Shown here piece after piece: positions 1-64,000 of a DNA stretch of 64,000 bases; position 1 is the first letter of the stretch; every line of letters begins with the position of its first letter. The notes below the pieces were generated by a model that saw nothing but the letters and a program-made list of their open reading frames with translations, was not told where the DNA came from and searched no databases. The position numbers and the translations under genes are program-made. Location: positions 868,001 through 932,000 of the forward strand of contig OZ025788.1 of NCBI GenBank assembly GCA_964019425.1, in the 5' to 3' direction. This DNA comes from Flectonema sp. DT1601 (lineage: Eukaryota).

Positions 1-2122
1 GCATTGCTAAGATGTCACCATCAGTATTATGAAATACTTCCGTCTTACACCACGGATCCTTTGAACAGAGTAGCATGGCGTATGAACTCGCATGGGTGGC
101 AAGAGCGCGAGTAGATCCCGCTGCTTCGATTCCGTCAATTAACCGTTTTTGATGATCAATAGTGAGAGATTGAAATGTAAACAGTCCAACTACAAAAGCT
201 GATAGTACTATTGATAATGCTGCAAAGGCACAGCGAACCTTTATTAAAGGATCCTTACCTCCCGTGGCACCCAAAGAGTTGTCTTGTTTGCCCTCACCTG
301 CCTTTGCTGCTCGGGAAGTTTCAATACCTCGTTCTGTTTGATCACGCAAAGCCGTAGCAGCAGCTTCATCATGCATTACTTGGTCAAGAAACAGAGCATA
401 TGATAAAACTACACTGTCATCTTGAGTTAAATGAAGAACTCTTTTAAATTCTTCGTCTGCCTGTTCTCGTTTCTTTGTGATTGCCTTTGTTATAACAGCA
501 AGCTGTACAGTGTCAACTTGATTACACTGCAGCTTAGTCCAAAATGTTCCCATCTGACTTAAGACTTCTCTGTGTAATTTCTGAGCAGCTCTCCAAACTT
601 TTACGTGACTGTTGTCCTTCATGCCGATTCCTTTTTTCAGAATTCCAGTTAGTTTGGTTGCGTGGTATCGAATTGCGAGTGATGTCTCAATTTTAGCAAT
701 GCACTGATCAAGATGGTTATGTAGTGCGTAGTTCTTCATACTGCCACTACAATAGCAGCATGTGAAGTATGCTAACTGAAGAGGTATGATTCCACTCTTC
801 TTGAAAATTATGAACCCACGAGATAATATTTTGGTACAGAAATCGATGGCTTCACGTGGAAGGGGTTCGTTGTTATTGGTACACTTCCTTATGTCTGCAA
901 CAAATCTCGTTGCTAGTTCGCAGTCAGTTTCAAATATAACGCGATCAATTAACGAGACAGTAAAATTATAATTTATCGCTTCCGTATTTATTTGTTTCGG
1001 TTGTTCAAGACTGTGTGCTTCATTCTCAGTTGACTGAGCGATACCCTTCGGCCAGATGATGGGCGTGTCGGATGTTCTACCAGCCAACAAGTGAGCCTTA
1101 TAAGCAACAAACGTCCGACTTATTCTACACTCTGAAAGTACACTTGCAATAAATATTACGGGAAGTACACCAACACACAATATAACTAAGTCCATATAGA
1201 GGTCTGCATAAAAACCACCTGTTTCAGACAACAGAGGTACCAGCGACATCCAAGCTCCCAACAAGAATGATGTTGCCTTAAACTGCGTAACACCTTGTTT
1301 GTAGTAAGGCATTAAAAATGCGTAGCAAATAGAAACAAAAACACACATAAGCATATGGTATAGTGTGAACCAACGTGATTTGCCGGCACTCTCAAAAGTA
1401 TGATATAATACAATAGTGACAAAGCGATAAATCATATTTACTTTATCGCAGTGTGAATGGGCACGTGCCAGAATATGAGAACTACAGTACATTGAATCAA
1501 ACAGTGATGTGTTTACAACGAATGCGAAGCAGAATAACAACAAAGCTGCAAACCATGCACAGATTTTAAATACTAATCGGATGCCTGTACAGCTCTCTCC
1601 TGTAGACCAGAACTCATCATCTGCGTTACAAAAACCAAAATGCAACAACCAAGAAGTTATTGGTATGTACAACCATCCTGATAGAGAGTGGCAAAACACC
1701 TGCTTTGCAGCAACTGTCCAACCGGTTTGAATGCGAGAACTAGTTGACAGAATCCAACCTAAGTATAATCCTAAGAGTGCTGTAAACACCCAAAACACTG
1801 CAAGTGACGGGTAAAAACCAATATCGGCATGTTCATTATCCCAAAAAGGCAAGTGTGAAGAATACACCGCTAACGATAAAGGCTTTACTGCTCCACTGTA
1901 TGAGTTGTGAGGGTTTAATGCGAATCCCAGTACCTGTGATGTTTCAGCTAGTAATCCGAGTACTACTAACCTTCTGGGATATTGCATCTCTAACTTCATT
2001 AGGAATGGAATCAACGGCATCCTAGTCGTAAAAAACATCGCCTGCGTCTGACTCGCTTCCGTGGCTTTACTACTTGCGGTGCTACTGCAGCAGCTGGCTG
2101 TGGCGCTGCCATCTTCGGTCAT
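1..2122 (-). CDS. TmcB/TmcC-like multi-pass membrane protein, 5' part (runs off the window edge)
   Basis: Not in the ORF track. ATG at 2122 (MTEDGSATAS...). Segments read by eye give several hydrophobic helices (...LMPYYKQG...) followed by a helical region (FWTKLQ...VVLSYALFLDQV) resembling the tiny-macrocysts protein family. Confidence 0.6.
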   Translation of the reverse strand, partial: MTEDGSATASCCSSTASSKATEASQTQAMFFTTRMPLIPFLMKLEMQYPRRLVVLGLLAETSQVLGFALNPHNSYSGAVKPLSLAVYSSHLPFWDNEHADIGFYPSLAVFWVFTALLGLYLGWILSTSSRIQTGWTVAAKQVFCHSLSGWLYIPITSWLLHFGFCNADDEFWSTGESCTGIRLVFKICAWFAALLLFCFAFVVNTSLFDSMYCSSHILARAHSHCDKVNMIYRFVTIVLYHTFESAGKSRWFTLYHMLMCVFVSICYAFLMPYYKQGVTQFKATSFLLGAWMSLVPLLSETGGFYADLYMDLVILCVGVLPVIFIASVLSECRISRTFVAYKAHLLAGRTSDTPIIWPKGIAQSTENEAHSLEQPKQINTEAINYNFTVSLIDRVIFETDCELATRFVADIRKCTNNNEPLPREAIDFCTKILSRGFIIFKKSGIIPLQLAYFTCCYCSGSMKNYALHNHLDQCIAKIETSLAIRYHATKLTGILKKGIGMKDNSHVKVWRAAQKLHREVLSQMGTFWTKLQCNQVDTVQLAVITKAITKKREQADEEFKRVLHLTQDDSVVLSYALFLDQVMHDEAAATALRDQTERGIETSRAAKAGEGKQDNSLGATGGKDPLIKVRCAFAALSIVLSAFVVGLFTFQSLTIDHQKRLIDGIEAAGSTRALATHASSYAMLLCSKDPWCKTEVFHNTDGDILAM

Positions 2123-2601
2123 TATTATTTGTGTTCAGAATCTGAGAAGAAGAGAATAATTATGGCACTCCAAGTATTTACTAGTACAGCGGCAACACAA
2201 CTAAAACAACTACATATTGCTACAGGAAATGGTGAAGGACAGGGGGGGATCCTCGGAGGAGATCGGGAAGTGCTGGGATCAAACAAAAAAACAACAAGAA
2301 AAGAGCGACAAGGCGCCACTGTATGTGGGCCCAGCGGGGTTGTTCGATGACAGTAAATGTTGTAGGTACGTTCAAATAAATCACTTCCATTCTCATAAAA
2401 TTTTAATTCAGTATCGATTGAGGAGGGGGGGGGGGGGGGGGGGGGGAGTAAACAGGAAAGACATGAATCCTTGCATATTGAGAAATATTCAAGCTTCGGC
2501 TGGTCCAACCATTTTGGAACGATAAAATTTTCCCAAAATGAAGGAAAAAATATCGCTCCTCTTATTTATCACATCAAATAAAAAGCTTTTTTTGGATATC
2601 A

Positions 2602-2672
2602 GCGTAAATGGTCTAGTGGTAGAATGGCCCCCCGCCACGGGGTCGGCCCGAGTTCGATTCTCGGTTTACGCA
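2602..2672 (+). tRNA. tRNA-Gly (anticodon GCC)
   Basis: Cloverleaf: acceptor GCGTAAA/TTTACGC, D arm GTCTAGTGGTAGAA, anticodon stem GCCCC/GGGGT with loop CCGCCAC, T arm CCGAG-TTCGATT-CTCGG, discriminator A. Followed by a T run (Pol III terminator). Confidence 0.93.
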
Positions 2673-3796
2673 TTCTTTTTTTCCCTTTTCCTAGAATCTT
2701 CCAAGAAATTTAAAAATACAAGACAAAAGCATAACATTAGGCAAAATCAGTAATGGCTTCCCCCACCCGAGACTGAAAATGAATCTGTCAAGGGCTAGCG
2801 AGGAATGATAGCGGAGGCATCAGTCGCAACATTTTCAAGTGGGGTGGGTCAAGCCAATAAAAACATTCACCTTCAATCTCAGAAGATACTCCTCCTAAAT
2901 ACAATGCCTACTACCACTAATTTGAACGACACAAGCCGTATATCAAGACGTGCTATTATTTGATTTTCGCATGCAATCTTTTAAAAACTTTGAAATCGAC
3001 AAAAGATTTACTACAACTGACAAATGATTTCTTTTTTTCTACGTTTGCTTTTCCCTCAATTTTTTTGGTTAGTTTCTGCTTGCAACCAAGCTTATTTGGT
3101 GTGGGGGGAAAAAAACATAAGAGGGTTACGATACCAACAGCCAAAAAAAAAAAAGTAGCCTTTTTTTTTTGCCTAGATTGGAGTAGTTACAGGAATTGCA
3201 CAACCGCTAGTAGAGAACTGGAAGGGGAAAGGACGCAAAATCATTCCAATGTGGAACAAAAAAAGACCAATAATTTATATTATAATAGAAAACTATCTGG
3301 AAGAAACTCTGTAACATGTAGTTTACTCGGAATTCCTTTATTCTTTAAAGGCGGTTCTGGAACCATAATTACTACGCTACTGGAGGACAGTGCTAAACAG
3401 ATTGACAGACGACAGCCTTATAAAAAAAAAAAGTATCAATTTTACCCCCAAGAACGACAGGTTATTTAAGGTTGTCAGCCGTGAAACCTTTGACTATTAT
3501 CACATTGTCACAAAGCCTAACAGCTACAAACCCACAACCTGAATTTCATTCGAAAAAAAATGTAGGGGACAATTAAACAAAAAACAAAAAAAATACAAAG
3601 GCAGTGCCTATGTATCAATAAGTCTTCGCATTGACCTCAAAATGTATAACACAAAGAGGCATGCTTAAAACTAAGGGACCCATACAAATAATAATACAAT
3701 AAAGTTATAAAATGTAATGGGGGTTACAGTCCCATATGAACATAACTACTGCTGGGGTGGGGCGAAAAACTAAAATAAAATAACACCAACGGTTAA

Positions 3797-4906
3797 TTAC
3801 TCCCTCGAACGAATATGAAGAGCTAAGACTCCAATTGTTTCAGTGCCGTCAAACCAGTCAACGTCGTACGTGTTGGTGGATGGTTGATATGCTTTGACAA
3901 TGCATGGTGTCCATGTACGACCTTCCCACAGTACTTCTGCCTGTGAACCTCTTGACAGTGGGTAGCCACCTGCCCCTCCTGATTCGGAACGAGCTTCGGA
4001 ACGAGCTGCGTATGGAGTGCTTTCTTCATTTGAGGAACGGATGTAGTCAACAGTAACACCCTCAGATATCTCTCCTGTATCATAAGTTACGGTATATGAT
4101 CCATCACGATGACGGTCACCAACAGTAGCAGCAAACCAACCATCTTCTTGTGGTCCATAAAACACTTCAACACGATCACCCTTTCTAAATTCCATACTAC
4201 GAGGAGACATTGCTGATGAAGTTGGGGAAGCAGATCCATAAAATCTCATCGAATGAGGAGGGACTCCCTCAGTTTCTTCTCCAGTTTCAAACTGAACTAC
4301 GTAAGTACCATCCTGAAGAAGAGCAACAACTTCCGCAGTATGCCAGACTCCTGAAGCCATTCCATCTTCAGTACCGTAGTAGACCTCAACCCTGTCACCA
4401 GGTTTATACTTTCCTAAATTCTGTGAGAGTGATCTAGGCATACTTCCTTGTTGATAAGATGGTGCTCTTGGTGAAGGCTGGCTTTTTGACATTGCTTTTC
4501 CCTCTGGGATCTCACCCGCTTCTGGAAGTACCATATTTAATATAATTGTTGAGTGATTCCTCATCAACTCACCGATTTCAACTGAAGTCCAAACGGGTTT
4601 GCTGTTTACTCCAACAACCAACCATCCCTTATGATCATTAAGACCCTGATCCTCTGCAGGTGTCCCTGCTTGTGTCCCTCTTACTTCCAGAATACCTCGT
4701 TTCCATTGTCTAACAACAATACCAGCACGTTCACCAGGGTCTTTTAGTAACCTGATTTCAGCACTTCCTGCAATACGAGTTGCTGGCTGTTTTATTGTTG
4801 TTCTCAAATGATTTGGCTTTCAAGTTTAACAAGAAATATCACATACATTAGTGACTGTGACGGTCTTCCTCGCTGGGGATCCTTTTTTGCTCTTTGTTGG
4901 AGACAT
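3797..4906 (-). CDS. Protein with a PDZ-like domain and three Tudor/Agenet-like repeats; exons 4906-4847 and 4786-3797
   Basis: ATG at 4906 and a 60-nt GTATGT..AAACAG intron (4787-4846) that keeps the frame. Three GDRVEV..W..A.V..Y.V.F/Y-type repeats. Confidence 0.75.
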
Positions 4907-6504
4907 TTTATGTTATTACTGTGCGATACACGAGTACTGAAAAGTAAAATTATTACTGCAATAGAAAATAAGCATACAGCACCAAGAATGCAAGAATGAA
5001 AAATACGTCTTGTGTGTCTTACCTGTTTGAGAGCAATGTCTCACGCACATGTATGTACTGCCGTGGTCTGAAATAGTTTAACGTGGGTGAAAGTAAGAGG
5101 GGATATTTGAAAAAAATGATTTTAATTTCTTTAACAGGTTTTATGGTGTGGCGAGCATGAAGGGCAGGGTGGGGGTGCGATAATATCTTTTATAATATAG
5201 TGCAATCACAAGAATGCTGATTTGAAAATTAAAAATAAAATACGACCGCCCAAGAGAATAGATAACAAACTCGGGCAGCGCAATTCCCCTCCTCCCCCGA
5301 CTATTTTTTTCTAATTCCACCGCCGAAACCGGGGCTAATCAAAAAAAGAATGACGGGGTTAAATGTTTGAGCATATTTATAATGATACAAAAATATTTGT
5401 ATTAAAAAACAGTAACGGTAAACGCACAAATAATCAATCGTGTTATTCAGTGGGTACAATGTATTTACGGCAGTGTTTCACCTATTAATGTCAAAACATA
5501 AATATTTTTTTCATAGCAGAATAGCAGAGGGAGTGACCAGCTTGTTTTTAACACACAGAACCATCGGGTGTTTCATAAACGTATTGTAGCACTTCATTTC
5601 GTACAATGCAGCAAGGACCGACAAATGCAACCACTTCACAAAATGAGAACAACATTGTTGTTTATATGTACCATGTCTCAATTTTTTCTTTCTTTGAAAA
5701 AAACGTCACTAACCAAAACAGATAAGGAGAGGGGAGGCAAACATGACCGTAAGATTATTGAGTGGGAAAACGTGAGAAAAGAGGGGAGAATTGTATCATC
5801 GGTTGTATGATACGACAACAGAAAAAACGAAAAGTCCCCAAGAAAGGACACGACTTCGGATAGCTAAATGATTTTTATATACAATTTAATTCTCACTCAA
5901 CTTCTGACACGAGAATAATTCCAACTAATACGAACCAGACCTGAAGCGATTTTTCATACAGCACAAAGCCTGAATGGGAAATTGGGTCAGTCTTGCACAG
6001 GCTCTTTCTTTTTTTTCTAATTTTCTCCTCCCTTCGAAGGAGAAAAACTAAAAAAAATTAATGAAAAAAAATAAAAAAATAAATAATTGGCTTTAAATCT
6101 TATTTCTAATAACCGAATTACCACGTGCGCTGCCAAAAAAAAAAGTTACTATTTTCTTTAAACTTGAAAGGAAAGAAAGAAAAAAAAGAAAAAAGAGCTA
6201 CTGATGCTTGCTTTAGGTATTTCAAAGGGCAGACACGGTTTAGTGGTTTCTTTCGAGGTAAGGCTTCAAAAATCTGTACAACAATAGGCACCTGTTTTTT
6301 TATTATTTTTGTTTTTGTCATTCAATTTCCCGCTCAAGCCTGCGAAAAGTGCCTAAAAAAAAAAACTCACACACCCTTTTAGAGAAGCCTCACAGCTTAC
6401 CACCTGTTAATCAGAAACCAAATTATCGATGTCTTGTACTTCACAGAATGAGTGCCCCACCCTACTATCAATATGTACAGACTTGATGATTATGACACAT
6501 TTAA

Positions 6505-7578
6505 TTAGGTTCTAGAACTGAATAATCCCATTCTGGAGGCAGGATTATAACTCTTAACAAAGCTTTGATTATCTCCAATAATGGTCAGAGCGCGGTGGAA
6601 GTGAGAATCGTTAATTCGGAGTAACGGAGAAGAAGCCTCTGAACATCTAACCGCTTCAAGAGCTGCCTCCTTACAAAGCTCGTGAAGGTCAGAACCGCTG
6701 TAGCCTTCACAGTTGGAAGCAATGCGATTGATGTCAAGTTGTTGAAGAGATGATCTGGAAATAGTTTTATCATTTTCTAAAATAATTTTAATAATTTGAT
6801 GCCTTGCTGACTCGTCAGGGTATGACACCTTCTGTTTTACTGGCATTCTTCTAAGAACTGCTTCATCAATAGCACCTGGTCTGTTTGTAGCACCGATTAC
6901 TACAATAGTTGAGTTAGAACTTGTTAAACCATCCCACTCAGTCATGAAGATTGTTTTGACAAGATTAAATGTTGGTGATGATGATGAACCTGCGTCACGA
7001 TCACACAACAGACCGTCGATTTCGTCGACGAACACGATGCTGGGTTGCAATTTTCTCGCTAGAGAAAATATAGCTGCGACGTGCTTCTCGCTGTCCCCGA
7101 CCCACTTCGTGAGGAGGGAATCGAGCTTTACTTCAATGAATGTTGCGTTTGCTTCTTTAGCAATAGCACGAGCCAAGAGTGTCTTACCAGTTCCCGGAGG
7201 ACCGTGTAGAAGAACTCCTTTAGGTGGTGCTCGTAGTGATCCAGGTGGGTACAACTCAGGTGATGATAACGGTATGACAACAGACTCTTCCATAACTTTC
7301 TTAACCTTTTCAAGTCCACCTACCTGAGATAAACTAACACCTATTGATGTAGGGTCAACTATCCCTTGAGCTACTACATTCTCCATGTCGTTCAGTTGAA
7401 CAACTTTAGACCTTATCTTCTTTCTATAACTATTCTCACCTAGTATTCCTAAATCTTTTAACATCTTTCTATATAACCACATTACTACACTTACAATTAT
7501 TATATACACGTAGAACTTTCTGCTTAAGAATGTTCTTCCCAAGACAACGAGACTGCCCTGCGCTGCAGTTGAGATCAT
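6505..7578 (-). CDS. MSP1: Msp1/ATAD1-family membrane-anchored AAA+ ATPase
   Basis: N-terminal TM helix, Walker A GPPGTGKT, pore loop KWVGDSEK, Walker B IVFVDEID, FMTEWDGL, GATNRP..IDEAVLRRMP. Confidence 0.85.
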   Translation of the reverse strand: MISTAAQGSLVVLGRTFLSRKFYVYIIIVSVVMWLYRKMLKDLGILGENSYRKKIRSKVVQLNDMENVVAQGIVDPTSIGVSLSQVGGLEKVKKVMEESVVIPLSSPELYPPGSLRAPPKGVLLHGPPGTGKTLLARAIAKEANATFIEVKLDSLLTKWVGDSEKHVAAIFSLARKLQPSIVFVDEIDGLLCDRDAGSSSSPTFNLVKTIFMTEWDGLTSSNSTIVVIGATNRPGAIDEAVLRRMPVKQKVSYPDESARHQIIKIILENDKTISRSSLQQLDINRIASNCEGYSGSDLHELCKEAALEAVRCSEASSPLLRINDSHFHRALTIIGDNQSFVKSYNPASRMGLFSSRT

Positions 7579-7982
7579 CTTAATATATCTTGGATAGTGC
7601 TGTTACCTAGAGGAGAAAAATATAAACACGGCACTAACATGTAGTATGCAATATAAACGAAGAGGGAACACTCTAACTGTCTAACCTGACGAGGGGGGTA
7701 GTTATAAGTTAAATTTGATGAGGGACTCGCTTTCTAAAAAATTAAAAAGATAAAAAGACGAAAAATAAAGCAAATCTATAAATACTAAATACAATCTCCG
7801 ATTAGGAGTTTACTGAGGTAGGTGCGCCTATTAGAAATAGAGGCTCAATACAGGCTTGCTTTTCTTTTAGTGCCTTGTGCATATTACTAATAAGAATAAT
7901 ATGACGTAAATACGTGTCCACTGGCTACAACGTGGGTACGAATTTACTCTGAATGGTGAATCGGTTTGAACGAAAGAATTAG

Positions 7983-9965
7983 CTAGCCGCTCTCGTCAAA
8001 TATTACGCGAACTTGTTCTGTAACTCTTTTTAGCAGCCGTTCCTTCTCACGCGCTGTTTCATCAGAGAGACTCTTTAGTCTTTGTGAGAGATCGATATTT
8101 TGAGAATCGAGATTTTGAATTTTCTCATCTCGCTGTAAAACTTTCATTTCGAGGTGCATACGATCTGCTGTGAATCGTTCCGTCAGACGGTCTAATTCGC
8201 TTTGAGTTTGTCGAGAGCTGTTCTCCATTTCACGAGCGAGATTCTCTCGTGTTGACTCCGCAGAGCGAAGTTCATTCTCAAATCGTCGCTTCTCAGATTC
8301 AAACTGAGAAGCTAGCGCTGTGAGCCTGTGGATTTCAAGGTCTTTCTCAATTACTAATTCTTTTGTTCGTTTCCCACGCTCTTCGATATCGTCAATAGCT
8401 GTCTGGTTGCGTTCTCCTATTCGAAGCATGTCCTGTTTTAACTCCTCGTGAAGACGATCTCTGTGTGCGACATCGTCATGGAGTTCTTTTATCTTTCGCA
8501 GAGATCTTTCTGATTCAATATGTTTGTCTGATTCACACTGAGATCTAACTTCATTCACCTTCCTATCTATTTCTGTTTGCTGTTGTTGTGTTTGTGATTC
8601 CAGGGTTGAGTTTTTTCTCTCAATTTCCCAGAATTGGTCTTCTAGTGTTTTGTTGCGATCTTGTAGATTTTTTATGGTTGATTGGTAGTGATCACATTCT
8701 TGTTTAAGTCTGTCAACTGTTAATTCAAATTGCTTTGATTTAAACTGAGCTTCTTGTTCTTTTGATCTGTAAGATTGCATGTCGGTCAATAGTGTTCTTT
8801 TCTCATCTTCTAAATTATTGTTTGTGGTTGTGAGTGCTTCTATTTCAGAACTCTTTAATTCAATGTTCATTTCTATTCCTCGTTTAGCTGTTTCTAAAAT
8901 TTCAACATTACCTTGTAACTCAGCACACTTACCTGTCACAATTGCCAACTCTTCCTTATGAGTTTTCGTCATTTGTTTTAATTTCTCCTCTGCTCCAGTA
9001 GTTGCTGCTTCAATGATATCTTTGAGTGCAGTGATCTCGTTGCTGGATGTTGTTAAGTCTTTTTGTCTTGATTTTAAAGCGGTATCAAGAAGATCCTTGT
9101 CAGCTAGCAATTGTTCGTATTGTTCTGATAGCTGAATGCTGCGTTGTCTTTCAGCGATCACATGAGTGTCTCGGAGATCTAATTCTGTCTTAAGTCGATT
9201 AGCGTTGTCGTTTAACGCTTGTTGGAATTCTCGTTGTTGGCGAAGTACGATGGCTGACATTTCAGTTTCTCGTTTTCGCCCGGAGTTGCTTTGGATTCGA
9301 TCATCAATAGTAACGAGTGTATCATAGTCAATGTCGTTACCTGCAAGTTGAAGAAATACCAGCTGATTATTTGTCTCTAACGATCTGGATATTTGCACTC
9401 CACCAGAACTTCCAATTCTATTCCAACCAAAGTTAAGATGTGTTATTGTTGTTGAACCTTCCACTAGTCTACATAAACCAGTAGTACTATCAGATCCTAT
9501 TTTGTTATTTTGAAGATCAATTTCATTCAGAGACGTGGATACAGCTAGTGCTTCACACATACTATTGAATGGAATACATCTAGAACCAACACTATTCCAG
9601 TTGAGAATTAAGTTTTTTAAATTAGTACAGGTTCGTACAACTTTCGCAATTGCCTCTGCAGAATCACTACCAAAGTTATTTCTTGATAAATTAAGTGTTT
9701 CAATGGCAGTTCCTAGCAGAGATTCACATAAAATATTGCATCCCTCATCATTTATATACGCATTGCATAATTCCACGTGATGGACTGTTCCTCCAGCTCT
9801 TATACCCGCAGCGAGTGCTTGACATCCTTTGCTTGCTAGAGTTTGACCAGAAAGTTTTATCATTCCGCTACCTGACTCATCGTTGAGTAATATCTGAATC
9901 GGATCTACTCCCAGTTGAGAACATTGAGATAGGTACGCTTCTTTAAAGCGGGTTCTGTAATCCAT
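7983..9965 (-). CDS. Leucine-rich repeat plus long coiled-coil protein (LRRC45-like)
   Basis: RI-type LRRs (LNLSRNNFG, LILNWNSVG, IDLQNNKIG, LNFGWNRIG) followed by ~400 aa of heptad-rich sequence. Confidence 0.8.
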   Translation of the reverse strand: MDYRTRFKEAYLSQCSQLGVDPIQILLNDESGSGMIKLSGQTLASKGCQALAAGIRAGGTVHHVELCNAYINDEGCNILCESLLGTAIETLNLSRNNFGSDSAEAIAKVVRTCTNLKNLILNWNSVGSRCIPFNSMCEALAVSTSLNEIDLQNNKIGSDSTTGLCRLVEGSTTITHLNFGWNRIGSSGGVQISRSLETNNQLVFLQLAGNDIDYDTLVTIDDRIQSNSGRKRETEMSAIVLRQQREFQQALNDNANRLKTELDLRDTHVIAERQRSIQLSEQYEQLLADKDLLDTALKSRQKDLTTSSNEITALKDIIEAATTGAEEKLKQMTKTHKEELAIVTGKCAELQGNVEILETAKRGIEMNIELKSSEIEALTTTNNNLEDEKRTLLTDMQSYRSKEQEAQFKSKQFELTVDRLKQECDHYQSTIKNLQDRNKTLEDQFWEIERKNSTLESQTQQQQTEIDRKVNEVRSQCESDKHIESERSLRKIKELHDDVAHRDRLHEELKQDMLRIGERNQTAIDDIEERGKRTKELVIEKDLEIHRLTALASQFESEKRRFENELRSAESTRENLAREMENSSRQTQSELDRLTERFTADRMHLEMKVLQRDEKIQNLDSQNIDLSQRLKSLSDETAREKERLLKRVTEQVRVIFDESG

Positions 9966-11708
9966 TTATTGCTGCTGTTAGTAAATATTTGTTTAATAAA
10001 GTAATTAAAGTTCCAATGAATAACAGATGAAATTATTCACTCCAATAAAAACCAGTCATCACAAGGTAGAACAACGTGTGAAACCTAACTGTTTGAAGTT
10101 TTCCTTTTCTCTTCCTGCGGGCAAGAAGAAGGAATCCCTGACAACTGTTCAAAGACTGAACTCCCTCCTGACGGACAAGGAAGTAATCTATCTTTTTGTA
10201 AAAGTTGTTACTTAGCTCAAATAAATAATCCTTGAAATAAGGAACTAATAACAAATACCATCACAAATTCAATTAAGAAGCTGTGAAACCAAAACTCCAT
10301 AACAGATTAACATCGTTGACATTAATATTCATCTTTACAGCTGTTTCTATACCCAACAGAGGAAATTTCAACTTAGCCAGCCTCGCAAAGCCTAGACGAC
10401 AAACTAAAGGAATACACAAACAAATGTACACCAGCCGCCTTCAATTAATTATTAAGCCTACAAATACAACAGACGACAGGTCGCAGAAGGTACACTGCTA
10501 ATAGCATGTGTCACTAAATTGGGGTAAAAGTTAACAATCAGACCCTGTAAAGGTCTTCTATTGATTTCACTACCGCAGCTAGGAAGCTGCAGCAAGTGGA
10601 AGATAATGTTATTATGAGCTTTCTCGCTTGCGGATATTCTCATTATTTGTGTCTTGGTTACTTGGTTGAGTTCTCAATGAATAAGTCGCTCACAGAAACC
10701 TACGACACGACCACGAGGAGTAGCAACCCGTGGTGGGGAGGAGGGGGATCAGAGATTGAGATAAGGAATAACAAAATCGATCATGTTTTTAGTGGGACCT
10801 AATTTACGCGGTGATACCATCGAGTTAAAGGAAGTTGTGCAATCGCATTATCTAAATAATAAGTTGATTCACATTGTGTGCTGCATCAGCTAAACGACAA
10901 AACTGCTCGGGCTGTGTCACCAAGACAAGCGAGCTCGCGATGCCGAAGAAGAAGCCAGCTTGCGTCGCATTTTCTTCAACAGCTGATCAGACATTCACAA
11001 TGGGCGTGGCCCAACAAGATTGTAATAGCAGTTACAGAACTGATACAGTCGTCTTATTTATCGCAATATAGAGGGGAAGAGAAGGAAGAAAAAAAAACAA
11101 GACATCGGTCACCACGCGTACACAAACATTAGAATAGCAACGTTATAGAATTACAGATCGAAAACAGTCACTCGTTTCTGTAATTACGAGGACGATGAAA
11201 AAAAAAAAAGAAAAAAAAATTAAATAAAATAAAAAAGACTACTGTCCTGACAATAATGCTTTTGTGCATAAAAAAATAAATATGCATGTCGCGAAAACGA
11301 AAAGTTATACAGGGCAACACCGCAACATAAGGTTTCGCGCAGCTCCCAGCAACAACTCTGGGTACAGTATGCAATGCGGAATAAAAGTTAGATGACTGAT
11401 AAAAAGACTGACTGATTATTGCTATGTTAAATATGTTTTTTTTAATACAAGCGCGCGCTCGCGCGGGAAAACCTATGACCCATACAGAACCATTTAAAAA
11501 AAAGGGGTGGTGGGTTCCAACTTATTGTTCAAAAGGTGGCAATACAACAACAAAAAAGGAAATAACTTAAAAAAAAAAAGGTAAAAAAAAACAGCAAAAA
11601 AAGATCAAGAATTGTATCTGGTGGAAAGAGAATAAGCTGCAGGTCACAACATTTATCGTTGGACAAAAAAAAAAAAAAATGAAAGATGAAGCGATCTTCT
11701 ATTGCCGA

Positions 11709-12617
11709 CTAACGCAGCGATATTACCTTAAGAGTGACATCGACTGTCCCGGAAACAGTGCTGCTCTTCCTCTTCGTGTTAGAATCGTCACCATATATCT
11801 GAAAAGATTGATGAATAGCAGGGCCACCTGGATACAACGACATAATTGATTTTAGGTCCTCAGTAGTCAGATCAACTCGACCGAGGAATAACTTCGGACC
11901 GAATGCTCTCTTTCCAAATAGAGACATTCTTATTGCGTCTCCCGATGGAAGTACAAATCGAAAAGTCGTATTCCATTCTGGGGAGAGTGATGATGCGACT
12001 GGCGTCAGTTGCTTTTGTGGATTTGGATGACTGCTGCCAACAGTTCCTGTCTTTGTGTTCACAGCACGCAATTTCGCTTCGCAAAATGGATTTTTTGATC
12101 CTTTATTTGCTAGTCCATTAGCGCACATCAAGCAAACCTGTTATTGTTGTTATTATATTTGACATTACATAAGCAGATCAAAACAATCAGTCGATGAATA
12201 CCAATTAAAGACGACTTGCAGTGATTATACAAGGTACGGGAAGCTACCGTAACATACCTCAAGTCGGATTTCCTTTTCGTCTCCAGTAAAGTGATGAGCA
12301 AGTTCTTGTTGAGCCTCAAAAAAAGACTTTCTTGGAGGACGCGACGGCAACAACTCCGAAGGAGGAGTTTCTGGGAGCTTTCCTTCATAGATTATTACCT
12401 CATCATCATCACTACTCTCTTCCCTTTTTCCTTCTTCCTCTTCTTCTTCTTCCTCAAGTGTTTCAGTCTTCTGATTATTTTCGAAGGCTTCGTTTGCGTA
12501 ATTTGTATTACCCAGCGGTGATTGTTTTTGAAGTCCAAAGGAAGCGTCTGTCAATCCTTCTCCTATCAAAGGCTGCTCCAGATAGTCTCCAGGAAAGGAT
12601 ACTTTTTTAATAGCCAT
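11709..12617 (-). CDS. C2-domain protein with acidic N-terminus; exons 12617-12258 and 12137-11709
   Basis: A 120-nt GTATGT..AACAG intron (12138-12257) joins two ORFs in frame. C2 motifs: SKNPFCE, LSPEWNTTFRF, FLGRVDL. Confidence 0.75.
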
Positions 12618-12938
12618 TTTTTGTTTTGTTTGTAGTATTTAGGCCAACAACATATTGCTGAGAGGAAGTAATAAAGAAAGAAGGACAGTCACTGTTTTCG
12701 AACTTATAAATAACCATAGCTTATCATAATTAATCCACCTGAATACAGCTCTCATTTCTGACTGTGATTGCTGTGAATAACTCTGTGTAAGTTCCGTAAC
12801 AAGAGATCTTGATTTGGGAGAGCAAAAAAATTCTTTGTTTTTTTATTAGTTTTTTTTTGTTTTTGAGACTTGTTTTTTTCTTTTTGCATATTCCCCCTCT
12901 TGATTAAGAATTACTGAATCCATTTGTTAGCGTAAAGC

Positions 12939-15183
12939 TTACTTTCTCTTTGGTGCGGCCTTCTTGGCAGCCTTCTTCACAACCTTCTTGACGGTCTTCT
13001 TCACCTTGGCCTGTCCGTTGGTAACCTTGGCGTTAGGGTTCAATCTGTACATGACGGACTTGTTGGTGAGTGGGTTGCTGTGCTTGCGGACTGGCTGGGT
13101 GCTGACGGTACGGGCACGGCAGGCGTTCTTCACTTCCTCAGAGTTGATGATACGCTGAACGTCAGAGACGGTGACGGTTGGGCGTGGAAGGTTGTAGTTC
13201 TTCTTCACTTCGCTCTTGGCGTCAGCTCCTCCGAAGATGGCTGGAAGCTGCTCGAAGGCGGCCTTGGTCCAGATGATGAAACGTCCGACGTGACCACCTG
13301 GGGCGAGCTGGAGGAGGTTCAAGGACTTGACGTTGCAGGTGTCGATTCCTGTTTTAGATTATAATAATTACGTGAAAAATGAAACCATCAACCAAGCTTA
13401 TTCACACAGCCTGGCATCGCTATTGGTACCTCCATAGCGATGCTATGTTTCATCCATAGCTCTGTTTCAGATGAAAAGAACAGAGACTCACGACAAGATA
13501 ACAACATACCGGCGAGGTTCTTGAATGCACGAACACCGTCAGCCTCGGCGAAGACGACGAGAGGTCCACGACGGTTGACGTAACGTCTGTTTCTCATCTT
13601 ACCTCTTCCTGATCTCACTCTCTCGTTGACGGAAACACGTTCACAGTCGGTGGTGGCGTCGAGGTCGGAAAGGGCCTTTACGGCGTCCTTGGCCTTCTGC
13701 AACTTGTCAAGACCGTCAACAACAAGTGGGAACTCGGAAACTTCATCGATCTGTTTTGTTTTGTTTTATTTTGCTTTTTAGTTTTCGATGATATCTCACA
13801 ACGAAAAGAGAAACAAAGGAACATACCTTGTGTCCACGGGCCATGACGAGGGCTGGAACAGCGGAGGCAGCAAGGGCGCTGACGGTGGCGTAACGGCGCT
13901 GGTCACGATTGATACGTCTGTGCCACTTACGGAACACCTTCAATGGTGAGAACATGTGTCCTCCACGGCACATGTTTCCGTATGCTCCCTGTCCGGAACG
14001 GTGGGTTCCACCTCCTCCGGCACGTGGAATACGAGCCACGGCACGTCCCTGTTGTAGTTTTTTTTTTATTCACTGAGTTGATTAACCCGCGAAGAAGCAA
14101 TTCAGATAAGGGAACAGTCTTAACTGGAATTACAATTCATTACCGTTCTCTAAATAGTTACTATGTAAGTTGTAAATTAAGTCACCGACGACTGTTTCTG
14201 TTGCAGGAAACGGAACCCAAGGGAAGAAGTTACACGCACTCAATATTCGTCTTGCGATCTGGAATTGGTAAGCAGATGTGTCTTCGAAGGATTTCCTCAA
14301 AAAGTATCAATCTTAAGGATCGACATCCATACGTAACAACCAACATCGAGTCTCGGATCGACAGATCTCCCAAAGCAGAAGATGTCAACTTCTCAATGGG
14401 GTTGTGGTCATCCTTTCATTAAGGCTTTGCAACAACACCACTTCAAGCAATTACTCGAAGGGAGAAGGCGATCCAACGGATTGACGTCCCTTATTACTTG
14501 CATTCACTCAGGTGGATATTCTCATTAGTCATTGGTGCGACCCAACTAATAAAATTCTTTAATCACCATATTCACAACTAACTTCAGTCTCAGATCGACA
14601 GATCTCCCAAAGCAGAAGATGTCAACTTCTCAATGGGGTTGTGGTCATCCTTTCATTAAGGCTTTGCAACAACACCACTTCAAGCAATTACTCGAAGGGA
14701 GAAGGCGATCCAGCACATCGTCCCAGTAACCGACTTCCACAATTATTAATACTCTGTCTCGGATCGACAGATCTCCCAAAGCAGAAGATGTCAACTTCTC
14801 AATGGGGTTGTGGTCATCCTTAAGTTGTGATCATCATAAAACGCTTCTGAAGATCTTCCAGTAAACACCCTGATCAATCTCTTCAGAACGTTGCTCATCA
14901 ACAGTTCTGTTCTGCTGTTGATGAGACCACAGAGAAGGTAATTATCATGAGCCGCAATAATCACAAAAAAATAATAACATACAGTTCCCCATGACTCAGC
15001 GGTGGCCTGGTGACCAGCTCTTCTCATGACACCCTGGGCCTGACGAGAGTTCTTTCCCATGTCACGGTGAACGGTACGGACAACGTCTGGACGGATTGGG
15101 GCGCAGAAGACTTCTGGGAGGACAATCTTGTCTCCGGCTTTGCCATCAACTCCGAAGACGGTAACTTCTGGACGGGAGGCCAT
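12939..15183 (-). CDS. RPL4: 60S ribosomal protein L4 (uL4), copy 1; exons 15183-14983, 14048-13827, 13750-13510, 13348-12939 (357 aa)
   Basis: Motifs [57 protein letters not shown]. Three GT-AG introns give a 1074-nt frame. Confidence 0.97.
13371..13492 (-). ncRNA. Candidate structured RNA element in RPL4 intron 3 (same sequence at 15865-15986, 17860-17981, 19857-19978)
   Basis: Four directly abutting hairpins, a closing stem CGTGAG/TTCACG, and loop-loop complementarity TTTCATC/GATGAAA. Confidence 0.6.
14258..14330 (-). ncRNA. Candidate guide snoRNA in RPL4 intron 1 with an LSU rRNA antisense element (also 20744-20816)
   Basis: TCTGCTTACCAA is complementary to the conserved LSU sequence UUGGUAAGCAGA. 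Box-like ends (TGGATGT, CAGA) are degenerate. Confidence 0.5.
14353..14414 (-). ncRNA. Candidate box C/D snoRNA, module A (also 14590-14651, 14759-14820, 18657-18718, 20839-20900, 21076-21137, 21245-21306)
   Basis: 62 nt from AGGATGA (C-like) to CTGA/CCGA (D). The D-adjacent GATCTGTCGAT can pair, with G-U, to the conserved SSU segment GAUUGACAGAUU. Confidence 0.65.
14508..14566 (-). ncRNA. Candidate box C/D snoRNA, module D (also in intron 1 of copies 3 and 4)
   Basis: GTGATTA (C-like) ... ATGA ... AGAATATCCAC-CTGA (D). Retained as a unit between paralogous introns. Confidence 0.45.
14831..14948 (-). ncRNA. Candidate two-hairpin intronic RNA, module G (also in copies 3 and 4)
   Basis: Perfect 11-bp stem CTCATCAACAG/CTGTTGATGAG and stem TTCTGAAGA/TCTTCAGAA, bounded by ATGATAA and ATGATGA. 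Confidence 0.5.
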
Positions 15184-15432
15184 TTTTGGATTCAAAGATA
15201 TCTGAAAATATATTAATTTTTATAACTTGGATGGCATCTCAACTATCTAATCGCTGCATCCTAAATAGCCAGATGGTTAAACATTTCAAATGTCGTCTAT
15301 CTCTGCCTAGTATGGTTCGGTTGTCTTGTATAAAGAAGTAAATTATAATATACTCAGTTCTAAATTTTAAAAATAAAAAAAAGCAATTATTGCTTCATTT
15401 TTTTGATTTCAACGACGTCACATTTCCAAAAT

Positions 15433-16922
15433 TTACTTTCTCTTTGGTGCGGCCTTCTTGGCAGCCTTCTTCACAACCTTCTTGACGGTCTTCTTCACCT
15501 TGGCCTGTCCGTTGGTAACCTTGGCGTTAGGGTTCAATCTGTACATGACGGACTTGTTGGTGAGTGGGTTGCTGTGCTTGCGGACTGGCTGGGTGCTGAC
15601 GGTACGGGCACGGCAGGCGTTCTTCACTTCCTCAGAGTTGATGATACGCTGAACGTCAGAGACGGTGACGGTTGGGCGTGGAAGGTTGTAGTTCTTCTTC
15701 ACTTCGCTCTTGGCGTCAGCTCCTCCGAAGATGGCTGGAAGCTGCTCGAAGGCGGCCTTGGTCCAGATGATGAAACGTCCGACGTGACCACCTGGGGCGA
15801 GCTGGAGGAGGTTCAAGGACTTGACGTTGCAGGTGTCGATTCCTGTTTTAGATTATAATAATTACGTGAAAAATGAAACCATCAACCAAGCTTATTCACA
15901 CAGCCTGGCATCGCTATTGGTACCTCCATAGCGATGCTATGTTTCATCCATAGCTCTGTTTCAGATGAAAAGAACAGAGACTCACGACAAGATAACAACA
16001 TACCGGCGAGGTTCTTGAATGCACGAACACCGTCAGCCTCGGCGAAGACGACGAGAGGTCCACGACGGTTGACGTAACGTCTGTTTCTCATCTTACCTCT
16101 TCCTGATCTCACTCTCTCGTTGACGGAAACACGTTCACAGTCGGTGGTGGCGTCGAGGTCGGAAAGGGCCTTTACGGCGTCCTTGGCCTTCTGCAACTTG
16201 TCAAGACCGTCAACAACAAGTGGGAACTCAGAAACTTCATCGATCTGTTTTGTTTTGTTTTATTTTGCTTTTTAGTTTTCAATAAACGAGAAGAGAAACA
16301 AAGGAACATACCTTGTGTCCACGGGCCATGACGAGGGCTGGAACAGCGGAGGCAGCAAGGGCGCTGACGGTGGCGTAACGGCGCTGGTCACGATTGATAC
16401 GTCTGTGCCACTTACGGAACACCTTCAATGGTGAGAACATGTGTCCTCCACGACACATGTTTCCGTATGCTCCCTGTCCGGAACGGTGGGTACCACCTCC
16501 TCCGGCACGTGGAATACGAGCCACGGCACGTCCCTGTTGTAAGTAAGTTGGTATTTTTAATTGCCCACTTGACAGCCACCGTAAGAATCTTAAAGTGAAT
16601 GGACTAGTTAGAGAAGTTTTTATGTTTCACAAAATATGTTATTAAGTACACTAATTTAAATAAATAACAATATCAATAATTTATCATACAACCACATAAT
16701 CACAAAAAAATAATAACATACAGTTCCCCATGACTCAGCGGTGGCCTGGTGACCAGCTCTTCTCATGACACCCTGGGCCTGACGAGAGTTCTTTCCCATG
16801 TCACGGTGAACGGTACGGACAACGTCTGGACGGATTGGGGCGCAGAAGACTTCTGGGAGGACAATCTTGTCTCCGGCTTTGCCATCAACTCCGAAGACGG
16901 TAACTTCTGGACGGGAGGCCAT
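15433..16922 (-). CDS. RPL4: 60S ribosomal protein L4, copy 2 (intron 1 only 188 nt, 16534-16721)
   Basis: Exons nearly identical to copy 1, with the same intron positions. Confidence 0.97.
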
Positions 16923-17427
16923 TTTGGAAATGTGTCGAGTTCTGAAGTGAAATATAAAAACAATAAATTCAAACTAAGCAAAAAGAATTTTCAAGTGACA
17001 ACATGCGGAAAACAATTTTAGCCAAAACCTTTCCATCACATCAGTCGGGTCACAAAAGATTATTCTATCTTGGAGCGGGTTCTGTCTCACTAATTCTATA
17101 AACAGAACTAGTCGATCATCTGCAAGTATTCATCTACTGTTACAGATTGTCCTGAGTAAATAACAATGACGAGACACAATAAAACTATTTAAATGATCAT
17201 AGAATAATCGAAATGACAAGAAGTGAATAAAGGCACTGAACTCCACAAGAGAATTCCAGTAGGCGATCGTTTTTTTTTTTTTTTTTTGTTGGTTTTCAAT
17301 TCCTTGATCAGATAAAAGAGAAAAATAAAAACATTTCCCTAAACTTTTTTTTGTTTTTTTTTTTTGGTGTTTTGTTTTCATAGGGAGGAAGAATTAGTAG
17401 TCGAGATGTCCAAAGTCAGCAACTCGC

Positions 17428-19081
17428 TTACTTTCTCTTTGGTGCGGCCTTCTTGGCAGCCTTCTTCACAACCTTCTTGACGGTCTTCTTCACCTTGGCC
17501 TGTCCGTTGGTAACCTTGGCGTTAGGGTTCAATCTGTACATGACGGACTTGTTGGTGAGTGGGTTGCTGTGCTTGCGGACTGGCTGGGTGCTGACGGTAC
17601 GGGCACGGCAGGCGTTCTTCACTTCCTCAGAGTTGATGATACGCTGAACGTCAGAGACGGTGACGGTTGGGCGTGGAAGGTTGTAGTTCTTCTTCACTTC
17701 GCTCTTGGCGTCAGCTCCTCCGAAGATGGCTGGAAGCTGCTCGAAGGCGGCCTTGGTCCAGATGATGAAACGTCCGACGTGACCACCTGGGGCGAGCTGG
17801 AGGAGGTTCAAGGACTTGACGTTGCAGGTGTCGATTCCTGTTTTAGATTATAATAATTACGTGAAAAATGAAACCATCAACCAAGCTTATTCACACAGCC
17901 TGGCATCGCTATTGGTACCTCCATAGCGATGCTATGTTTCATCCATAGCTCTGTTTCAGATGAAAAGAACAGAGACTCACGACAAGATAACAACATACCG
18001 GCGAGGTTCTTGAATGCACGAACACCGTCAGCCTCGGCGAAGACGACGAGAGGTCCACGACGGTTGACGTAACGTCTGTTTCTCATCTTACCTCTTCCTG
18101 ATCTCACTCTCTCGTTGACGGAAACACGTTCACAGTCGGTGGTGGCGTCGAGGTCGGAAAGGGCCTTTACGGCGTCCTTGGCCTTCTGCAACTTGTCAAG
18201 ACCGTCAACAACAAGTGGGAACTCGGAAACTTCATCGATCTGTTTTGTTTTGTTTTATTTTGCTTTTTAGTTTTCGATGATATCTCACAACGAAAAGAGA
18301 AACAAAGGAACATACCTTGTGTCCACGGGCCATGACGAGGGCTGGAACAGCGGAGGCAGCAAGGGCGCTGACGGTGGCGTAACGGCGCTGGTCACGATTG
18401 ATACGTCTGTGCCACTTACGGAACACCTTCAATGGTGAGAACATGTGTCCTCCACGACACATGTTTCCGTATGCTCCCTGTCCGGAACGGTGGGTTCCAC
18501 CTCCTCCGGCACGTGGAATACGAGCCACGGCACGTCCCTGTTGTAAGTTAGTTGGTATTTTTAATTGCATTCACTCAGGTGGATATTCTCATTAGTCATT
18601 GGTGCGACCCAACTAATAACATTCTTTAATCACCATATTCACAACTAACTTCAGTCTCAGATCGACAGATCTCCCAAAGCAGAAGATGTCAACTTCTCAA
18701 TGGGGTTGTGGTCATCCTTAAGTTGTGATCATCATAAAACGCTTCTGAAGATCTTCCAGTAAACACCCTGATCAATCTCTTCAGAACGTTGCTCATCAAC
18801 AGTTCTGTTCTGCTGTTGATGAGACCACAGAGAAGGTAATTATCATGAGCCGCAATAATCACAAAAAAATAATAACATACAGTTCCCCATGACTCAGCGG
18901 TGGCCTGGTGACCAGCTCTTCTCATGACACCCTGGGCCTGACGAGAGTTCTTTCCCATGTCACGGTGAACGGTACGGACAACGTCTGGACGGATTGGGGC
19001 GCAGAAGACTTCTGGGAGGACAATCTTGTCTCCGGCTTTGCCATCAACTCCGAAGACGGTAACTTCTGGACGGGAGGCCAT
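17428..19081 (-). CDS. RPL4: 60S ribosomal protein L4, copy 3 (intron 1 343 nt, 18538-18880)
   Basis: Exons nearly identical to copy 1, with the same intron positions. Confidence 0.97.
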
Positions 19082-19424
19082 TTTAGTAAAGAAATGAATA
19101 GATATCTGATTAATAATAAAATAATAAATTCACAACTATCACCGACTGAATAATCTCATATCCACACCAGTGTTGTCCTTCAGACTGAATATAGAACCCT
19201 CCCATATTAGGTTTATTCATGGTGTCGATCAGTGCTGGGAAGAGTAGTGTTAACGAAATTAAATGCACCCTGCGTTAGGTAGGTTTTTATTGGTTTTTCA
19301 GGTCGTTGATAAAAACGGGCCAAAAAAAAAGGCCGCAAAACAAATAAGAAAATATTGAAAAAGAGCTTTTGTTTTCATAGGGAGGAAGAATTAGTAGTCG
19401 AGATGTCCAAAGTCAGCAACTCGC

Positions 19425-21669
19425 TTACTTTCTCTTTGGTGCGGCCTTCTTGGCAGCCTTCTTCACAACCTTCTTGACGGTCTTCTTCACCTTGGCCTGT
19501 CCGTTGGTAACCTTGGCGTTAGGGTTCAATCTGTACATGACGGACTTGTTGGTGAGTGGGTTGCTGTGCTTGCGGACTGGCTGGGTGCTGACGGTACGGG
19601 CACGGCAGGCGTTCTTCACTTCCTCAGAGTTGATGATACGCTGAACGTCAGAGACGGTGACGGTTGGGCGTGGAAGGTTGTAGTTCTTCTTCACTTCGCT
19701 CTTGGCGTCAGCTCCTCCGAAGATGGCTGGAAGCTGCTCGAAGGCGGCCTTGGTCCAGATGATGAAACGTCCGACGTGACCACCTGGGGCGAGCTGGAGG
19801 AGGTTCAAGGACTTGACGTTGCAGGTGTCGATTCCTGTTTTAGATTATAATAATTACGTGAAAAATGAAACCATCAACCAAGCTTATTCACACAGCCTGG
19901 CATCGCTATTGGTACCTCCATAGCGATGCTATGTTTCATCCATAGCTCTGTTTCAGATGAAAAGAACAGAGACTCACGACAAGATAACAACATACCGGCG
20001 AGGTTCTTGAATGCACGAACACCGTCAGCCTCGGCGAAGACGACGAGAGGTCCACGACGGTTGACGTAACGTCTGTTTCTCATCTTACCTCTTCCTGATC
20101 TCACTCTCTCGTTGACGGAAACACGTTCACAGTCGGTGGTGGCGTCGAGGTCGGAAAGGGCCTTTACGGCGTCCTTGGCCTTCTGCAACTTGTCAAGACC
20201 GTCAACAACAAGTGGGAACTCGGAAACTTCATCGATCTGTTTTGTTTTGTTTTATTTTGCTTTTTAGTTTTCGATGATATCTCACAACGAAAAGAGAAAC
20301 AAAGGAACATACCTTGTGTCCACGGGCCATGACGAGGGCTGGAACAGCGGAGGCAGCAAGGGCGCTGACGGTGGCGTAACGGCGCTGGTCACGATTGATA
20401 CGTCTGTGCCACTTACGGAACACCTTCAATGGTGAGAACATGTGTCCTCCACGGCACATGTTTCCGTATGCTCCCTGTCCGGAACGGTGGGTTCCACCTC
20501 CTCCGGCACGTGGAATACGAGCCACGGCACGTCCCTGTTGTAGTTTTTTTTTTATTCACTGAGTTGATTAACCCGCGAAGAAGCAATTCAGATAAGGGAA
20601 CAGTCTTAACTGGAATTACAATTCATTACCGTTCTCTAAATAGTTACTATGTAAGTTGTAAATTAAGTCACCGACGACTGTTTCTGTTGCAGGAAACGGA
20701 ACCCAAGGGAAGAAGTTACACGCACTCAATATTCGTCTTGCGATCTGGAATTGGTAAGCAGATGTGTCTTCGAAGGATTTCCTCAAAAAGTATCAATCTT
20801 AAGGATCGACATCCATACGTAACAACCAACATCGAGTCTCGGATCGACAGATCTCCCAAAGCAGAAGATGTCAACTTCTCAATGGGGTTGTGGTCATCCT
20901 TTCATTAAGGCTTTGCAACAACACCACTTCAAGCAATTACTCGAAGGGAGAAGGCGATCCAACGGATTGACGTCCCTTATTACTTGCATTCACTCAGGTG
21001 GATATTCTCATTAGTCATTGGTGCGACCCAACTAATAAAATTCTTTAATCACCATATTCACAACTAACTTCAGTCTCAGATCGACAGATCTCCCAAAGCA
21101 GAAGATGTCAACTTCTCAATGGGGTTGTGGTCATCCTTTCATTAAGGCTTTGCAACAACACCACTTCAAGCAATTACTCGAAGGGAGAAGGCGATCCAGC
21201 ACATCGTCCCAGTAACCGACTTCCACAATTATTAATACTCTGTCTCGGATCGACAGATCTCCCAAAGCAGAAGATGTCAACTTCTCAATGGGGTTGTGGT
21301 CATCCTTAAGTTGTGATCATCATAAAACGCTTCTGAAGATCTTCCAGTAAACACCCTGATCAATCTCTTCAGAACGTTGCTCATCAACAGTTCTGTTCTG
21401 CTGTTGATGAGACCACAGAGAAGGTAATTATCATGAGCCGCAATAATCACAAAAAAATAATAACATACAGTTCCCCATGACTCAGCGGTGGCCTGGTGAC
21501 CAGCTCTTCTCATGACACCCTGGGCCTGACGAGAGTTCTTTCCCATGTCACGGTGAACGGTACGGACAACGTCTGGACGGATTGGGGCGCAGAAGACTTC
21601 TGGGAGGACAATCTTGTCTCCGGCTTTGCCATCAACTCCGAAGACGGTAACTTCTGGACGGGAGGCCAT
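19425..21669 (-). CDS. RPL4: 60S ribosomal protein L4, copy 4 (intron 1 934 nt, 20535-21468)
   Basis: Matches copy 1 from ATG to stop, introns included, at offset 6486. Confidence 0.97.
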
Positions 21670-22098
21670 TTTAGTGGTTTGAACGATGAGATGCTGGTGA
21701 GATAATTTATAACAACGACAAGGAAGACTAAAAGTCTTCCTTGTCAAAAGTCACACTAAAAGGCCTCATCACTAACAATAAGAACTGTCCTTATTCTGAA
21801 AGAGTTAATAATAAGTGAATAAATGAGTATTTCTACACCCCAACTTGCACACTCGTAAACAAATGAATATTAGCGGAATCGCAATAACTAAATAAAGGCA
21901 AATGGTTACTCGCCTGGTGTAAAGGCTAGTAGCTAACTAAGATGGCTATCCTCATTCTAGCAGGAGATGGAAAGGATTTCCAAGAGGGAACAGAGCTCGG
22001 GTTTGTTAATAACTCGGAACAGAATCAATAAGATGAATAAACAAAAAACAAAGAGCAACAGTGTCTTTGGTGGGTGTCGAGGTGCGATCAAATCAGAA

Positions 22099-24720
22099 TT
22101 ACGGAAACCCCTCCCCAGCGTCTTCGTCTCCGTCACTCCCATCACCGAAGGTACCAAATGCTGTAAAGGTTCCAAAAGGGTTATCATTTGATTGCTTTGT
22201 TCGGGAAGCTTTATCTTTTGCGTCTTCGAGTCTTTCAATAGCCTCCTCAGATAAGGAGTCAAGGTAAGCATCACCTCCATTGTCTGTTACTCGAAGTTCT
22301 GAACCGTACTCCAGTAGCAGTTCACAGACTCTCATGTAATGGCTACGGTTTCGATGTAGGTGCTGTTTGTTTGTCTTTTATGTCTGCGACGGATAATTAA
22401 TATGAAATAATACCGATACTGATCACAACATACCTTTAGTGCCCAATGGAGAGGAGTACGGCCTTCGCCGTCTCGTATGTTAACGAAGTCTTTCCCTTTT
22501 GTTTGGACACCTTCGATTATCATCATTTCAGTGGCGTCTATTTCACCCTCACCTGCTGCCCAGTGTAGAGGAGTAATTACATTTTTTGTTGCTGCTCCAA
22601 CATCTGCTCCGTACTCCAGTAAGAGTGTGCACATTTTACAATCACCAGATGCTGCAGCCCAGTGAAGAGGTGTTCTTCCTTCAGAGTCACATGTCTTTAC
22701 ACTAACTTTATGTTTTGTAATAAGTTCCTCTGACAGTGATGAGTGCTCAGGACCTGTTGTATTTAATTATTAATTGTTTGCTTCATATGGTACCAGACCC
22801 TCACTGACATTGATAACCCAAGGTAATTGACTATCCAAGAGATCAAAGCGAATTGCAGGGGAGGCTGCTCTGCGCTCACAGGCCGATCTTTAATTAGATT
22901 GCCGAAATCCCCATAAAAAGTACTAAGGGCAAACGAAATCATGCCCAGCAGGTGGACAGTTATGGGGCATAAGAACAGGGGATGTCACTCCGGTCTGTCT
23001 TTAATTTTAAATAAGTATTAAACTAGTCCAACTGATCATGCTAACTCAATATTTTTTTTTATGCAAGAGATACCAACACGCAAGAGATACCAACGCACAT
23101 ACGAGATACCAGCACTTCCGAGATACCGACACACAAGAGACTAGAGATACCCCTTCCAGGCTTGTTTCCTATGAGGAAGTAATATTGGACAATCAGATGA
23201 GCGAGAAGTAATCACCACTTCACGTTTCAAAAACAGAATCCATGAATATGCCATTTTTATTAAAGAAAATGCTACCTAATGTTAAGCAGCGCTTTCAATG
23301 TGTGTTAATTATTCCGCAACTTCATTGAGAGGGTTTTTAATCGAAAAGTAGCAGTAAGCACGCTTTAGAGTTGGTGCAATGTGGGTTGCAGTCCCTTTCA
23401 AGTCTGTCCCGATCTGTCATAATGTACCATAATACATGAAGACATACCTTGATGTAAAGCAACAGCTAATGGACTGTTTCCATCTTTGTCAGTTATGCTC
23501 CCGTCAGCTCCTGCCCGTAGGATATGAAGAGCAGCTTTCTTTCTATCATTATGAAGAGCTGACAGTAATGGAGTGTGACCATTAGAATCAATAGTATTAA
23601 GAGGGACACCAACTGATATTAATAAATCAATAACTTTGTAATGACCATTAGCAGCTGCAACAGAGAGAGGAGTCCGATTGCGGGAATCGAACAAGGCAGC
23701 ATTTGGATGAACTTCCAAGAGATGAGTCAGCATACCAACATCACCACAAGAAGCCACTAAGTGAATTGCTGTTACTTTTTGATCATCAGAAGCAGCCACA
23801 TCAGCTCCTTCATTAATTAAGATTACACTTAGCCTACCGTGACCTTTTTGTAATGAATTGTGAAGAGGAGTTCGAAGGCGTCTGTTCCTTGCTGTTGTTG
23901 ACGCTCCCGAATCGAGCATCATTTGCAGCAATTCAGCAAGAATCGGTTGCTTAACTCCACTCGACATTAAGAAGTGAAGCGGCGTATTCATTTCATTGTC
24001 GCACACAGCGACATCTGCATTCTCCTTCAATAGCCATTTTGTTGCCGCATGAGATTGCGCCGTACACGATAAGTGAAGTGGTGTAGAACCTCTTTTATTA
24101 GCAACGTTAAAGTTAACATTTCGTTGTTTTAATAAATCCATTATTTGAACTCGATTAGTAGCGGCAGCAAGGTGACTAGCATGCCAACCATAATCATTAA
24201 CAACGTCTATGTTAATATCAGGGTGTTTTAATAGAATCCTAACAAGAGCTATATTCCCTTTTGTACAGGCTAAATGCAATGGGGTACACGAACTGTTTGT
24301 CGTGTCGGGTAGGTTCGGGTTTGCACCCCGTGAGATTAGTAGTTCTAAGAAGGCTGAATATCCCGATGATTTCTCACAAATAACATGAATTAAAGCCTTT
24401 CCTCCAACACAAACATTCGCATCGACACCACAGCAAAGCAACAGATTTGTCATCCGAATGCTGTCTTCACTCGTAACTGTATTGTGGATAATCGGTCCCA
24501 GCAGTTGTACATTTCGAAACCGCCTTCCTTTTACTATTTTCTCTAACACTTCGACGTCTCCAGAAGTAACGGCATTGCGAATTTCTAGGAGTTCTGATCC
24601 GGTCAGATTTTGCCGCCTCCGTCTCTGTCGCTGGCACTTCAACAAATTAGATACGACGCATCGAGCAACCAGCCCCCCCGCTATCGCTGTAGCAATTACG
24701 AGGGGAGGGCTTGCTGACAT
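22099..24720 (-). CDS. Ankyrin-repeat protein (618 aa); exons 24720-23448, 22753-22434, 22362-22099
   Basis: Many TPLH-type ankyrin repeats. GTATGT..ACAG introns 23447-22754 and 22433-22363 join three track ORFs into one 1857-nt frame. N-terminus is hydrophobic. Confidence 0.85.
22794..22997 (-). ncRNA. Candidate ~200-nt structured intronic RNA
   Basis: Terminal stems CAGACC/GGTCTG and TGACAT/ATGTCA enclose three hairpin arms. G-U pairs favour the minus strand. Confidence 0.5.
23063..23151. repeat. Degenerate minisatellite of GAGATACC units next to a T run
   Basis: Five GAGATACC cores at ~16-24-nt spacing. Confidence 0.8.
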
Positions 24721-26201
24721 CCTTTTGTTACCTGTTTTTTTGGAGGAGAAAACAATATTGTAAGCGTGGATATTATATCCGGTTTATAAAGAAAGAATCT
24801 CCCCAAAAAAAGAGCTTCTGACGCGTCATTTCAACGGGTTCCTTATTGCAGAATATTTTTAATGTACCGAAGCCAGACAATAAAAGACAACGAACCCCTG
24901 CTGAGGTAAAGTGAAAGAGCTAGCCGGGTGTGGGTGACGAGAGGGGGGCAGACGGCGCGTGGTAGTCGTCAGAACTACATAATCCCCTGTTGTAATTTCT
25001 AAAGCATTCCTGCCAAGGTAAAGGGAAAGCGATAATGATGTGTGACCTCTTTGTTTGGTTTTTTTTTTTTCTTCTTTTTTTTGTTTTTTTCCCCCTATTA
25101 TTATTTTTTTTCCCCAACACCATCACCCCCTCCCTCACTATAAACTGTTAGTATATTAAGCAGCAGCCAGGAATCTGACAAGTCGCTTTATATTAAAAAA
25201 AAATCAGGGAGAGGAGAAAGCAGAACATGTTTTGAAAATGAAGTCAAACCGCACCCATCAAACAGTTTATCTGAAGCATATAACTTACTTAGAAACGTGT
25301 TAACAACTGCAACAGTCTCGGCATCTGGAATAGATATGCTACGCTGCCGGTACTTCTGATGCCCCTTTTGAAGGGGAGAGGAAAGCAAGAGAATGAAAAT
25401 TAAAAAAAAAAAAAAAGGTTTTTGACACCACAAAGGTAGTCAAAAACTAACTGAGGAATTATGAAATAAAATCGCAGGATTTTTTTTAAAAAATACGGAT
25501 AATAAATATGTAAATAAAACGATTTTTTTAAGGAAAAAAAATCGGTAATAAAATCGAATGATAAGCTACATACATTGAGCGTCAGCTTACACGTGTGACT
25601 ACACAGACGAAAGCACGATAGGTACGCTCTTTAAGTTATTAAGTTAATAATTCTTCAGGTAATGTACGAGTTGTAGGGAGGGGAGAGGCTTTCCACACTC
25701 ATGGTTAATTTACTATTCTCTTATTTATTTCTTCTTCCTTCCTTTTTTTTTTTTTTTATTTAAGATTGTTGTCTTTGTTTACAACTGGTTGCTCAAGACA
25801 GTCGGCTCAAAAAAAAAAAAAAAAAAAAAGGGAAATAAAACAAAAGAAACATTAATAATAAAAAGGCAACGCAAAGAGAAAAGATTTTTTTTTTTTAAAT
25901 AAAAACTCTCTGTTGCATTAACAATACGCTCAGGATTTGTGAATATGGTATTTGAGATTTCTACATAAGAACATCTCAAGACAAGCCACTCACTCTCACT
26001 GATAATGTTGTTCAACTTCTAGTTGCCATATCTTCTTCTTATTTTACGTTGCAGTAGTGTGAAAGGGAAAAAAAAAAAAAAAAGAAAAGAAATAATAATG
26101 AAAGCAGGGGAAAGAATGTAAGAATAAATTAAAAACAAGGAACTGGAAGAATATTAAATGGAAGTAATGTATTCTTCTGAAGATTAACTGAAAAAAATTT
26201 C

Positions 26202-26232
<31 letters not shown>

Positions 26233-28097
26233 CTAATTTTATTTGCATGTTACGTACAAACGCAAGTCACAGAAAAAAAGAAAAAAAAAAAATGAACGGA
26301 ATAATGGGAATTTGATATTTTTCTTAAAACTTTTTTTTCTTCTTTTTTTTTCAGACGATATTATTCACGAGTTTCTTTTGTCTTGTTTTGTTAATAAACC
26401 AAATGTCCTTTGCATCACAGAAAAACTTTCACACCAAAATGTTCATCCAGAACACCGGGTTAGACGTAAATTCCAACACTCTACTTGCTGTGTAACCCTC
26501 CCCGCTGATTTAAACTGGCAGGCGGTACTGGGGCTAGGGATTAAAAATAAAAAATAAAAGTGATTATCAAGAAACGACACACTCACTACCTTAGTGACCT
26601 GGGTTTGTTATTACAAAGTTTTTTTTTTTTTTTTTTTCTTAATTTTTCTTAAAATCAGTCTTCGATAATCAAAAAACCCGAATGTGACAAAACGTTCAAC
26701 AAGGTTCTTCTCCTGATCTTCTACTTCACTACATCCCAACAAGTACGACGAGTGACAAAACTACCTACAGATACAGGGAGATGAATAAAGAAGAACGCAG
26801 ACGCAGTCAAAATTGCGGAGCTTCAAAAATAAAATAATAATAAAATACCGGGTACCAATTTTTCCACTCCGCTGAATGGCGGAACGAGCTCCCGAAAGAG
26901 TGAAGTGAAGTGGTTTAGGATAGGGAATCAGACTCATAATGTTACGCAGACTCTACAAAAACAATAATAGAGTGATAATGCAAAGCTTTTCATTGAGTAA
27001 TGGAAAAGGACACGTGGTAAAGGAATGGAGATTAGGGTGTATTTTTTGTTAAATTTTTTTTTCTGCCTCTCATAATCTTTCGGCAACAGCTTCCTTGAGA
27101 CATCCGCATACAACACATTGGACCTCCTTTTCGTTGTTTTTTTTTTTTTTTTTTTTCTTCTTCCTCCCAAAGGAAAATATTAAATAGTAATTGTAATAAA
27201 TAACAGAGAGGCAGACAGCAGGACTAGAAAGGAACCAACGGGGAATGCAAATTAATGTCTCAAAAAAAAAGTAAAGTCTGCTTAGGCTAAACAACGATAA
27301 TATAACAGTACAACTCAACACGACATCATGCATGAAAGACCAACTTAGTTCCAGACAACTCCTATGCAGGTTGTCTAGCGAGTCAAATTGACAGCAGTGC
27401 TCAGACTTGACTCATTACTTTGGTTTCACTCAAATGACGTGCTAGCGATGAAAAACTGAAATGGGGGGAGTGGAAAAGGAAAGAAAAAAAAAAACGGAAG
27501 TGAAAAGGGATGGGTGTATAGAAAAAATCAAGTTTCGAAGGCTAGTAAAACGTTACCAATGCCTACCAGTGTGTCAGCCTCACCACGGAGAATTACCATA
27601 TTGTGAATGAGGTGAGCCACTCGCAGGTATTTGCATAGTAGTTGGAAAAAGAAAAAAAAGATTGGGCAGAAAAAAACTCCGCCTCTAAAAAAAAAAAAGG
27701 GGGGGGAGGGAGAGGGATTGGAATAGGAGCAAGCTTCTCAAACCTTTGCAAAAATTAAAAAAAAAAAAAAAGAAGAAGTAAGTGATATAAAAGAGAACAC
27801 AATTAATAAAATGGACTTACCTGCCAATATAATTTTTTTTTTTTCTTTTGCACCAATAATTACGAAGTGCCTCTCCTTTCTTTAATTGAAACAGTCCTCC
27901 CAAATCGACGTATCCCGCAGTTACACAAGAATGGGTAGCGCGGTCCCACGAATGGTGTGAATCAATTATTGTAATTGTAGTTTACGGTGATAAACAAAGT
28001 GTAAATTGAGAACGCTCCTGGGGGTTTTGTAAGGGAATAACTAACAAGAAAAACTGTAAACTAGTTCCCTTAAAAAATAAAGAAAGTATCGGGGGAA

Positions 28098-28130
<33 letters not shown>

Positions 28131-28270
28131 AAAATAACATCAGCAGTTATTTCGTTGATTAATAATTTCACCAACAAAAAAAAAAAAAACAAAAAAAAAA
28201 AAAAAAAACAACAACTTTTTATTTTTCAAGGACGATAATATTATAAATTAATATTTTTTTTTTTTTTTTT

Positions 28271-29467
28271 TTAAGCACCAATCTTAATGACCGGAAGAGG
28301 TGTAGACTTTGCCCGAAAAGACTGGATAATTATATTGTCATCCTCATCATCGTCAAGGTAGTATTCTCTAATGTGTGCAGCGTACGTGATAGCGCTATCG
28401 TAGTAAGGTGAATGAGCAATTTCAGGAAATGCTTGACGAATGATTTTCGAGCATCTGCGGTAGTGTTCCGGAGAAGCATCTAATTCTGCATCTTGATCGA
28501 TATAGTCATCCATATTGATGAATCCGGTTATGACTTTTGATACACAAGACTTCACCAACTCAAGTTCTGATAGTTGAAGAGCACAAAGCTTTGCAACAAA
28601 AGAAGCAACATCAGTCACATCATCGCAAGCATCAAGGTATTGAATGCAATACTCGTTCACAAGTGACTGAAGAGTTAAAAATCTCTTCGATGTTCCCAAC
28701 AATATCAACTCATCCCCATATTGTGATCCTTGAGAATCATTTTCCTCATCACTCGATGCTGTTTCAATAACTTCAGTACTGTCTGTTAAGAGAGCAATAA
28801 GCTCTGCTACCACACAAGACATTCCTTTATTTTCTACAGCAAACGATACCAGAGAATCGGCTAATTGAGCCAAGACTTCTCTGTCAGCAATATTTAAACA
28901 AACTGACTGTAATTTCTGAGCTACTTCTGAAAAACAGCTTCCGGTTGTAGATTCAATTCTGACAGAAGCCTGAAGTTTTATAAGTTGCGCAGATGTAATT
29001 TTAGCAACCTGAACTCTGCTGATCGGTTCAATGTGATGCCGAGGGGAATCCTTAATAGATAATTGTGGTCTTGGGATCATTGGTGTTTCAATCTGGTGAA
29101 AGAATGCAGCGATTCTTGAATTACGAATTCCTTCACTCGCAGAAACCCAAATCGCCATAACTGCAGCTACACCACTTCTAACTGACTCAAACTCAGCATT
29201 TCCCTGATCCTCAACTGGAAGAATTGTACAAGCGTAGTCTGGTGGAGCGTTTTGGAAGTACTCCTGTCTTCTTCTTCTGTAGTTTCTTCCCCCGTTTCCC
29301 CAACCTCTTTGGTTACCACCGTGTACCTGGTACGCATCTTGAATTGGATATTGAAGACTTATGCCCTGCTCGTAGTACACCTGAGGAGCTTGCTGCTGCA
29401 TTGGATGCAACATCACTGGGTTTCCGTATTGCATAGGTGCCTGGTTGTAGTATCCAAGTGACGACAT
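28271..29467 (-). CDS. MIF4G-like helical domain protein with Q/Y/G-rich N-terminus
   Basis: 398-aa ORF. The helical segments LAQLADSLVSFAVENKGMSCVVAELIALL and VASFVAKL resemble the MIF4G fold. Confidence 0.6.
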   Translation of the reverse strand: MSSLGYYNQAPMQYGNPVMLHPMQQQAPQVYYEQGISLQYPIQDAYQVHGGNQRGWGNGGRNYRRRRQEYFQNAPPDYACTILPVEDQGNAEFESVRSGVAAVMAIWVSASEGIRNSRIAAFFHQIETPMIPRPQLSIKDSPRHHIEPISRVQVAKITSAQLIKLQASVRIESTTGSCFSEVAQKLQSVCLNIADREVLAQLADSLVSFAVENKGMSCVVAELIALLTDSTEVIETASSDEENDSQGSQYGDELILLGTSKRFLTLQSLVNEYCIQYLDACDDVTDVASFVAKLCALQLSELELVKSCVSKVITGFINMDDYIDQDAELDASPEHYRRCSKIIRQAFPEIAHSPYYDSAITYAAHIREYYLDDDEDDNIIIQSFRAKSTPLPVIKIGA

Positions 29468-29763
29468 TTTTTTAATAAAATTAAAAAGATGAGGGGACGG
29501 TGGGGTCCTAATAAATCAGAATAAACATGACTACAAAAACAGCTGATTACACTTTCCTTTTTAATAAAGTAGTTCCCCGCAGACACCATCACAATCCTGT
29601 ACAAGAGAATAAAGAAACAACACTACACATAATACTAACAACTCTACTACGTGCGATAATGGGGTACCGTGTAATAATCGGTGAATAATACTTACTATGT
29701 CGAGTGTACATAGCATTTAAAACAGAGCACAACTGTGTAACAACACAACTTAATAGGTTCAAC

Positions 29764-30018
29764 TCATATATTTCTTAAAGTGGTCCATGCTCTGTTAAGG
29801 TGAGCCTGTACGTCTATTCCCCTTCCAAAGTCCATATTCCCTGACTTTATACTTTTATAGTTAGCTGTCGCAAGTCCGTGAACCTTTACTTGTGGAATGT
29901 GAACGCCATCCATCACAACACGTGATGGTCGTATCTTTGGAGTATTTATTGAATGATGACCAAAGTCAGATATCTTTTTGCCGTGTGACATTAGCGTCGA
30001 ATCAAATCCGACCCCCAT
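29764..30018 (-). CDS. Small hypothetical protein (84 aa)
   Basis: ATG preceded by an A run (aaaaaacATG), on the gene-bearing strand, with ordinary protein composition. No recognisable domain. Confidence 0.45.
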   Translation of the reverse strand: MGVGFDSTLMSHGKKISDFGHHSINTPKIRPSRVVMDGVHIPQVKVHGLATANYKSIKSGNMDFGRGIDVQAHLNRAWTTLRNI

Positions 30019-30996
30019 GTTTTTTTATAATACCGTTATCTGAGAGTCAAAATATTAGTATGTTTTTCTTCTTCTTCGATTTTTTTAAATTTTCTATTCA
30101 CAAACTGAGATAAATTCGTAGTCGCACTGTTTCCTGTTAATTAAGTAATAGCAATAGTTTTACTCTTCATCATAACAACCTTAAGCAATTTGCGTGAACA
30201 ACGAAACGTACTGTCCCAGCAGTGTCAGGACGGGTTTGGGAAGGGGAGCACAAATCTCTATGGGGAGAGACAGGACGTAGAGAACGGAAAAAAGGAACAT
30301 CAATACTCGGCGGAACTTTATCGCTGAACCTAAGAATACCATTTTTTCACTTTTTAATTCTTAACAGCGATAAGAAAGGTAGCACGCTCTTCCGACGAGT
30401 AAGAATCGTTTCTTTTTCAACTCTCCACGGTACTGTAAACCCAACGGGTTCCGTATCATAATTGCAGAGGTGCACATTCATACCATTTTTAGCATGTTAA
30501 AACTTCAGTTATTCGTCAATATTCACTGGACTTCCGAAAATCGCGTTGGAAGTTGATACATTCTGCTTCAAGTAAGCCACAACTTGTAATCGTTAGGTAG
30601 TCTTCAATGGGTCATTACAATAAATCAAGTAAGAAACGATAATCAAGTGACCCACTTAAATGCAAACCCACCTTATAATAAAGACTGCTGTACTCTCTTA
30701 GATGGTGCAGACGGCTTGCTGACATTATATGAGGTGTGCAACAATCATAACAATAAGGTTTCTGACAAAGTCTTTTTTTTCTTTCTCCCTTCTTTTTTCT
30801 TTTTTTTTAAATTGCATGTGTGTCTTTTTATTTTTTCATAATTCGAATGAAAGCTAGAAAACAAGAACAATTAGATAGACTCCGAGAAAACAACATTTTC
30901 TTATCCGTTGAGAGTACACGGTAACGGGGTTTGAAAAGGTGAGCTACACAGAGACCACAACAACGTCCAGCCACCAAATCGATCAATTAAAAAGAA

Positions 30997-31032
<36 letters not shown>

Positions 31033-33054
31033 TGAGAAAAAAAATGGGAGTAAAATTAAAAAAAAAAGAAGACCCTGTCGTAAAAAGCTCTATTGTCGAA
31101 TCTGTCAAATGAGACAACAAAAAAGGCTGGTAAAAATAAAAAATAACTTGAGAAATAAAAGATCTAACGGGTAAAAGAGTCATGAAAATACGTGCGGAAA
31201 CAGCTTCAGTAAGAAGGACGAATGAGACGGGGTATGAGGAATGAACAAACCAAACCTGAAAGAAACCGATCAAAAGGTTAATTTTAGAAATGTGCTACAA
31301 GACATGGTGTAAGGAAAAAAATCTGTTCAATTTTGTTCAGGAACACTTGTGTTGTCTTCAGAAAATAGAGACTACCGAACGTACAATAACAACAACCTCA
31401 ATCGGTGTACAGTCTATATCCAATGACTAACATGTGCACGTTATAAAGAACGCAACAGATATAAAATAATCGCGAAGTAAGATGAGATAGGTTGTTTTCG
31501 TCGCGTACACGAAGGACTAAATCTATCTTAAACAATCCAGTTGGGTTACAACAAGTACTTTGTAGCTTCAAGTAACTCCCTCAGAGAGTACAAGAGACTA
31601 ATCGCTTGGTGCTCATCACTGTAGCTGTAAGTCAGCAAGTAGAAAGGCGTGTGAGAGCAATAAGGGAAGAAATGGATCAAACCCAGTACTATAAGCAGCT
31701 TTGCAATTGTTTGCTGCAAACTATAGAATCTTAAACTGATGTGAATGCACACAATGCGATATTTGAGACCTGGAAGACAAACCCTTCTCGAGGTAGAGCA
31801 GCAAAATAAAAAAAATAAATAAGTAAAAACAAAACCGACATAAAAAGTTAAATAAAAATAGCGCGTCCTTCACCAACACCGTGAGGGTACAGGCAAAGGG
31901 GGAGAAGCAGGCAGTGTTTGTCTTTTGTAACACGAATACCAACATTTCAATAGGAAATGCTGTTGGGCTTAGCAACCCAATGACTTGGTAGTTGAGAAGA
32001 TGACCAACTCATCGCAGAGTGGTCATATAACATATGCGGCTTGATCAAGCTCGCTAAACTAGTCCACGCTAATAGTTTACTGTAAAACAGTCAACACTAG
32101 CAATACACCAGCTCAATAAAAATCACTTTTTAAATCACCGAGATCACAGAGGAATTACCTCAAATGCTGTACAGTCAGCCGAACGAATAAAGGGAGAGAA
32201 AGGAAGCCGGTAAAGTATCTGTCATTCCACCGATGGGAAGGATAATAATTTTAAAGCCTGCACAGTATTGGAATTATAAAAGAGTTCTCCCGACTCTTAT
32301 GTTCTGATCGTAGGCGAGTAAAACGAGTCGCTTGTTCTGCAGAAGCCAACAGCGACTCAGATACACGATCTGTCACTCATGCTGGTTTGAGCAGAAGCCT
32401 GGCCACACGGTCAGTCGCAGGTCTACACGGAACTCAACTGTTCTTGTTATTCACCTCTGTATGTGAGGCAGATTCAAGAATCCTATTTTTGAAATCGTTC
32501 TTGTTCTAGTCACACTCAATGCCGTGTAAATAATTACTATTCTGAGATTAGTATCTGTCGACAATTAAAGTGATCTATTAACGATTCGTACACAAAACTC
32601 TTCACTCTTATTCACATTCTTTCTTTCTAGTAGCATTCTAATTAGTTTGCTACGATCTCTCGAAAGTTGTGAACATCATCCGACAGTACTTGTCAGACGT
32701 ATATATCAATACACTTCAAGGAAACAATAAGTTGGAAACCCAGAAGTGCACTCTACGTACGTGTCCCACGACGTAGGGTTTATCCTTTTTTTCTAAAATG
32801 ATCGTCTCAGTCAATTACAAAGAACCACATTATCGCACTGATGGAGCACCCTTAATGTGGTGGAAGTTCTTCATTTCGGTACCAATCAAAGGGAGAGGAC
32901 CACTAACGGGGTATTGCAGAATAGCCCGAAATGCAGTTTTTGTATAAAACTTAATGTCACACTATACAGCATGTCACGTGTTTTATCCGCAAGAAATGTT
33001 GAGAGAGGTAGAGCTGGCCAAAGCAAAGGAAAGACAAAAGCACGCGGAATTGTT

Positions 33055-33094
<40 letters not shown>

Positions 33095-33611
33095 GCGCAA
33101 CATGGAAATACGTGTCGCTGACTTACCTCCCTAATGAGCTTCAAAAAAACTAGCTGTAGCGTGGTAAGTTACTTGCGACATAAGGAAGGAGGGGTTCCAA
33201 CAGTCTTTGACCCCCAGGAGCCACAGCATCCCATTAAAACAGTCAGTTATAAGTGACTTACTCAAGGAATAAGACAAGAGACAGCGGATGGGGATAACAG
33301 AAAGAAAGAACAACTCGACTACACACTTAACGCGGCACACGAGCTGTCCATAAACAAAAGAAATAAAGACCACAAAGAAATAGTTGTCGGCAGTGCTTAC
33401 GTTTCAGCACAGGTCTGTAGTCGCCCTGGTGTCCCAAGCCGCAAGAGATTCCGCATATCAGCTTTGACGGTAGTTATGGCTGCTGTGCTGTAACGAAACT
33501 CTCGTTCGTGCTGTGGAGCCAAACAGAAATTTAATGCATTCGGCTGTAGTTCTACAGCTCTAATTATTCGACAGATGGTTTGCACTAACCGTGAGATGTG
33601 GTGGCTGTTTT

Positions 33612-34608
33612 TCAGGCCCAAAATTCTGATTTTTCATTCTCGGGGCCGACTAAGAAAAGTTTGCATTGCTCATATGATCCGAGAAATATGAGACCACCAA
33701 GTCCCATCCATGTCGCTCGGGTAATAGAACCTCTAAATAACCCAGCGATACCTTCTGTAGAAGTAATGTGTCGCATGAATTGTAGTGTGGTGTTGTGGGT
33801 GGATGAGGGCTCACCTAACATGATGCGAGTTTTGCAAACGTCGAGAGGAGTTGTTAGGAATGCAGAAACGAAACCAGTACAGGCGCCCACACAAGCAGAT
33901 TGCCATACGGCAAGTGGTTTACCTGTGCGGTTACTTAGTGATCGTTTTGCACCTTCATACATAGGATATTGAAGTACTGAAAATGGAACATCCCGAAAGG
34001 CTGTTGCTCTAAATGCTCGTACAAATCCTGGCACTCCATTCCGCCGGACTATCATCGCCGCTTCTGTCGCAGTCTGCACCCGTCCGGCTTGCATCTGCTG
34101 TTTAATAATTTCTGTTGGTACCCTAATATTACAAGCTACTACTTCTCCAGCAGCTGCTGCTGACGCACATATGCACCACTCCGGGATTCGCCCCCCACTG
34201 TCCGACAGTTTTATTTGTTTCTTACTCGCTTCGTAGGAGAGGAAAAAAAGTGCAGAGCAGGGTATCGAACCAGCGAGCGCTGCAGGCATCCCGCTGTATA
34301 GACCACGGTAACCTCCCGCGGCATGAATACCGCCAACCGCTTGCAGTCGTGTTTTCAGGCAATCAAGAGGGAATAAAGTCTGTATTCGATTTTTTTCTTC
34401 TCTTTTTGGCTTCCATTGTGAAGCTTTAAAGATAAGATAAAATGATCGTCTCACATACCGCATCTACTGTCAGCCCTGCTATTCCCCCAGCAGTCAAAGA
34501 TGTTAGGTAGGGCGCGTTGTGCCACCACCGGTTCCACGGATCAAAAGGCAACGACTCGTTCGCCATCGGATTACGCTGGAGCGTTTTGTGAGCTGAATCG
34601 CTGCTCAT
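33612..34608 (-). CDS. Mitochondrial carrier, S-adenosylmethionine carrier-like (SLC25A26/Pet8); exons 34608-34459 and 34379-33612
   Basis: Three carrier signatures (PLDCLKTRLQ, PTEIIKQQMQ, PLDVCKTRIM) plus RDVPFSVLQYPMYE. 79-nt intron 34380-34458. Confidence 0.9.
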
Positions 34609-34917
34609 GCTGAAGTGAAAGAAATGAGATACATTATTCTATATAATTTACTAAACCAATAGACCAGGCATAATACATGTTGGAGAGGGGTTAGTAACAT
34701 TATTAACCAACCCGAGCTGCTTGCCTAGTAGGCTAATAATCAGCATTATATATAAAAGGTACAATACAATTCTAGAGATGGGGACAACGGGGGAGGTGTT
34801 TTTATTCAGTGAGAGATAAAATATAATCGCAACACTTTCAAGAATACCAGTGCTGACAGCTAAACTACATACTTGTAGTCTTTATAGGGCCATTCTGTCA
34901 CACTGATTGCTTACTAT

Positions 34918-35517
34918 TTATCGCCAGTTTTGCTCTCGTTGCTGTAATTTTGCTTTTTTAGGACGTTGTCGAAGTCCTTCACTCCAATGATGACGACCAC
35001 TTGAAGGAGGTATATCTGGATATTCTCTAGTACTAATAACTGGTGCGTATCCTGCCTTAATACGATGAGATCCCGTGTAGAGATGTTCAGTTGTAAGTTT
35101 TTCGAATATTGGAGGCTGAGGTTGTAACAAAGGATGATTATCCACGAGAATCATTTCATCAATTAGTGGTTCCTCATCTCTAAAACTCTCACCTCGATAT
35201 TGCCAATCATACTCATCATTTCCAAAACCAATAGACGTTCTACCCGAAGCATTTAAATTCATTCTCGTAATCTGACTAAGATCAAGAACTCTTCCACCTG
35301 AGTACTTTGTCTTCTCACTGTATGTCGGTACTCCATATCCCTCAGAATCAAATCTATTTTTACTTGATCCAGTGTACATTCTATGATCTGTTAACTTATT
35401 AAATACTCTACTTTCTTTATAATAACTTTGTTCCATTCTTGTAGGGAGTACACATCCAGGTAATCTCTTGTTTTGATTAAATTGGTGAATACTCGACGAC
35501 GGATCTGAGTACGGCAT
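34918..35517 (-). CDS. Protein with two partial p25-alpha (TPPP/apicortin-type) motifs
   Basis: VFNKLTDHRMYTGSSKNRFDSEGYG and IFEKLTTEHLYTGSHR resemble the partial p25-alpha consensus. Confidence 0.7.
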   Translation of the reverse strand: MPYSDPSSSIHQFNQNKRLPGCVLPTRMEQSYYKESRVFNKLTDHRMYTGSSKNRFDSEGYGVPTYSEKTKYSGGRVLDLSQITRMNLNASGRTSIGFGNDEYDWQYRGESFRDEEPLIDEMILVDNHPLLQPQPPIFEKLTTEHLYTGSHRIKAGYAPVISTREYPDIPPSSGRHHWSEGLRQRPKKAKLQQREQNWR

Positions 35518-35712
35518 ATTGATATCAACTACGAAAGGAATTAAATAACAAACAAAAAAAACTACTTTTAAGAACTTTCATTTTTGCTGGACAAAACACG
35601 GCAAAATAAAGCCCCCTGTAAAGGGATGGGATGAACCATTTATTTACGATATGGTGACATGCAGGAGGAATGAAACGCTTTGCGAACCCTCTACAAGAGA
35701 GGATTGTAATCC

Positions 35713-36654
35713 TTAATCGATTCCACGAGAAGGTTTATATTTCTTGTTAACACAATTAGTGGAAGTGTTACTACAAAAGACTGGAGGTAGTATTGTTGGG
35801 TTTTCGGAATTGTGTGGAGAATATATGTGACTCCCTGGGGAAGGATCGAGAGAGTGACGAAAACAGTAGTCAGAAGACAAGTCTTGAGAACTACTACTTT
35901 CTAAACCACTCTCAGAACAAGAACTTTCAGTTTCTGATCTTTCAGCGGTAGCAACAGAGCTACTAACCTCTGCACTGAGAGGCGTTACTGGTGGATCCTC
36001 TTGTTCTTCTACAGTTGATGATAATGGAGAAGGAGAAGTAATTTCTTTACTTGTTTCTTTAATTATTATTGCATTCGATTCCTTCACAACCTGAGGTGTC
36101 GGAACCTGAGGTATCGGAACCTGAGGCGTCAGATCCTCACTCTTCAAAACTCCTCCAAACAGATTCCCAAGCGGATCCAATCCCCCAATTTTAGTTAACA
36201 ATCTGCGCAGTAAGTAACGAGAAAGTTTAGGACTCGACTTGTAGACCATCCACTTCCCATTCATAGTAATAGATTGAAGACTTCTCCTATCTGATCTCAC
36301 TAAGTCTGCAATAGATAAGATTTGTCTAGTGACTAATGGATACTTTAATGTAATGTTTCTACCTTCAGTTGCACGAGAGTACAGCTTCAGATTTCTAACT
36401 TGAAAACAGAGCGATCCGCGAGTAGCAATAGAGCCGTTCTTTAGAACACATTGTAGACAAGTTTCATTCTTTGGTAATAATAACACAACCGTAACATTTG
36501 GACTCGTAAATATATGCGACTGTACACGACAAGTGAACGTTGGTTCTCCTCTTCCCTGAACCCTCGCTGTCTCTGGTCTCACACGATCAGGGGGTGGTGT
36601 AGGTGTGTGGCACACAGCTGGAGCTGTACTGGGACGTTTCCTCAACTTTGCCAT
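35713..36654 (-). CDS. Hypothetical protein with S/P/E-rich C-terminus
   Basis: 313-aa ATG ORF on the coding strand. No domain recognised. Confidence 0.6.
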   Translation of the reverse strand: MAKLRKRPSTAPAVCHTPTPPPDRVRPETARVQGRGEPTFTCRVQSHIFTSPNVTVVLLLPKNETCLQCVLKNGSIATRGSLCFQVRNLKLYSRATEGRNITLKYPLVTRQILSIADLVRSDRRSLQSITMNGKWMVYKSSPKLSRYLLRRLLTKIGGLDPLGNLFGGVLKSEDLTPQVPIPQVPTPQVVKESNAIIIKETSKEITSPSPLSSTVEEQEDPPVTPLSAEVSSSVATAERSETESSCSESGLESSSSQDLSSDYCFRHSLDPSPGSHIYSPHNSENPTILPPVFCSNTSTNCVNKKYKPSRGID

Positions 36655-37092
36655 AACAAAGAAGAGAACATCTGACTACTGTAGAATAAGTTAACATACA
36701 ATCAAATAGATACAAACAGTACAGCTTTACAGTTGAATGACTATAATGTTTGTTTAAATGCTGTGGGGAAAAAAAGGAACAATTATTACCATTCGCCAAC
36801 AACAGAGACTAAGACTCGATACTTAGTAATTTAGTGTAACTGCGTTACTTAAACATTTAAATAAACCAATCTGTAGGTTACTATCAGTCACAGCAGAAGC
36901 TGGTGATAAACTCTAATTTGATTTGAGGTAAACCACATGAGAACGGTTTAGATCGAATAGGTTACCAGATCTTGTTTTCCTAAAAATGCCTGCTGAGTTC
37001 AACATCGCTGTTGAGTTCCATTACCGAATACTTCGAATACTGCACGAAGTGCTCAGCAATGTTTCGAGTGTGTATGGTAGCAAAAAAACATG

Positions 37093-39915
37093 TCAGAGTA
37101 ATCCCTTTCTTGCTAAAACAGCTGTAGAGTGTGCTACCAGATCTTCTTCTCCAGAGTAGTGTATGGTTCTTCCAGTCTCCCAAAAAGGACCCATCAGCCC
37201 CATGATCACAGAAGCACAGTCTGCTGGATTCAACATCGCTGCTGATTGACACCTCTTCGCCAATTCCATGGCTAAGTATTTTGCATCACAAGAATGGAAA
37301 ATAATATCACATCGAAGGAGTTCTTTAGTACCCTTTCCTCCCAACATAGTTTCAAGTGTTTTAATAGCAATACGTCTGGCATCAGGTGGTCCTGGATTTA
37401 AGTAGTACGCTTCTATACCCCAGTCTTGTTCACAGAGGACTTCGTATTGAGCAAGGAAGTATGATTGCTTAACACAATTCTTATCATTCTCGTGAATATT
37501 TGTTAAGAATATTCCCAACCCCATGGGAAGCATGGATAGGTTTCTTGCTCCGTGATGCTTTGCACACTTTAGAATCACTCGATACGTTTCTTTAATTCTT
37601 TCTTTAAGCATGTTTTGTGCGTATGGTCTAAAGCCACACCAGCCTTCATATCCAGGGACGTAGCTTGGTTGTGGAGGGCGTTTGAAATAGCGACTGGCTT
37701 CGCGGATGGTTGGTAGTGGCTTTCTAAAGTCTATTGCTGTGGCAGTGAGAAAGGTAACTGGCTGAGGTGTACATTTTGCTAGTTGATTGTGACTCCCATC
37801 ACAGCCATCGACTAAGAAGTAACCTTGTTGACTAACACAAATAGCTGTGCTAATCTCTGCAAGGGTTTGATCGAGAGTTGCCTTAGCATCAGTCGGACTA
37901 GGAAACCCAAGCATGTGAGAGCTCTGTAGAACATGTCTTCTCCATCCTTGAAACTTCTTAAATAACGGACTGGTCATTAACTCATCGTTACAAACAGCTG
38001 TCAGCTGTGCTTTTGTTTTTTTTTCTTTTATTAAATATTCATACATATCCTTTGCTAAATCTTTTTTCGAATGCTCCTTCGACAACCTCTGAAGAGTCAT
38101 AGTCAGAGATAGCAGCTCACCTTCAAGGATTCTTTGCAACTTATTTTCCTCTGCTTCTGTGCCAATGTCAATAAGTGGTGTTGCTCTATGAACTGACCAA
38201 AACAATTGGTATTCAGGGACTGATGTAAATTCCACTAACTCAGATAAGAATCGACGAGGTATCTGTGATGCAATATTCGTAAACGTTGATCGAGACAGTC
38301 GCTTTAACTCCGCAATAGTAATTTTGAATTCTTCAGTTCCATAGATGTCAGCTGCTGTAGGACCTTCTAAATCACCGAAATCAGCATCTAATGAGAAGCC
38401 TGAATTGTGTTCATCACGAGAGATCGAATCAATGATTTCGTGATTTATAATAACTTCAGTTTTATCATCGACTCTTGATCCTAATTTAGGTAACAATTCA
38501 ATATGGTGAACACCTGGTTCAATTTCCCTACGATCAGAAGTTCTTCCCAACAGAGACAGAAGTACGTGTGCAGGACGTTTTCTGTGAACGTACATTCGAG
38601 GTATTTCTCTTGAAGTGTTGTTGTAAGTGGATGATTTTTTTGAATTGCTTCGAATGTCAGTTTTAGCAAATGGCGACGCATGTGCTAATGCCCCAGTCAC
38701 TAATTTCTCAACATGGTCATTGAAATCATTATCAGCAAGAGCTGAAGAATCGAGACCAAAGAATACAGTAGCAGTTCCTGACAAACTGATATCAAAGTCT
38801 TTACGTTTATACGACGAACATGTTTTTAATCCATATTTTGTATTCCGAACTGCTTTTCCTTTTAGATATTCATGTTGCTGGGCGTCTTTACATGTGTTGC
38901 CTTCTCGTTCCGCAGCAAAACACAATTCTAAAAAGCTTCTTAAAGGTACAGGCATTTCGCCTATATCATCAACATGGTTTAAAGGTGTATCATTATTAGT
39001 AGCAGCTTTCCCTGCAATATACATATACGATTCTGGTCCCCAGTCTGATTTTCCGAGAGGAGCTCCAGACCATGTTATCATGGCGTTGTACATTTCTAGT
39101 ATGCTGCAGCCTAAAGCCCAAAGATCAGATTGATAACTGTATTTATTATGAACTATTATAAACGGGGACATGTACGGAGGTGATCCAACAGCTGATCCTT
39201 TTGTCACAACTTCCGAAGACGAAAGTCCAAAATCTGTGAGTGCTACGCTTCCCATGCTATCAGCTAACATGTTTTGAGGTTTTAAATCTCTATGAACTAT
39301 CTCACAGCTGTGTAAATAACTGAGACCAGCAACTAGTTGAATTGTGTATTTGCGAAGTGTATATGCTGGAAGAGGTCCAAACTCAGAAATTTGATGATAT
39401 ATACTACCCTGAGCCCAGTATGACATAACAATTTCTGCAGTTGTTTGACAAGGTGACTCGTGAAATCCCCAAACCCGAACAATATTTCTATGAGAAAGCT
39501 GCTTTAAAATAGTGTACTCTTGTTTGGCAGCAGCTACCGTTGTGTCTTCATTTATTTGAACCTCTTTGACAACGTAGACAGTGCCGTAGTCATCGAGGGC
39601 TTTGAAGACTTTTCCAAATGCTCCTTTTGCGATCATTGTTCCTCTCTTTAGACCGCAATTCATATCACCAGCTGATTTCAATACCGTTGTAACATTGCAG
39701 ACTGTTGCTCTTCTTCCTGTGCCTGGTAAGGAGCGTACTTTCCTAGAGCAACTTCTGTATCCTTCGGCTGCAATGGTACAGAGGCTATGCAAAGCTTCGA
39801 CTTTATCACGTGGACATGATTGTTTTAATTCATCAATGATTTCTCCGAATAGGTTTATAATATCATGGGATTCCAGATATTCTTTATCAATTTCATTGTT
39901 GTGTAACTCTTCCAT
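37093..39915 (-). CDS. STE-group protein kinase with an N-terminal RIIa/Dpy-30-like docking helix pair and a C-terminal macro/PARG-like domain
   Basis: Kinase motifs AKGAFGKV, VVKE, HRDLKPQN, DFG, GSPPYMSP, SDLWALG. N-terminal EYLESHDIINLFGEIIDELKQSCPRD. C-terminal MLNPAD..GEEDL and LSMLPMGLGIF. Confidence 0.85.
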   Translation of the reverse strand: MEELHNNEIDKEYLESHDIINLFGEIIDELKQSCPRDKVEALHSLCTIAAEGYRSCSRKVRSLPGTGRRATVCNVTTVLKSAGDMNCGLKRGTMIAKGAFGKVFKALDDYGTVYVVKEVQINEDTTVAAAKQEYTILKQLSHRNIVRVWGFHESPCQTTAEIVMSYWAQGSIYHQISEFGPLPAYTLRKYTIQLVAGLSYLHSCEIVHRDLKPQNMLADSMGSVALTDFGLSSSEVVTKGSAVGSPPYMSPFIIVHNKYSYQSDLWALGCSILEMYNAMITWSGAPLGKSDWGPESYMYIAGKAATNNDTPLNHVDDIGEMPVPLRSFLELCFAAEREGNTCKDAQQHEYLKGKAVRNTKYGLKTCSSYKRKDFDISLSGTATVFFGLDSSALADNDFNDHVEKLVTGALAHASPFAKTDIRSNSKKSSTYNNTSREIPRMYVHRKRPAHVLLSLLGRTSDRREIEPGVHHIELLPKLGSRVDDKTEVIINHEIIDSISRDEHNSGFSLDADFGDLEGPTAADIYGTEEFKITIAELKRLSRSTFTNIASQIPRRFLSELVEFTSVPEYQLFWSVHRATPLIDIGTEAEENKLQRILEGELLSLTMTLQRLSKEHSKKDLAKDMYEYLIKEKKTKAQLTAVCNDELMTSPLFKKFQGWRRHVLQSSHMLGFPSPTDAKATLDQTLAEISTAICVSQQGYFLVDGCDGSHNQLAKCTPQPVTFLTATAIDFRKPLPTIREASRYFKRPPQPSYVPGYEGWCGFRPYAQNMLKERIKETYRVILKCAKHHGARNLSMLPMGLGIFLTNIHENDKNCVKQSYFLAQYEVLCEQDWGIEAYYLNPGPPDARRIAIKTLETMLGGKGTKELLRCDIIFHSCDAKYLAMELAKRCQSAAMLNPADCASVIMGLMGPFWETGRTIHYSGEEDLVAHSTAVLARKGLL

Positions 39916-40466
39916 TGTCCCTGTTTGACAAATTAGTTGTTATAGACTCGTATTACTACTTAAGTAAACTAAACTACTTCCTGAAAGTACTTCAAACAAC
40001 AATATAAACCGAAATAAAAGAATATTGCAAGTGCTTTTTAAAGGAAGTGTGCGTAGGTTTTATTTATTTTTCATATTTTTTTTTTTTTACCCCTTTATTT
40101 CCCCCTTCTCTTTTTTTTTTTTTTTTTTGCTTTCTTTCTCTTTTTTTCTCTCAAGGGGTAGTTAAGAATCAAATTCACAGTATGAAAAAAAAAAAAAAAA
40201 AAATGAAAAACACTTTGCCCCAGCTGGTGCTTTGATAGCTGGGTGGGGAGAATAAGTCTATATGGGATGGAGTGAAAGACCAATTATTATTATTATTACT
40301 ATTTTTTTTTTTCTCGCGCGCACAAAAAAATGAACCAGAATATGGAAAGCGAGCGGCAACAAACAAGAACGACGAAAAAAAAAAAAAAAACAGTTAGTGT
40401 GACGTACTATTGACCTACTCTAATTACTTACAAGTAGCTAATTAGCAGGACACCTCAACTGCGTGC

Positions 40467-40657
40467 AGGCTTGAAATGAATCTCAAAAGTACCTTTCAGT
40501 AATAATATAAAACCAACCTTTGATTCGTTTTCCATTAGAAGTTGCCCTATATCCATGAATTTAGGGCTTAAGATAAATCTCAAAAGCGCCTACTACTTGA
40601 TTAGATATCCATTCCAATAAAAACGCTTTGGGCTTGAGATTAGTCTCAAAAGCACCT
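40467..40657. repeat. Three ~28-nt semi-palindromic repeats with unrelated spacers
   Basis: GGCTT(G/A)A(G/A)ATNA(A/G)TCTCAAAAG(C/T)(A/G)CCT at 40467, 40564 and 40630. Confidence 0.7.
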
Positions 40658-41830
40658 TTACAAAAAACATTAAACATCACAACCACTACCCCGCACTGCA
40701 GTTCAATTTTACTTGTCAGTAAACAGAAACCTTAGACTTGGGGGGATATCACGAGCTATCTTTCGGCCCACGTTTTTTTTTGTTTGGTTGCGTGTGTAGG
40801 TCTTTTTTTTTTTTTTTTTTTTTTGCTGCAAGATGGAGATTATTTTTGATGCCATTTTTTTTGGGAAGGGAACGGGAATGAACTGAGCTGGCAGTTGCAA
40901 CAAAATCAAACATCGTGAACCAATACAAAGAATAAGGTTTTCCTTTTTTTTTTTTTTAAATTTTTTTTCTTTTCAGCCATGAAGTTGCAAGGTGCGCACA
41001 AGTGAAGGAGAATACCGCAAAAAAAAAAAAAAAAAAAGCAGTACAACTATTTTTTTTTCCTCTAAAATAACAAACGGTCACAAGATTATCCCGTTTAAAA
41101 AAATATGAAAACATGAAAACATGAAAGATTAAAAACTGAACCAGTCAATCACTATGAATAAAAAAGAACAGAAAGACGACGACACCCAACACTCGATTGT
41201 AAGTAATTCTGTTCCCCCATATAATGGGATTCGTGGAAAAAAGAGAAACAAGGCTCAGTATAGTTTTCAGCAAATTAAAAAATAATAAGGGCGGGAGTGT
41301 GAAAAGAAAACGAAAAAAAAAAAAAAATACTCATCTTTGTCTAACAGTTGTTTTACTTTATGAAGTTATGACTGAAAAAAACAGAACCCCAACTTCCTCC
41401 AAAAGAAAGAACAGCAAAGTACCTTAGCCTGGTTTAGGTTACATATTTTTATTTTATTTTATAAAAAAAAAAAAAAAAAACGAAAGAATAAAGGCAAGAA
41501 GCAAAACAACACCACCCATCGCACTCTAAGATATTTATTACGTCCCACAGAACCCGCAATGCCAACAGTAGCAATTTTACGGACTAAGAAGGACAATATT
41601 CGAATCGAATAACGTTACACCAAACGGTGTGACGACAACCAACTTGGCCCATAAAAAAAAACTAAATGTGAGGAAAATTGCTTGCTTCCAAAAAATGTGG
41701 AGGGGGGGAGGTGATTATTATTTTCGTATCAGATTCAAGTCGTTGGAGTTTTGGCAGGAACTTTGGTTCACAAAAAAATTGAAAAAAAAAAAAAAAAAAA
41801 AAAAGTCCGCCACCTTTCTCATCTATAATG

Positions 41831-42295
41831 TTTATTATTTATTTATTTATTATTTATTTACGAAGCCTAGGAAGCCAAAGCCAGGAAAAGCTCACAGAGT
41901 AACAGTTATATCGCTACCAGCAACCGTGAGACTCTCACAGACGATAAGAGACGTAGAATAACCTGGAACAAATGACTACCTAAACCCACCGCCGGCGCGA
42001 GCAGACAGTGTTTGAGACGGCTGATAACGCCAATTTTCGTCAAAGAGAGGGAGAACACGCCAAATTATTTATTTTATTTATTTATTTATTTACGAAGCCT
42101 AGGAAGCCAAAAGCCAGGAAAAGCTCACAGAGTAACAGTTATATCGCTACCAGCAACCGTGAGACTCTCACAGACGATAAGAGACGTAGAATAACCTGGA
42201 ACAAATGACTACCTAAACCCACCGTCCACGCGAGCAGACAGTGTTAGAGACGGCTGATAACGCCAATTTTCGCCAAAGAGAGGGAGAACACGCCA
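41831..42295 (-). repeat. Tandem pair of ~232-bp retrotransposon 3' ends (41831-42062 and 42064-42295), each with its own (TAAA)n tail
   Basis: Direct repeats differing at about six positions outside the tails. Confidence 0.9.
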
Positions 42296-42391
42296 CATTA
42301 GATCAGAAAATAAGAAATAAAGTAATGATAAGTAATAGAAATGATACTAATAAATAAAATAAGAAATTACACTAGAGGAAAGAGACGTTCA

Positions 42392-45300
42392 TTATCTACC
42401 TCGGGGATTACTTCGCAGGAGGCGACTTAGGCGAGAGAGGAACTTAGAAAGCTTGGATTCCGACCAGCTAGGATTGACCAGCACATTAACCATAGAAAGG
42501 TCGTCAATAACAACATTTAAATCGGTAGCTTTATAAGCGTTATCAATAAGTTCCATAACATATTTCTTCACATCAGAACCCAGTAGCGAGAAACTTGTCT
42601 TCCTTTCGATGTGTGTGATTAGTTTCTTCCTCACAAAAATACCCTGAAGCGGAAACTTCAACAACAACGGATTGTCAGATAACTCTTTAAGATGATTATC
42701 AAGCTTGCTGATCAATAACAACGTGAAAGGCTGCCATTCGGTTCGAAAGAACATATCCAGAGATAGCTCATCATCAGGTGTCGGAAATCTCATGGTTTGC
42801 TTTACTAATTCCCTGGTCTCAACGCATTCAAGCAGCAGATGCTCAGTTGAGGTATCCTGAAAGCCACAGAACAGACAACATTTAAAGCCCGCAGTGACCC
42901 TCGGTAGCTTTACAAGCCTGTGGTGAGAGGTTCGCAGACGAGACAATTCTACCTCCTGCCCCCTATTGAGACAGGGAAGGAAACGCTGAGGGCCAGATCC
43001 TAGAGTCGCTTTGCTGTATGAATGCGAAGAGTCCACAGTACCCATAGCCTTCCAATTTGCTTGTTTCTTAATACAACATTGAGCCATCCTGAAATCATAC
43101 GGAGTTAGTTCAGGGTCAACTGATTGCAAGGCTGCCTTCTTTGCCAGTGTATCAGCCAGTTCATTCCCTGCAATGCCACAATGAGATGGGACATGTTGGA
43201 AAATCAACGGCCTATCAAGAAGCACTGAGCGTTCAAAAATCTCACGATTTGTTGATGATGACTGCCTGGATGGCCCCCTATGCAGGGAGGCAAGCGCCGA
43301 CTGACAATCACTGAAAATATGAATCACGCCATGCGAAACAACATGAAGATTCTCCTCTAGTAGTTCAAGGGCTGACAATAGTGCTAGTTGTTCTGCATTG
43401 TAAATCGTGAGGGACGGTTGGAACTTGGAGAGCTTCTCAATGACCTTGCCAGCAACTAGCAGAACAGCAGCCCCCCCACATAATAATCCCCGCTCCTCGT
43501 CATGGAAGACCGAGGCATCAGTGTAGACTTCAGCAACACACGGGGGCAGTTCATTGAGGGTCGTCATCGCCACAGTATACTTCTCCTCAGGTGTGTCAGT
43601 CTTGTCATAACCGCAGGACGTGTTTACAACCAAAGGAGGATGCTTCGACCACGGAGGGTACTGATGTGGCAGAACTTTCTGGGACCTAAGCTCTGACAGA
43701 GAAAATTCCGAGGAACAGGCTTCAACTCTAGTCTGCCATGGTCTCTTCTTCTCACCACCGTTAAACAGCCTCCATGAAGGACATTCAGGTTGTCGCCTTA
43801 GCAAATCTTCATGAACTAGGGCAAGGAGCCTAGATATCGTTTGTTGCAGCGGTGGAATTCGCGACTCAACTGTGAGCACCACATCCTTCGTCGAGAACGA
43901 GCAACCAGTGAGTCTTATCCTTAGATGACGCAAGCACGCTTCGATCCGCTTGATCTGAGCATCAGACAAAAAGGGAGAAAAGGCCTTTAGTCCAAAGAAC
44001 GCTCGAGATAACACTGCACCATCTACAAGCTGACGAAGGGTATCAGTTTTGACCTCATAGGCAGAGAACATTTTGAGTAAACCGCAACCAGCTCGAATTG
44101 TTTTCACAATCTTATCCACCTGTTCGTCGAAGCATAGCGAGTCATCAATGATAACTCCTAGGTATTTCGCGCTCCTGACACGTTTCAGCGGGATCGCTGC
44201 TTTCAGCCTGAACTCTTTGCTCTTACGAGCACAGGCCAGTCGGACAAAGTCAGAACGTCTCGTCACCGGGTAACCATCAATCTCCAGTGGCAGCAAAGCA
44301 TCAGCGAGATCCAGAACTGCCCCTATTGATGGAGAAAGCTTCTCAGTGAGAGCACCGGCAGAGCCTGTAGGCATGTGTAACTCTTCAACAGACGATGGGA
44401 AGTAAAAGCGAGGTGCCCTACTCCATTCGACATCGGAGCCAGAGATGCGCTTACCAAAGGCAACGTACTCTGTTTTCTTCATGTTTACCTCCATCTTAGA
44501 GGAAACCATCCAACCTTCTATCTGAGAGATGACGGACAGGCCCTTCGCTTCGATCCCATCTATCTTCTCATGTTGCAGAAACACGGCAAGATCATCAGCA
44601 AACAGAACACTGAGATCAGCATCACTTATTAGACCTGGCAGGGAGTCGACAAAGATCCGAAATAAGAGAGGACCAAGCACAGATCCTTGAGGGACCCCCT
44701 TTGTACACGATCTGGATCCATTATCTAATCCCAGAGACAGACTCACATTTCTATCCGAAAGATAATTCGCAAGCCATTTAACATACGGAACCGGCAGGAC
44801 AGCTACCAATCTATCAACGAGTATTTGATGATCCACGTTATCGAATGCCCCAGAGATATCAAAGAGGATGATCGCTCCATAACCATCATAGAGTTTCTGC
44901 ACACCGGAAGCCGCATCCACCAATAGCGAGATGTTCTCTTCTACATTTCTGCCCGGCGTAAAACCAGACTGCCTAGGGTCCAACTTCCCCTCCAACAAAT
45001 GTTCACATCGATTACCTACAAGCGACTCCAAGCACTTCGAAACAATTGACGTCAAAGAGATTGGTCTGTAAGAAGACGGAAGAAGCGGGTCACGATCCCC
45101 TCCCTTCGGAATTATTATCACCTTGGCCTTTTTCATGCAAGAGGGAAAGATACCCCTCCTGAAAGATAGCGAGGCGAGTCTAAGCAATAGTAGGAGCATA
45201 CGGGGACCCAAGTTAAGCAGCATATTATTAGAAACAGAATCTAAACCAGACCCGTGGGAGGGAGTCAATGACTTCAGTACCGTGTATAACTCATGAATCG

Positions 45301-46555
45301 AAAAAGAACCACAGCTTGAGTCATCATAATCAGCAGGCTTCGAATCAGGAACTAATAACGGTGAGGATTTTGAATCACCAAAGAAATGGTCGAGTAAATC
45401 ATCAGCAGCTACCGGAACTTCCTTCGAATTAGACCGACCGCCCCTGAGTTCCCGCAGTTTGTCGAAGGCCCAGGCCGCTCCTTTTGAAGAACCAATTTTC
45501 GCAATAAGATCAGGTCTCAGCTTAGGTAATTTCTTCCTCCGCTTCGTATCAGATTTGAACCATTTGTTTGGAAGCGTTTCAATAGCCACCTCCTCAATTA
45601 GACTAATAAATTCACATCCAAGCTTGTTCACATTAGACATCCCCTCCAAACGATGAGCTCGCGCTTCAGTTAGCACGCGAAATGAGACCCAGTGCTCATC
45701 CTCGAACTTGTTGTAGAACCAGCGGCGGTGAGCGGGAGTGGTAATTTGTGAGCAGCCCGGATATACCGAGATGTCAACCACTATTGGCGTGTGGTCGGAC
45801 CCACTATCAGACGCACTGTATTGGTGTACATTCAACACCTCAATATTGCTGTCGACAAGAAACAAATCAGGTGAAGTCTCTGAACAAGGTCTTGTATCCA
45901 GCGGAACATCGCAAATCTGCAGTCCATTTCCGTTAATCCAATCAAGAACTGACAGACCTCGCGACGAACTACTTGTTGGAACCACCCTCGACCACGACCG
46001 ATGGTGAGCATTGAAATCTCCACATACTACTTCACCGAAGACAACAGAGGTCGGCACCAAGAAATTCTGCGGAATATACACATTAGAAGACGTAATCGGA
46101 CCGATGTCTGTCATTACCTCGACAACTAACACCTCAAACGGTGAATTACGCTCAGTTGGATCCGATAATCTCCTGACCACAAGGGAGTCCCTGCAGAAAG
46201 TCGCCAGTCCACCACCGCGTTTTGCCTTGCCATCAAAATTTAATCTGATTCTGTCCCTACGGAAGCAGGTGTATCCCTGAAGTTGAATCTGTTCATCAAG
46301 AACCAGATCAGTGAGCCAAGTTTCTTGAATATGGAGGATGTCAGGATTAGCCGATTGAACGAGCCGTACCAGAGATTCATGGTGCTTTACCATCGACAGC
46401 GCATTCCAACTAAGTATTCTCAGCGGCGATATATCAGACATCGGACCAGGGTGTCTCGGAAAACCACTACGATAGAGTTCCAGAAGCCCACTCACAGAAT
46501 AATAGTACTCCAAGGACGGAGTCTTTCCCAATAAAGAGTCAATTGGAAGTGGTTG
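42392..46555 (-). CDS. Retrotransposon ORF2: AP endonuclease, reverse transcriptase, RNase H, CCHC finger (first ATG at 46441; frame open from 46555)
   Basis: APE: SWNA, IQETW, GDFNAHH, SDH. RT: YRPISLTS, QSGF, FDISGAFDNV, GVPQGSVLGP, FADD, KYLGV. RNase H: YTDAS, AEQLAL, FSDCQS, HVPSHCGIAGNELAD. Finger: CLFC..H..C. Confidence 0.97.
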   Translation of the reverse strand, partial: QPLPIDSLLGKTPSLEYYYSVSGLLELYRSGFPRHPGPMSDISPLRILSWNALSMVKHHESLVRLVQSANPDILHIQETWLTDLVLDEQIQLQGYTCFRRDRIRLNFDGKAKRGGGLATFCRDSLVVRRLSDPTERNSPFEVLVVEVMTDIGPITSSNVYIPQNFLVPTSVVFGEVVCGDFNAHHRSWSRVVPTSSSSRGLSVLDWINGNGLQICDVPLDTRPCSETSPDLFLVDSNIEVLNVHQYSASDSGSDHTPIVVDISVYPGCSQITTPAHRRWFYNKFEDEHWVSFRVLTEARAHRLEGMSNVNKLGCEFISLIEEVAIETLPNKWFKSDTKRRKKLPKLRPDLIAKIGSSKGAAWAFDKLRELRGGRSNSKEVPVAADDLLDHFFGDSKSSPLLVPDSKPADYDDSSCGSFSIHELYTVLKSLTPSHGSGLDSVSNNMLLNLGPRMLLLLLRLASLSFRRGIFPSCMKKAKVIIIPKGGDRDPLLPSSYRPISLTSIVSKCLESLVGNRCEHLLEGKLDPRQSGFTPGRNVEENISLLVDAASGVQKLYDGYGAIILFDISGAFDNVDHQILVDRLVAVLPVPYVKWLANYLSDRNVSLSLGLDNGSRSCTKGVPQGSVLGPLLFRIFVDSLPGLISDADLSVLFADDLAVFLQHEKIDGIEAKGLSVISQIEGWMVSSKMEVNMKKTEYVAFGKRISGSDVEWSRAPRFYFPSSVEELHMPTGSAGALTEKLSPSIGAVLDLADALLPLEIDGYPVTRRSDFVRLACARKSKEFRLKAAIPLKRVRSAKYLGVIIDDSLCFDEQVDKIVKTIRAGCGLLKMFSAYEVKTDTLRQLVDGAVLSRAFFGLKAFSPFLSDAQIKRIEACLRHLRIRLTGCSFSTKDVVLTVESRIPPLQQTISRLLALVHEDLLRRQPECPSWRLFNGGEKKRPWQTRVEACSSEFSLSELRSQKVLPHQYPPWSKHPPLVVNTSCGYDKTDTPEEKYTVAMTTLNELPPCVAEVYTDASVFHDEERGLLCGGAAVLLVAGKVIEKLSKFQPSLTIYNAEQLALLSALELLEENLHVVSHGVIHIFSDCQSALASLHRGPSRQSSSTNREIFERSVLLDRPLIFQHVPSHCGIAGNELADTLAKKAALQSVDPELTPYDFRMAQCCIKKQANWKAMGTVDSSHSYSKATLGSGPQRFLPCLNRGQEVELSRLRTSHHRLVKLPRVTAGFKCCLFCGFQDTSTEHLLLECVETRELVKQTMRFPTPDDELSLDMFFRTEWQPFTLLLISKLDNHLKELSDNPLLLKFPLQGIFVRKKLITHIERKTSFSLLGSDVKKYVMELIDNAYKATDLNVVIDDLSMVNVLVNPSWSESKLSKFLSRLSRLLRSNPRGR

Positions 46556-48277
46556 TTAATTCCTCGAGTAGTCCCGTTTCTCATTCCGGTCAAGACGGTC
46601 AGCCATTTCAGACTTAGTAGCAGCAACAGAGTTAGCTCGTTGCCTACTTGAGACCGTCAGCCTCTGAGAACCCGATCCTTTATCGTTATTCAGGGACTCA
46701 ATCTCCTTTCGAAGACATCTATTCGCATCCCTCTCTTCAGCAAGGTCCTGCCGTAGACTCTTCACAGCAGCCGTTAGTTCAGTAACCTGCGATACCAATT
46801 TAGAAATGTCGGATTGTTGACAGTTGTACTGCGAAGGCGGTAGGGGCAGCTGCTGTTTGTTCGATTGTAGCGTCTGCAGATATTGCTGATTTTGCTGATT
46901 TTGCTGAGAAACAGGCGGTGGTGATAAATCAATTCCAACAGATGGCGCAGCGTTAGGTTGACAGAGGTGAGGAAACTCGTCCAGGTCCATCTTATCGGGA
47001 TTCTGCTTGCCGAGACCCACCTCTTTGATTGTGATCATGTCATCACGAAGAATGATGAAGTTACTCTTGGGTTTCTCCTTGGCCACTACAATCATCTTAG
47101 GAAGCTCCTTTCTGCTCCTGTACCTAGCAACGACGTTAATCTCCCACCCTTGGTGAGCACAGACCTGCACTACTTCCAGCGAACTCATCGCATCAATTGC
47201 TCGGCTCCTCAAACAGAACTTGAGGCCTTCAGGTGGAGGCGGCAGTGCATTCTCACCCAGCTTCGATCGCACGTAATCTTCGTCGGTCTTCAGACACACA
47301 ATCCCCAGCTTGCGTGAGTGGCGGTAGAACCTCAGAGGTAACCGGAGTTCACCGGCTAGCGATGAGGCTAACTTAAAATCCACCGTGAGCTGGATTGACG
47401 ACCTGCACGGTGCTGTGTCTGCGAAATTCGGTACTGATAAGAAGTACCCACCACTCCCACTTGCCCTTCTCAAGGCGTCAACAGCGTCTGCTGGCACCCT
47501 CATGTTCACAGACTTAACATGAGGGTCTGATTCCTTCTTGTTGGCAGGCCACAAGAGGTGCGGCTCGATGGGCATGTTCGTGACTGCTGTGTAGTAGTCA
47601 GAAGCCTTCTTGCACAACTCATTAGGTGAAGGTACCTTGTCGTTGGAGTGGAGCGCGTGGTGGTGGAACAATACCACTCGATTGTCACCGGCAGTCAGAG
47701 CGTCTCCACGGAAGAGGGTAGCTGGTTTCCCGGTTGATACAATCCAACCGGTCCGATGTGTCAGTACACCGTCGTTTACCACCGCCGGGAACTGTATCTT
47801 CTTACCGCCCCCAGGGTTTTTCTTGCAAATTACCGAGAGGTTTGTTCCCGGTCGGAGTTTAATCATCGCATCTACATCAGAGGCCGTGCCCAGTGACACA
47901 CCACACGTAATCGACGTGTTAAACACGCCTGACATCGAAATTATTGGAACAGACCAGTCATCATCACGGAGTTGGCAGTCCCACCGCTTCTCTTGCACAT
48001 TCGGTAAATTAGTTGCTGCCTTCCCATCACATCGGACCTCCTTCAGTCCACTAAACGAATTCAGCGCTTGAGCCGGCTCAGGCTTGCGCTTCACTACCTT
48101 GGGCCGCTTACCACGTACCCTCGTCCATTCCTCATTCATCGGCGATAAATCCACCGATGGCTTCTCTCCCCCGTTGCGTTTAGTAACCCCCTTTACATTC
48201 AAACCCTTCTGCATCTCACCGAGCATGCCCACCATCTTCTCCAGCATCAGGCCAAATAGGCCTGGATCCAATGTCAT
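46556..48277 (-). CDS. Retrotransposon ORF1 (573 aa; Q/P-rich segment and C-terminal coiled coil)
   Basis: Long ORF directly upstream of, and in frame with, ORF2. No zinc knuckle seen. Confidence 0.85.
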   Translation of the reverse strand: MTLDPGLFGLMLEKMVGMLGEMQKGLNVKGVTKRNGGEKPSVDLSPMNEEWTRVRGKRPKVVKRKPEPAQALNSFSGLKEVRCDGKAATNLPNVQEKRWDCQLRDDDWSVPIISMSGVFNTSITCGVSLGTASDVDAMIKLRPGTNLSVICKKNPGGGKKIQFPAVVNDGVLTHRTGWIVSTGKPATLFRGDALTAGDNRVVLFHHHALHSNDKVPSPNELCKKASDYYTAVTNMPIEPHLLWPANKKESDPHVKSVNMRVPADAVDALRRASGSGGYFLSVPNFADTAPCRSSIQLTVDFKLASSLAGELRLPLRFYRHSRKLGIVCLKTDEDYVRSKLGENALPPPPEGLKFCLRSRAIDAMSSLEVVQVCAHQGWEINVVARYRSRKELPKMIVVAKEKPKSNFIILRDDMITIKEVGLGKQNPDKMDLDEFPHLCQPNAAPSVGIDLSPPPVSQQNQQNQQYLQTLQSNKQQLPLPPSQYNCQQSDISKLVSQVTELTAAVKSLRQDLAEERDANRCLRKEIESLNNDKGSGSQRLTVSSRQRANSVAATKSEMADRLDRNEKRDYSRN

Positions 48278-50874
48278 AGTTGTTAATTATTGGAAATCAA
48301 TAAAGTACAGAAATAGTTTGCACAATAAAGTACAGATGAAATGAGTAGTATAAAGTTTCAACAAAGACGGTAAATCCGAGAATGATTTTTGACAACAACT
48401 TTAATCACAATAACAATAATGGAGCAATGAGATGAAGCTGAGAGCGAGCCCTACAAAAAACAAAAAAAGAAAACAGCTGCTGCGCAAAACAGCATCTGCC
48501 TATGCATTATAAAAGAGTGCACTTTGCAGACCAACAAGCACACGAGATAAATGAGAAGTTGGGTATAAAAAAAATAAAAAAAAATCTTTTTTTTCTCTTT
48601 TTATAGTAGTGATTATTAGTCAAGACCCAAACATACCAAAGTAGCCTAAAAACTTTTTTTTTTTAGATTAAGCGAGGATTCCTCTCATTTTTAAAGAAAC
48701 TGCGGTTAAACTGATATTTATATTTGTCGGGACTTCAGTTTCTAGAAATGAGCCCACGTTACTGAAAACAGTGTTCGTTAAATTAAGCGGTGGTCACTGG
48801 GAGTCTACTCAAATTAGCAAAGTGGTAGTTACTTTATAATAACAATACAAGTATTTTACTTAAACCAGCAATCGTCAACAACTGTGATCTCGGTCACATC
48901 GACCGAGGTCACAGCAAGTTATTGTCATTATTCAAAGAAACGATTGCAAAGCAGTTTTTTTTTCTCTCTTTTTTTTTGTATATCTTTACTCAAAGCGACA
49001 AACCCTTCATATGCTGCTGTATGGTCACCTTCTGGAAAAGACAAGTTGTCTTATGTACAAACAACGTTTCACGCAACAAAGAAAGACGTGACGACATGAA
49101 CGGGAGTAGAAACAAAAGGAAAGTCGAGAGAACATTATAAAAGAAAGAAAAGAATAACAAAAAAAAAAAGAAAATGGTCGCTCATTTTTTACGTGACTAG
49201 CTTCACTCTTTATTTTTAAACAATTGCTTGTTTGGCTAAATAATTTTAAAAAAAAATTAATAAACACGAAAAACATTATGAAAAAAGAAACATGAGAATC
49301 CCAAAATAGTGAAGAAAAAACAGATGAGTTGGTAGAGGGAGAATTCAACAACACTGCAGTGACTTATCTTTATAAAAGAAAACTCGGCTGCATAATTGAA
49401 ATTCAAAGGAGAAGAAAAGAAAAAAGCAACTCTTTAGAACCGCCTTCTGCTGCTAATCGAATCGAGAGTTGCGAATAAACGCCTCGTATTTCTGCAAGGT
49501 TAGACTTACAACGGATTTTATTCGAAAAGGTATCCTTTTATTTTATTTTATTTTTTGCACTTTCATCGGAGAAACAAAAACCATTCAGATTAAGAGAGCG
49601 GTTACCCATGCCATTATTATTTAGTATTACTGTCTTCGATCAAACAAGGCTGAATCTGAAGGTTCAATTAATGGTCTCTTTTGTTAGTTTTTTTATTTTA
49701 TTTCATTTAATCAACTTCCTTCTTTTCCTAATCTACTGCTTTCAATCAGTGAAAAAGTAGTAGACAACGCAAGATATCAACAAGCATGTCAAGTTATGAA
49801 TACTTGTTGAAAAGTGATGTCTCCTTCACTAAGGAACATGTGAGCCTGTTGCAGGTCAATAATTCTTTTTATTTTTTTTTTTAAAAACAAAATCAAGTAG
49901 GGAATAAGGGCTTATTGCATATATTGCTGACCGAACCCGCTCTTAAGCAAGGCAGGGATTACAAAAAAAGAACAGCAAAAGCAAAAAAACAAGTGATTAT
50001 TTTAATTTTGGGCTGGGGATAACTCACATCAACAGAAAAACTAAAATCTGCTGACGGAGGGCTAATTACATAACGATTTTATGTCTTAAAACATTCAGAG
50101 AAAAGCAAAAAAAAACAATAAGCGGATAATAGGGATGGATGACAAATTAGTGACTTCATGGCAATTGAAATTAAGTTTTCTTTATTCTCTATTTACATCT
50201 TCTAAATAGTAGTTCTTGTACAACCATGGAGGCCAATTATTGAACATAAAAGAAAAAGGCGGATTTTGAGGAATGGTTTGCCTGATAGTTGTTTGATGAG
50301 GTTCAATCGCACGAAGTAACCAACAAAACAAAACATTGGCAAAGTGACGGGAGCGAAAAGAGAAAAAAAAAAGAAAACACACTCAGCTTAGGGGTGTCAA
50401 TATTGGAATTGCTTTGGAAAGTTTTGTCGACAACAGAAGAAATTATTATGCCTCATCTAAAACAGGACGTAGGCATGCCCTCCGGACTGAGATTGATGAA
50501 CGTGACGTCACAGTATATATGAAGCACACATGATCCGATGTACTTTATGTTGCTGCTTGTGTTGCCTGATGAGGAGTAATAATAAAGAGAAGGAAGATTT
50601 TCAAAAAAAAAAAAAAAAAAAAAAAAAAGAACAATGAAATGAGCTATGCTATTCACCCAGCCCTAAATAATAAAAAGAAAAAAAAGAATTCCCTCTTTCG
50701 GCAAAGCTGACACCTCTAATTGTCAAACAGTAATATTCAAATGATAAATCTTTTAAAACTCAACCGTGAAAAAGAAAACAAATAACAACTATTGGGGTGA
50801 CAAGTATCTTGAGCATGACTTTATATACAAGCAATCGCTACACGTAGGTACCGTACTTCTTTCACAGCTCCAAG

Positions 50875-50988
50875 ACGCAAAGCCAAAAATCGGAAAAAAC
50901 TCACAGGGCACAGACGAACAAATGACTACCTATTGCCCGCGCGAGCAGACGGTGTTAGAGACGGCTGATAACGCCAATTTTCGTCAAA
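50875..50988 (-). mobile_element. Internally deleted remnant of the retrotransposon 3' UTR
   Basis: Shares GAACAAATGACTACCTA and GCGAGCAGAC..GAGACGGCTGATAACGCCAATTTTCGTCAAA with 41831-42295. Confidence 0.85.
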
Positions 50989-51402
50989 TAAATATAGTGA
51001 GGCATCGATAAAAATAAATAAAAACACACGGAAGGTATTTTCTGACAGGTAAAGCAAGCTACGTACGCTGTCAAGAGTTTTACCAACATGTAAAAAAATA
51101 ATTAAAAAGACAAGGGAGAAAAAAAAAAAAAAAAAAAAAAAAAATGATTAAACCTGAAGCACACGTCATTCAACCCCGCAATAGAAGAAGAATAAAATCA
51201 TAATTTTTTTTTTGGCGCATTTCAGGTCACATAGAGGGGATTAAGAGGAAAAATGCTTGCCAATAAATACGGAATTATATCATCATCAGGAGAAAGAAAA
51301 AAGAAAAAGAAAACGTAGGAGTACTTCTGTCTCAAACAGCGTCCATTTGTCATCCAAAAAAAAAAGAAAAGGAAAACAAAAAATGAAAAAATCATTATGA
51401 TT

Positions 51403-51486
51403 TTTTATTTATTTATTTATCGAAGTCAGAGAAGTCAAGCTTCTGCAGAGAAGCATCACTAGGGTACCTAGGCTCTCCATGAGACG
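51403..51486 (-). mobile_element. Diverged retroposon 3' terminus with (TAAA)n tail
   Basis: TTTATTTATCGAAGTCAGAGAAGTCAAGC..AAGCATCAC aligns loosely with TTTATTTACGAAGCCTAGGAAGCCAAAGC..AAGCTCAC of the full element. Confidence 0.5.
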
Positions 51487-53991
51487 TAAATTGACCAGAA
51501 GTAACTTTTTCAATACAACAGATATAAAAAGAGAGAAAAAAAAAACATGCACAGAAACATTCAAACTTAATTTATTTTTTTCTTTTTTTTTTCTTTTTTT
51601 GGGAGGGGAAGTAGTCTGGGTTCCTTTTTTTTTTCATTTTTTTTTTGTTTTATCTTCTTACTCTAAACGCAAAAGACAAAACAGCACCTGTGAAAAAGTC
51701 CATTGGAAAGAAAAGGTATGGTAAAAAAAAAACAGGGCCAATAAATAACGAAGGAGAAAGCAAAATATCAAGAAGGCTGTTATAAAGTAAAATGAATCAC
51801 AAGTCCAAGAGAGACAAGTTAAGGGAAGGAATGTCCCATTTTTATTTTTTTTAGTGATCTTTGATAGCCCTCATTTTTTTTTTACATAATTTCAGAAAAA
51901 GAAAAGAGCGGGGGAAAAAAAATGTTCAGCACGAACTTTGCGTTGCTTAGTAGTACACACCAAACCGTAATTGGAATGGCTGCATTTCAACTAGAGACAT
52001 CAATGTAACTTTATAGCTTACATCAAACTAATGTGACACGATGACTACGTTGAAGGGAGAAAAAAAAAACTAATTTTTTGGTTGAATTGAATGGGCTGCA
52101 CAACCTGAAAAAAAAAGGGGGGGGGGCGGTAAACTGTTTGATTAGGTTTATACGAATATAAATCTCCTTATTGTATCAAAAGCTAAATAATGAAATTTTA
52201 AAAACTCATGACACAGTGACTAACATGGGGGGGAGAAATTCCTCAGGAGGGCAGCTTCATGCTATGCTGCAATCTTTTTTTTTTTTTTTTTTTTTTTTTT
52301 TTGTGTTTTGATGGTGTTTGTAATAATCGGGTTTGCAACAATCCTTTTCTTCCACATGATTGTTTAAAAGGTTCTCATTTCTACGAGAGTAGTTGAAAAC
52401 GACAACGATAAAACTCAGGGTAACAGATGATAAGATATGCAATGTACCTGACAAGTTTTCCTTTGTGACCAACACATGTTAACCAGTTGAAAACCTCCAC
52501 GACACGCACACTTAGGTAGTAGATCATATATATTAGTATTGGTGACCAAGTGACACCAAACCAATATCTTTTGCTGATAGACATATTTCTATACGGTTTT
52601 GCCTAAAGAACTTGTGCGATGCCAAACCGAAAGAAACCAGGCAACCAGCTAGCATACAAACAATTTATCTGCGTCTTGCAGTTATGTTTGTTTAAGTCGA
52701 GAAAAAAAAAAAAAAACAAAAAAAAAAATAATAGATTCTTTTTTTTTTTTTTTTTTTTTTTAGGATGAGGGGGGTGGTGAAAAAAATCTTCTTCGTATTA
52801 TATGGTTTTTTTTTTTTTTTTTTTTTTGTTACTTTTTTAATCCTACAACAACTGAAGTCAGTTGATAATGAAAACAACAACAAAAAAAAAAAAACACATA
52901 AAAGACTTATTGAGGTAAACTTCTAGATGAGCTGTAACTCGTAATTAAAGTACATAAATAAGAATGAATCTCAATCTAATAGACTCGCAGACTAATATAA
53001 GCAAGGTACCTTTCGTATTTCCACTTCCGTGTTGCTAAGCGTCGCATGGTGGGGGAGAAAAAGCAAAGCAACATTACTACCAAAAACTAAGAGACCAACT
53101 CCTAAGCAAAGGTGAGAAGCTTCGTTCACGAAAAATTGACCAATATTTGCTTTTAAAAAAAAACCCCCCGAAATAATGCAAGAAGAGAAATTATTGTCAC
53201 CATTAAAAAAAAAAAAAAGAAAAATGATTAAATAAACAGTTGTTGAGTCTCTTGATGCACTGTAGGAAGTTATCAGAATAGAATTTTACAGCAGTCATCA
53301 GGACTGTTCAAGCGGCTAACAGACACAACCCAGTGCAGGGAGAATCACATAGTTGAAGTTGTCGTTGAAAAGTTGGAATTTTTTTCGTGAAGACAAATGG
53401 GAAAAAAAAAAAAAAAAAAAAGAGTGCAGCCATTTTTTTTCTCTCAAAACCAAGATAAGGCTACCAACGCATCGAATAAAAAAAAAAAGCTACAACAGCG
53501 CAGAATCATTTACGGGGATACAAATATAAAAGAAATCATCATCGAGGCAATCTGAAGACTACCACCAGAAAGGGATTGTGTGCTGTCTGTTAATATTATT
53601 TTTTTTTATATTGTATTCTTTGAACAAAACAGAACAAAAAAGAAAGCCTTACCATCCCTTGGATATAACCCTCTAATGCATATCGGCCAGAGGATGTGTA
53701 TTGTGGGTAGACGACTCACTGAACATTATCACTTTGAAACACTCAAAGAGAACGATAATCAGCTGATATCTTGCCTGCTAAGAATACACAACTCACTACT
53801 ATGGGACATAACTATTCTTAAAAAGCATTAAGCTAAAAAGTAAAAGAGTTTCGAAATGCTTAAATAAAAACAGAAGGTTGATTGTCAAACTGTGATCTGT
53901 TCACTCAGAGAATTCACAAGTGGCTCAGTTGTCTTCATCAATCGTGATGAGTTGATAATAAGTAAGGTCACGTACACCCTTACAAACATAA

Positions 53992-56886
53992 CTATATCAC
54001 AAAAGGATCAATGAGAAGCTGTTCTGCTGATGCTCGGTCTTCAGGGTTTCTCTTTAGTACTCGGGCAACACAATTAATCGCTTCTTCGGACATCTCATCA
54101 GTCGAAGGAAGGGGAACATCACCATCTTCTTGACAAAGCCAACGCAAGAAACGGTGAGTGCTGGCAGGTACTTCGTCACAGTATGCATATGGAGTAGAGA
54201 CTCCTCCCAAAAGCATTTGAATTATCGTTAAACCAAGTGCCCACATATCACTTGCTGTACATGTTTCATTACGGCAAGCTTCTGGAGACATAAACAATGG
54301 CGTTCCTATTAATGTTCCACCAGTTTCTATTTCTGTCATTGCTACACATGTTCCGAAATCACTTAACTTACATTGTCCATCAGTGTGTAGTAGTACGTTA
54401 CCTGGTTTTAAATCACGATGAATTACATTGTGTCCGTGAAGGTAGTGTAAACCTTTTAAAATATCCTTTGTGTATCTCTTAGCAGTGAGTGGTTTGATTG
54501 TTCCAAACTGCTCAAGGACTGAGGCAAGGGAACCTCCGCTTACGTATTCCATCGTTATTACAACGTAACGTTCGTAGACACCGCAGCTTATGAAACTGAC
54601 GATGCTGTCATCTCTGAACTTTATCAGCTGACTGACCTCATTTACGTATGACTCGAGTGATTCTGCTGAGGTATTGCGCTTTCGACCAAATTTTGTTTTT
54701 ACTTCATTTTGTATGGATGGAATTTTCATACATTTCAATGCAACTAGTGATCCTTCAGAAGACATTCCCAACCAAACTTCACCAAACGCACCCTTTCCAA
54801 GACATCTCTTTGGTGATCGCTGCCAAGAGGATCCATGTCTGTCAGTGAACTGTGTTGGTGGTTCATCAAAAACTGATTCATCACTGACATCGGATGATTC
54901 TTCTTCGAGTTTAATTGGAGTTCTACAATCATTAATTGCACTTCTTAGAAATTCAGCAGTGCTATCCTGCCTTGGAGGAATATCAATCAGCAGAGATGAT
55001 GAACAACGAGATCCTCTTGGGCGTGAGTTACGAGGGTAAGAAGATTCACCAAAAGTAGGGTCTTCCTCCCATTCTTGCCATCCTAAGATTTTTCTACAAT
55101 ATGGAGTTGGTAGATGAAGATCGTCATCCTGTGCTGCTGCTACTAAGTTTTGAAATCTTTGTTGTTGAATGTCATCACCCTCTTCCTCATCTGAATCATA
55201 AACCAGACATGGTAATCTATCTATCTCAGCATATTGACCATTAACAAATTTTGTAAACATCGATTTCCACTCAGAAGCACTCTCAGCTTCAGTTGTTTTA
55301 CTACGAGTTGGAGCACTGTTTAATAATTCATAAACAACTTGTCTGGTTGAATCATTTGGTCCACTAATCATATCAATAGGACGACAGATCATTGTCTCAC
55401 GAGTAAGTGTTGAGACTGTTTCAGATATAAGAAGTGGTGCTTGAATTACTCTTGATAATTGATTTAGCATTCGACTCTCTTCTACTAAACCTCCAAGAAC
55501 GAATGGAGAACGGTGTCTGTCATTTCCAATATTGCCACAGTATATGGGACCTGATGTAATAGAAACACAAAACCCTACTCTGTCTCCTCCAGAAACTGCT
55601 TCCATCGACCGTCTAATACCTAAAGCAGCTCTACATCCATGGTAGGCATGTAGAACACATGTTTGATGACTATTCCATGAAGCGATTAAACTATCAGCTT
55701 GCAGATGTAGAAGATTCCCTCCCTCATTCTTGACTGTGTCCATCGCAAAGCATTGCAATGCTGATGCCAACTCATACAGTTCTTGGACATCTCTGTAGTG
55801 GTGCTCAAGGTCCATGATTCCGAATTCTACGCTGCAAATAGTTCCCTTTTTCTTTTTCATGTTGCCCTTTAGATGACTGTACAAGTGTCCAGCAGCACCT
55901 CCAGTCATAGCGTCATCAACTTCTGATGAAACACTGTGCTTACGGTTAACGGTACTTTGTCTTCTTCCTGTTGAAAAACGTCTTCCAACATCAGATCGAG
56001 ACACTCGTCTTATTGCTGCAAGGCAGTCACCGACAGATGGTCGACGGAGTTTGTCACTCATACTTCCATTTGGTAGTAGTGATTGCTTTCTCTTCGACTG
56101 CATTGGTTCGATAATCTCAACAACACTCTCAGGAGTCTCATCCTTTGCTAAGTTAAATCTGATTGATTTTGGAGAAGGTTGAAGTGATTGTTGAAATGGA
56201 GAGTTCTGTAACGCTGATATCGTGTTCATTGGGTTTGTTGTACATCTCGACATAGAACAAGTTTCTTCATCATCTCCTTGAGCGGCAGCCTCAGCAGCGC
56301 TGAGACCAAGAGTGTAGTTCGGCAGAAACATTGCTTCACCAGTATGAGACTGCTCACTTTGAGGGCTTGCATCACGGTTAAGAAATGTTGGAGTGATTGC
56401 AACATCTTCACTGCTGGCATCATCATCAGTCGGGTTTGAGATGTTATTTTCAAAAGAACACAAAACGCTGTCAGGTAAGTACGGTTTGAATTCTCTCAAT
56501 GAACTAAGAAGACGTATAACACCAAGTTGTATTTCAAAGACGTCGTCAACAAAACATAATTCTGAGTTTTCAGTAACAATATCATCACATTCACACCATG
56601 AAAGTGATTGCAAGTCTCTCGTTATGTCCGATAAGTGTGATTTAATTGCATGAGTTCCTATTGAGATAGCGCATGCTACCAAACAACATAACACCGCAAT
56701 CCCTAACAAGATATTTTCATAACTTTCTCTTGATGGCTCTTGAGTTGTTATTAAGAATAAGACTAACGCCATCCCAGCCAAAGCCCCCTCTGTCCACTTC
56801 GCCATTGAACTTATGTCAATGTGACTGCTGCGTGTTGTAATTTCCCTCTCTTCTTCCCCCATGATTCCCCCCATCATTTTATTCAT
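53992..56886 (-). CDS. Receptor-like protein: two TM helices, degenerate class III nucleotide cyclase domain, STE11/MAP3K-type kinase
   Basis: First ATG at 56886. Cyclase-like GGNLLHLQADSLIASWN and SITSGPIYCGNIG. Kinase LGKGAFGEV, VALK, MEYVSGGSL, HRDLKPGN, DFG, GTPLFMSPE. Confidence 0.88.
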   Translation of the reverse strand: MNKMMGGIMGEEEREITTRSSHIDISSMAKWTEGALAGMALVLFLITTQEPSRESYENILLGIAVLCCLVACAISIGTHAIKSHLSDITRDLQSLSWCECDDIVTENSELCFVDDVFEIQLGVIRLLSSLREFKPYLPDSVLCSFENNISNPTDDDASSEDVAITPTFLNRDASPQSEQSHTGEAMFLPNYTLGLSAAEAAAQGDDEETCSMSRCTTNPMNTISALQNSPFQQSLQPSPKSIRFNLAKDETPESVVEIIEPMQSKRKQSLLPNGSMSDKLRRPSVGDCLAAIRRVSRSDVGRRFSTGRRQSTVNRKHSVSSEVDDAMTGGAAGHLYSHLKGNMKKKKGTICSVEFGIMDLEHHYRDVQELYELASALQCFAMDTVKNEGGNLLHLQADSLIASWNSHQTCVLHAYHGCRAALGIRRSMEAVSGGDRVGFCVSITSGPIYCGNIGNDRHRSPFVLGGLVEESRMLNQLSRVIQAPLLISETVSTLTRETMICRPIDMISGPNDSTRQVVYELLNSAPTRSKTTEAESASEWKSMFTKFVNGQYAEIDRLPCLVYDSDEEEGDDIQQQRFQNLVAAAQDDDLHLPTPYCRKILGWQEWEEDPTFGESSYPRNSRPRGSRCSSSLLIDIPPRQDSTAEFLRSAINDCRTPIKLEEESSDVSDESVFDEPPTQFTDRHGSSWQRSPKRCLGKGAFGEVWLGMSSEGSLVALKCMKIPSIQNEVKTKFGRKRNTSAESLESYVNEVSQLIKFRDDSIVSFISCGVYERYVVITMEYVSGGSLASVLEQFGTIKPLTAKRYTKDILKGLHYLHGHNVIHRDLKPGNVLLHTDGQCKLSDFGTCVAMTEIETGGTLIGTPLFMSPEACRNETCTASDMWALGLTIIQMLLGGVSTPYAYCDEVPASTHRFLRWLCQEDGDVPLPSTDEMSEEAINCVARVLKRNPEDRASAEQLLIDPFVI

Positions 56887-57691
56887 TACAGTTGAGGGGT
56901 GTGGACTTCCCTTTTCTTGGGTTTTGTTTAAAAAAAAAAAGAAATTAATAAATTTGCACAAAAAGACAACATTGACTAAGCAACAGCCCTTCTAATAATA
57001 CTCACAATGCTATGAGTCGCAATCAACATAATAATACAACTTGTGACACACCTTGTAGTATCAACATTATTTATATTTCCTTTAATCTCATTTTCTTAAC
57101 ACGGACTACAAAAAACACAGTAGATTGTCTGAAAAGTTAAAATAAATTTTAAAGGGAAAAAAGAAAATAATAATAATAATAAGAATAATGCATATTACAC
57201 AACACTAAATGCTCTTGTCAAAGCTCTAAACAGATTGTTGGTATTTTGAAAAAATATTTTTTCCTTTCACTAATTTAGTTTTTTTTTGATATCTAACGTA
57301 AGTTGAAGGGGACAGCGGCAATGAAACACAGAAGACAGCATGAGTGTGCTTCTATTGCCATAGTAACAAATCTATCCCCTTTTCCTCAGAGCTAATATTT
57401 TTTTAAAACAATTCAAATTAATCACTACAAAAAAAAAAAAAAAAAAACGAATCGGTTATACCAATATCAGCCTGGGAGTACAATTAAAATTAAGAAGTGT
57501 ACTAAAAGTTTAATCAACAGTAACGCAGCCAATTATTAATTTTCTATGGGGAAGTCGAAAACATCTGACTTCCAGTAAAGGATAAAGGCTGTTGTTTTTG
57601 TTGTTGTTGTTTTCTCGAAGCGCCACTTAACAGCAACAAAACATATTCAATAAAGAATTAGTTTTTGTGTGGTTAGAAGAAGTGTTCAAAA

Positions 57692-57731
<40 letters not shown>

Positions 57732-58331
57732 ACAACAAAAATTCCTAATTCTTGTGATGAATGTCTACACCAGTTGCATGCTGCCGAGCCACACCATCCA
57801 AAACATAGCACAGACTCATCAGTATACAGTCTTTTTGTTTTACTTTCGATTTTCGATTTTCTACTTTTTTTATTTTTTTTTTTTCGAATTAACATTCCAT
57901 AGCATTCAGAGACCAGCTGTATCATGGCACGAATTTACTATATTTTTTTCTTTCCCTCTCCCCTTCATTTTTAACATCGTGTAGCGCCCCTACAAATCAG
58001 CCCAAAAAATAGGCTATTTCAAAAAAAAAGAGAAAAAATGCATTGATTATGGGCTCACTTTGTTTCAATACATGGTTTCTTAGTAGACTTAACAACACAG
58101 GGTTAGTTTGGTGCAAAAAAAAAAAAAAATGATGTTCTCTTCTAAATGATAAAGGGCACTTTTCAACTAAAATGATTCCTTATGGGGCGCTACAGCCATG
58201 TTTTAAATTTAAATTTTTTTTTTTTTTTTCTTTCTCCCAACTGTCGCTGATTTAGCAACAACAGAGTTTTTTTAACAAAACCAGATAATAATACCGTCAT
58301 ATCGTAGCACAATACAAATCGTAAGAAGTAA

Positions 58332-61300
58332 CTAAGAAGGTAATGGAGGAAATCCTTCTCCAGGAGCCTGATCAAAAAGATAATCTACGAAATCTTTTCC
58401 ATTTTTGTTAGTTGAACCGTTAGCTGGAATAGCATCTTCAGTGTAGTGACTATCTGATCCACGACTATGTGATGTCGCGTTGTCATTAGAAACTGGAAGA
58501 GTAATCGCCATGTAATCCTGAGGTTGTTCTTTTGTTATCTGTGGCACTAACCAGTTAGGTACAACAGATGAATTTCTGTTGTTGCTCGGACGAATTTCCT
58601 GCTGTGAAAGTGTTTCTTGTTGAACATTTTGAGGTGAGGTAGTTCTGATTCCATCAGCAGCTGATTTCAAAAGCAGAGCTGCCTTTTCTAAATTATCAAC
58701 CACGGATTCACTAGGTAGCAAAGCTTCTTGAAGAGAACCAATCTGACTCAACTCGATACCACTCGAATAGCCGCGTCCATTTGCCAGTGGCGGAGGACGA
58801 GTCCAGCTCTTTCTTGCCCCCGCAGCACTTTTTGCGGCCACAGATCCCGTTTCGGACATTAAATCTAAGTCCGTACTCAAATTATTAAAACCAACATAAC
58901 GACCAATACTTCCTATTGGTGATCCAGGAGGGGAATAGCTGAGCAATGATGTACCTCTTGGTCTACCAAAGCCACCCATACAGAGATCAAGAGATCGACC
59001 CTTTCCGAATAACCCTTCAACAAGTTTCTTTAAGACAGGAACCTTAAAATATTGAAGATTATCATGTTCAGTTAGGAAGCATAGAATAGTATGAATCATT
59101 GATATTCTCGATGCTATTAGTTTCCAAAGTTTTACGGCTTTGTTATGTTTACTTGTTGGATCAATAATCTTAAAAAGCTGTACATTAGTATCAGGGTGAA
59201 CCCCAGAGAGATGAGATGGAAGCAAACAAAGACTTCTGTAAACCATTCCTTCAACTGATTGAACTGTGCCGTCCAATAAAATATATCTACACCCACGTGA
59301 TAGCTGAATGATATTGTCAGTTTTACTAACTACGTTTCCTCCTTTACAGAATACCTTCAGATCATTATGATCCCATTCTATGTAAGGAGAGACTGTTGAC
59401 AGGACTCTAACAGCTGAATCTTCTCCAGCTTGTTGCCACATTGCATTTAACATTCTCGGATGTTGTCTTGCTATCGCCAAGACGTCGGCTCCGTCTATAG
59501 TGAGAACCGTTCCGTCGGTGTCGGCTACGGATTCTCGTGATTTTACTTTACTGTTTAGAATTAGTTGATTACTATTAATAACATAACAAACAAGAGAGTA
59601 ATAAAGACATACCCTCCGCGAGTAGAAAGTACTGTAAGAAGACCAGCTGTAAAACCTGGTCCATAATAAGAGTACGACCCCATGTTGTTGATGCGAGCTA
59701 CACCACTAAGGAGAACACTGACTGATAGAGAGCCTTCTGGTGAGCGAGTTACAAGAGAATCTCCCTTAGAAATATTTCTCTGTCTAGATCTCATTATAAC
59801 TTTATGAAGTGCTTCTTCATCTTCGGATGCCCATCGAACGGAGTCGAGGACTTCCTCAGCGGTGGGGAGTGGCATCTTACGCTTTTTCATTCTTCTGATC
59901 CTCTCCATCTGATTTTCAATCTCATCGATGAGTCCCTTGCCGTCAGTTTCGTCAAGTCTCCCAGCAGCTATTTCAGCTTCTATCTTTATTCTACCCTTGT
60001 TTAGTATCATTCTAGCAGCTTGTCTTGTTTTAATTGCAACAGCTACTTCAGGTCGTATTCTTTGATGAGTCGCTAGAAGTTGTAGTCCTTCTGTTCTTTC
60101 TTGTTTACAATGATCTCTAATTCTATTTACTATTTCTTGTTCTAATTTGAAATCACTTATTTGTTTGCTGACTAATTCATGTGCGTGGATGTAAGCTGTA
60201 GCTATTTCAAATGCATTGGTCCATCGGTGGGTTTCTAAGATGCTCCTCGCTGCTTTTTTAACACCACACGGAGGCAGCAACATCAGTTGTGCCTTATCCA
60301 ATTTCCTTAAATCGAAGATCGGTTCTAAGATATCGACGCGAAGGAGTGAGGAAGACTTTCCATGCTTCTGTGACCTAATAAATTTCGAGTCTCGACATTG
60401 TTGTACCTCTCCCAATAGCCATCTACATCCAATGGGGGTGAGTACTCCTTGACTGTTTTTGAGTTTTAGTCTTCAATTATAGAGACTTCGCTATTCAGTT
60501 CTAAAGAAACAAAAAGTAATACAAACCTGTTTTGACTCCAGAGCGCTGCTATAAACAACTTGAAATACGCTGATCGTCCATCAGAAAAAGCATCTCCATC
60601 GAATTCCGAAATATTCGGATATGGATGGTGAAGCTTATCTATTGTGAGGTGTCTTACTTTCGTCCAATTAGTCATAGCCATGACTGATTCAGAAGATAGT
60701 TCTGTGATGGCTCGTTCTTGTTCGCTGATGCTGAGTTCAAAGGCTTCTTTGAGTGCCTTTTTTCGTTCGACAGAAACGACTGAGAGACCAAGTTTATCTA
60801 CTAAAAGTCCAGTACTGACCCCATTTACGACAAGTGTTAAAATAACTATACCAGATACAAAGAATATTACATGAGGTCCTAACGTAGAATTAGACCTAGT
60901 TATATCAGCGTCGTTCTCTACCACTAAAGCAAGCGCAAGGCCTACAGCTCCTCGTAGACCTCCCCACCATACTAACCAGCATTGGTTAACTGTTAAGTGA
61001 TATCTCTTTGAAACAAACTCCAAAGCCATGACCTGATAAAATATTACTATCACAGCACCCCTAACAACAATTATAGCCAGATAAAGAAGAGCTAAATAGC
61101 CTATATCTTCTGGTTTAATGTCGCTGAAGGCTTTCTTTGCAACGATAAGACCAGCGAGTGAAAAGATGATGGTGTTGGCCATGAATACTAATATTCCCCA
61201 GAAATCATGTAATGTGTGTTCCACCTCAGGAGAGAAACACTGTCGGTGAGTGGATAGGTAAAGTCCTAGAGCCACAGATGCTAATACTCCTGAAGTCTGA

Positions 61301-62136
61301 AACCAACCTTCAGCAGTAAAGTAAGTAACATAAGCAACAGCTACAGATAACGTCACTTCAATAAGGGGATCGTTAAACACTCGTTCAAGAGTGAATTCTG
61401 TTACGATTGCTATTGCGAGTCCCAATAAGCTTCCACCAAGAGTAACTCTAAATAATTCACCAACAATCTCATACCACTCATCACTAAGAGTACCAGATGG
61501 GACTGCATCTCTTAGGATGCTGAAGATAACAATTGCTGTTCCATCATTGAACAGTGACTCTCCTTCAATTAGAGTTGATATTTCTGGTGAACATCCGAGA
61601 TCTTTTAACAAAGCTACTACAGCAACAGGATCAGTTGCCGAACATATCGCACCCATAAGTAAACAGGTAACCCACGACCAGTTATATTGACTTAACACTA
61701 ATTTTATTATCGCAGCTGTTAGTCCACTTGCGACGATGACACCTGGTCCCGCCATAATCAAGCAGTGCAGGTATACTTTACTGAAGATATGACCATCAAT
61801 GCTGAAAGCTGACTCGAATATTAGAATAGGTAGGAATATATAAAGGATTAAATGAGGATCGATGTCTGAAAGTGCACTTCCTGAAATTAAGATGTTGTCG
61901 TCGCTTAATGTTGATAAACCTCCGTAGGCCATTCCAATGAGGAATACTAATATCGTGTATGGAATCTTTTTAATGAAACTGACCTCTCTAGCTGCAAGTC
62001 GGAGTAGCGCTCCTATCCCCACCGCGCCTGATAAAGCGATTACACTATAAGGTACAACATGGTCTGCATGACCGAAATGCAACACAGTTTCTGACACCAC
62101 CAATGATGTTGTCTCTGAGACACTTGGAGCTGACAT
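58332..62136 (-). CDS. SOS1/NHX7-like Na+/H+ antiporter with cyclic-nucleotide-binding-like tail (1222 aa); exons 62136-60527, 60452-59613, 59550-58332
   Basis: CPA1 motifs FLPILIFESAF, SATDPVAVVALL, IEGESLFNDG, WGGLRGAVGLALAL. Two GT-AG introns join three ORFs into a 3669-nt frame. Confidence 0.92.
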
Positions 62137-62769
62137 AGTTTTGTGTACGACTGCCCAGCATTCTGGGCTGAGAGATCTGAGTAGAACAATAATAAATTTT
62201 CATTTCATCTCTTTTACTTTTTTTTGGTTGAATTCGTTTTTATAATTTGAACAGAATACGTAAAACATATAAACAGAAGAATGAGAGATACAGTTTTTTG
62301 ATACATATAAAGGATTTCATTGAGTTTACAAAAAAAAAAACAAAAAAAAAAAAAAAAAAAAAAAAAGAGATTTTTTTTTTTTTTTTTTTTTTTTGTTTCT
62401 AGATTTTATCAAAGAGGGGTGGTCAGTAAATACCTCTAAGACACGCAGGGGAAAACATTGCCACTGCGGTATGGGCAGAACATTCAAGAAACTGAAACAG
62501 AGCAGAGGAACGAAGAGTCCTCAAACAAAATTAACTCCAACTACGAATTCCTTTTTTATAAAACGAACGATGATGTAGTATGAAGAAGAATAAATAAATA
62601 AGTAACTAAGAGGACGTCGCACATCCGAATGTGTGCAATATAACAAAACATAATAAAACGAGAGGGGGGGGCAATCGGTATTGAGTCGATGTTACATTTA
62701 ATTGTATCCGAATATCAGACTCAATACCTCGCTGAAAAAAAGAAAACAAGATAAGGCATAATAGTTTAA

Positions 62770-63924
62770 TTAAATGATAGAAGTGTCTCTGGTACGATTT
62801 TCTCTGGGGCTCCTTAATTGTCTCTCTGGAGACATTGACATCAGGTCAAGGAACTGCTTATAGTCGTGTGTTATATTTCCGTAAACGTAATCTCGCAGAT
62901 CGTCAGATGCGAATTCAGGTTGAACATCCTGGTGAGAATCGAGTGAAACGGTCACAGCATGACGAAGCCAAGCAACTACAAATCCTCCTTTTAACGTTCG
63001 AATCTTATTACTTTTTGTAAGAAATGGTTCGCCATCATCACTAAGTCGACATGTAAAAGTTGTTTTTAATTTTGCTAAACTCACCTGTCCTGGGATTAAT
63101 ACATCAAAACCATCTTCCATTAAACTTTCAGCAATTTGACCAGATCGTAGTGATGTCCAGTTGCCTCCCCAGATACACCACTTACAAGTATTTAGTGGTA
63201 ACTTATTGTAATGTTTATGCATGAAACCTATATATCCCTCACCTTCACTCGCATATATATTTACTTGCTGTTTGATACAAGCGAGAAGACTTGAAACAGA
63301 TGTTCTTTCCGATTCTTTCATTTTTGAAACAGCCACATTTCGTAATTGAGGGTTCTTCTGTGAGCAAGACTGACAAATGCACATGTTACAAACACTACAT
63401 GAAAGTAGTCGCTGGTCATGTATCCCAGATTTAGGTCGGCCACACAAGTCACAGCTATTCATTGTTATCTTTGAAACTGTTGTTGTCGGGAGTATTAATT
63501 GACCACCACATTTAAAACATTTATCATATTGTCTTAGATCAATTGTTCTAGCAGGTGAGGGTGATAAACTATGTGGTGACAATGGAGCTTCTGGTATCTT
63601 TATTGGAGTATGGTTTTGAGTAGGAGGGGTTTCACCGAGTACGTAAAATTCTTGAAAAGTATTTCCAAAGTAGAACATAAATTCATTCCTCAGCATACCC
63701 CAATCACTGAATTCTAATGAAGGATGGATCACTCCACATCTCAGATATTCCAAAACATATCTGAAAAGTTCTCCGTCTCTGTCTAAAAAGATACGACCGT
63801 CAGCATCACAACCAACCCCCCTCGGGTTCTCCGCAATCTGCTTTAAAAAACCTTCACGTGCAGTGAGTGTTGTCATTGCGACATCGAAATGATGACCTCC
63901 AACATTTAATTTCATAATCGCCAT
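62770..63924 (-). CDS. BTB/POZ (KCTD/T1-type) protein with a Cys-rich zinc-finger-like region
   Basis: MKLNVGGHHF..TTL, IFLDRDGELFRYVLEYLR, and four CxxC pairs. Confidence 0.85.
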   Translation of the reverse strand: MAIMKLNVGGHHFDVAMTTLTAREGFLKQIAENPRGVGCDADGRIFLDRDGELFRYVLEYLRCGVIHPSLEFSDWGMLRNEFMFYFGNTFQEFYVLGETPPTQNHTPIKIPEAPLSPHSLSPSPARTIDLRQYDKCFKCGGQLILPTTTVSKITMNSCDLCGRPKSGIHDQRLLSCSVCNMCICQSCSQKNPQLRNVAVSKMKESERTSVSSLLACIKQQVNIYASEGEGYIGFMHKHYNKLPLNTCKWCIWGGNWTSLRSGQIAESLMEDGFDVLIPGQVSLAKLKTTFTCRLSDDGEPFLTKSNKIRTLKGGFVVAWLRHAVTVSLDSHQDVQPEFASDDLRDYVYGNITHDYKQFLDLMSMSPERQLRSPRENRTRDTSII

Positions 63925-64000
63925 CGTCTTTATATCAGAAGATGAAAAACTGCAGTAAAAACTAACTTATGGACACATAAGACATAAACAGATCACACTG

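Follow-up and report, generated by a model that had tools for sequence, protein, structure and literature searches.

The third intron of the RPL4 (uL4) genes in the 64,000-nucleotide stretch of diplonemid DNA analysed here (the window) probably codes for a ~100-nt box C/D snoRNA. Judging from its sequence, this RNA would guide 2'-O-methylation at the second A of GAUGAAAAG in the large subunit (LSU) rRNA. A preliminary description of the intron had left a choice between a uL4-responsive splicing element and an intronic ncRNA. The ncRNA branch gains from an rRNA antisense element followed by D' and C' boxes, whereas we found no support for the uL4 switch. The predicted RNA most likely belongs to a known class, namely box C/D snoRNAs. 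Table 1 collects the features.

Table 1. Predicted and observed features of RPL4 copy 1 and its introns (window coordinates)
Feature	Position	Strand	Basis or remark
RPL4/uL4 copy 1 in the array of four tandem genes	12939..15183	-	357 aa
Intron 1, several C/D-like RNAs	14049..14982	-	box scan
C/D-like RNA, C AUGAUAA, 11-bp internal hairpin, D CUGA	14948-14883, also 18846-18781	-	box scan
Three tandem C/D-like RNAs of ~62 nt, C AGGAUGA, D CCGA or CUGA	14820-14759, 14651-14590, 14414-14353	-	box scan
C/D-like unit, GUGAUUA...CUGA	14566-14508	-	sequence
Intron 3, 161 nt, GTATG...CAG, phase 1	13349..13509	-	identical copies at 15843-16003, 17838-17998, 19835-19995
Predicted mature box C/D snoRNA, ~101 nt, predicted ends	13397..13497	-	k-turn scan
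5' arm of predicted terminal stem, CUUGU (partner AUAAG, 13401-13397)	13493..13497	-	k-turn scan
Candidate C box GUGAGUC, degenerate (4/7 consensus)	13485..13491	-	top-scoring k-turn partner of candidate D box
Antisense element to LSU rRNA AGAUGAAAAGAAC, 13 nt; loop 1 of the preliminary description	13469..13481	-	exact match; 11 nt 5' of D' box
D' box CUGA (4/4 consensus)	13467..13470	-	directly 3' of antisense element
C' box UGGAUGA, core GAUGA perfect; overlaps loop 2 of the preliminary description	13450..13456	-	sequence, k-turn scan
Candidate D box GUGA (3/4 consensus), in HP4 loop	13402..13405	-	k-turn scan
In-frame TGA upon intron 3 retention	13388..13390	-	reading frame
3' arm of closing stem and 9-nt antisense to LSU UACGUGAAA	13369..13377	-	rRNA comparison
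Closing stem	13492-13487/13376-13371	-	predicted fold
HP1	13485-13460	-	predicted fold
HP2	13459-13443	-	predicted fold
HP3, stable internal stem of 9-11 bp	13415..13442	-	inner part like HP2 at 16/20 positions
HP4 of free-RNA fold; competes with predicted terminal stem	13392..13414	-	predicted fold

Four RPL4 genes and a spliced third intron

The window contains four tandem RPL4 genes on the minus strand, with starts at 15183, 16922, 19081, and 21669. Each copy has three GT-AG introns and an intact frame of 357 codons. The closest named proteins are from diplonemids: Flectonema neradi comes first (90–94%, exons 3–4), and Diplonema species, Lacrimia, and Rhynchopus come next. The GTATG donor, the CAG acceptor, and the A-rich 3' end of intron 3 are consistent with the Diplonemidae introns in the available part of PMC12621601.

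We compared 8 of 18 listed runs, as assembled contigs rather than reads. RNA-type contigs from three of four runs, representing two studies, skip exactly the 161 nt of intron 3 (X1, X2, and X3). In two of four further runs (one sample), a relative's mRNA is joined over the intron 3 site. The interior of intron 3 is covered by contigs in none of the eight runs, the informative ones being spliced mRNA. This gap carries no information on retention or expression, as contig cover is likewise missing over the greater part of intron 1, C/D-like repeats included (14085–14795). Neither a metagenome scan of 80 loci nor the eight runs yielded an orthologous RPL4 intron 3; the four closest of the 80 loci (65–79% identity) resemble intronless mRNA contigs. 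As the preliminary description had stated, retention of intron 3 would stop translation at a TGA that is in frame.

That description had also pointed to the invariance of intron 3 among the four copies while introns 1 and 2 vary. Intron 3 is indeed identical in all four. However, the four copies also agree fully in exon 1 (201 nt) and in exon 4 (410 nt), so the identity of intron 3 is uninformative and carries no weight as evidence; exon 3, too, is identical in every copy past its 15th base. The invariance is accounted for by homogenisation. As for the variation of intron 2, it is confined to just one of the four copies. The exons are nearly identical while the spacers between copies are mostly dissimilar, and these sequence patterns therefore suggest exon-centred gene conversion among the RPL4 copies.

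Other features of the window include a tRNA gene at 2602–2672 on the plus strand (Rfam, 53 bits) and, on the minus strand at 42392–48286, two adjacent long ORFs of 576 and 1387 aa. By eye, the 1387-aa ORF reads as an endonuclease/reverse transcriptase/RNase H non-LTR retroelement. Direct repeats of 191 nt lie at 41877 and 42110.

An rRNA antisense element with D' and C' boxes

The longest match between intron 3 and the compared rRNAs is the 13-nt antisense element, whose exact complement AGAUGAAAAGAAC belongs to conserved domain I of eukaryotic LSU rRNA. AGAUGAAAAGAAC is present in the Rfam RF02543 consensus and, exactly, in all five (non-host) LSU loci that span the site. Our rRNA set of 5.4 kb was made up of eukaryotic fragments that motifs taken from the window had recovered from public contigs, with 5' and middle LSU pieces identified as RF02543 by Rfam; all of the target rRNAs come from non-euglenozoan LSU. 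Contigs L125, L128, L157, L158, and L167 are small eukaryotic rDNA contigs inside public bacterial assemblies, that is, contamination (Rfam). A search of viral contigs turned up no diplonemid rRNA.

Directly 5' of the D' box, Watson-Crick pairing to the rRNA extends over 11 nt (13 including the box), within the 9–20 nt expected of antisense elements next to D or D' boxes. The D' and C' boxes are 10 nt apart, with box pairing U-U/G-C/A-U. D'-linked guides are in common use (available part of PMC8817022). Under the +5 rule for methylation targets (available part of PMC13487219), the predicted target is the second A in GAUGAAAAG, at position 370 from the start of the L167 match. The guide-target duplex has a predicted energy of -18.1 kcal/mol. 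Presumably, this nucleotide corresponds approximately to yeast 25S A373, with a 3-nt offset between the numberings.

How often would such an arrangement arise by chance? A 13-nt match to the 5.4-kb rRNA set alone occurs in 1.1% of shuffles, and a guide of at least 11 nt joined to CUGA in 0.14% of 20,000 shuffles. The full combination of guide, CUGA, and GAUGA within 30 nt is found in none of 50,000 shuffles and none of 674 real tiles, and a looser rule is satisfied by 33 of 50,000 shuffles; the criteria were chosen post hoc. Two other antisense matches in intron 3 (10 nt at 13397–13388 and 8 nt at 13440–13433) were rejected, as they are at chance level and have no D box after them.

The weak point of the box C/D reading is the terminal boxes. 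Among all GA pairs, GUGAGUC/GUGA ranked first, with tandem sheared pairs, two wobble pairs, a 3-nt bulge, and a 5-bp stem. This geometry was equalled in 20 of 3000 shuffles, and the boxes reach only the partial consensus given in Table 1. The predicted RNA stops 48 nt before the 3' end of intron 3, and no target for a D-linked guide was found in the non-host rRNA set. An Rfam search, proposed as a check in the preliminary description, matched no family to intron 3, either at the gathering threshold or at E≤10. Among the classes with no Rfam match in the intron are tRNA, spliceosomal snRNA, U3, RNase P/MRP, SRP, riboswitches, and ribozymes.

The Leishmania/T. brucei table in the available part of PMC13487219 gives no methylation near the estimated equivalent position (~413), and the available part of its supplement contains no snoRNA with the intron 3 guide. 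We considered the Leishmania modification LSU5_407, which has no guide assigned, as the same site and rejected it: position 407 lies ~6 nt upstream of the predicted target when counted on the printed L. major sequence with 400 letters assumed to be shown. When the guide or target letters were looked for in literature full text, no snoRNA paper appeared, by title, among the matches listed, and a literature search on diplonemid snoRNAs found no paper.

Several units bounded by C and D boxes are also present in intron 1 of copies 1, 3, and 4. Read by eye, the D-linked stretch of the 14948–14883 unit pairs with a conserved LSU site over ~10 bp, two of them GU. Just ahead of its C[CU]GA, the thrice-repeated unit pairs with a conserved SSU site over 11 bp, again including two GU. 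The number of these ~62-nt units is 3, 0, 1, and 3 across the four RPL4 copies. By eye, the D-linked stretch of the 14566–14508 unit matches 9 nt of the 3' region of L. major 5.8S. Intron 1 of copy 2 (16534–16721, minus strand) is AT-rich and without a C/D-like cassette. The spacer upstream of copy 2 contains a weak Rfam C/D match (snoZ155, E 2.2; 16972–17046, minus strand) and, in the 17119 region or at 16972–17046, an 11-bp LSU pairing before AUGA; from these sequences, further snoRNAs in this spacer are possible.

Because intron 1 also holds C/D-like RNAs, RPL4 of this diplonemid probably serves as a snoRNA host gene, as it does in human, where it carries the intronic C/D RNA SNORD16 (available part of PMC7359415). 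A snoRNA in intron 3 is therefore unremarkable.

The predicted fold and competing explanations

The preliminary description had proposed four abutting hairpins with zero-nucleotide linkers and a closing stem, and every arm of these is present on the minus strand. The four hairpins and the closing stem dominate the predicted ensemble (pair probabilities 0.44–1.0). The core has a minimum free energy of -41.1 kcal/mol (z -3.7), which was matched by none of 1000 shuffles; it is still significant without HP3 (z -3.5). For the whole of intron 3, z is -2.7 and 9 of 1000 shuffles are as stable. Because z≤-3.5 is also seen for 5 of 186 real tiles (122 nt each) from other parts of the window, the core fold is in roughly the top 3% and is not unique. 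Control tiles at 32000–32122, 48800–48922, and 50000–50122 have folding z of -3.5 to -5.3. The GC content of the core is 0.43, versus 0.14–0.29 for the ends of intron 3, intron 2, and intron 1 of copy 2.

The 7-bp complementarity between loops 1 and 2 is real as well (p 0.004–0.01 under loop shuffles), and GTTTCAT, put forward as an alternative partner, has a predicted helix probability of 0.29. Loop 2 consists of the C' core GAUGA followed by AA, and the rRNA target starts GAUGAAA. Five of the seven loop-loop pairs follow from the target and the C' box, and the chance of the remaining two is ~0.07. The apparent kissing loop would thus be mostly a by-product of the guide target and the C' box, because the target itself starts with the C'-box letters GAUGA. 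It is possible that loop-loop pairing masks the guide in the modelled fold.

If intron 3 encodes a guide snoRNA, the intron would be spliced out and its lariat trimmed to ~13497–13397. Snu13 would bind the terminal k-turn formed by the degenerate GUGAGUC and GUGA boxes and the 5-bp stem. In the assembled snoRNP, the D' and C' boxes would bring fibrillarin into place, and the A to be methylated would be given by the +5 rule. The four-hairpin wheel would be the fold of the free precursor, which buries part of the guide together with the C box; in the predicted free-RNA fold, holding the guide and boxes unpaired costs ~13 kcal/mol. Pairing with rRNA would open HP1 and the closing stem (cofold with a 22-nt target, -52.0 versus -43.7 kcal/mol). 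Precursor stems beyond the mature snoRNA are known in other species (available part of PMC8817022). A simple guide RNA needs no such strong fold, and the strength of the fold is not fully accounted for, so a chaperone form or a regulated switch is conceivable.

The chaperone form, which we consider unlikely, would be a non-methylating C/D RNA that grips LSU domain I at both the 13-nt guide and the 9-nt element (13377–13369), with the five-way fold as a functional or precursor state. Its precedent is yeast snR190, for whose D'-linked antisense box no methylation is detectable; as in the intron 3 RNA, this antisense is partly held in an internal stem, and one element pairs with domain I (available part of PMC8536666). 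In all five LSU loci, the complement of the second element, UACGUGAAA, lies 3' of the main target at a distance of ~20 nt, and a strong fold with weak terminal boxes would suit such an RNA. However, a 9-nt match alone is at chance level against 5.4 kb of rRNA, and the element is outside the predicted mature RNA with no D box after it. Also, the snR190 sites (H73 and the 5.8S-pairing region of domain I; available part of PMC8536666) differ from the intron 3 target, and snR190 has no sequence match to intron 3 in Rfam.

Alternatively, the structure might be neutral or decaying: short local duplications would have produced the abutting hairpins, and these would surround what is left of a dead snoRNA. 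Under hairpin-preserving nulls, HP2 is similar both to the inner part of HP3 (p 0.0005) and to the 3' half of HP1 (p 0.004), which suggests that the fold went through short local duplications in the past. Within the window, the HP2/HP3 pattern is confined to the four intron 3 copies, and there were no exact matches to HP2 in viral contigs. The degenerate terminal boxes and the control tiles that fold equally strongly also fit a relic. On the other hand, the guide has no mismatch along its 13 nt, neither the D' box nor the C' core is damaged, and TRF finds no tandem array; we view a relic as very improbable.

Least credible of all is a cis element whose binding by free uL4 inhibits intron 3 splicing and, by way of the premature stop, provides feedback, with the rRNA match due to chance: the stable predicted fold, the in-frame stop upon retention, and the precedent of the eL30, uS4, and eL22 genes (available part of PMC8047918) speak for it, but the combination of guide, D' box, and C' box is left unexplained, neither splice site is within the well-supported part of the fold, copy identity carries no information, and local alignment at the sequence level finds no likeness to the E. 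coli S10 leader (p 0.78) or to 23S 295–343 (p 0.60). The S10 leader (L4 feedback) and the intronic elements of eL30, uS4, and eL22 are likewise multi-hairpin RNAs in ribosomal-protein transcripts, where retention would lead to a premature stop; unlike theirs, the loops of intron 3 are accounted for by snoRNA motifs.

Relation to known snoRNAs and significance

The predicted snoRNA resembles SNORD16 of human RPL4 in its host gene family and intronic site (available part of PMC7359415). SNORD16/U16 targets SSU Am484 (Table 1 of PMC8817022, available part), whereas the intron 3 RNA would target LSU domain I. More generally, box C/D guides in ribosomal-protein genes share with it an rRNA antisense of 9–20 nt directly 5' of CUGA and a C' core downstream. 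What sets the intron 3 RNA apart from these intronic guides is the lack of an Rfam match, the degeneracy of its terminal C/D boxes, and a precursor fold of unusual strength. We do not claim homology to SNORD16/18.

Kinetoplastid box C/D snoRNAs lie in polycistronic clusters and are not known from a cis-spliced ribosomal-protein intron. The box C/D snoRNAs of T. brucei and Leishmania are, like the intron 3 RNA, euglenozoan and of similar size (available parts of PMC13487219 and PMC6411936). Variant boxes, such as UUGA in the D position, also occur among the sequences listed, and the guides listed in the available part of PMC13487219 are without the antisense element of intron 3.

If intron 3 encodes a plain guide, then the result is a modest one: an unannotated snoRNA missed by Rfam, whose predicted site in LSU domain I is absent from the available Leishmania/T. 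brucei table (PMC13487219). The result would be of greater interest if the closed fold of the precursor were a regulated alternative state that ties snoRNA release to uL4 production. uL4 contacts LSU domain I. In a switchable snoRNA of this kind, which we regard as decidedly unlikely, the closed five-way fold would bury the C box and mask the guide, and its opening would decide whether the snoRNA is released with splicing or the intron is retained, with a premature stop. The opener might be snoRNP proteins, a pre-rRNA that pairs through two sites in domain I, or free uL4. If this were true, uL4 output would be coupled to the folding of the domain of the LSU to which uL4 binds.

Follow-up and report, generated by a model that had tools for sequence, protein, structure and literature searches.

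A putative 2A-derived motif, probably no longer a skip signal, directly before the first ORF2 AUG of a two-ORF LINE

The window analysed here, a stretch of 64,000 nucleotides, carries on its minus strand a two-ORF non-LTR retrotransposon (LINE) in which ORF1 and ORF2 lie in one frame. Minus-strand positions 46486-46442, at the end of the linker between the two ORFs, encode L-L-E-L-Y-R-S-G-F-P-R-H-P-G-P (LLELYRSGFPRHPGP) and are followed at once by ATG 46441 (MSDISPLRILSWNA). From comparison with a sister family we take this motif to descend from a 2A/StopGo-like peptide, though the state of its core residues suggests that it has probably lost the ability to make ribosomes skip. The account that we favour, and to which we give about an even chance, is that the motif is a dead 2A relic ending a shared 30-codon leader and that the ORF2 protein (ORF2p) is made from the AUG at 46441 behind it, by reinitiation or scanning. 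The element is laid out as follows.

48451-48477, minus: candidate spliced-leader acceptor (T-rich tract and AG) at the putative 5' end of the element
48279-48288, minus: AATTAACAAC, copy 1, immediately 5' of the ORF1 ATG
46559-48277, minus: ORF1, 573 aa
46561-46552, minus: AATTAACAAC, copy 2, spanning the ORF1 stop
46556-46558, minus: ORF1 stop TAA, in the same frame as ORF2
46550-46555, minus: CAA CCA, matching CARYYA (TMV-type readthrough context), overlapping AATTAACAAC copy 2
46442-46555, minus: in-frame linker of 38 sense codons (114 nt), frame 0 free of stops
46442-46531, minus: 30-codon leader homologous to the ORF2 N-terminus of a sister family (linker codons 9-38)
46442-46465, minus: degenerate StopGo core G-F-P-R-H-P-G-P (p12-p19); G-V-H-P-N-P-G-P in the sister
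46424-46441, minus: gain of six residues (MSDISP) over the sister family, including the first ORF2 ATG (sequence alignments)
42392-46441, minus: ORF2, 1349 aa (Pfam domains)
about 46414-45791, minus: ORF2 APE domain (Pfam)
about 45112-44180, minus: ORF2 RT domain (Pfam)
about 43531-43130, minus: ORF2 RNase H domain (Pfam)
42877-42824, minus: ORF2 C-x2-C-x8-H-x4-C motif (read from the sequence)
42300-42391, minus: short T-rich 3' region of the element, adjoining a SINE-like repeat

ORF2 of the window is identical to protein P0122. The candidate acceptor lies 173 nt upstream of the ORF1 ATG and has 21 pyrimidines in the 25 positions before its AG, a count equal to the best among the 10 host genes scored. 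No target-site duplication was found, the longest word common to both flanks being 9 nt; no second copy of the element lies within the 64-kb window, and an Rfam scan of 40000-53000 gave no match at the gathering score. The window has its long ORFs on one strand, an arrangement comparable to the gene clusters of Diplonema papillatum; together with the ORF1 relative from Flectonema neradi described below, this makes a diplonemid host likely. The SINE-like repeat is about 235 nt long, carries a (TAAA)n tail and stands in tandem against the 3' end of the element on the minus strand (41834-42067 and 42064-42300), with a partial copy upstream at 50916-50988; it has no match in Rfam. One contig of run X1 is less than 90% (roughly 88%) identical to the window over 42444-42707 and represents a related subfamily of the element. 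Elsewhere, 12937-21687 holds near-identical tandem repeats (98-100%) with copies of the gene for ribosomal protein uL4, and large host proteins with kinase-like domains are encoded at 53992-56886 (minus; Pfam) and 37093-39915 (minus). An upstream region of the first of these proteins resembles a nucleotide cyclase domain, for which Pfam gave no match.

The ORF1 protein has no match in Pfam at the cut-off. It is predicted to contain RRM-like domains and a C-terminal coiled coil in a model of modest confidence (mean pLDDT 62.7), for which Foldseek returned weak matches to RRM proteins (best E 1e-4, low TM-score). Homologues of ORF1 are present in the sister families and in Flectonema neradi, which we take to be a diplonemid; the best relative outside the family, P0182, is a EukProt record of that species and is 31% identical. 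The protein ends ...RDYSRN in seven of the eight members of its cluster, and also in P0183 and P0184, while in P0182 and P0188 ORF1 ends at a comparable place. The position of the stop is a family-wide trait. Two other explanations of the stop were rejected: a copy-specific nonsense mutation, since 7/8 cluster members end at the same residue, and a reassigned TAA, since this codon terminates 10 of the window's 16 long ORFs.

The sequence-only reading had placed the motif directly before the endonuclease (APE) ORF, in a linker running in frame from the ORF1 stop to the first Met of ORF2, and upstream of the first ATG. All of this was confirmed: the 38 sense codons are open, ATG 46441 adjoins the motif and there is no ATG in any frame between the ORF1 stop and 46441. 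The motif is thus in frame, open and, as described below, conserved as protein, but it lies upstream of the first AUG. Nor is the motif an artefact of assembly, since a run X1 contig (X1 is possibly the source sample) matches 46107-46519 without a differing letter and P0130, a called protein of another copy, has the same motif; the contigs of X1 and X2 have a gap at 46520-46595, which covers the ORF1 stop. A 30-codon ORF in the +1 frame runs from ATG 46584 into the linker, and no role was found for it.

That a peptide ending in PGP arose by chance in a neutral spacer is barely credible. The window does contain PGP 10 times over its six frames, and an open spacer of 38 codons is weak evidence when taken alone (p about 0.13), as is the absence of ATG from it (8 of 51 control windows). 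The fuller pattern G-x-x-x-[NH]-P-G-P, however, occurs once in the six frames, at the linker end, and the homology of the linker to a 2A-bearing leader in a sister family, which holds without the core residues, argues that the motif is more than chance. Linker codons 9-38 align without gaps to the leader of P0149, P0003 and P0156, with 10 of 30 residues identical and 17 positive. Codons 9-30, the 22 residues before the core, score 29-30, which none of 100,000 shuffles reached, and when LYRS is left out as well, the 18 residues preceding it still give p values of 6e-5 to 2e-4. The sister leader is the best match, the next best of 23 2A-bearing relatives scoring 9 (2 of the 25 [NH]PGP relatives were omitted from this scoring, their lead-ins being too short), and BLASTP extends into the leader unaided. 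Identity to the sister is 33% in the leader compared with 37% in the APE domain, and at this level of conservation the linker would have coded for protein over much of the period since the families diverged. Its codon-usage score (0.107, against 0.153 +/- 0.065 for pieces of ORF2) fits coding, but is confounded by stop codons and was not counted. Conservation of the linker as protein, which the sequence-only reading had named as a check and whose failure would have spoken against it, is therefore found in the related family, and on this homology the motif counts as 2A-derived independently of its core.

The three sister families (P0002, P0003 and P0004), which probably come from one assembly since they have members on contigs of identical length, are 41-42% identical to the window element over ORF2. 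An RT tree built from 67 of the 119 usable sequences unites the four families in one long-branched clade with support of 1.0, in which the window family branches first; as the tree holds no named L1Tc, ingi or other reference, we give the clade no name. In the P0003 family the 30-residue leader ends NLLRSGVHPNPGP (GVHPNPGP) and is followed directly by the APE motif LRVLSWN. This core departs from (D/G/C/N)(V/I)ExNPGP at H14 only, which is a tolerated variant.

The core of the window motif is in a different state. Compared with the G-type StopGo core (D/G/C/N)(V/I)ExNPGP, as set out in the available part of Li et al. (2026, PMC12846837), G12 (at 46465, within the requirement for D/G/C/N), P17, G18 and P19 match and H16 is a listed rare variant, found also in 2 of 25 relatives, while F13 and P14 are not listed. 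The terminal P-G-P (p17-p19) is present at 46450-46442, although an alternative alignment pairs the window HPGP with the sister PNP. There are three leucines in the ten residues before SG, giving a leucine-rich lead-in, and upstream leucines accompany activity in eukaryotic 2A-like peptides. Position 13 should be V or I (rarely G) and position 14 E (rarely H, with Q, D and N weak). Of the 120 matches, 25 are [NH]PGP relatives; V/I is found at p13 in 24/25 of these and E/H/Q at p14 in 24/25, and none has F at p13 or P at p14. When P2A and F2A were put through saturation mutagenesis, I was the one replacement tolerated at V13, and no change of D12, E14 or N16 reached 0.6 except E14H in P2A; LINE 2As with non-conservative changes at p14 are nearly or fully inactive. 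The natural functional variants in the available text of Li et al. (2026, PMC12846837) carry one change apiece, either G at p13 or H at one of p14 and p16, and the H14 variant was found active in its natural context. All of these tolerance data come from mammalian ribosomes, and three simultaneous departures lie outside the scans. Judged by p13 and p14, the motif would not belong among active StopGo cores. The sequence-only reading had proposed a divergent skipping signal or a relic of one: the descent from a 2A stands and the relic is the likelier of the two, whereas a working skip finds no support in the functional variants published, in so far as that text was available, since F13 and P14 fall outside them.

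What the window family has gained at the core bears directly on how ORF2p might start. Here it is six residues longer than the sister, and the added stretch contains the first Met of ORF2. With one gap, PGP is aligned to PGP and MSDISP is gained after it; with two gaps, HPGP is aligned to HPNP and MSDI is gained inside the old PG-P, an arrangement that BLASTP and MAFFT prefer. The two differ by one point (hand count, BLOSUM62, gap costs 11/1), and under the second, equally good alignment the window PGP would not be the ancestral skip site. In both, an AUG is gained at the skip site, as would be expected if AUG initiation replaced skipping in forming the N-terminus of ORF2p, and with this new AUG skipping would be unnecessary. 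One of the 25 relatives has a Met in the six residues that follow PGP. P0050 has a Met right after the PGP of a canonical core, so that such a Met can be incidental.

The ancestor of the clade would, on our favoured account, have translated leader, 2A and APE together, the skip giving ORF2p a free N-terminus. The window family would then have gained the AUG, with selection on the core relaxed, and ribosomes that finish ORF1 would arrive at the first AUG beyond the stop, 46441, either through reinitiation or by scanning over 114 nt. The homology of the leader, the loss at F13 and P14, the Met gained at the skip site and the lack of any ATG between the stop and 46441 are all consistent with this. 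A spacer that is long dead, however, should lose its frame and its likeness to protein, and the leader is still open, in frame and conserved (33%) despite the long branch. Neutral decay also poorly predicts that RSG and PGP are intact on either side of four changed residues. The example of P0050 and the mammalian origin of the tolerance data count against a dead motif as well. The 114-nt gap is long for reinitiation; in mammalian L1, reinitiation has been proposed across a spacer of 63 nt (PMC5972666, in excerpt).

The ORF1 stop itself presents a further difficulty for a relic. The region reads AAT TAA CAA CCA, and the six bases after the TAA match exactly CARYYA, a context which the sequence-only reading had missed. 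It is expected after 0.0017 of stops, a figure that understates the real odds somewhat since the match was spotted after the fact, and in the window none of the stops of the 15 other long ORFs is followed by it. Downstream of the stop the frame is open into the polymerase ORF. As a motif for TMV-type readthrough, CARYYA is most effective behind UAG or UGA and less so behind UAA, the least leaky stop and the one present here (Loughran et al. 2014, PMC4132726, in excerpt). UAA is also the weakest stop for readthrough in general. The context, known from the window family only, gives the strongest hint that the linker may still be open to ribosomes. If the motif is a relic, the context would either remain from a route of readthrough used by the ancestor or be a side effect of the recurring word AATTAACAAC. 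The window has just two copies of this 10-mer, one immediately ahead of the ORF1 ATG and the other spanning the ORF1 stop.

If readthrough is still in use and the 2A is dead, a few percent of ribosomes would pass TAA-CAA-CCA without a later skip, and ORF2p would be made as an ORF1p-ORF2p fusion of about 1,960 aa in the manner of gag-pol, with Met 46441 either incidental or a second, minor start. We regard this as a real but minority possibility. Beyond CARYYA itself, it would account for the in-frame stop kept in 7/8 ORF1 members and for a linker that keeps its frame and its likeness to protein. One broken copy (P0128 and P0184, on contigs of equal length) implies, from its translations, TAG in place of TAA at the stop, and for the Group 3 LINEs of Paramecium it has been proposed that ribosomes read through the stop of ORF1 (PMC5405496, in excerpt). 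The called proteins of two sister families are also of interest here. Among the 15 members listed per cluster, all four P0002-family proteins that reach the N-terminal region (P0002, P0135, P0136 and P0142) start inside APE at about residue 52, past its Trp-Asn motif, and all five of the P0004 family (P0004, P0158, P0159, P0165 and P0168) start at about residue 92, past both the Trp-Asn and the Gln-Glu motifs. We presume these motifs to hold catalytic residues, as in the L1 endonuclease. For the P0003 family the gene caller instead chose the leader Met over the corresponding inner Met in 4/4 cases, which suggests that in the other two families there is no AUG before the first APE motif and that their ORF2 may be entered without one.

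Against such a fusion, the starts are gene-caller output and hence indirect, the context comes from one family, and no fused ORF1-linker protein was found among nine matches. The stop is UAA, and CCA may be just the Pro codon of a Pro-rich leader start. AATTAACAAC supplies most of the CARYYA context and its first copy likewise makes TAA followed by CARYYA 5' of ORF1, out of frame and without an upstream ORF, where it cannot act; this weakens the case for readthrough. The RNA after the stop has no significant structure (z of -0.57, -0.75, -1.65 and -0.59). A metagenome scan for a G-type 2A followed by a Trp-Asn/Lys word found at least 120 loci, 80 of them taken with flanks. The loci listed include five APE elements (L152, L157, L177, L220 and L222), none in the clade of the window element, and among the matches listed none of the four 2A-bearing APE elements with a visible upstream in-frame stop has CARYYA; the combination of readthrough and 2A is thus not shown to be general. 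In viral contigs, none of 134 pattern matches in a search for related loci was confirmed, and none of 121 loci with the 2A pattern had APE, RT or ORF1 matches. The ORF1 alignment was too variable to serve in the locus scan, and a search for shorter proteins found no further ORF1-ORF2 junction, nor a Flectonema ORF2.

A second form of readthrough would keep the skip at work. Readthrough of the ORF1 stop would set a low dose of ORF2, and GFPRHPGP, 38 codons further on, would skip and so free an ORF2p beginning Pro-Met-Ser-Asp. We consider this double recoding rather unlikely. It shares all the points in favour of readthrough and adds the intact RSG and PGP, the three leucines in p1-p10 and the conserved upstream stretch, and it would give a reason for the conservation of the linker; G12 and H16 are each known from functional variants, and rare variants have proved active in the setting native to them (from the part of the variant data available). 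F13 and P14, on the other hand, are without precedent in the 25 relatives or in the published scans as far as available, and the pairing of the window HPGP with the sister HPNP by BLASTP and MAFFT would place the old skip site across the MSDI gain. In the literature we found no element that combines TMV-type readthrough of an ORF1 stop with a downstream 2A skip.

The leader could also be translated without any readthrough, if ORF2 were initiated at the near-cognate UUG at 46531, the 2A remnant then being a weak skip signal or none. In a gap-free alignment TTG 46531 is paired with Met1 of P0149, and such a start would keep the leader under constraint as protein. M/L is, however, an ordinary substitution, MAFFT instead places the sister Met at the first linker codons, the downstream AUG would compete, and CARYYA and the in-frame ORF1 would be left unexplained; we judge this start very unlikely.

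Still less likely is trans-splicing of a spliced leader to an AG of the linker, which would make a separate ORF2 mRNA on which the first AUG is used and the motif is 5' UTR. A spliced leader is found on essentially all mRNAs of D. papillatum (PMC10161547, in excerpt), and the linker does contain AGs with no ATG before 46441. The best linker acceptors nevertheless have 15 pyrimidines in 25, fewer than all 10 host genes scored (16-21) and than the acceptor of ORF1 (21), which makes trans-splicing into the linker less likely. An ORF2p made from a separate mRNA would also lose its preference for the full-length RNA, which we count against this route.

The presence of 2A-like peptides before APE domains is already known, mostly from elements that lack ORF1. 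L1Tc/ingi and other APE-type LINEs share the leucine-rich lead-in and the PGP end directly before APE, and they too encode APE, RT and RNase H domains in ORF2 (Odon et al. 2013, PMC3708506; Luke et al. 2013, PMC3894237; both in excerpt). Most of these have no ORF1 (the exceptions being CR1-26_BF, CR1-53_BF and CR1-1_LG) and translate the 2A from an upstream AUG (PMC3708506; PMC3894237; available parts). The window element differs from them in its 573-aa in-frame ORF1 behind one stop, its AUG-less leader, its loss of p13 and p14 and its AUG after the motif. The likeness to L1Tc/ingi drawn by the sequence-only reading therefore holds for position, lead-in and PGP but not for the ORF1, which those elements lack. 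By the criteria for the Ingi clade, APE, RT and RNase H are present, but so is an ORF1, where none is expected. The Ingi clade has a 5' signature with an HDV-like ribozyme.

In non-LTR Group 3 of Paramecium tetraurelia, ORF1 and ORF2 are also in one frame and readthrough has been proposed from consensus sequences (Guerin et al. 2017, PMC5405496, in excerpt). That group is a ciliate clade, and the available part of the paper mentions neither a 2A-like peptide nor RNase H for it (PMC5405496). Elements of Cordylochernes scorpioides also have a 2A-like peptide that separates the domains of ORF1 from those of ORF2 (Snell and Matreyek 2026, bioRxiv 10.64898/2026.06.17.732966, in excerpt). These are single predicted fused proteins, with no intervening stop mentioned in the available text, and their cores are near-canonical by the design of the search (10.64898/2026.06.17.732966). 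A further paper, PMC3441728, concerns LTR elements in its available part. Our literature search found no two-ORF diplonemid LINE clade with a 2A leader behind an in-frame stop in a leaky context.

How ORF2 is translated from the mRNA of a two-gene LINE is an old open question, and 2A peptides have been proposed as a replacement of ORF1 in LINE evolution; the clade described here keeps both an ORF1 and a 2A-type leader. Its four families, apparently from one genome, seem to differ in ORF2 initiation: a Met may precede the 2A or follow it, or no start is called upstream of the endonuclease. They would form a natural series on the loss or rewiring of a skip signal, in which the window and sister 30-mers are a matched pair. 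Should the window motif skip, the StopGo core would need widening, GFPRHPGP being outside all known variants. Should it be dead, which is likelier, the element would offer a documented 2A relic together with a candidate for readthrough.

The metagenome also yielded 2A-like sequences in another setting, for which a literature search on 2A peptides in DNA transposons found nothing. At three loci a G-type 2A-like core stands in frame at the N-terminus of a Tc1/mariner-type transposase: GIEPNPGP at L160:57-1067 (minus), GVHPNPGP at L164:213-680 (minus) and GIHPNPGP at L221:249-608 (plus). Pfam gives an HTH domain in all three and DDE_3 in two of the three. The L160 core matches the expanded StopGo core exactly, and no in-frame Met precedes it.

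What the first reader, a model, noticed from the sequence alone, without database searches (positions are those of the whole stretch)
46500..46561. ORF1 and ORF2 are one frame split by a single leaky-context stop (TAA CAA CCA): candidate readthrough-plus-2A expression system in a LINE
Seen: ...AGG AAT TAA CAA CCA CTT CCA ATT GAC TCT TTA TTG... continues without another stop for 1387 codons through APE-RT-RNase H. Known: stop-CAR-YYA is the tobamovirus-type readthrough signal, and CAA-CCA fits it exactly. Non-LTR elements usually express ORF2 by reinitiation or from overlapping ORFs. A hairpin TTCCAAT/ATTGGGA starts 7 nt after the stop, followed by ACTCC/GGAGT, which could act as a 3' stimulator. 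Inference: low-level readthrough sets the ORF1p:ORF2p ratio, and the 2A-like motif ending 38 codons later releases ORF2p. I do not know of this two-step recoding scheme being described for a LINE.
Basis: partly seen in the sequence, partly recalled or inferred. Interest (0 to 1): 0.88.

Follow-up and report, generated by a model that had tools for sequence, protein, structure and literature searches.

The report
LINE leaky stop before worn-out 2A
An intact jumping gene (a LINE) from a single-celled marine-type protist has its two genes in one reading frame, split by one stop codon in a virus-type leaky context, so its copying enzyme is likely made when ribosomes occasionally run through that stop, while the 'self-splitting' 2A peptide just behind it is worn down and probably splits the product poorly or not at all.

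Summary
On the minus strand a 573-aa ORF1 ends TAA CAA CCA, an exact CAR-YYA context, and the frame runs on for 1387 codons through APE-RT-RNase H. The stop is no one-off mutation: 9 of 9 stored family proteins that reach it end there. The 38-codon linker has no AUG, yet its last 26 residues align without gaps (10 identical; 0 of 5000 shuffles) to the 2A-like start of a sister family's ORF2, so it is likely translated. Readthrough is the best reading (about 0.65 in all); restart at a UUG that lines up with the sister's start is the main rival. The 2A step is weak: the motif has lost D, V/I, E and N, so an ORF1p-ORF2p fusion is likelier than clean release. No DNA for sister junctions and no RNA data were obtainable. 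LINE readthrough was already proposed for Paramecium (PMC5405496) and 2A before APE is known (PMC3708506); the two in series, in a spliced-leader-capped euglenozoan LINE with an ORF1, I did not find in print.

The parts
48323..48336 (-). Outer spliced-leader relic, 14 nt matching the 3' end of the euglenozoan SL exon
   Evidence: SL table in PMC3795323
48298..48313 (-). Inner spliced-leader relic, 16 nt matching the 3' end of the euglenozoan SL exon, 20 nt before the ORF1 ATG; inferred 5' end of a trans-spliced element RNA
46556..48277 (-). ORF1, 573 aa; no Pfam hit; predicted RRM-like domains followed by a coiled coil; homologues in sister elements and in a Flectonema transcript
   Evidence: fold matches weak, E 1.2e-3 or worse
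46550..46558 (-). ORF1 stop and 3' context TAA CAA CCA (stop-CAR-YYA)
   Evidence: 9 of 9 family proteins end at this point
46526..46548 (-). Predicted hairpin 1 (7 bp), 7 nt after the stop
   Evidence: modest z-score
46504..46524 (-). Predicted hairpin 2
46529..46531 (-). In-frame TTG that lines up with the called start of sister-family ORF2 (P0171); candidate near-cognate start in the rival model
46442..46555 (-). 38-codon open linker without AUG; codons 13-38 (46519-46442) are homologous to the 2A-like N-terminus of the sister family
46442..46465 (-). Degenerate 2A-like core GFPRHPGP (sister family GVHPNPGP)
42392..46441 (-). ORF2 from ATG 46441, 1349 aa: APE, RT (FADD), RNase H, C-terminal Cys/His motif; uninterrupted
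42301..42391 (-). 3' UTR with a T/A-rich low-complexity tail; no poly(A) and no convincing target-site duplication found

Best explanation
This is an intact, multi-copy two-ORF LINE whose ORF2 protein is likely made by low-level readthrough of the in-frame UAA-CAA-CCA stop, and whose degenerate 2A-like peptide probably skips weakly or not at all, so that the main product would be a 1961-aa ORF1p-ORF2p fusion. Shown: the layout, the exact context, the shared stop position, the conserved AUG-less linker peptide, the SL relics. Inferred: the RNA carries a trans-spliced leader; most ribosomes stop and release ORF1p (573 aa); a small fraction inserts a residue at UAA and goes on through the linker into APE-RT-RNase H, which sets a high ORF1p:ORF2p ratio as gag-pol readthrough does. 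The linker descends from the usual 2A-bearing N-terminus of ORF2 in this lineage. Any residual skip at G|P would give 611 aa plus 1350 aa.
For: (1) Exact stop-CAR-YYA; background 4 of 1962 in-frame dicodons, 0 of 64 APE-ORF upstream stops in 72 distant LINE loci. The motif is reported to work in plants, mammals and yeast, and on all three stops in plants and yeast (PMC13517186, passages). (2) 9 of 9 stored family proteins that reach the junction end at RDYSRN, down to 96% identity. (3) Linker codons 13-38 align ungapped with the sister ORF2 N-terminus: 10 of 26 identical against 42% over ORF2; 0 of 5000 shuffles, 1 of 5000 without PGP. There is no AUG in frame before it. (4) ATG 46441 has C at -3 in a GC-rich context; 9 of 10 other predicted starts examined (9 host ORFs and ORF1) have a purine at -3. 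(5) In two sister families the called ORF2 starts inside APE: 5 of 15 listed members of the P0024 family, 4 of 15 of the P0025 family, i.e. all listed members that begin in the first part of APE, which suggests no usable upstream AUG. (6) P0017, a +1-frame call over the junction in a damaged copy, has Ser for Asn, which by one base change gives TAG CAA CCA (inferred from protein only). (7) For a weak skip: non-conservative change at the Glu abolished or nearly abolished activity in tested LINE 2As, and N to H lowers it (PMC3708506).
Against: No nucleotide sequence of any other copy or sister junction was seen, so conservation of CAR-YYA and of the frame is untested; Logan contigs did not cover the stop. 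The family is young (96-100%), so the shared stop is shared descent, not independent selection. An ATG directly after PGP would give a complete APE without any recoding. A TTG in the linker lines up with the sister's called start, and the first 12 linker residues show no clear conservation. One sister family (4 of 10 members, P0026 group) has its own called start before the 2A-like peptide. UAA is the weakest readthrough codon. Starts in the protein collection come from a gene caller that also uses GTG (P0019), so point 5 is soft. Hairpins are weak and unreplicated.
Confidence: 0.5

Rival explanations
1. One reading: readthrough, then an active 2A-like skip at G|P releases free ORF2p (1350 aa) and an extended ORF1p (611 aa).
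For: All the readthrough evidence above; PGP is kept at the homologous place (it occurs 0 times elsewhere in ORF1p and ORF2p); related diplonemid elements carry near-canonical 2As before APE (P0027 Flectonema, P0197 Diplonema ambulator); some non-canonical 2As are active (bioRxiv 10.64898/2026.09.24.754024, section read); no test exists on diplonemid ribosomes.
Against: Core reads FPRH in place of V/I-E-x-N; active non-canonical peptides differ at one core position, and only 139 of 1969 scored highly active; generic 2A profile misses the linker.
Confidence: 0.15
2. Termination-reinitiation: ribosomes stop at UAA and restart at the near-cognate UUG 46531 (24 nt after the stop) or at AUG 46441; the CAR-YYA match is chance.
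For: Reinitiation is the route described for SART1 and proposed for L1 (PMC5972666, passages). TTG 46531 aligns with the sister's called Met and conservation begins just after it. In-frame ORF1-ORF2 with a nearby Met occurs in 2 of 40 distant loci with an intact APE start. AUG 46441 yields an intact APE.
Against: Does not explain the exact hexamer (4 of 1962), the shared frame and the open first codons together; both candidate starts have a pyrimidine at -3; restart at AUG 46441 would leave the conserved linker peptide unexplained.
Confidence: 0.25
3. ORF2 is made from its own mRNA by spliced-leader trans-splicing at an AG in the linker, starting at AUG 46441.
For: The element's 5' end carries SL relics; essentially all Diplonema mRNAs are trans-spliced (PMC10161547, passages); 7 AGs lie between the last upstream ATG and AUG 46441.
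Against: No pyrimidine tract: longest run 6 nt against 11-29 nt for 7 of 9 host ORFs (6 and 7 nt for the other two). It would cut the full-length RNA needed for copying, and leaves linker conservation unexplained.
Confidence: 0.07
4. A nonsense mutation in a once single-ORF element, or a dead layout.
For: None beyond the shared frame.
Against: 9 of 9 family proteins end at this stop; 0 of 9 ORF1 hits in the 50% library exceed 739 aa; ORF1 homologues at 23-33% identity end soon after the same C-terminal block. A fused form hidden inside a cluster is not excluded: 10 of 25 ORF2 cluster members were not listed.
Confidence: 0.03

Closest known systems
Paramecium tetraurelia non-LTR Group 3 (Guerin et al. 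2017, PMC5405496; passages seen)
   Same: [quoted passage not shown]
   Different: Ciliate clade; the passages seen name no CAR-YYA, 2A, RNase H or spliced leader for it. In Paramecium the stop must be UGA (recalled genetic code).
L1Tc / Ingi and other 2A-bearing APE LINEs (Odon et al. 2013, PMC3708506, parts 1-3 of 6 read; Luke et al. 2013, PMC3894237, parts 1-2 of 3; PMC5814959 passages)
   Same: 2A-like peptide directly before APE; APE-RT-RNase H order; euglenozoan host; an HPGP variant exists in 20% of L1Tc copies.
   Different: Ingi-clade elements are reported to have no ORF1; here there is a 573-aa ORF1 in frame. Core is far more degenerate. L1Tc transcripts are unspliced and start at Pr77/HDV ribozyme; here the 5' end has SL relics. 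The few known ORF1-plus-2A elements (CR1-26_BF, CR1-53_BF, CR1-1_LG) are not described with readthrough in the parts read.
Type I (tobamovirus) readthrough signal UAG CAR YYA (PMC13517186 and PMC2194720, passages); SIRE1 stop suppression (title seen in a reference list)
   Same: Exact CAR-YYA after the stop; upstream abundant protein, downstream enzyme.
   Different: UAA rather than UAG; non-LTR element; activity untested in euglenozoans.
Tca2 and VdLTRE5 Ty1/copia gag-UGA-pol elements (PMC2194720, PMC3441728; passages)
   Same: Retroelement with two in-frame ORFs split by one stop.
   Different: LTR elements without CAR-YYA; in Tca2 the local context did not direct readthrough when tested, a warning that layout alone does not prove the mechanism.

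Membership tests
Type I (CAR-YYA) programmed readthrough | CAR-YYA directly after an in-frame stop | tested here: met
   TAA CAA CCA
Type I (CAR-YYA) programmed readthrough | Open, conserved coding frame after the stop | tested here: met
   Linker peptide homologous to sister ORF2 N-terminus; 1387 open codons
Type I (CAR-YYA) programmed readthrough | Context conserved in diverged relatives | tested here: inconclusive
   No sister DNA; one damaged copy implies TAG CAA CCA from protein only; contigs miss the stop
Type I (CAR-YYA) programmed readthrough | Measured readthrough that depends on the context | not testable with these tools
   Needs reporter, profiling or peptide data
2A / StopGo peptides | Core D(V/I)ExNPGP or class B W-x3-(L/V)-x2-EG(I/V)Ex(N/H)PGP | tested here: not met
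   SGFPRHPGP lacks D, V/I, E, N; against class B it lacks W, both E and I/V
2A / StopGo peptides | Homologous position and descent from a 2A-like ORF2 N-terminus | tested here: met
2A / StopGo peptides | Ribosome skipping at G|P | not testable with these tools
   Needs a polyprotein assay
APE-type non-LTR retrotransposon | APE and RT in ORF2, multiple copies | tested here: met
Ingi clade | APE-RT-RNase H with 2A-like peptide before APE | tested here: met
   (2A-like only as a relic)
Ingi clade | Single ORF, no ORF1 | tested here: not met
   573-aa ORF1 with homologues
Ingi clade | Pr77 / HDV-like ribozyme at the 5' end | tested here: inconclusive
   No Rfam match in 40000-53000 beyond 3 chance hits; SL relics found instead
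Ingi clade | RT phylogeny groups with Ingi/L1Tc | not tested
   No labelled Ingi sequence came back from any search

The most novel reading that the evidence does not exclude
A lineage of spliced-leader-capped diplonemid LINEs, Ingi-like but with an RRM/coiled-coil ORF1, expresses ORF2 through two recoding events in series: type I readthrough of a UAA stop, then skipping at a 2A-like peptide (GFPRHPGP) that lies outside every described 2A class and works on euglenozoan ribosomes, releasing free ORF2p and an extended ORF1p.
Probability: 0.15. Interest if true: 0.85.

Novelty: new variant of a known kind. Interest (0 to 1): 0.56.

Why it matters
How LINEs translate ORF2 is an open question (PMC3894237). 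Readthrough has been suggested for LINEs from sequence only (PMC5405496). This junction has the best-characterised nine-base signal, which works without a structure in several hosts, so it can be tested in a short reporter with clean context mutants. The element also joins an ORF1 to a 2A-bearing ORF2 in euglenozoans, where the known 2A elements lack ORF1, and its sisters seem to use different starts. That makes the group a small natural series for asking whether readthrough replaces 2A as the way to keep ORF2p scarce.

Tried and rejected
No whole genome is held. The look-up of sequencing runs: no RNA holder listed. Laid contigs of 4 runs cover 46107-46519 and 46596-47035 in X1 without differences but not the stop: no evidence either way. 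Word search with linker+APE found nothing. Viral contigs: 134 pattern matches, 0 relatives. Metagenome scan gave only distant LINEs at 22-45% best-segment identity, used as background only. Long-range pairing between the 60 nt after the stop and the rest of the RNA: best helices 9 bp (13 with G-U), reached by 32 and 26 of 60 control windows; best duplex -26.1 kcal/mol, weaker than all 30 controls: rejected. ORF1 as a recent insertion flanked by a 10-nt duplication: rejected, since ORF1 has homologues at 23-33% in sister elements. A reassigned genetic code: not supported, 12 long ORFs read under table 1 and 6 of them end in TAA. Target-site duplication: none convincing. Rfam and ARAGORN found nothing in the flanks. 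Single-sequence fold of ORF1 failed (pLDDT 38). The protein atlas gave no answer. Three papers were not held and were not seen: Heras 2006, Harrell 2002, Alisch 2006. No supplements were read; Table S3 of PMC5405496 and the supplements of PMC3708506 may list junction details that bear on novelty.
Full report
Observation. The feature is on the minus strand. ORF1 runs 48277-46556 (573 aa) and ends in TAA; the next codons are CAA CCA CTT CCA ATT, and the frame stays open for 1387 codons to 42392. Pfam finds APE, RT and RNase H in that frame and nothing in ORF1. The first in-frame ATG is 46441, directly after GFPRHPGP. The two hairpins are in the predicted fold, but only modestly above shuffles (z -1.9, 6 of 200; whole linker 67 of 200). 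CAR-YYA occurs at 4 of 1962 in-frame dicodons of the element, and 38 open codons follow a stop in 60 of 518 cases in its other frames. With a one-in-three chance of sharing the frame, the layout is unlikely at a single random junction. It was, however, picked after the fact from a very large scan, and the open frame is partly explained by descent (below).

What the element is. The host is a euglenozoan. Two relics of the spliced-leader 3' end (16 and 14 nt) lie 20 and 45 nt before the ORF1 ATG; they match the Euglenozoa SL table of PMC3795323 (passages). I infer that the RNA that was copied had been trans-spliced, perhaps in two rounds. The closest named relatives are from diplonemids: Flectonema neradi (ORF2 P0027, ORF1 P0200) and Diplonema ambulator (P0197). 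ORF1 has homologues of 587-739 aa at 23-33% identity. A model built on 8 sequences (mean pLDDT 62) matches RRM and RRM-plus-coiled-coil proteins weakly (best E 1.2e-3, none at 1e-3), as expected of a LINE ORF1p. I did not test the clade by phylogeny; the architecture is Ingi-like, but Ingi elements are reported to lack ORF1 (PMC3708506).

Is the stop real? The ORF1 cluster has 8 members. Seven end at RDYSRN, and the eighth is a frameshifted N-terminal half. Two further fragments from other clusters also end there: 9 of 9 stored proteins that contain this end stop at it. No ORF1 hit is longer than 739 aa (9 hits), and the best 120 of 1765 ORF2 hits hold no close relative of fused length. So it is not a nonsense mutation in this copy. 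The family is young (96-100%), so this shows shared descent of an active layout, not long-term selection on the context. One damaged copy was called in the +1 frame over the junction (P0017) and has Ser where the window gives Asn; one base change explains it and gives TAG CAA CCA. This is an inference from protein. Contigs of public runs do not cover the stop.

Is the linker translated? One of them begins with a short peptide ending LLRSGVHPNPGP before LRVLSWN (4 of 10 members). The window's linker aligns to it without gaps over 26 residues, 10 identical, score reached by 0 of 5000 shuffles and by 1 of 5000 when PGP is removed. The linker is therefore about as conserved as ORF2 itself, though it has no AUG in frame. 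Either ribosomes enter it through the stop, or they start at a near-cognate codon, or an AUG was lost very recently. ATG 46441 is a poor candidate start: C at -3, where 9 of 10 other predicted starts have a purine (11 of the 12 ORFs were given to that script, and starts are first ATGs, not verified). In two other sister families the called ORF2 starts inside APE, after the first conserved Asn (P0025 group, 4 of 15 listed) or after the conserved Glu as well (P0024 group, 5 of 15 listed of 18). The P0024 group shares contig lengths with an ORF1 family (P0203). That pattern fits a lineage without usable AUGs, but it rests on a gene caller's choices.

Against readthrough. An in-frame TTG at 46531 falls exactly where the sister's called Met falls, and conservation starts just after it. 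The ATG after PGP would give a whole APE. One sister family has its own called start. UAA is the weakest readthrough codon, although the type I context is reported to act on all three stops in plants and yeast (PMC13517186, passages). In Tca2 a similar layout did not read through from local context when tested (PMC2194720, passages). As background, 0 of 64 APE-bearing ORFs with an upstream stop in 72 of 78 distant LINE loci have CAR-YYA; 2 of the 40 with an intact APE start have a long in-frame upstream ORF, both with a Met within five codons. So in-frame layout alone is not rare; the hexamer is what carries the case. Internal trans-splicing is possible in this host, but the linker has no pyrimidine tract. 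Long-range pairing was tested and not found.

The 2A step. The motif is a real descendant of a 2A-like sequence: near-canonical versions sit at the same place in the Flectonema and Diplonema elements. But here D, V/I, E and N are all replaced, with Pro at the key Glu. In tested LINE 2As, non-conservative changes at that Glu left little or no activity and N to H lowered it (PMC3708506). Active non-canonical peptides in a 2026 screen differ at a single core position (10.64898/2026.09.24.754024, sections 28 and 31 read). A profile of nine related 2A-like ends did not place the linker in the top 8 of 2040 window segments. I therefore expect mostly a 1961-aa fusion; the kept PGP leaves room for weak skipping or pausing.

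Weighing. Readthrough with weak or no skip 0.50; readthrough with efficient skip 0.15; reinitiation at UUG or AUG 0.25; internal trans-splicing 0.07; nonsense mutation 0.03. These are judgements, not computed values.

Novelty. Readthrough of a LINE ORF1 stop is already suggested in print for Paramecium Group 3 (PMC5405496, passages). I was led to that paper by unchecked notes of this scan, which list 11 findings of in-frame LINE junctions in at least 9 genomes, 8 shown; these are leads, not support. 2A before APE is known, with a few elements that also have ORF1. I found no paper on a CAR-YYA junction in a non-LTR element, or on readthrough followed by 2A in one, in ten searches of the open library (listings seen, and passages of PMC3441728, PMC5972666, PMC13405545, PMC10161547, PMC5814959). 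Those searches also missed the Paramecium paper, so they are not exhaustive, and subscription journals and supplements were not seen. Verdict: a real, testable new variant of a known kind; interest 0.56.

Noticed in passing
window 48279-48288 and 46552-46561 (-): The 10-mer AATTAACAAC occurs twice in the window: just before the ORF1 ATG and across the ORF1 stop (0.37 expected, 6 of 100 shuffles reach 2). It puts an out-of-frame TAA CAA CTA before ORF1 too. Unexplained; it leaves open that the CAR-YYA match is a by-product of a repeated A/C-rich motif.
   Followed up: partly
window 48298-48336 (-): Two tandem spliced-leader relics at the element's 5' end, suggesting retroposition of SL-capped RNA, unlike the unspliced Pr77 transcripts of L1Tc.
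   Followed up: partly
window 46529-46536 (-): The linker holds CTTTATTG, the last 8 nt of the SL exon, ending on the candidate TTG start. May be chance.
   Followed up: no
window 41834-42300 (-), partial copy 50916-50988: Two tandem copies (about 233 nt, 96% alike) of a SINE-like repeat ending in AATA-type tails, directly 3' of the LINE; a 79-nt part recurs upstream. No tRNA or Rfam match.
   Followed up: partly
window 46584-46492 (-): A 30-codon ATG-started ORF in the +1 frame overlaps the ORF1 stop and ends inside the linker.
   Followed up: no
window 42444-42707, run X1: One contig is a diverged copy of the ORF2 3' end with 30 listed differences and loose ends: probably another subfamily.
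   Followed up: no
window about 12900-21700: Four near-identical copies of a block spaced about 2.0-2.5 kb apart, with inner repeats (D7-D14, D17-D18): a tandem gene or repeat array.
   Followed up: no
L015 and L069: Distant LINEs with a long upstream ORF in frame with ORF2 across one stop (TAG CCG ACA GCC then Met; TAA ATG).
   Followed up: no
P0200 (Flectonema neradi transcript, suffix .p2): The suffix suggests a second, longer ORF on the same transcript; its junction would be a direct test in a named species.
   Followed up: no
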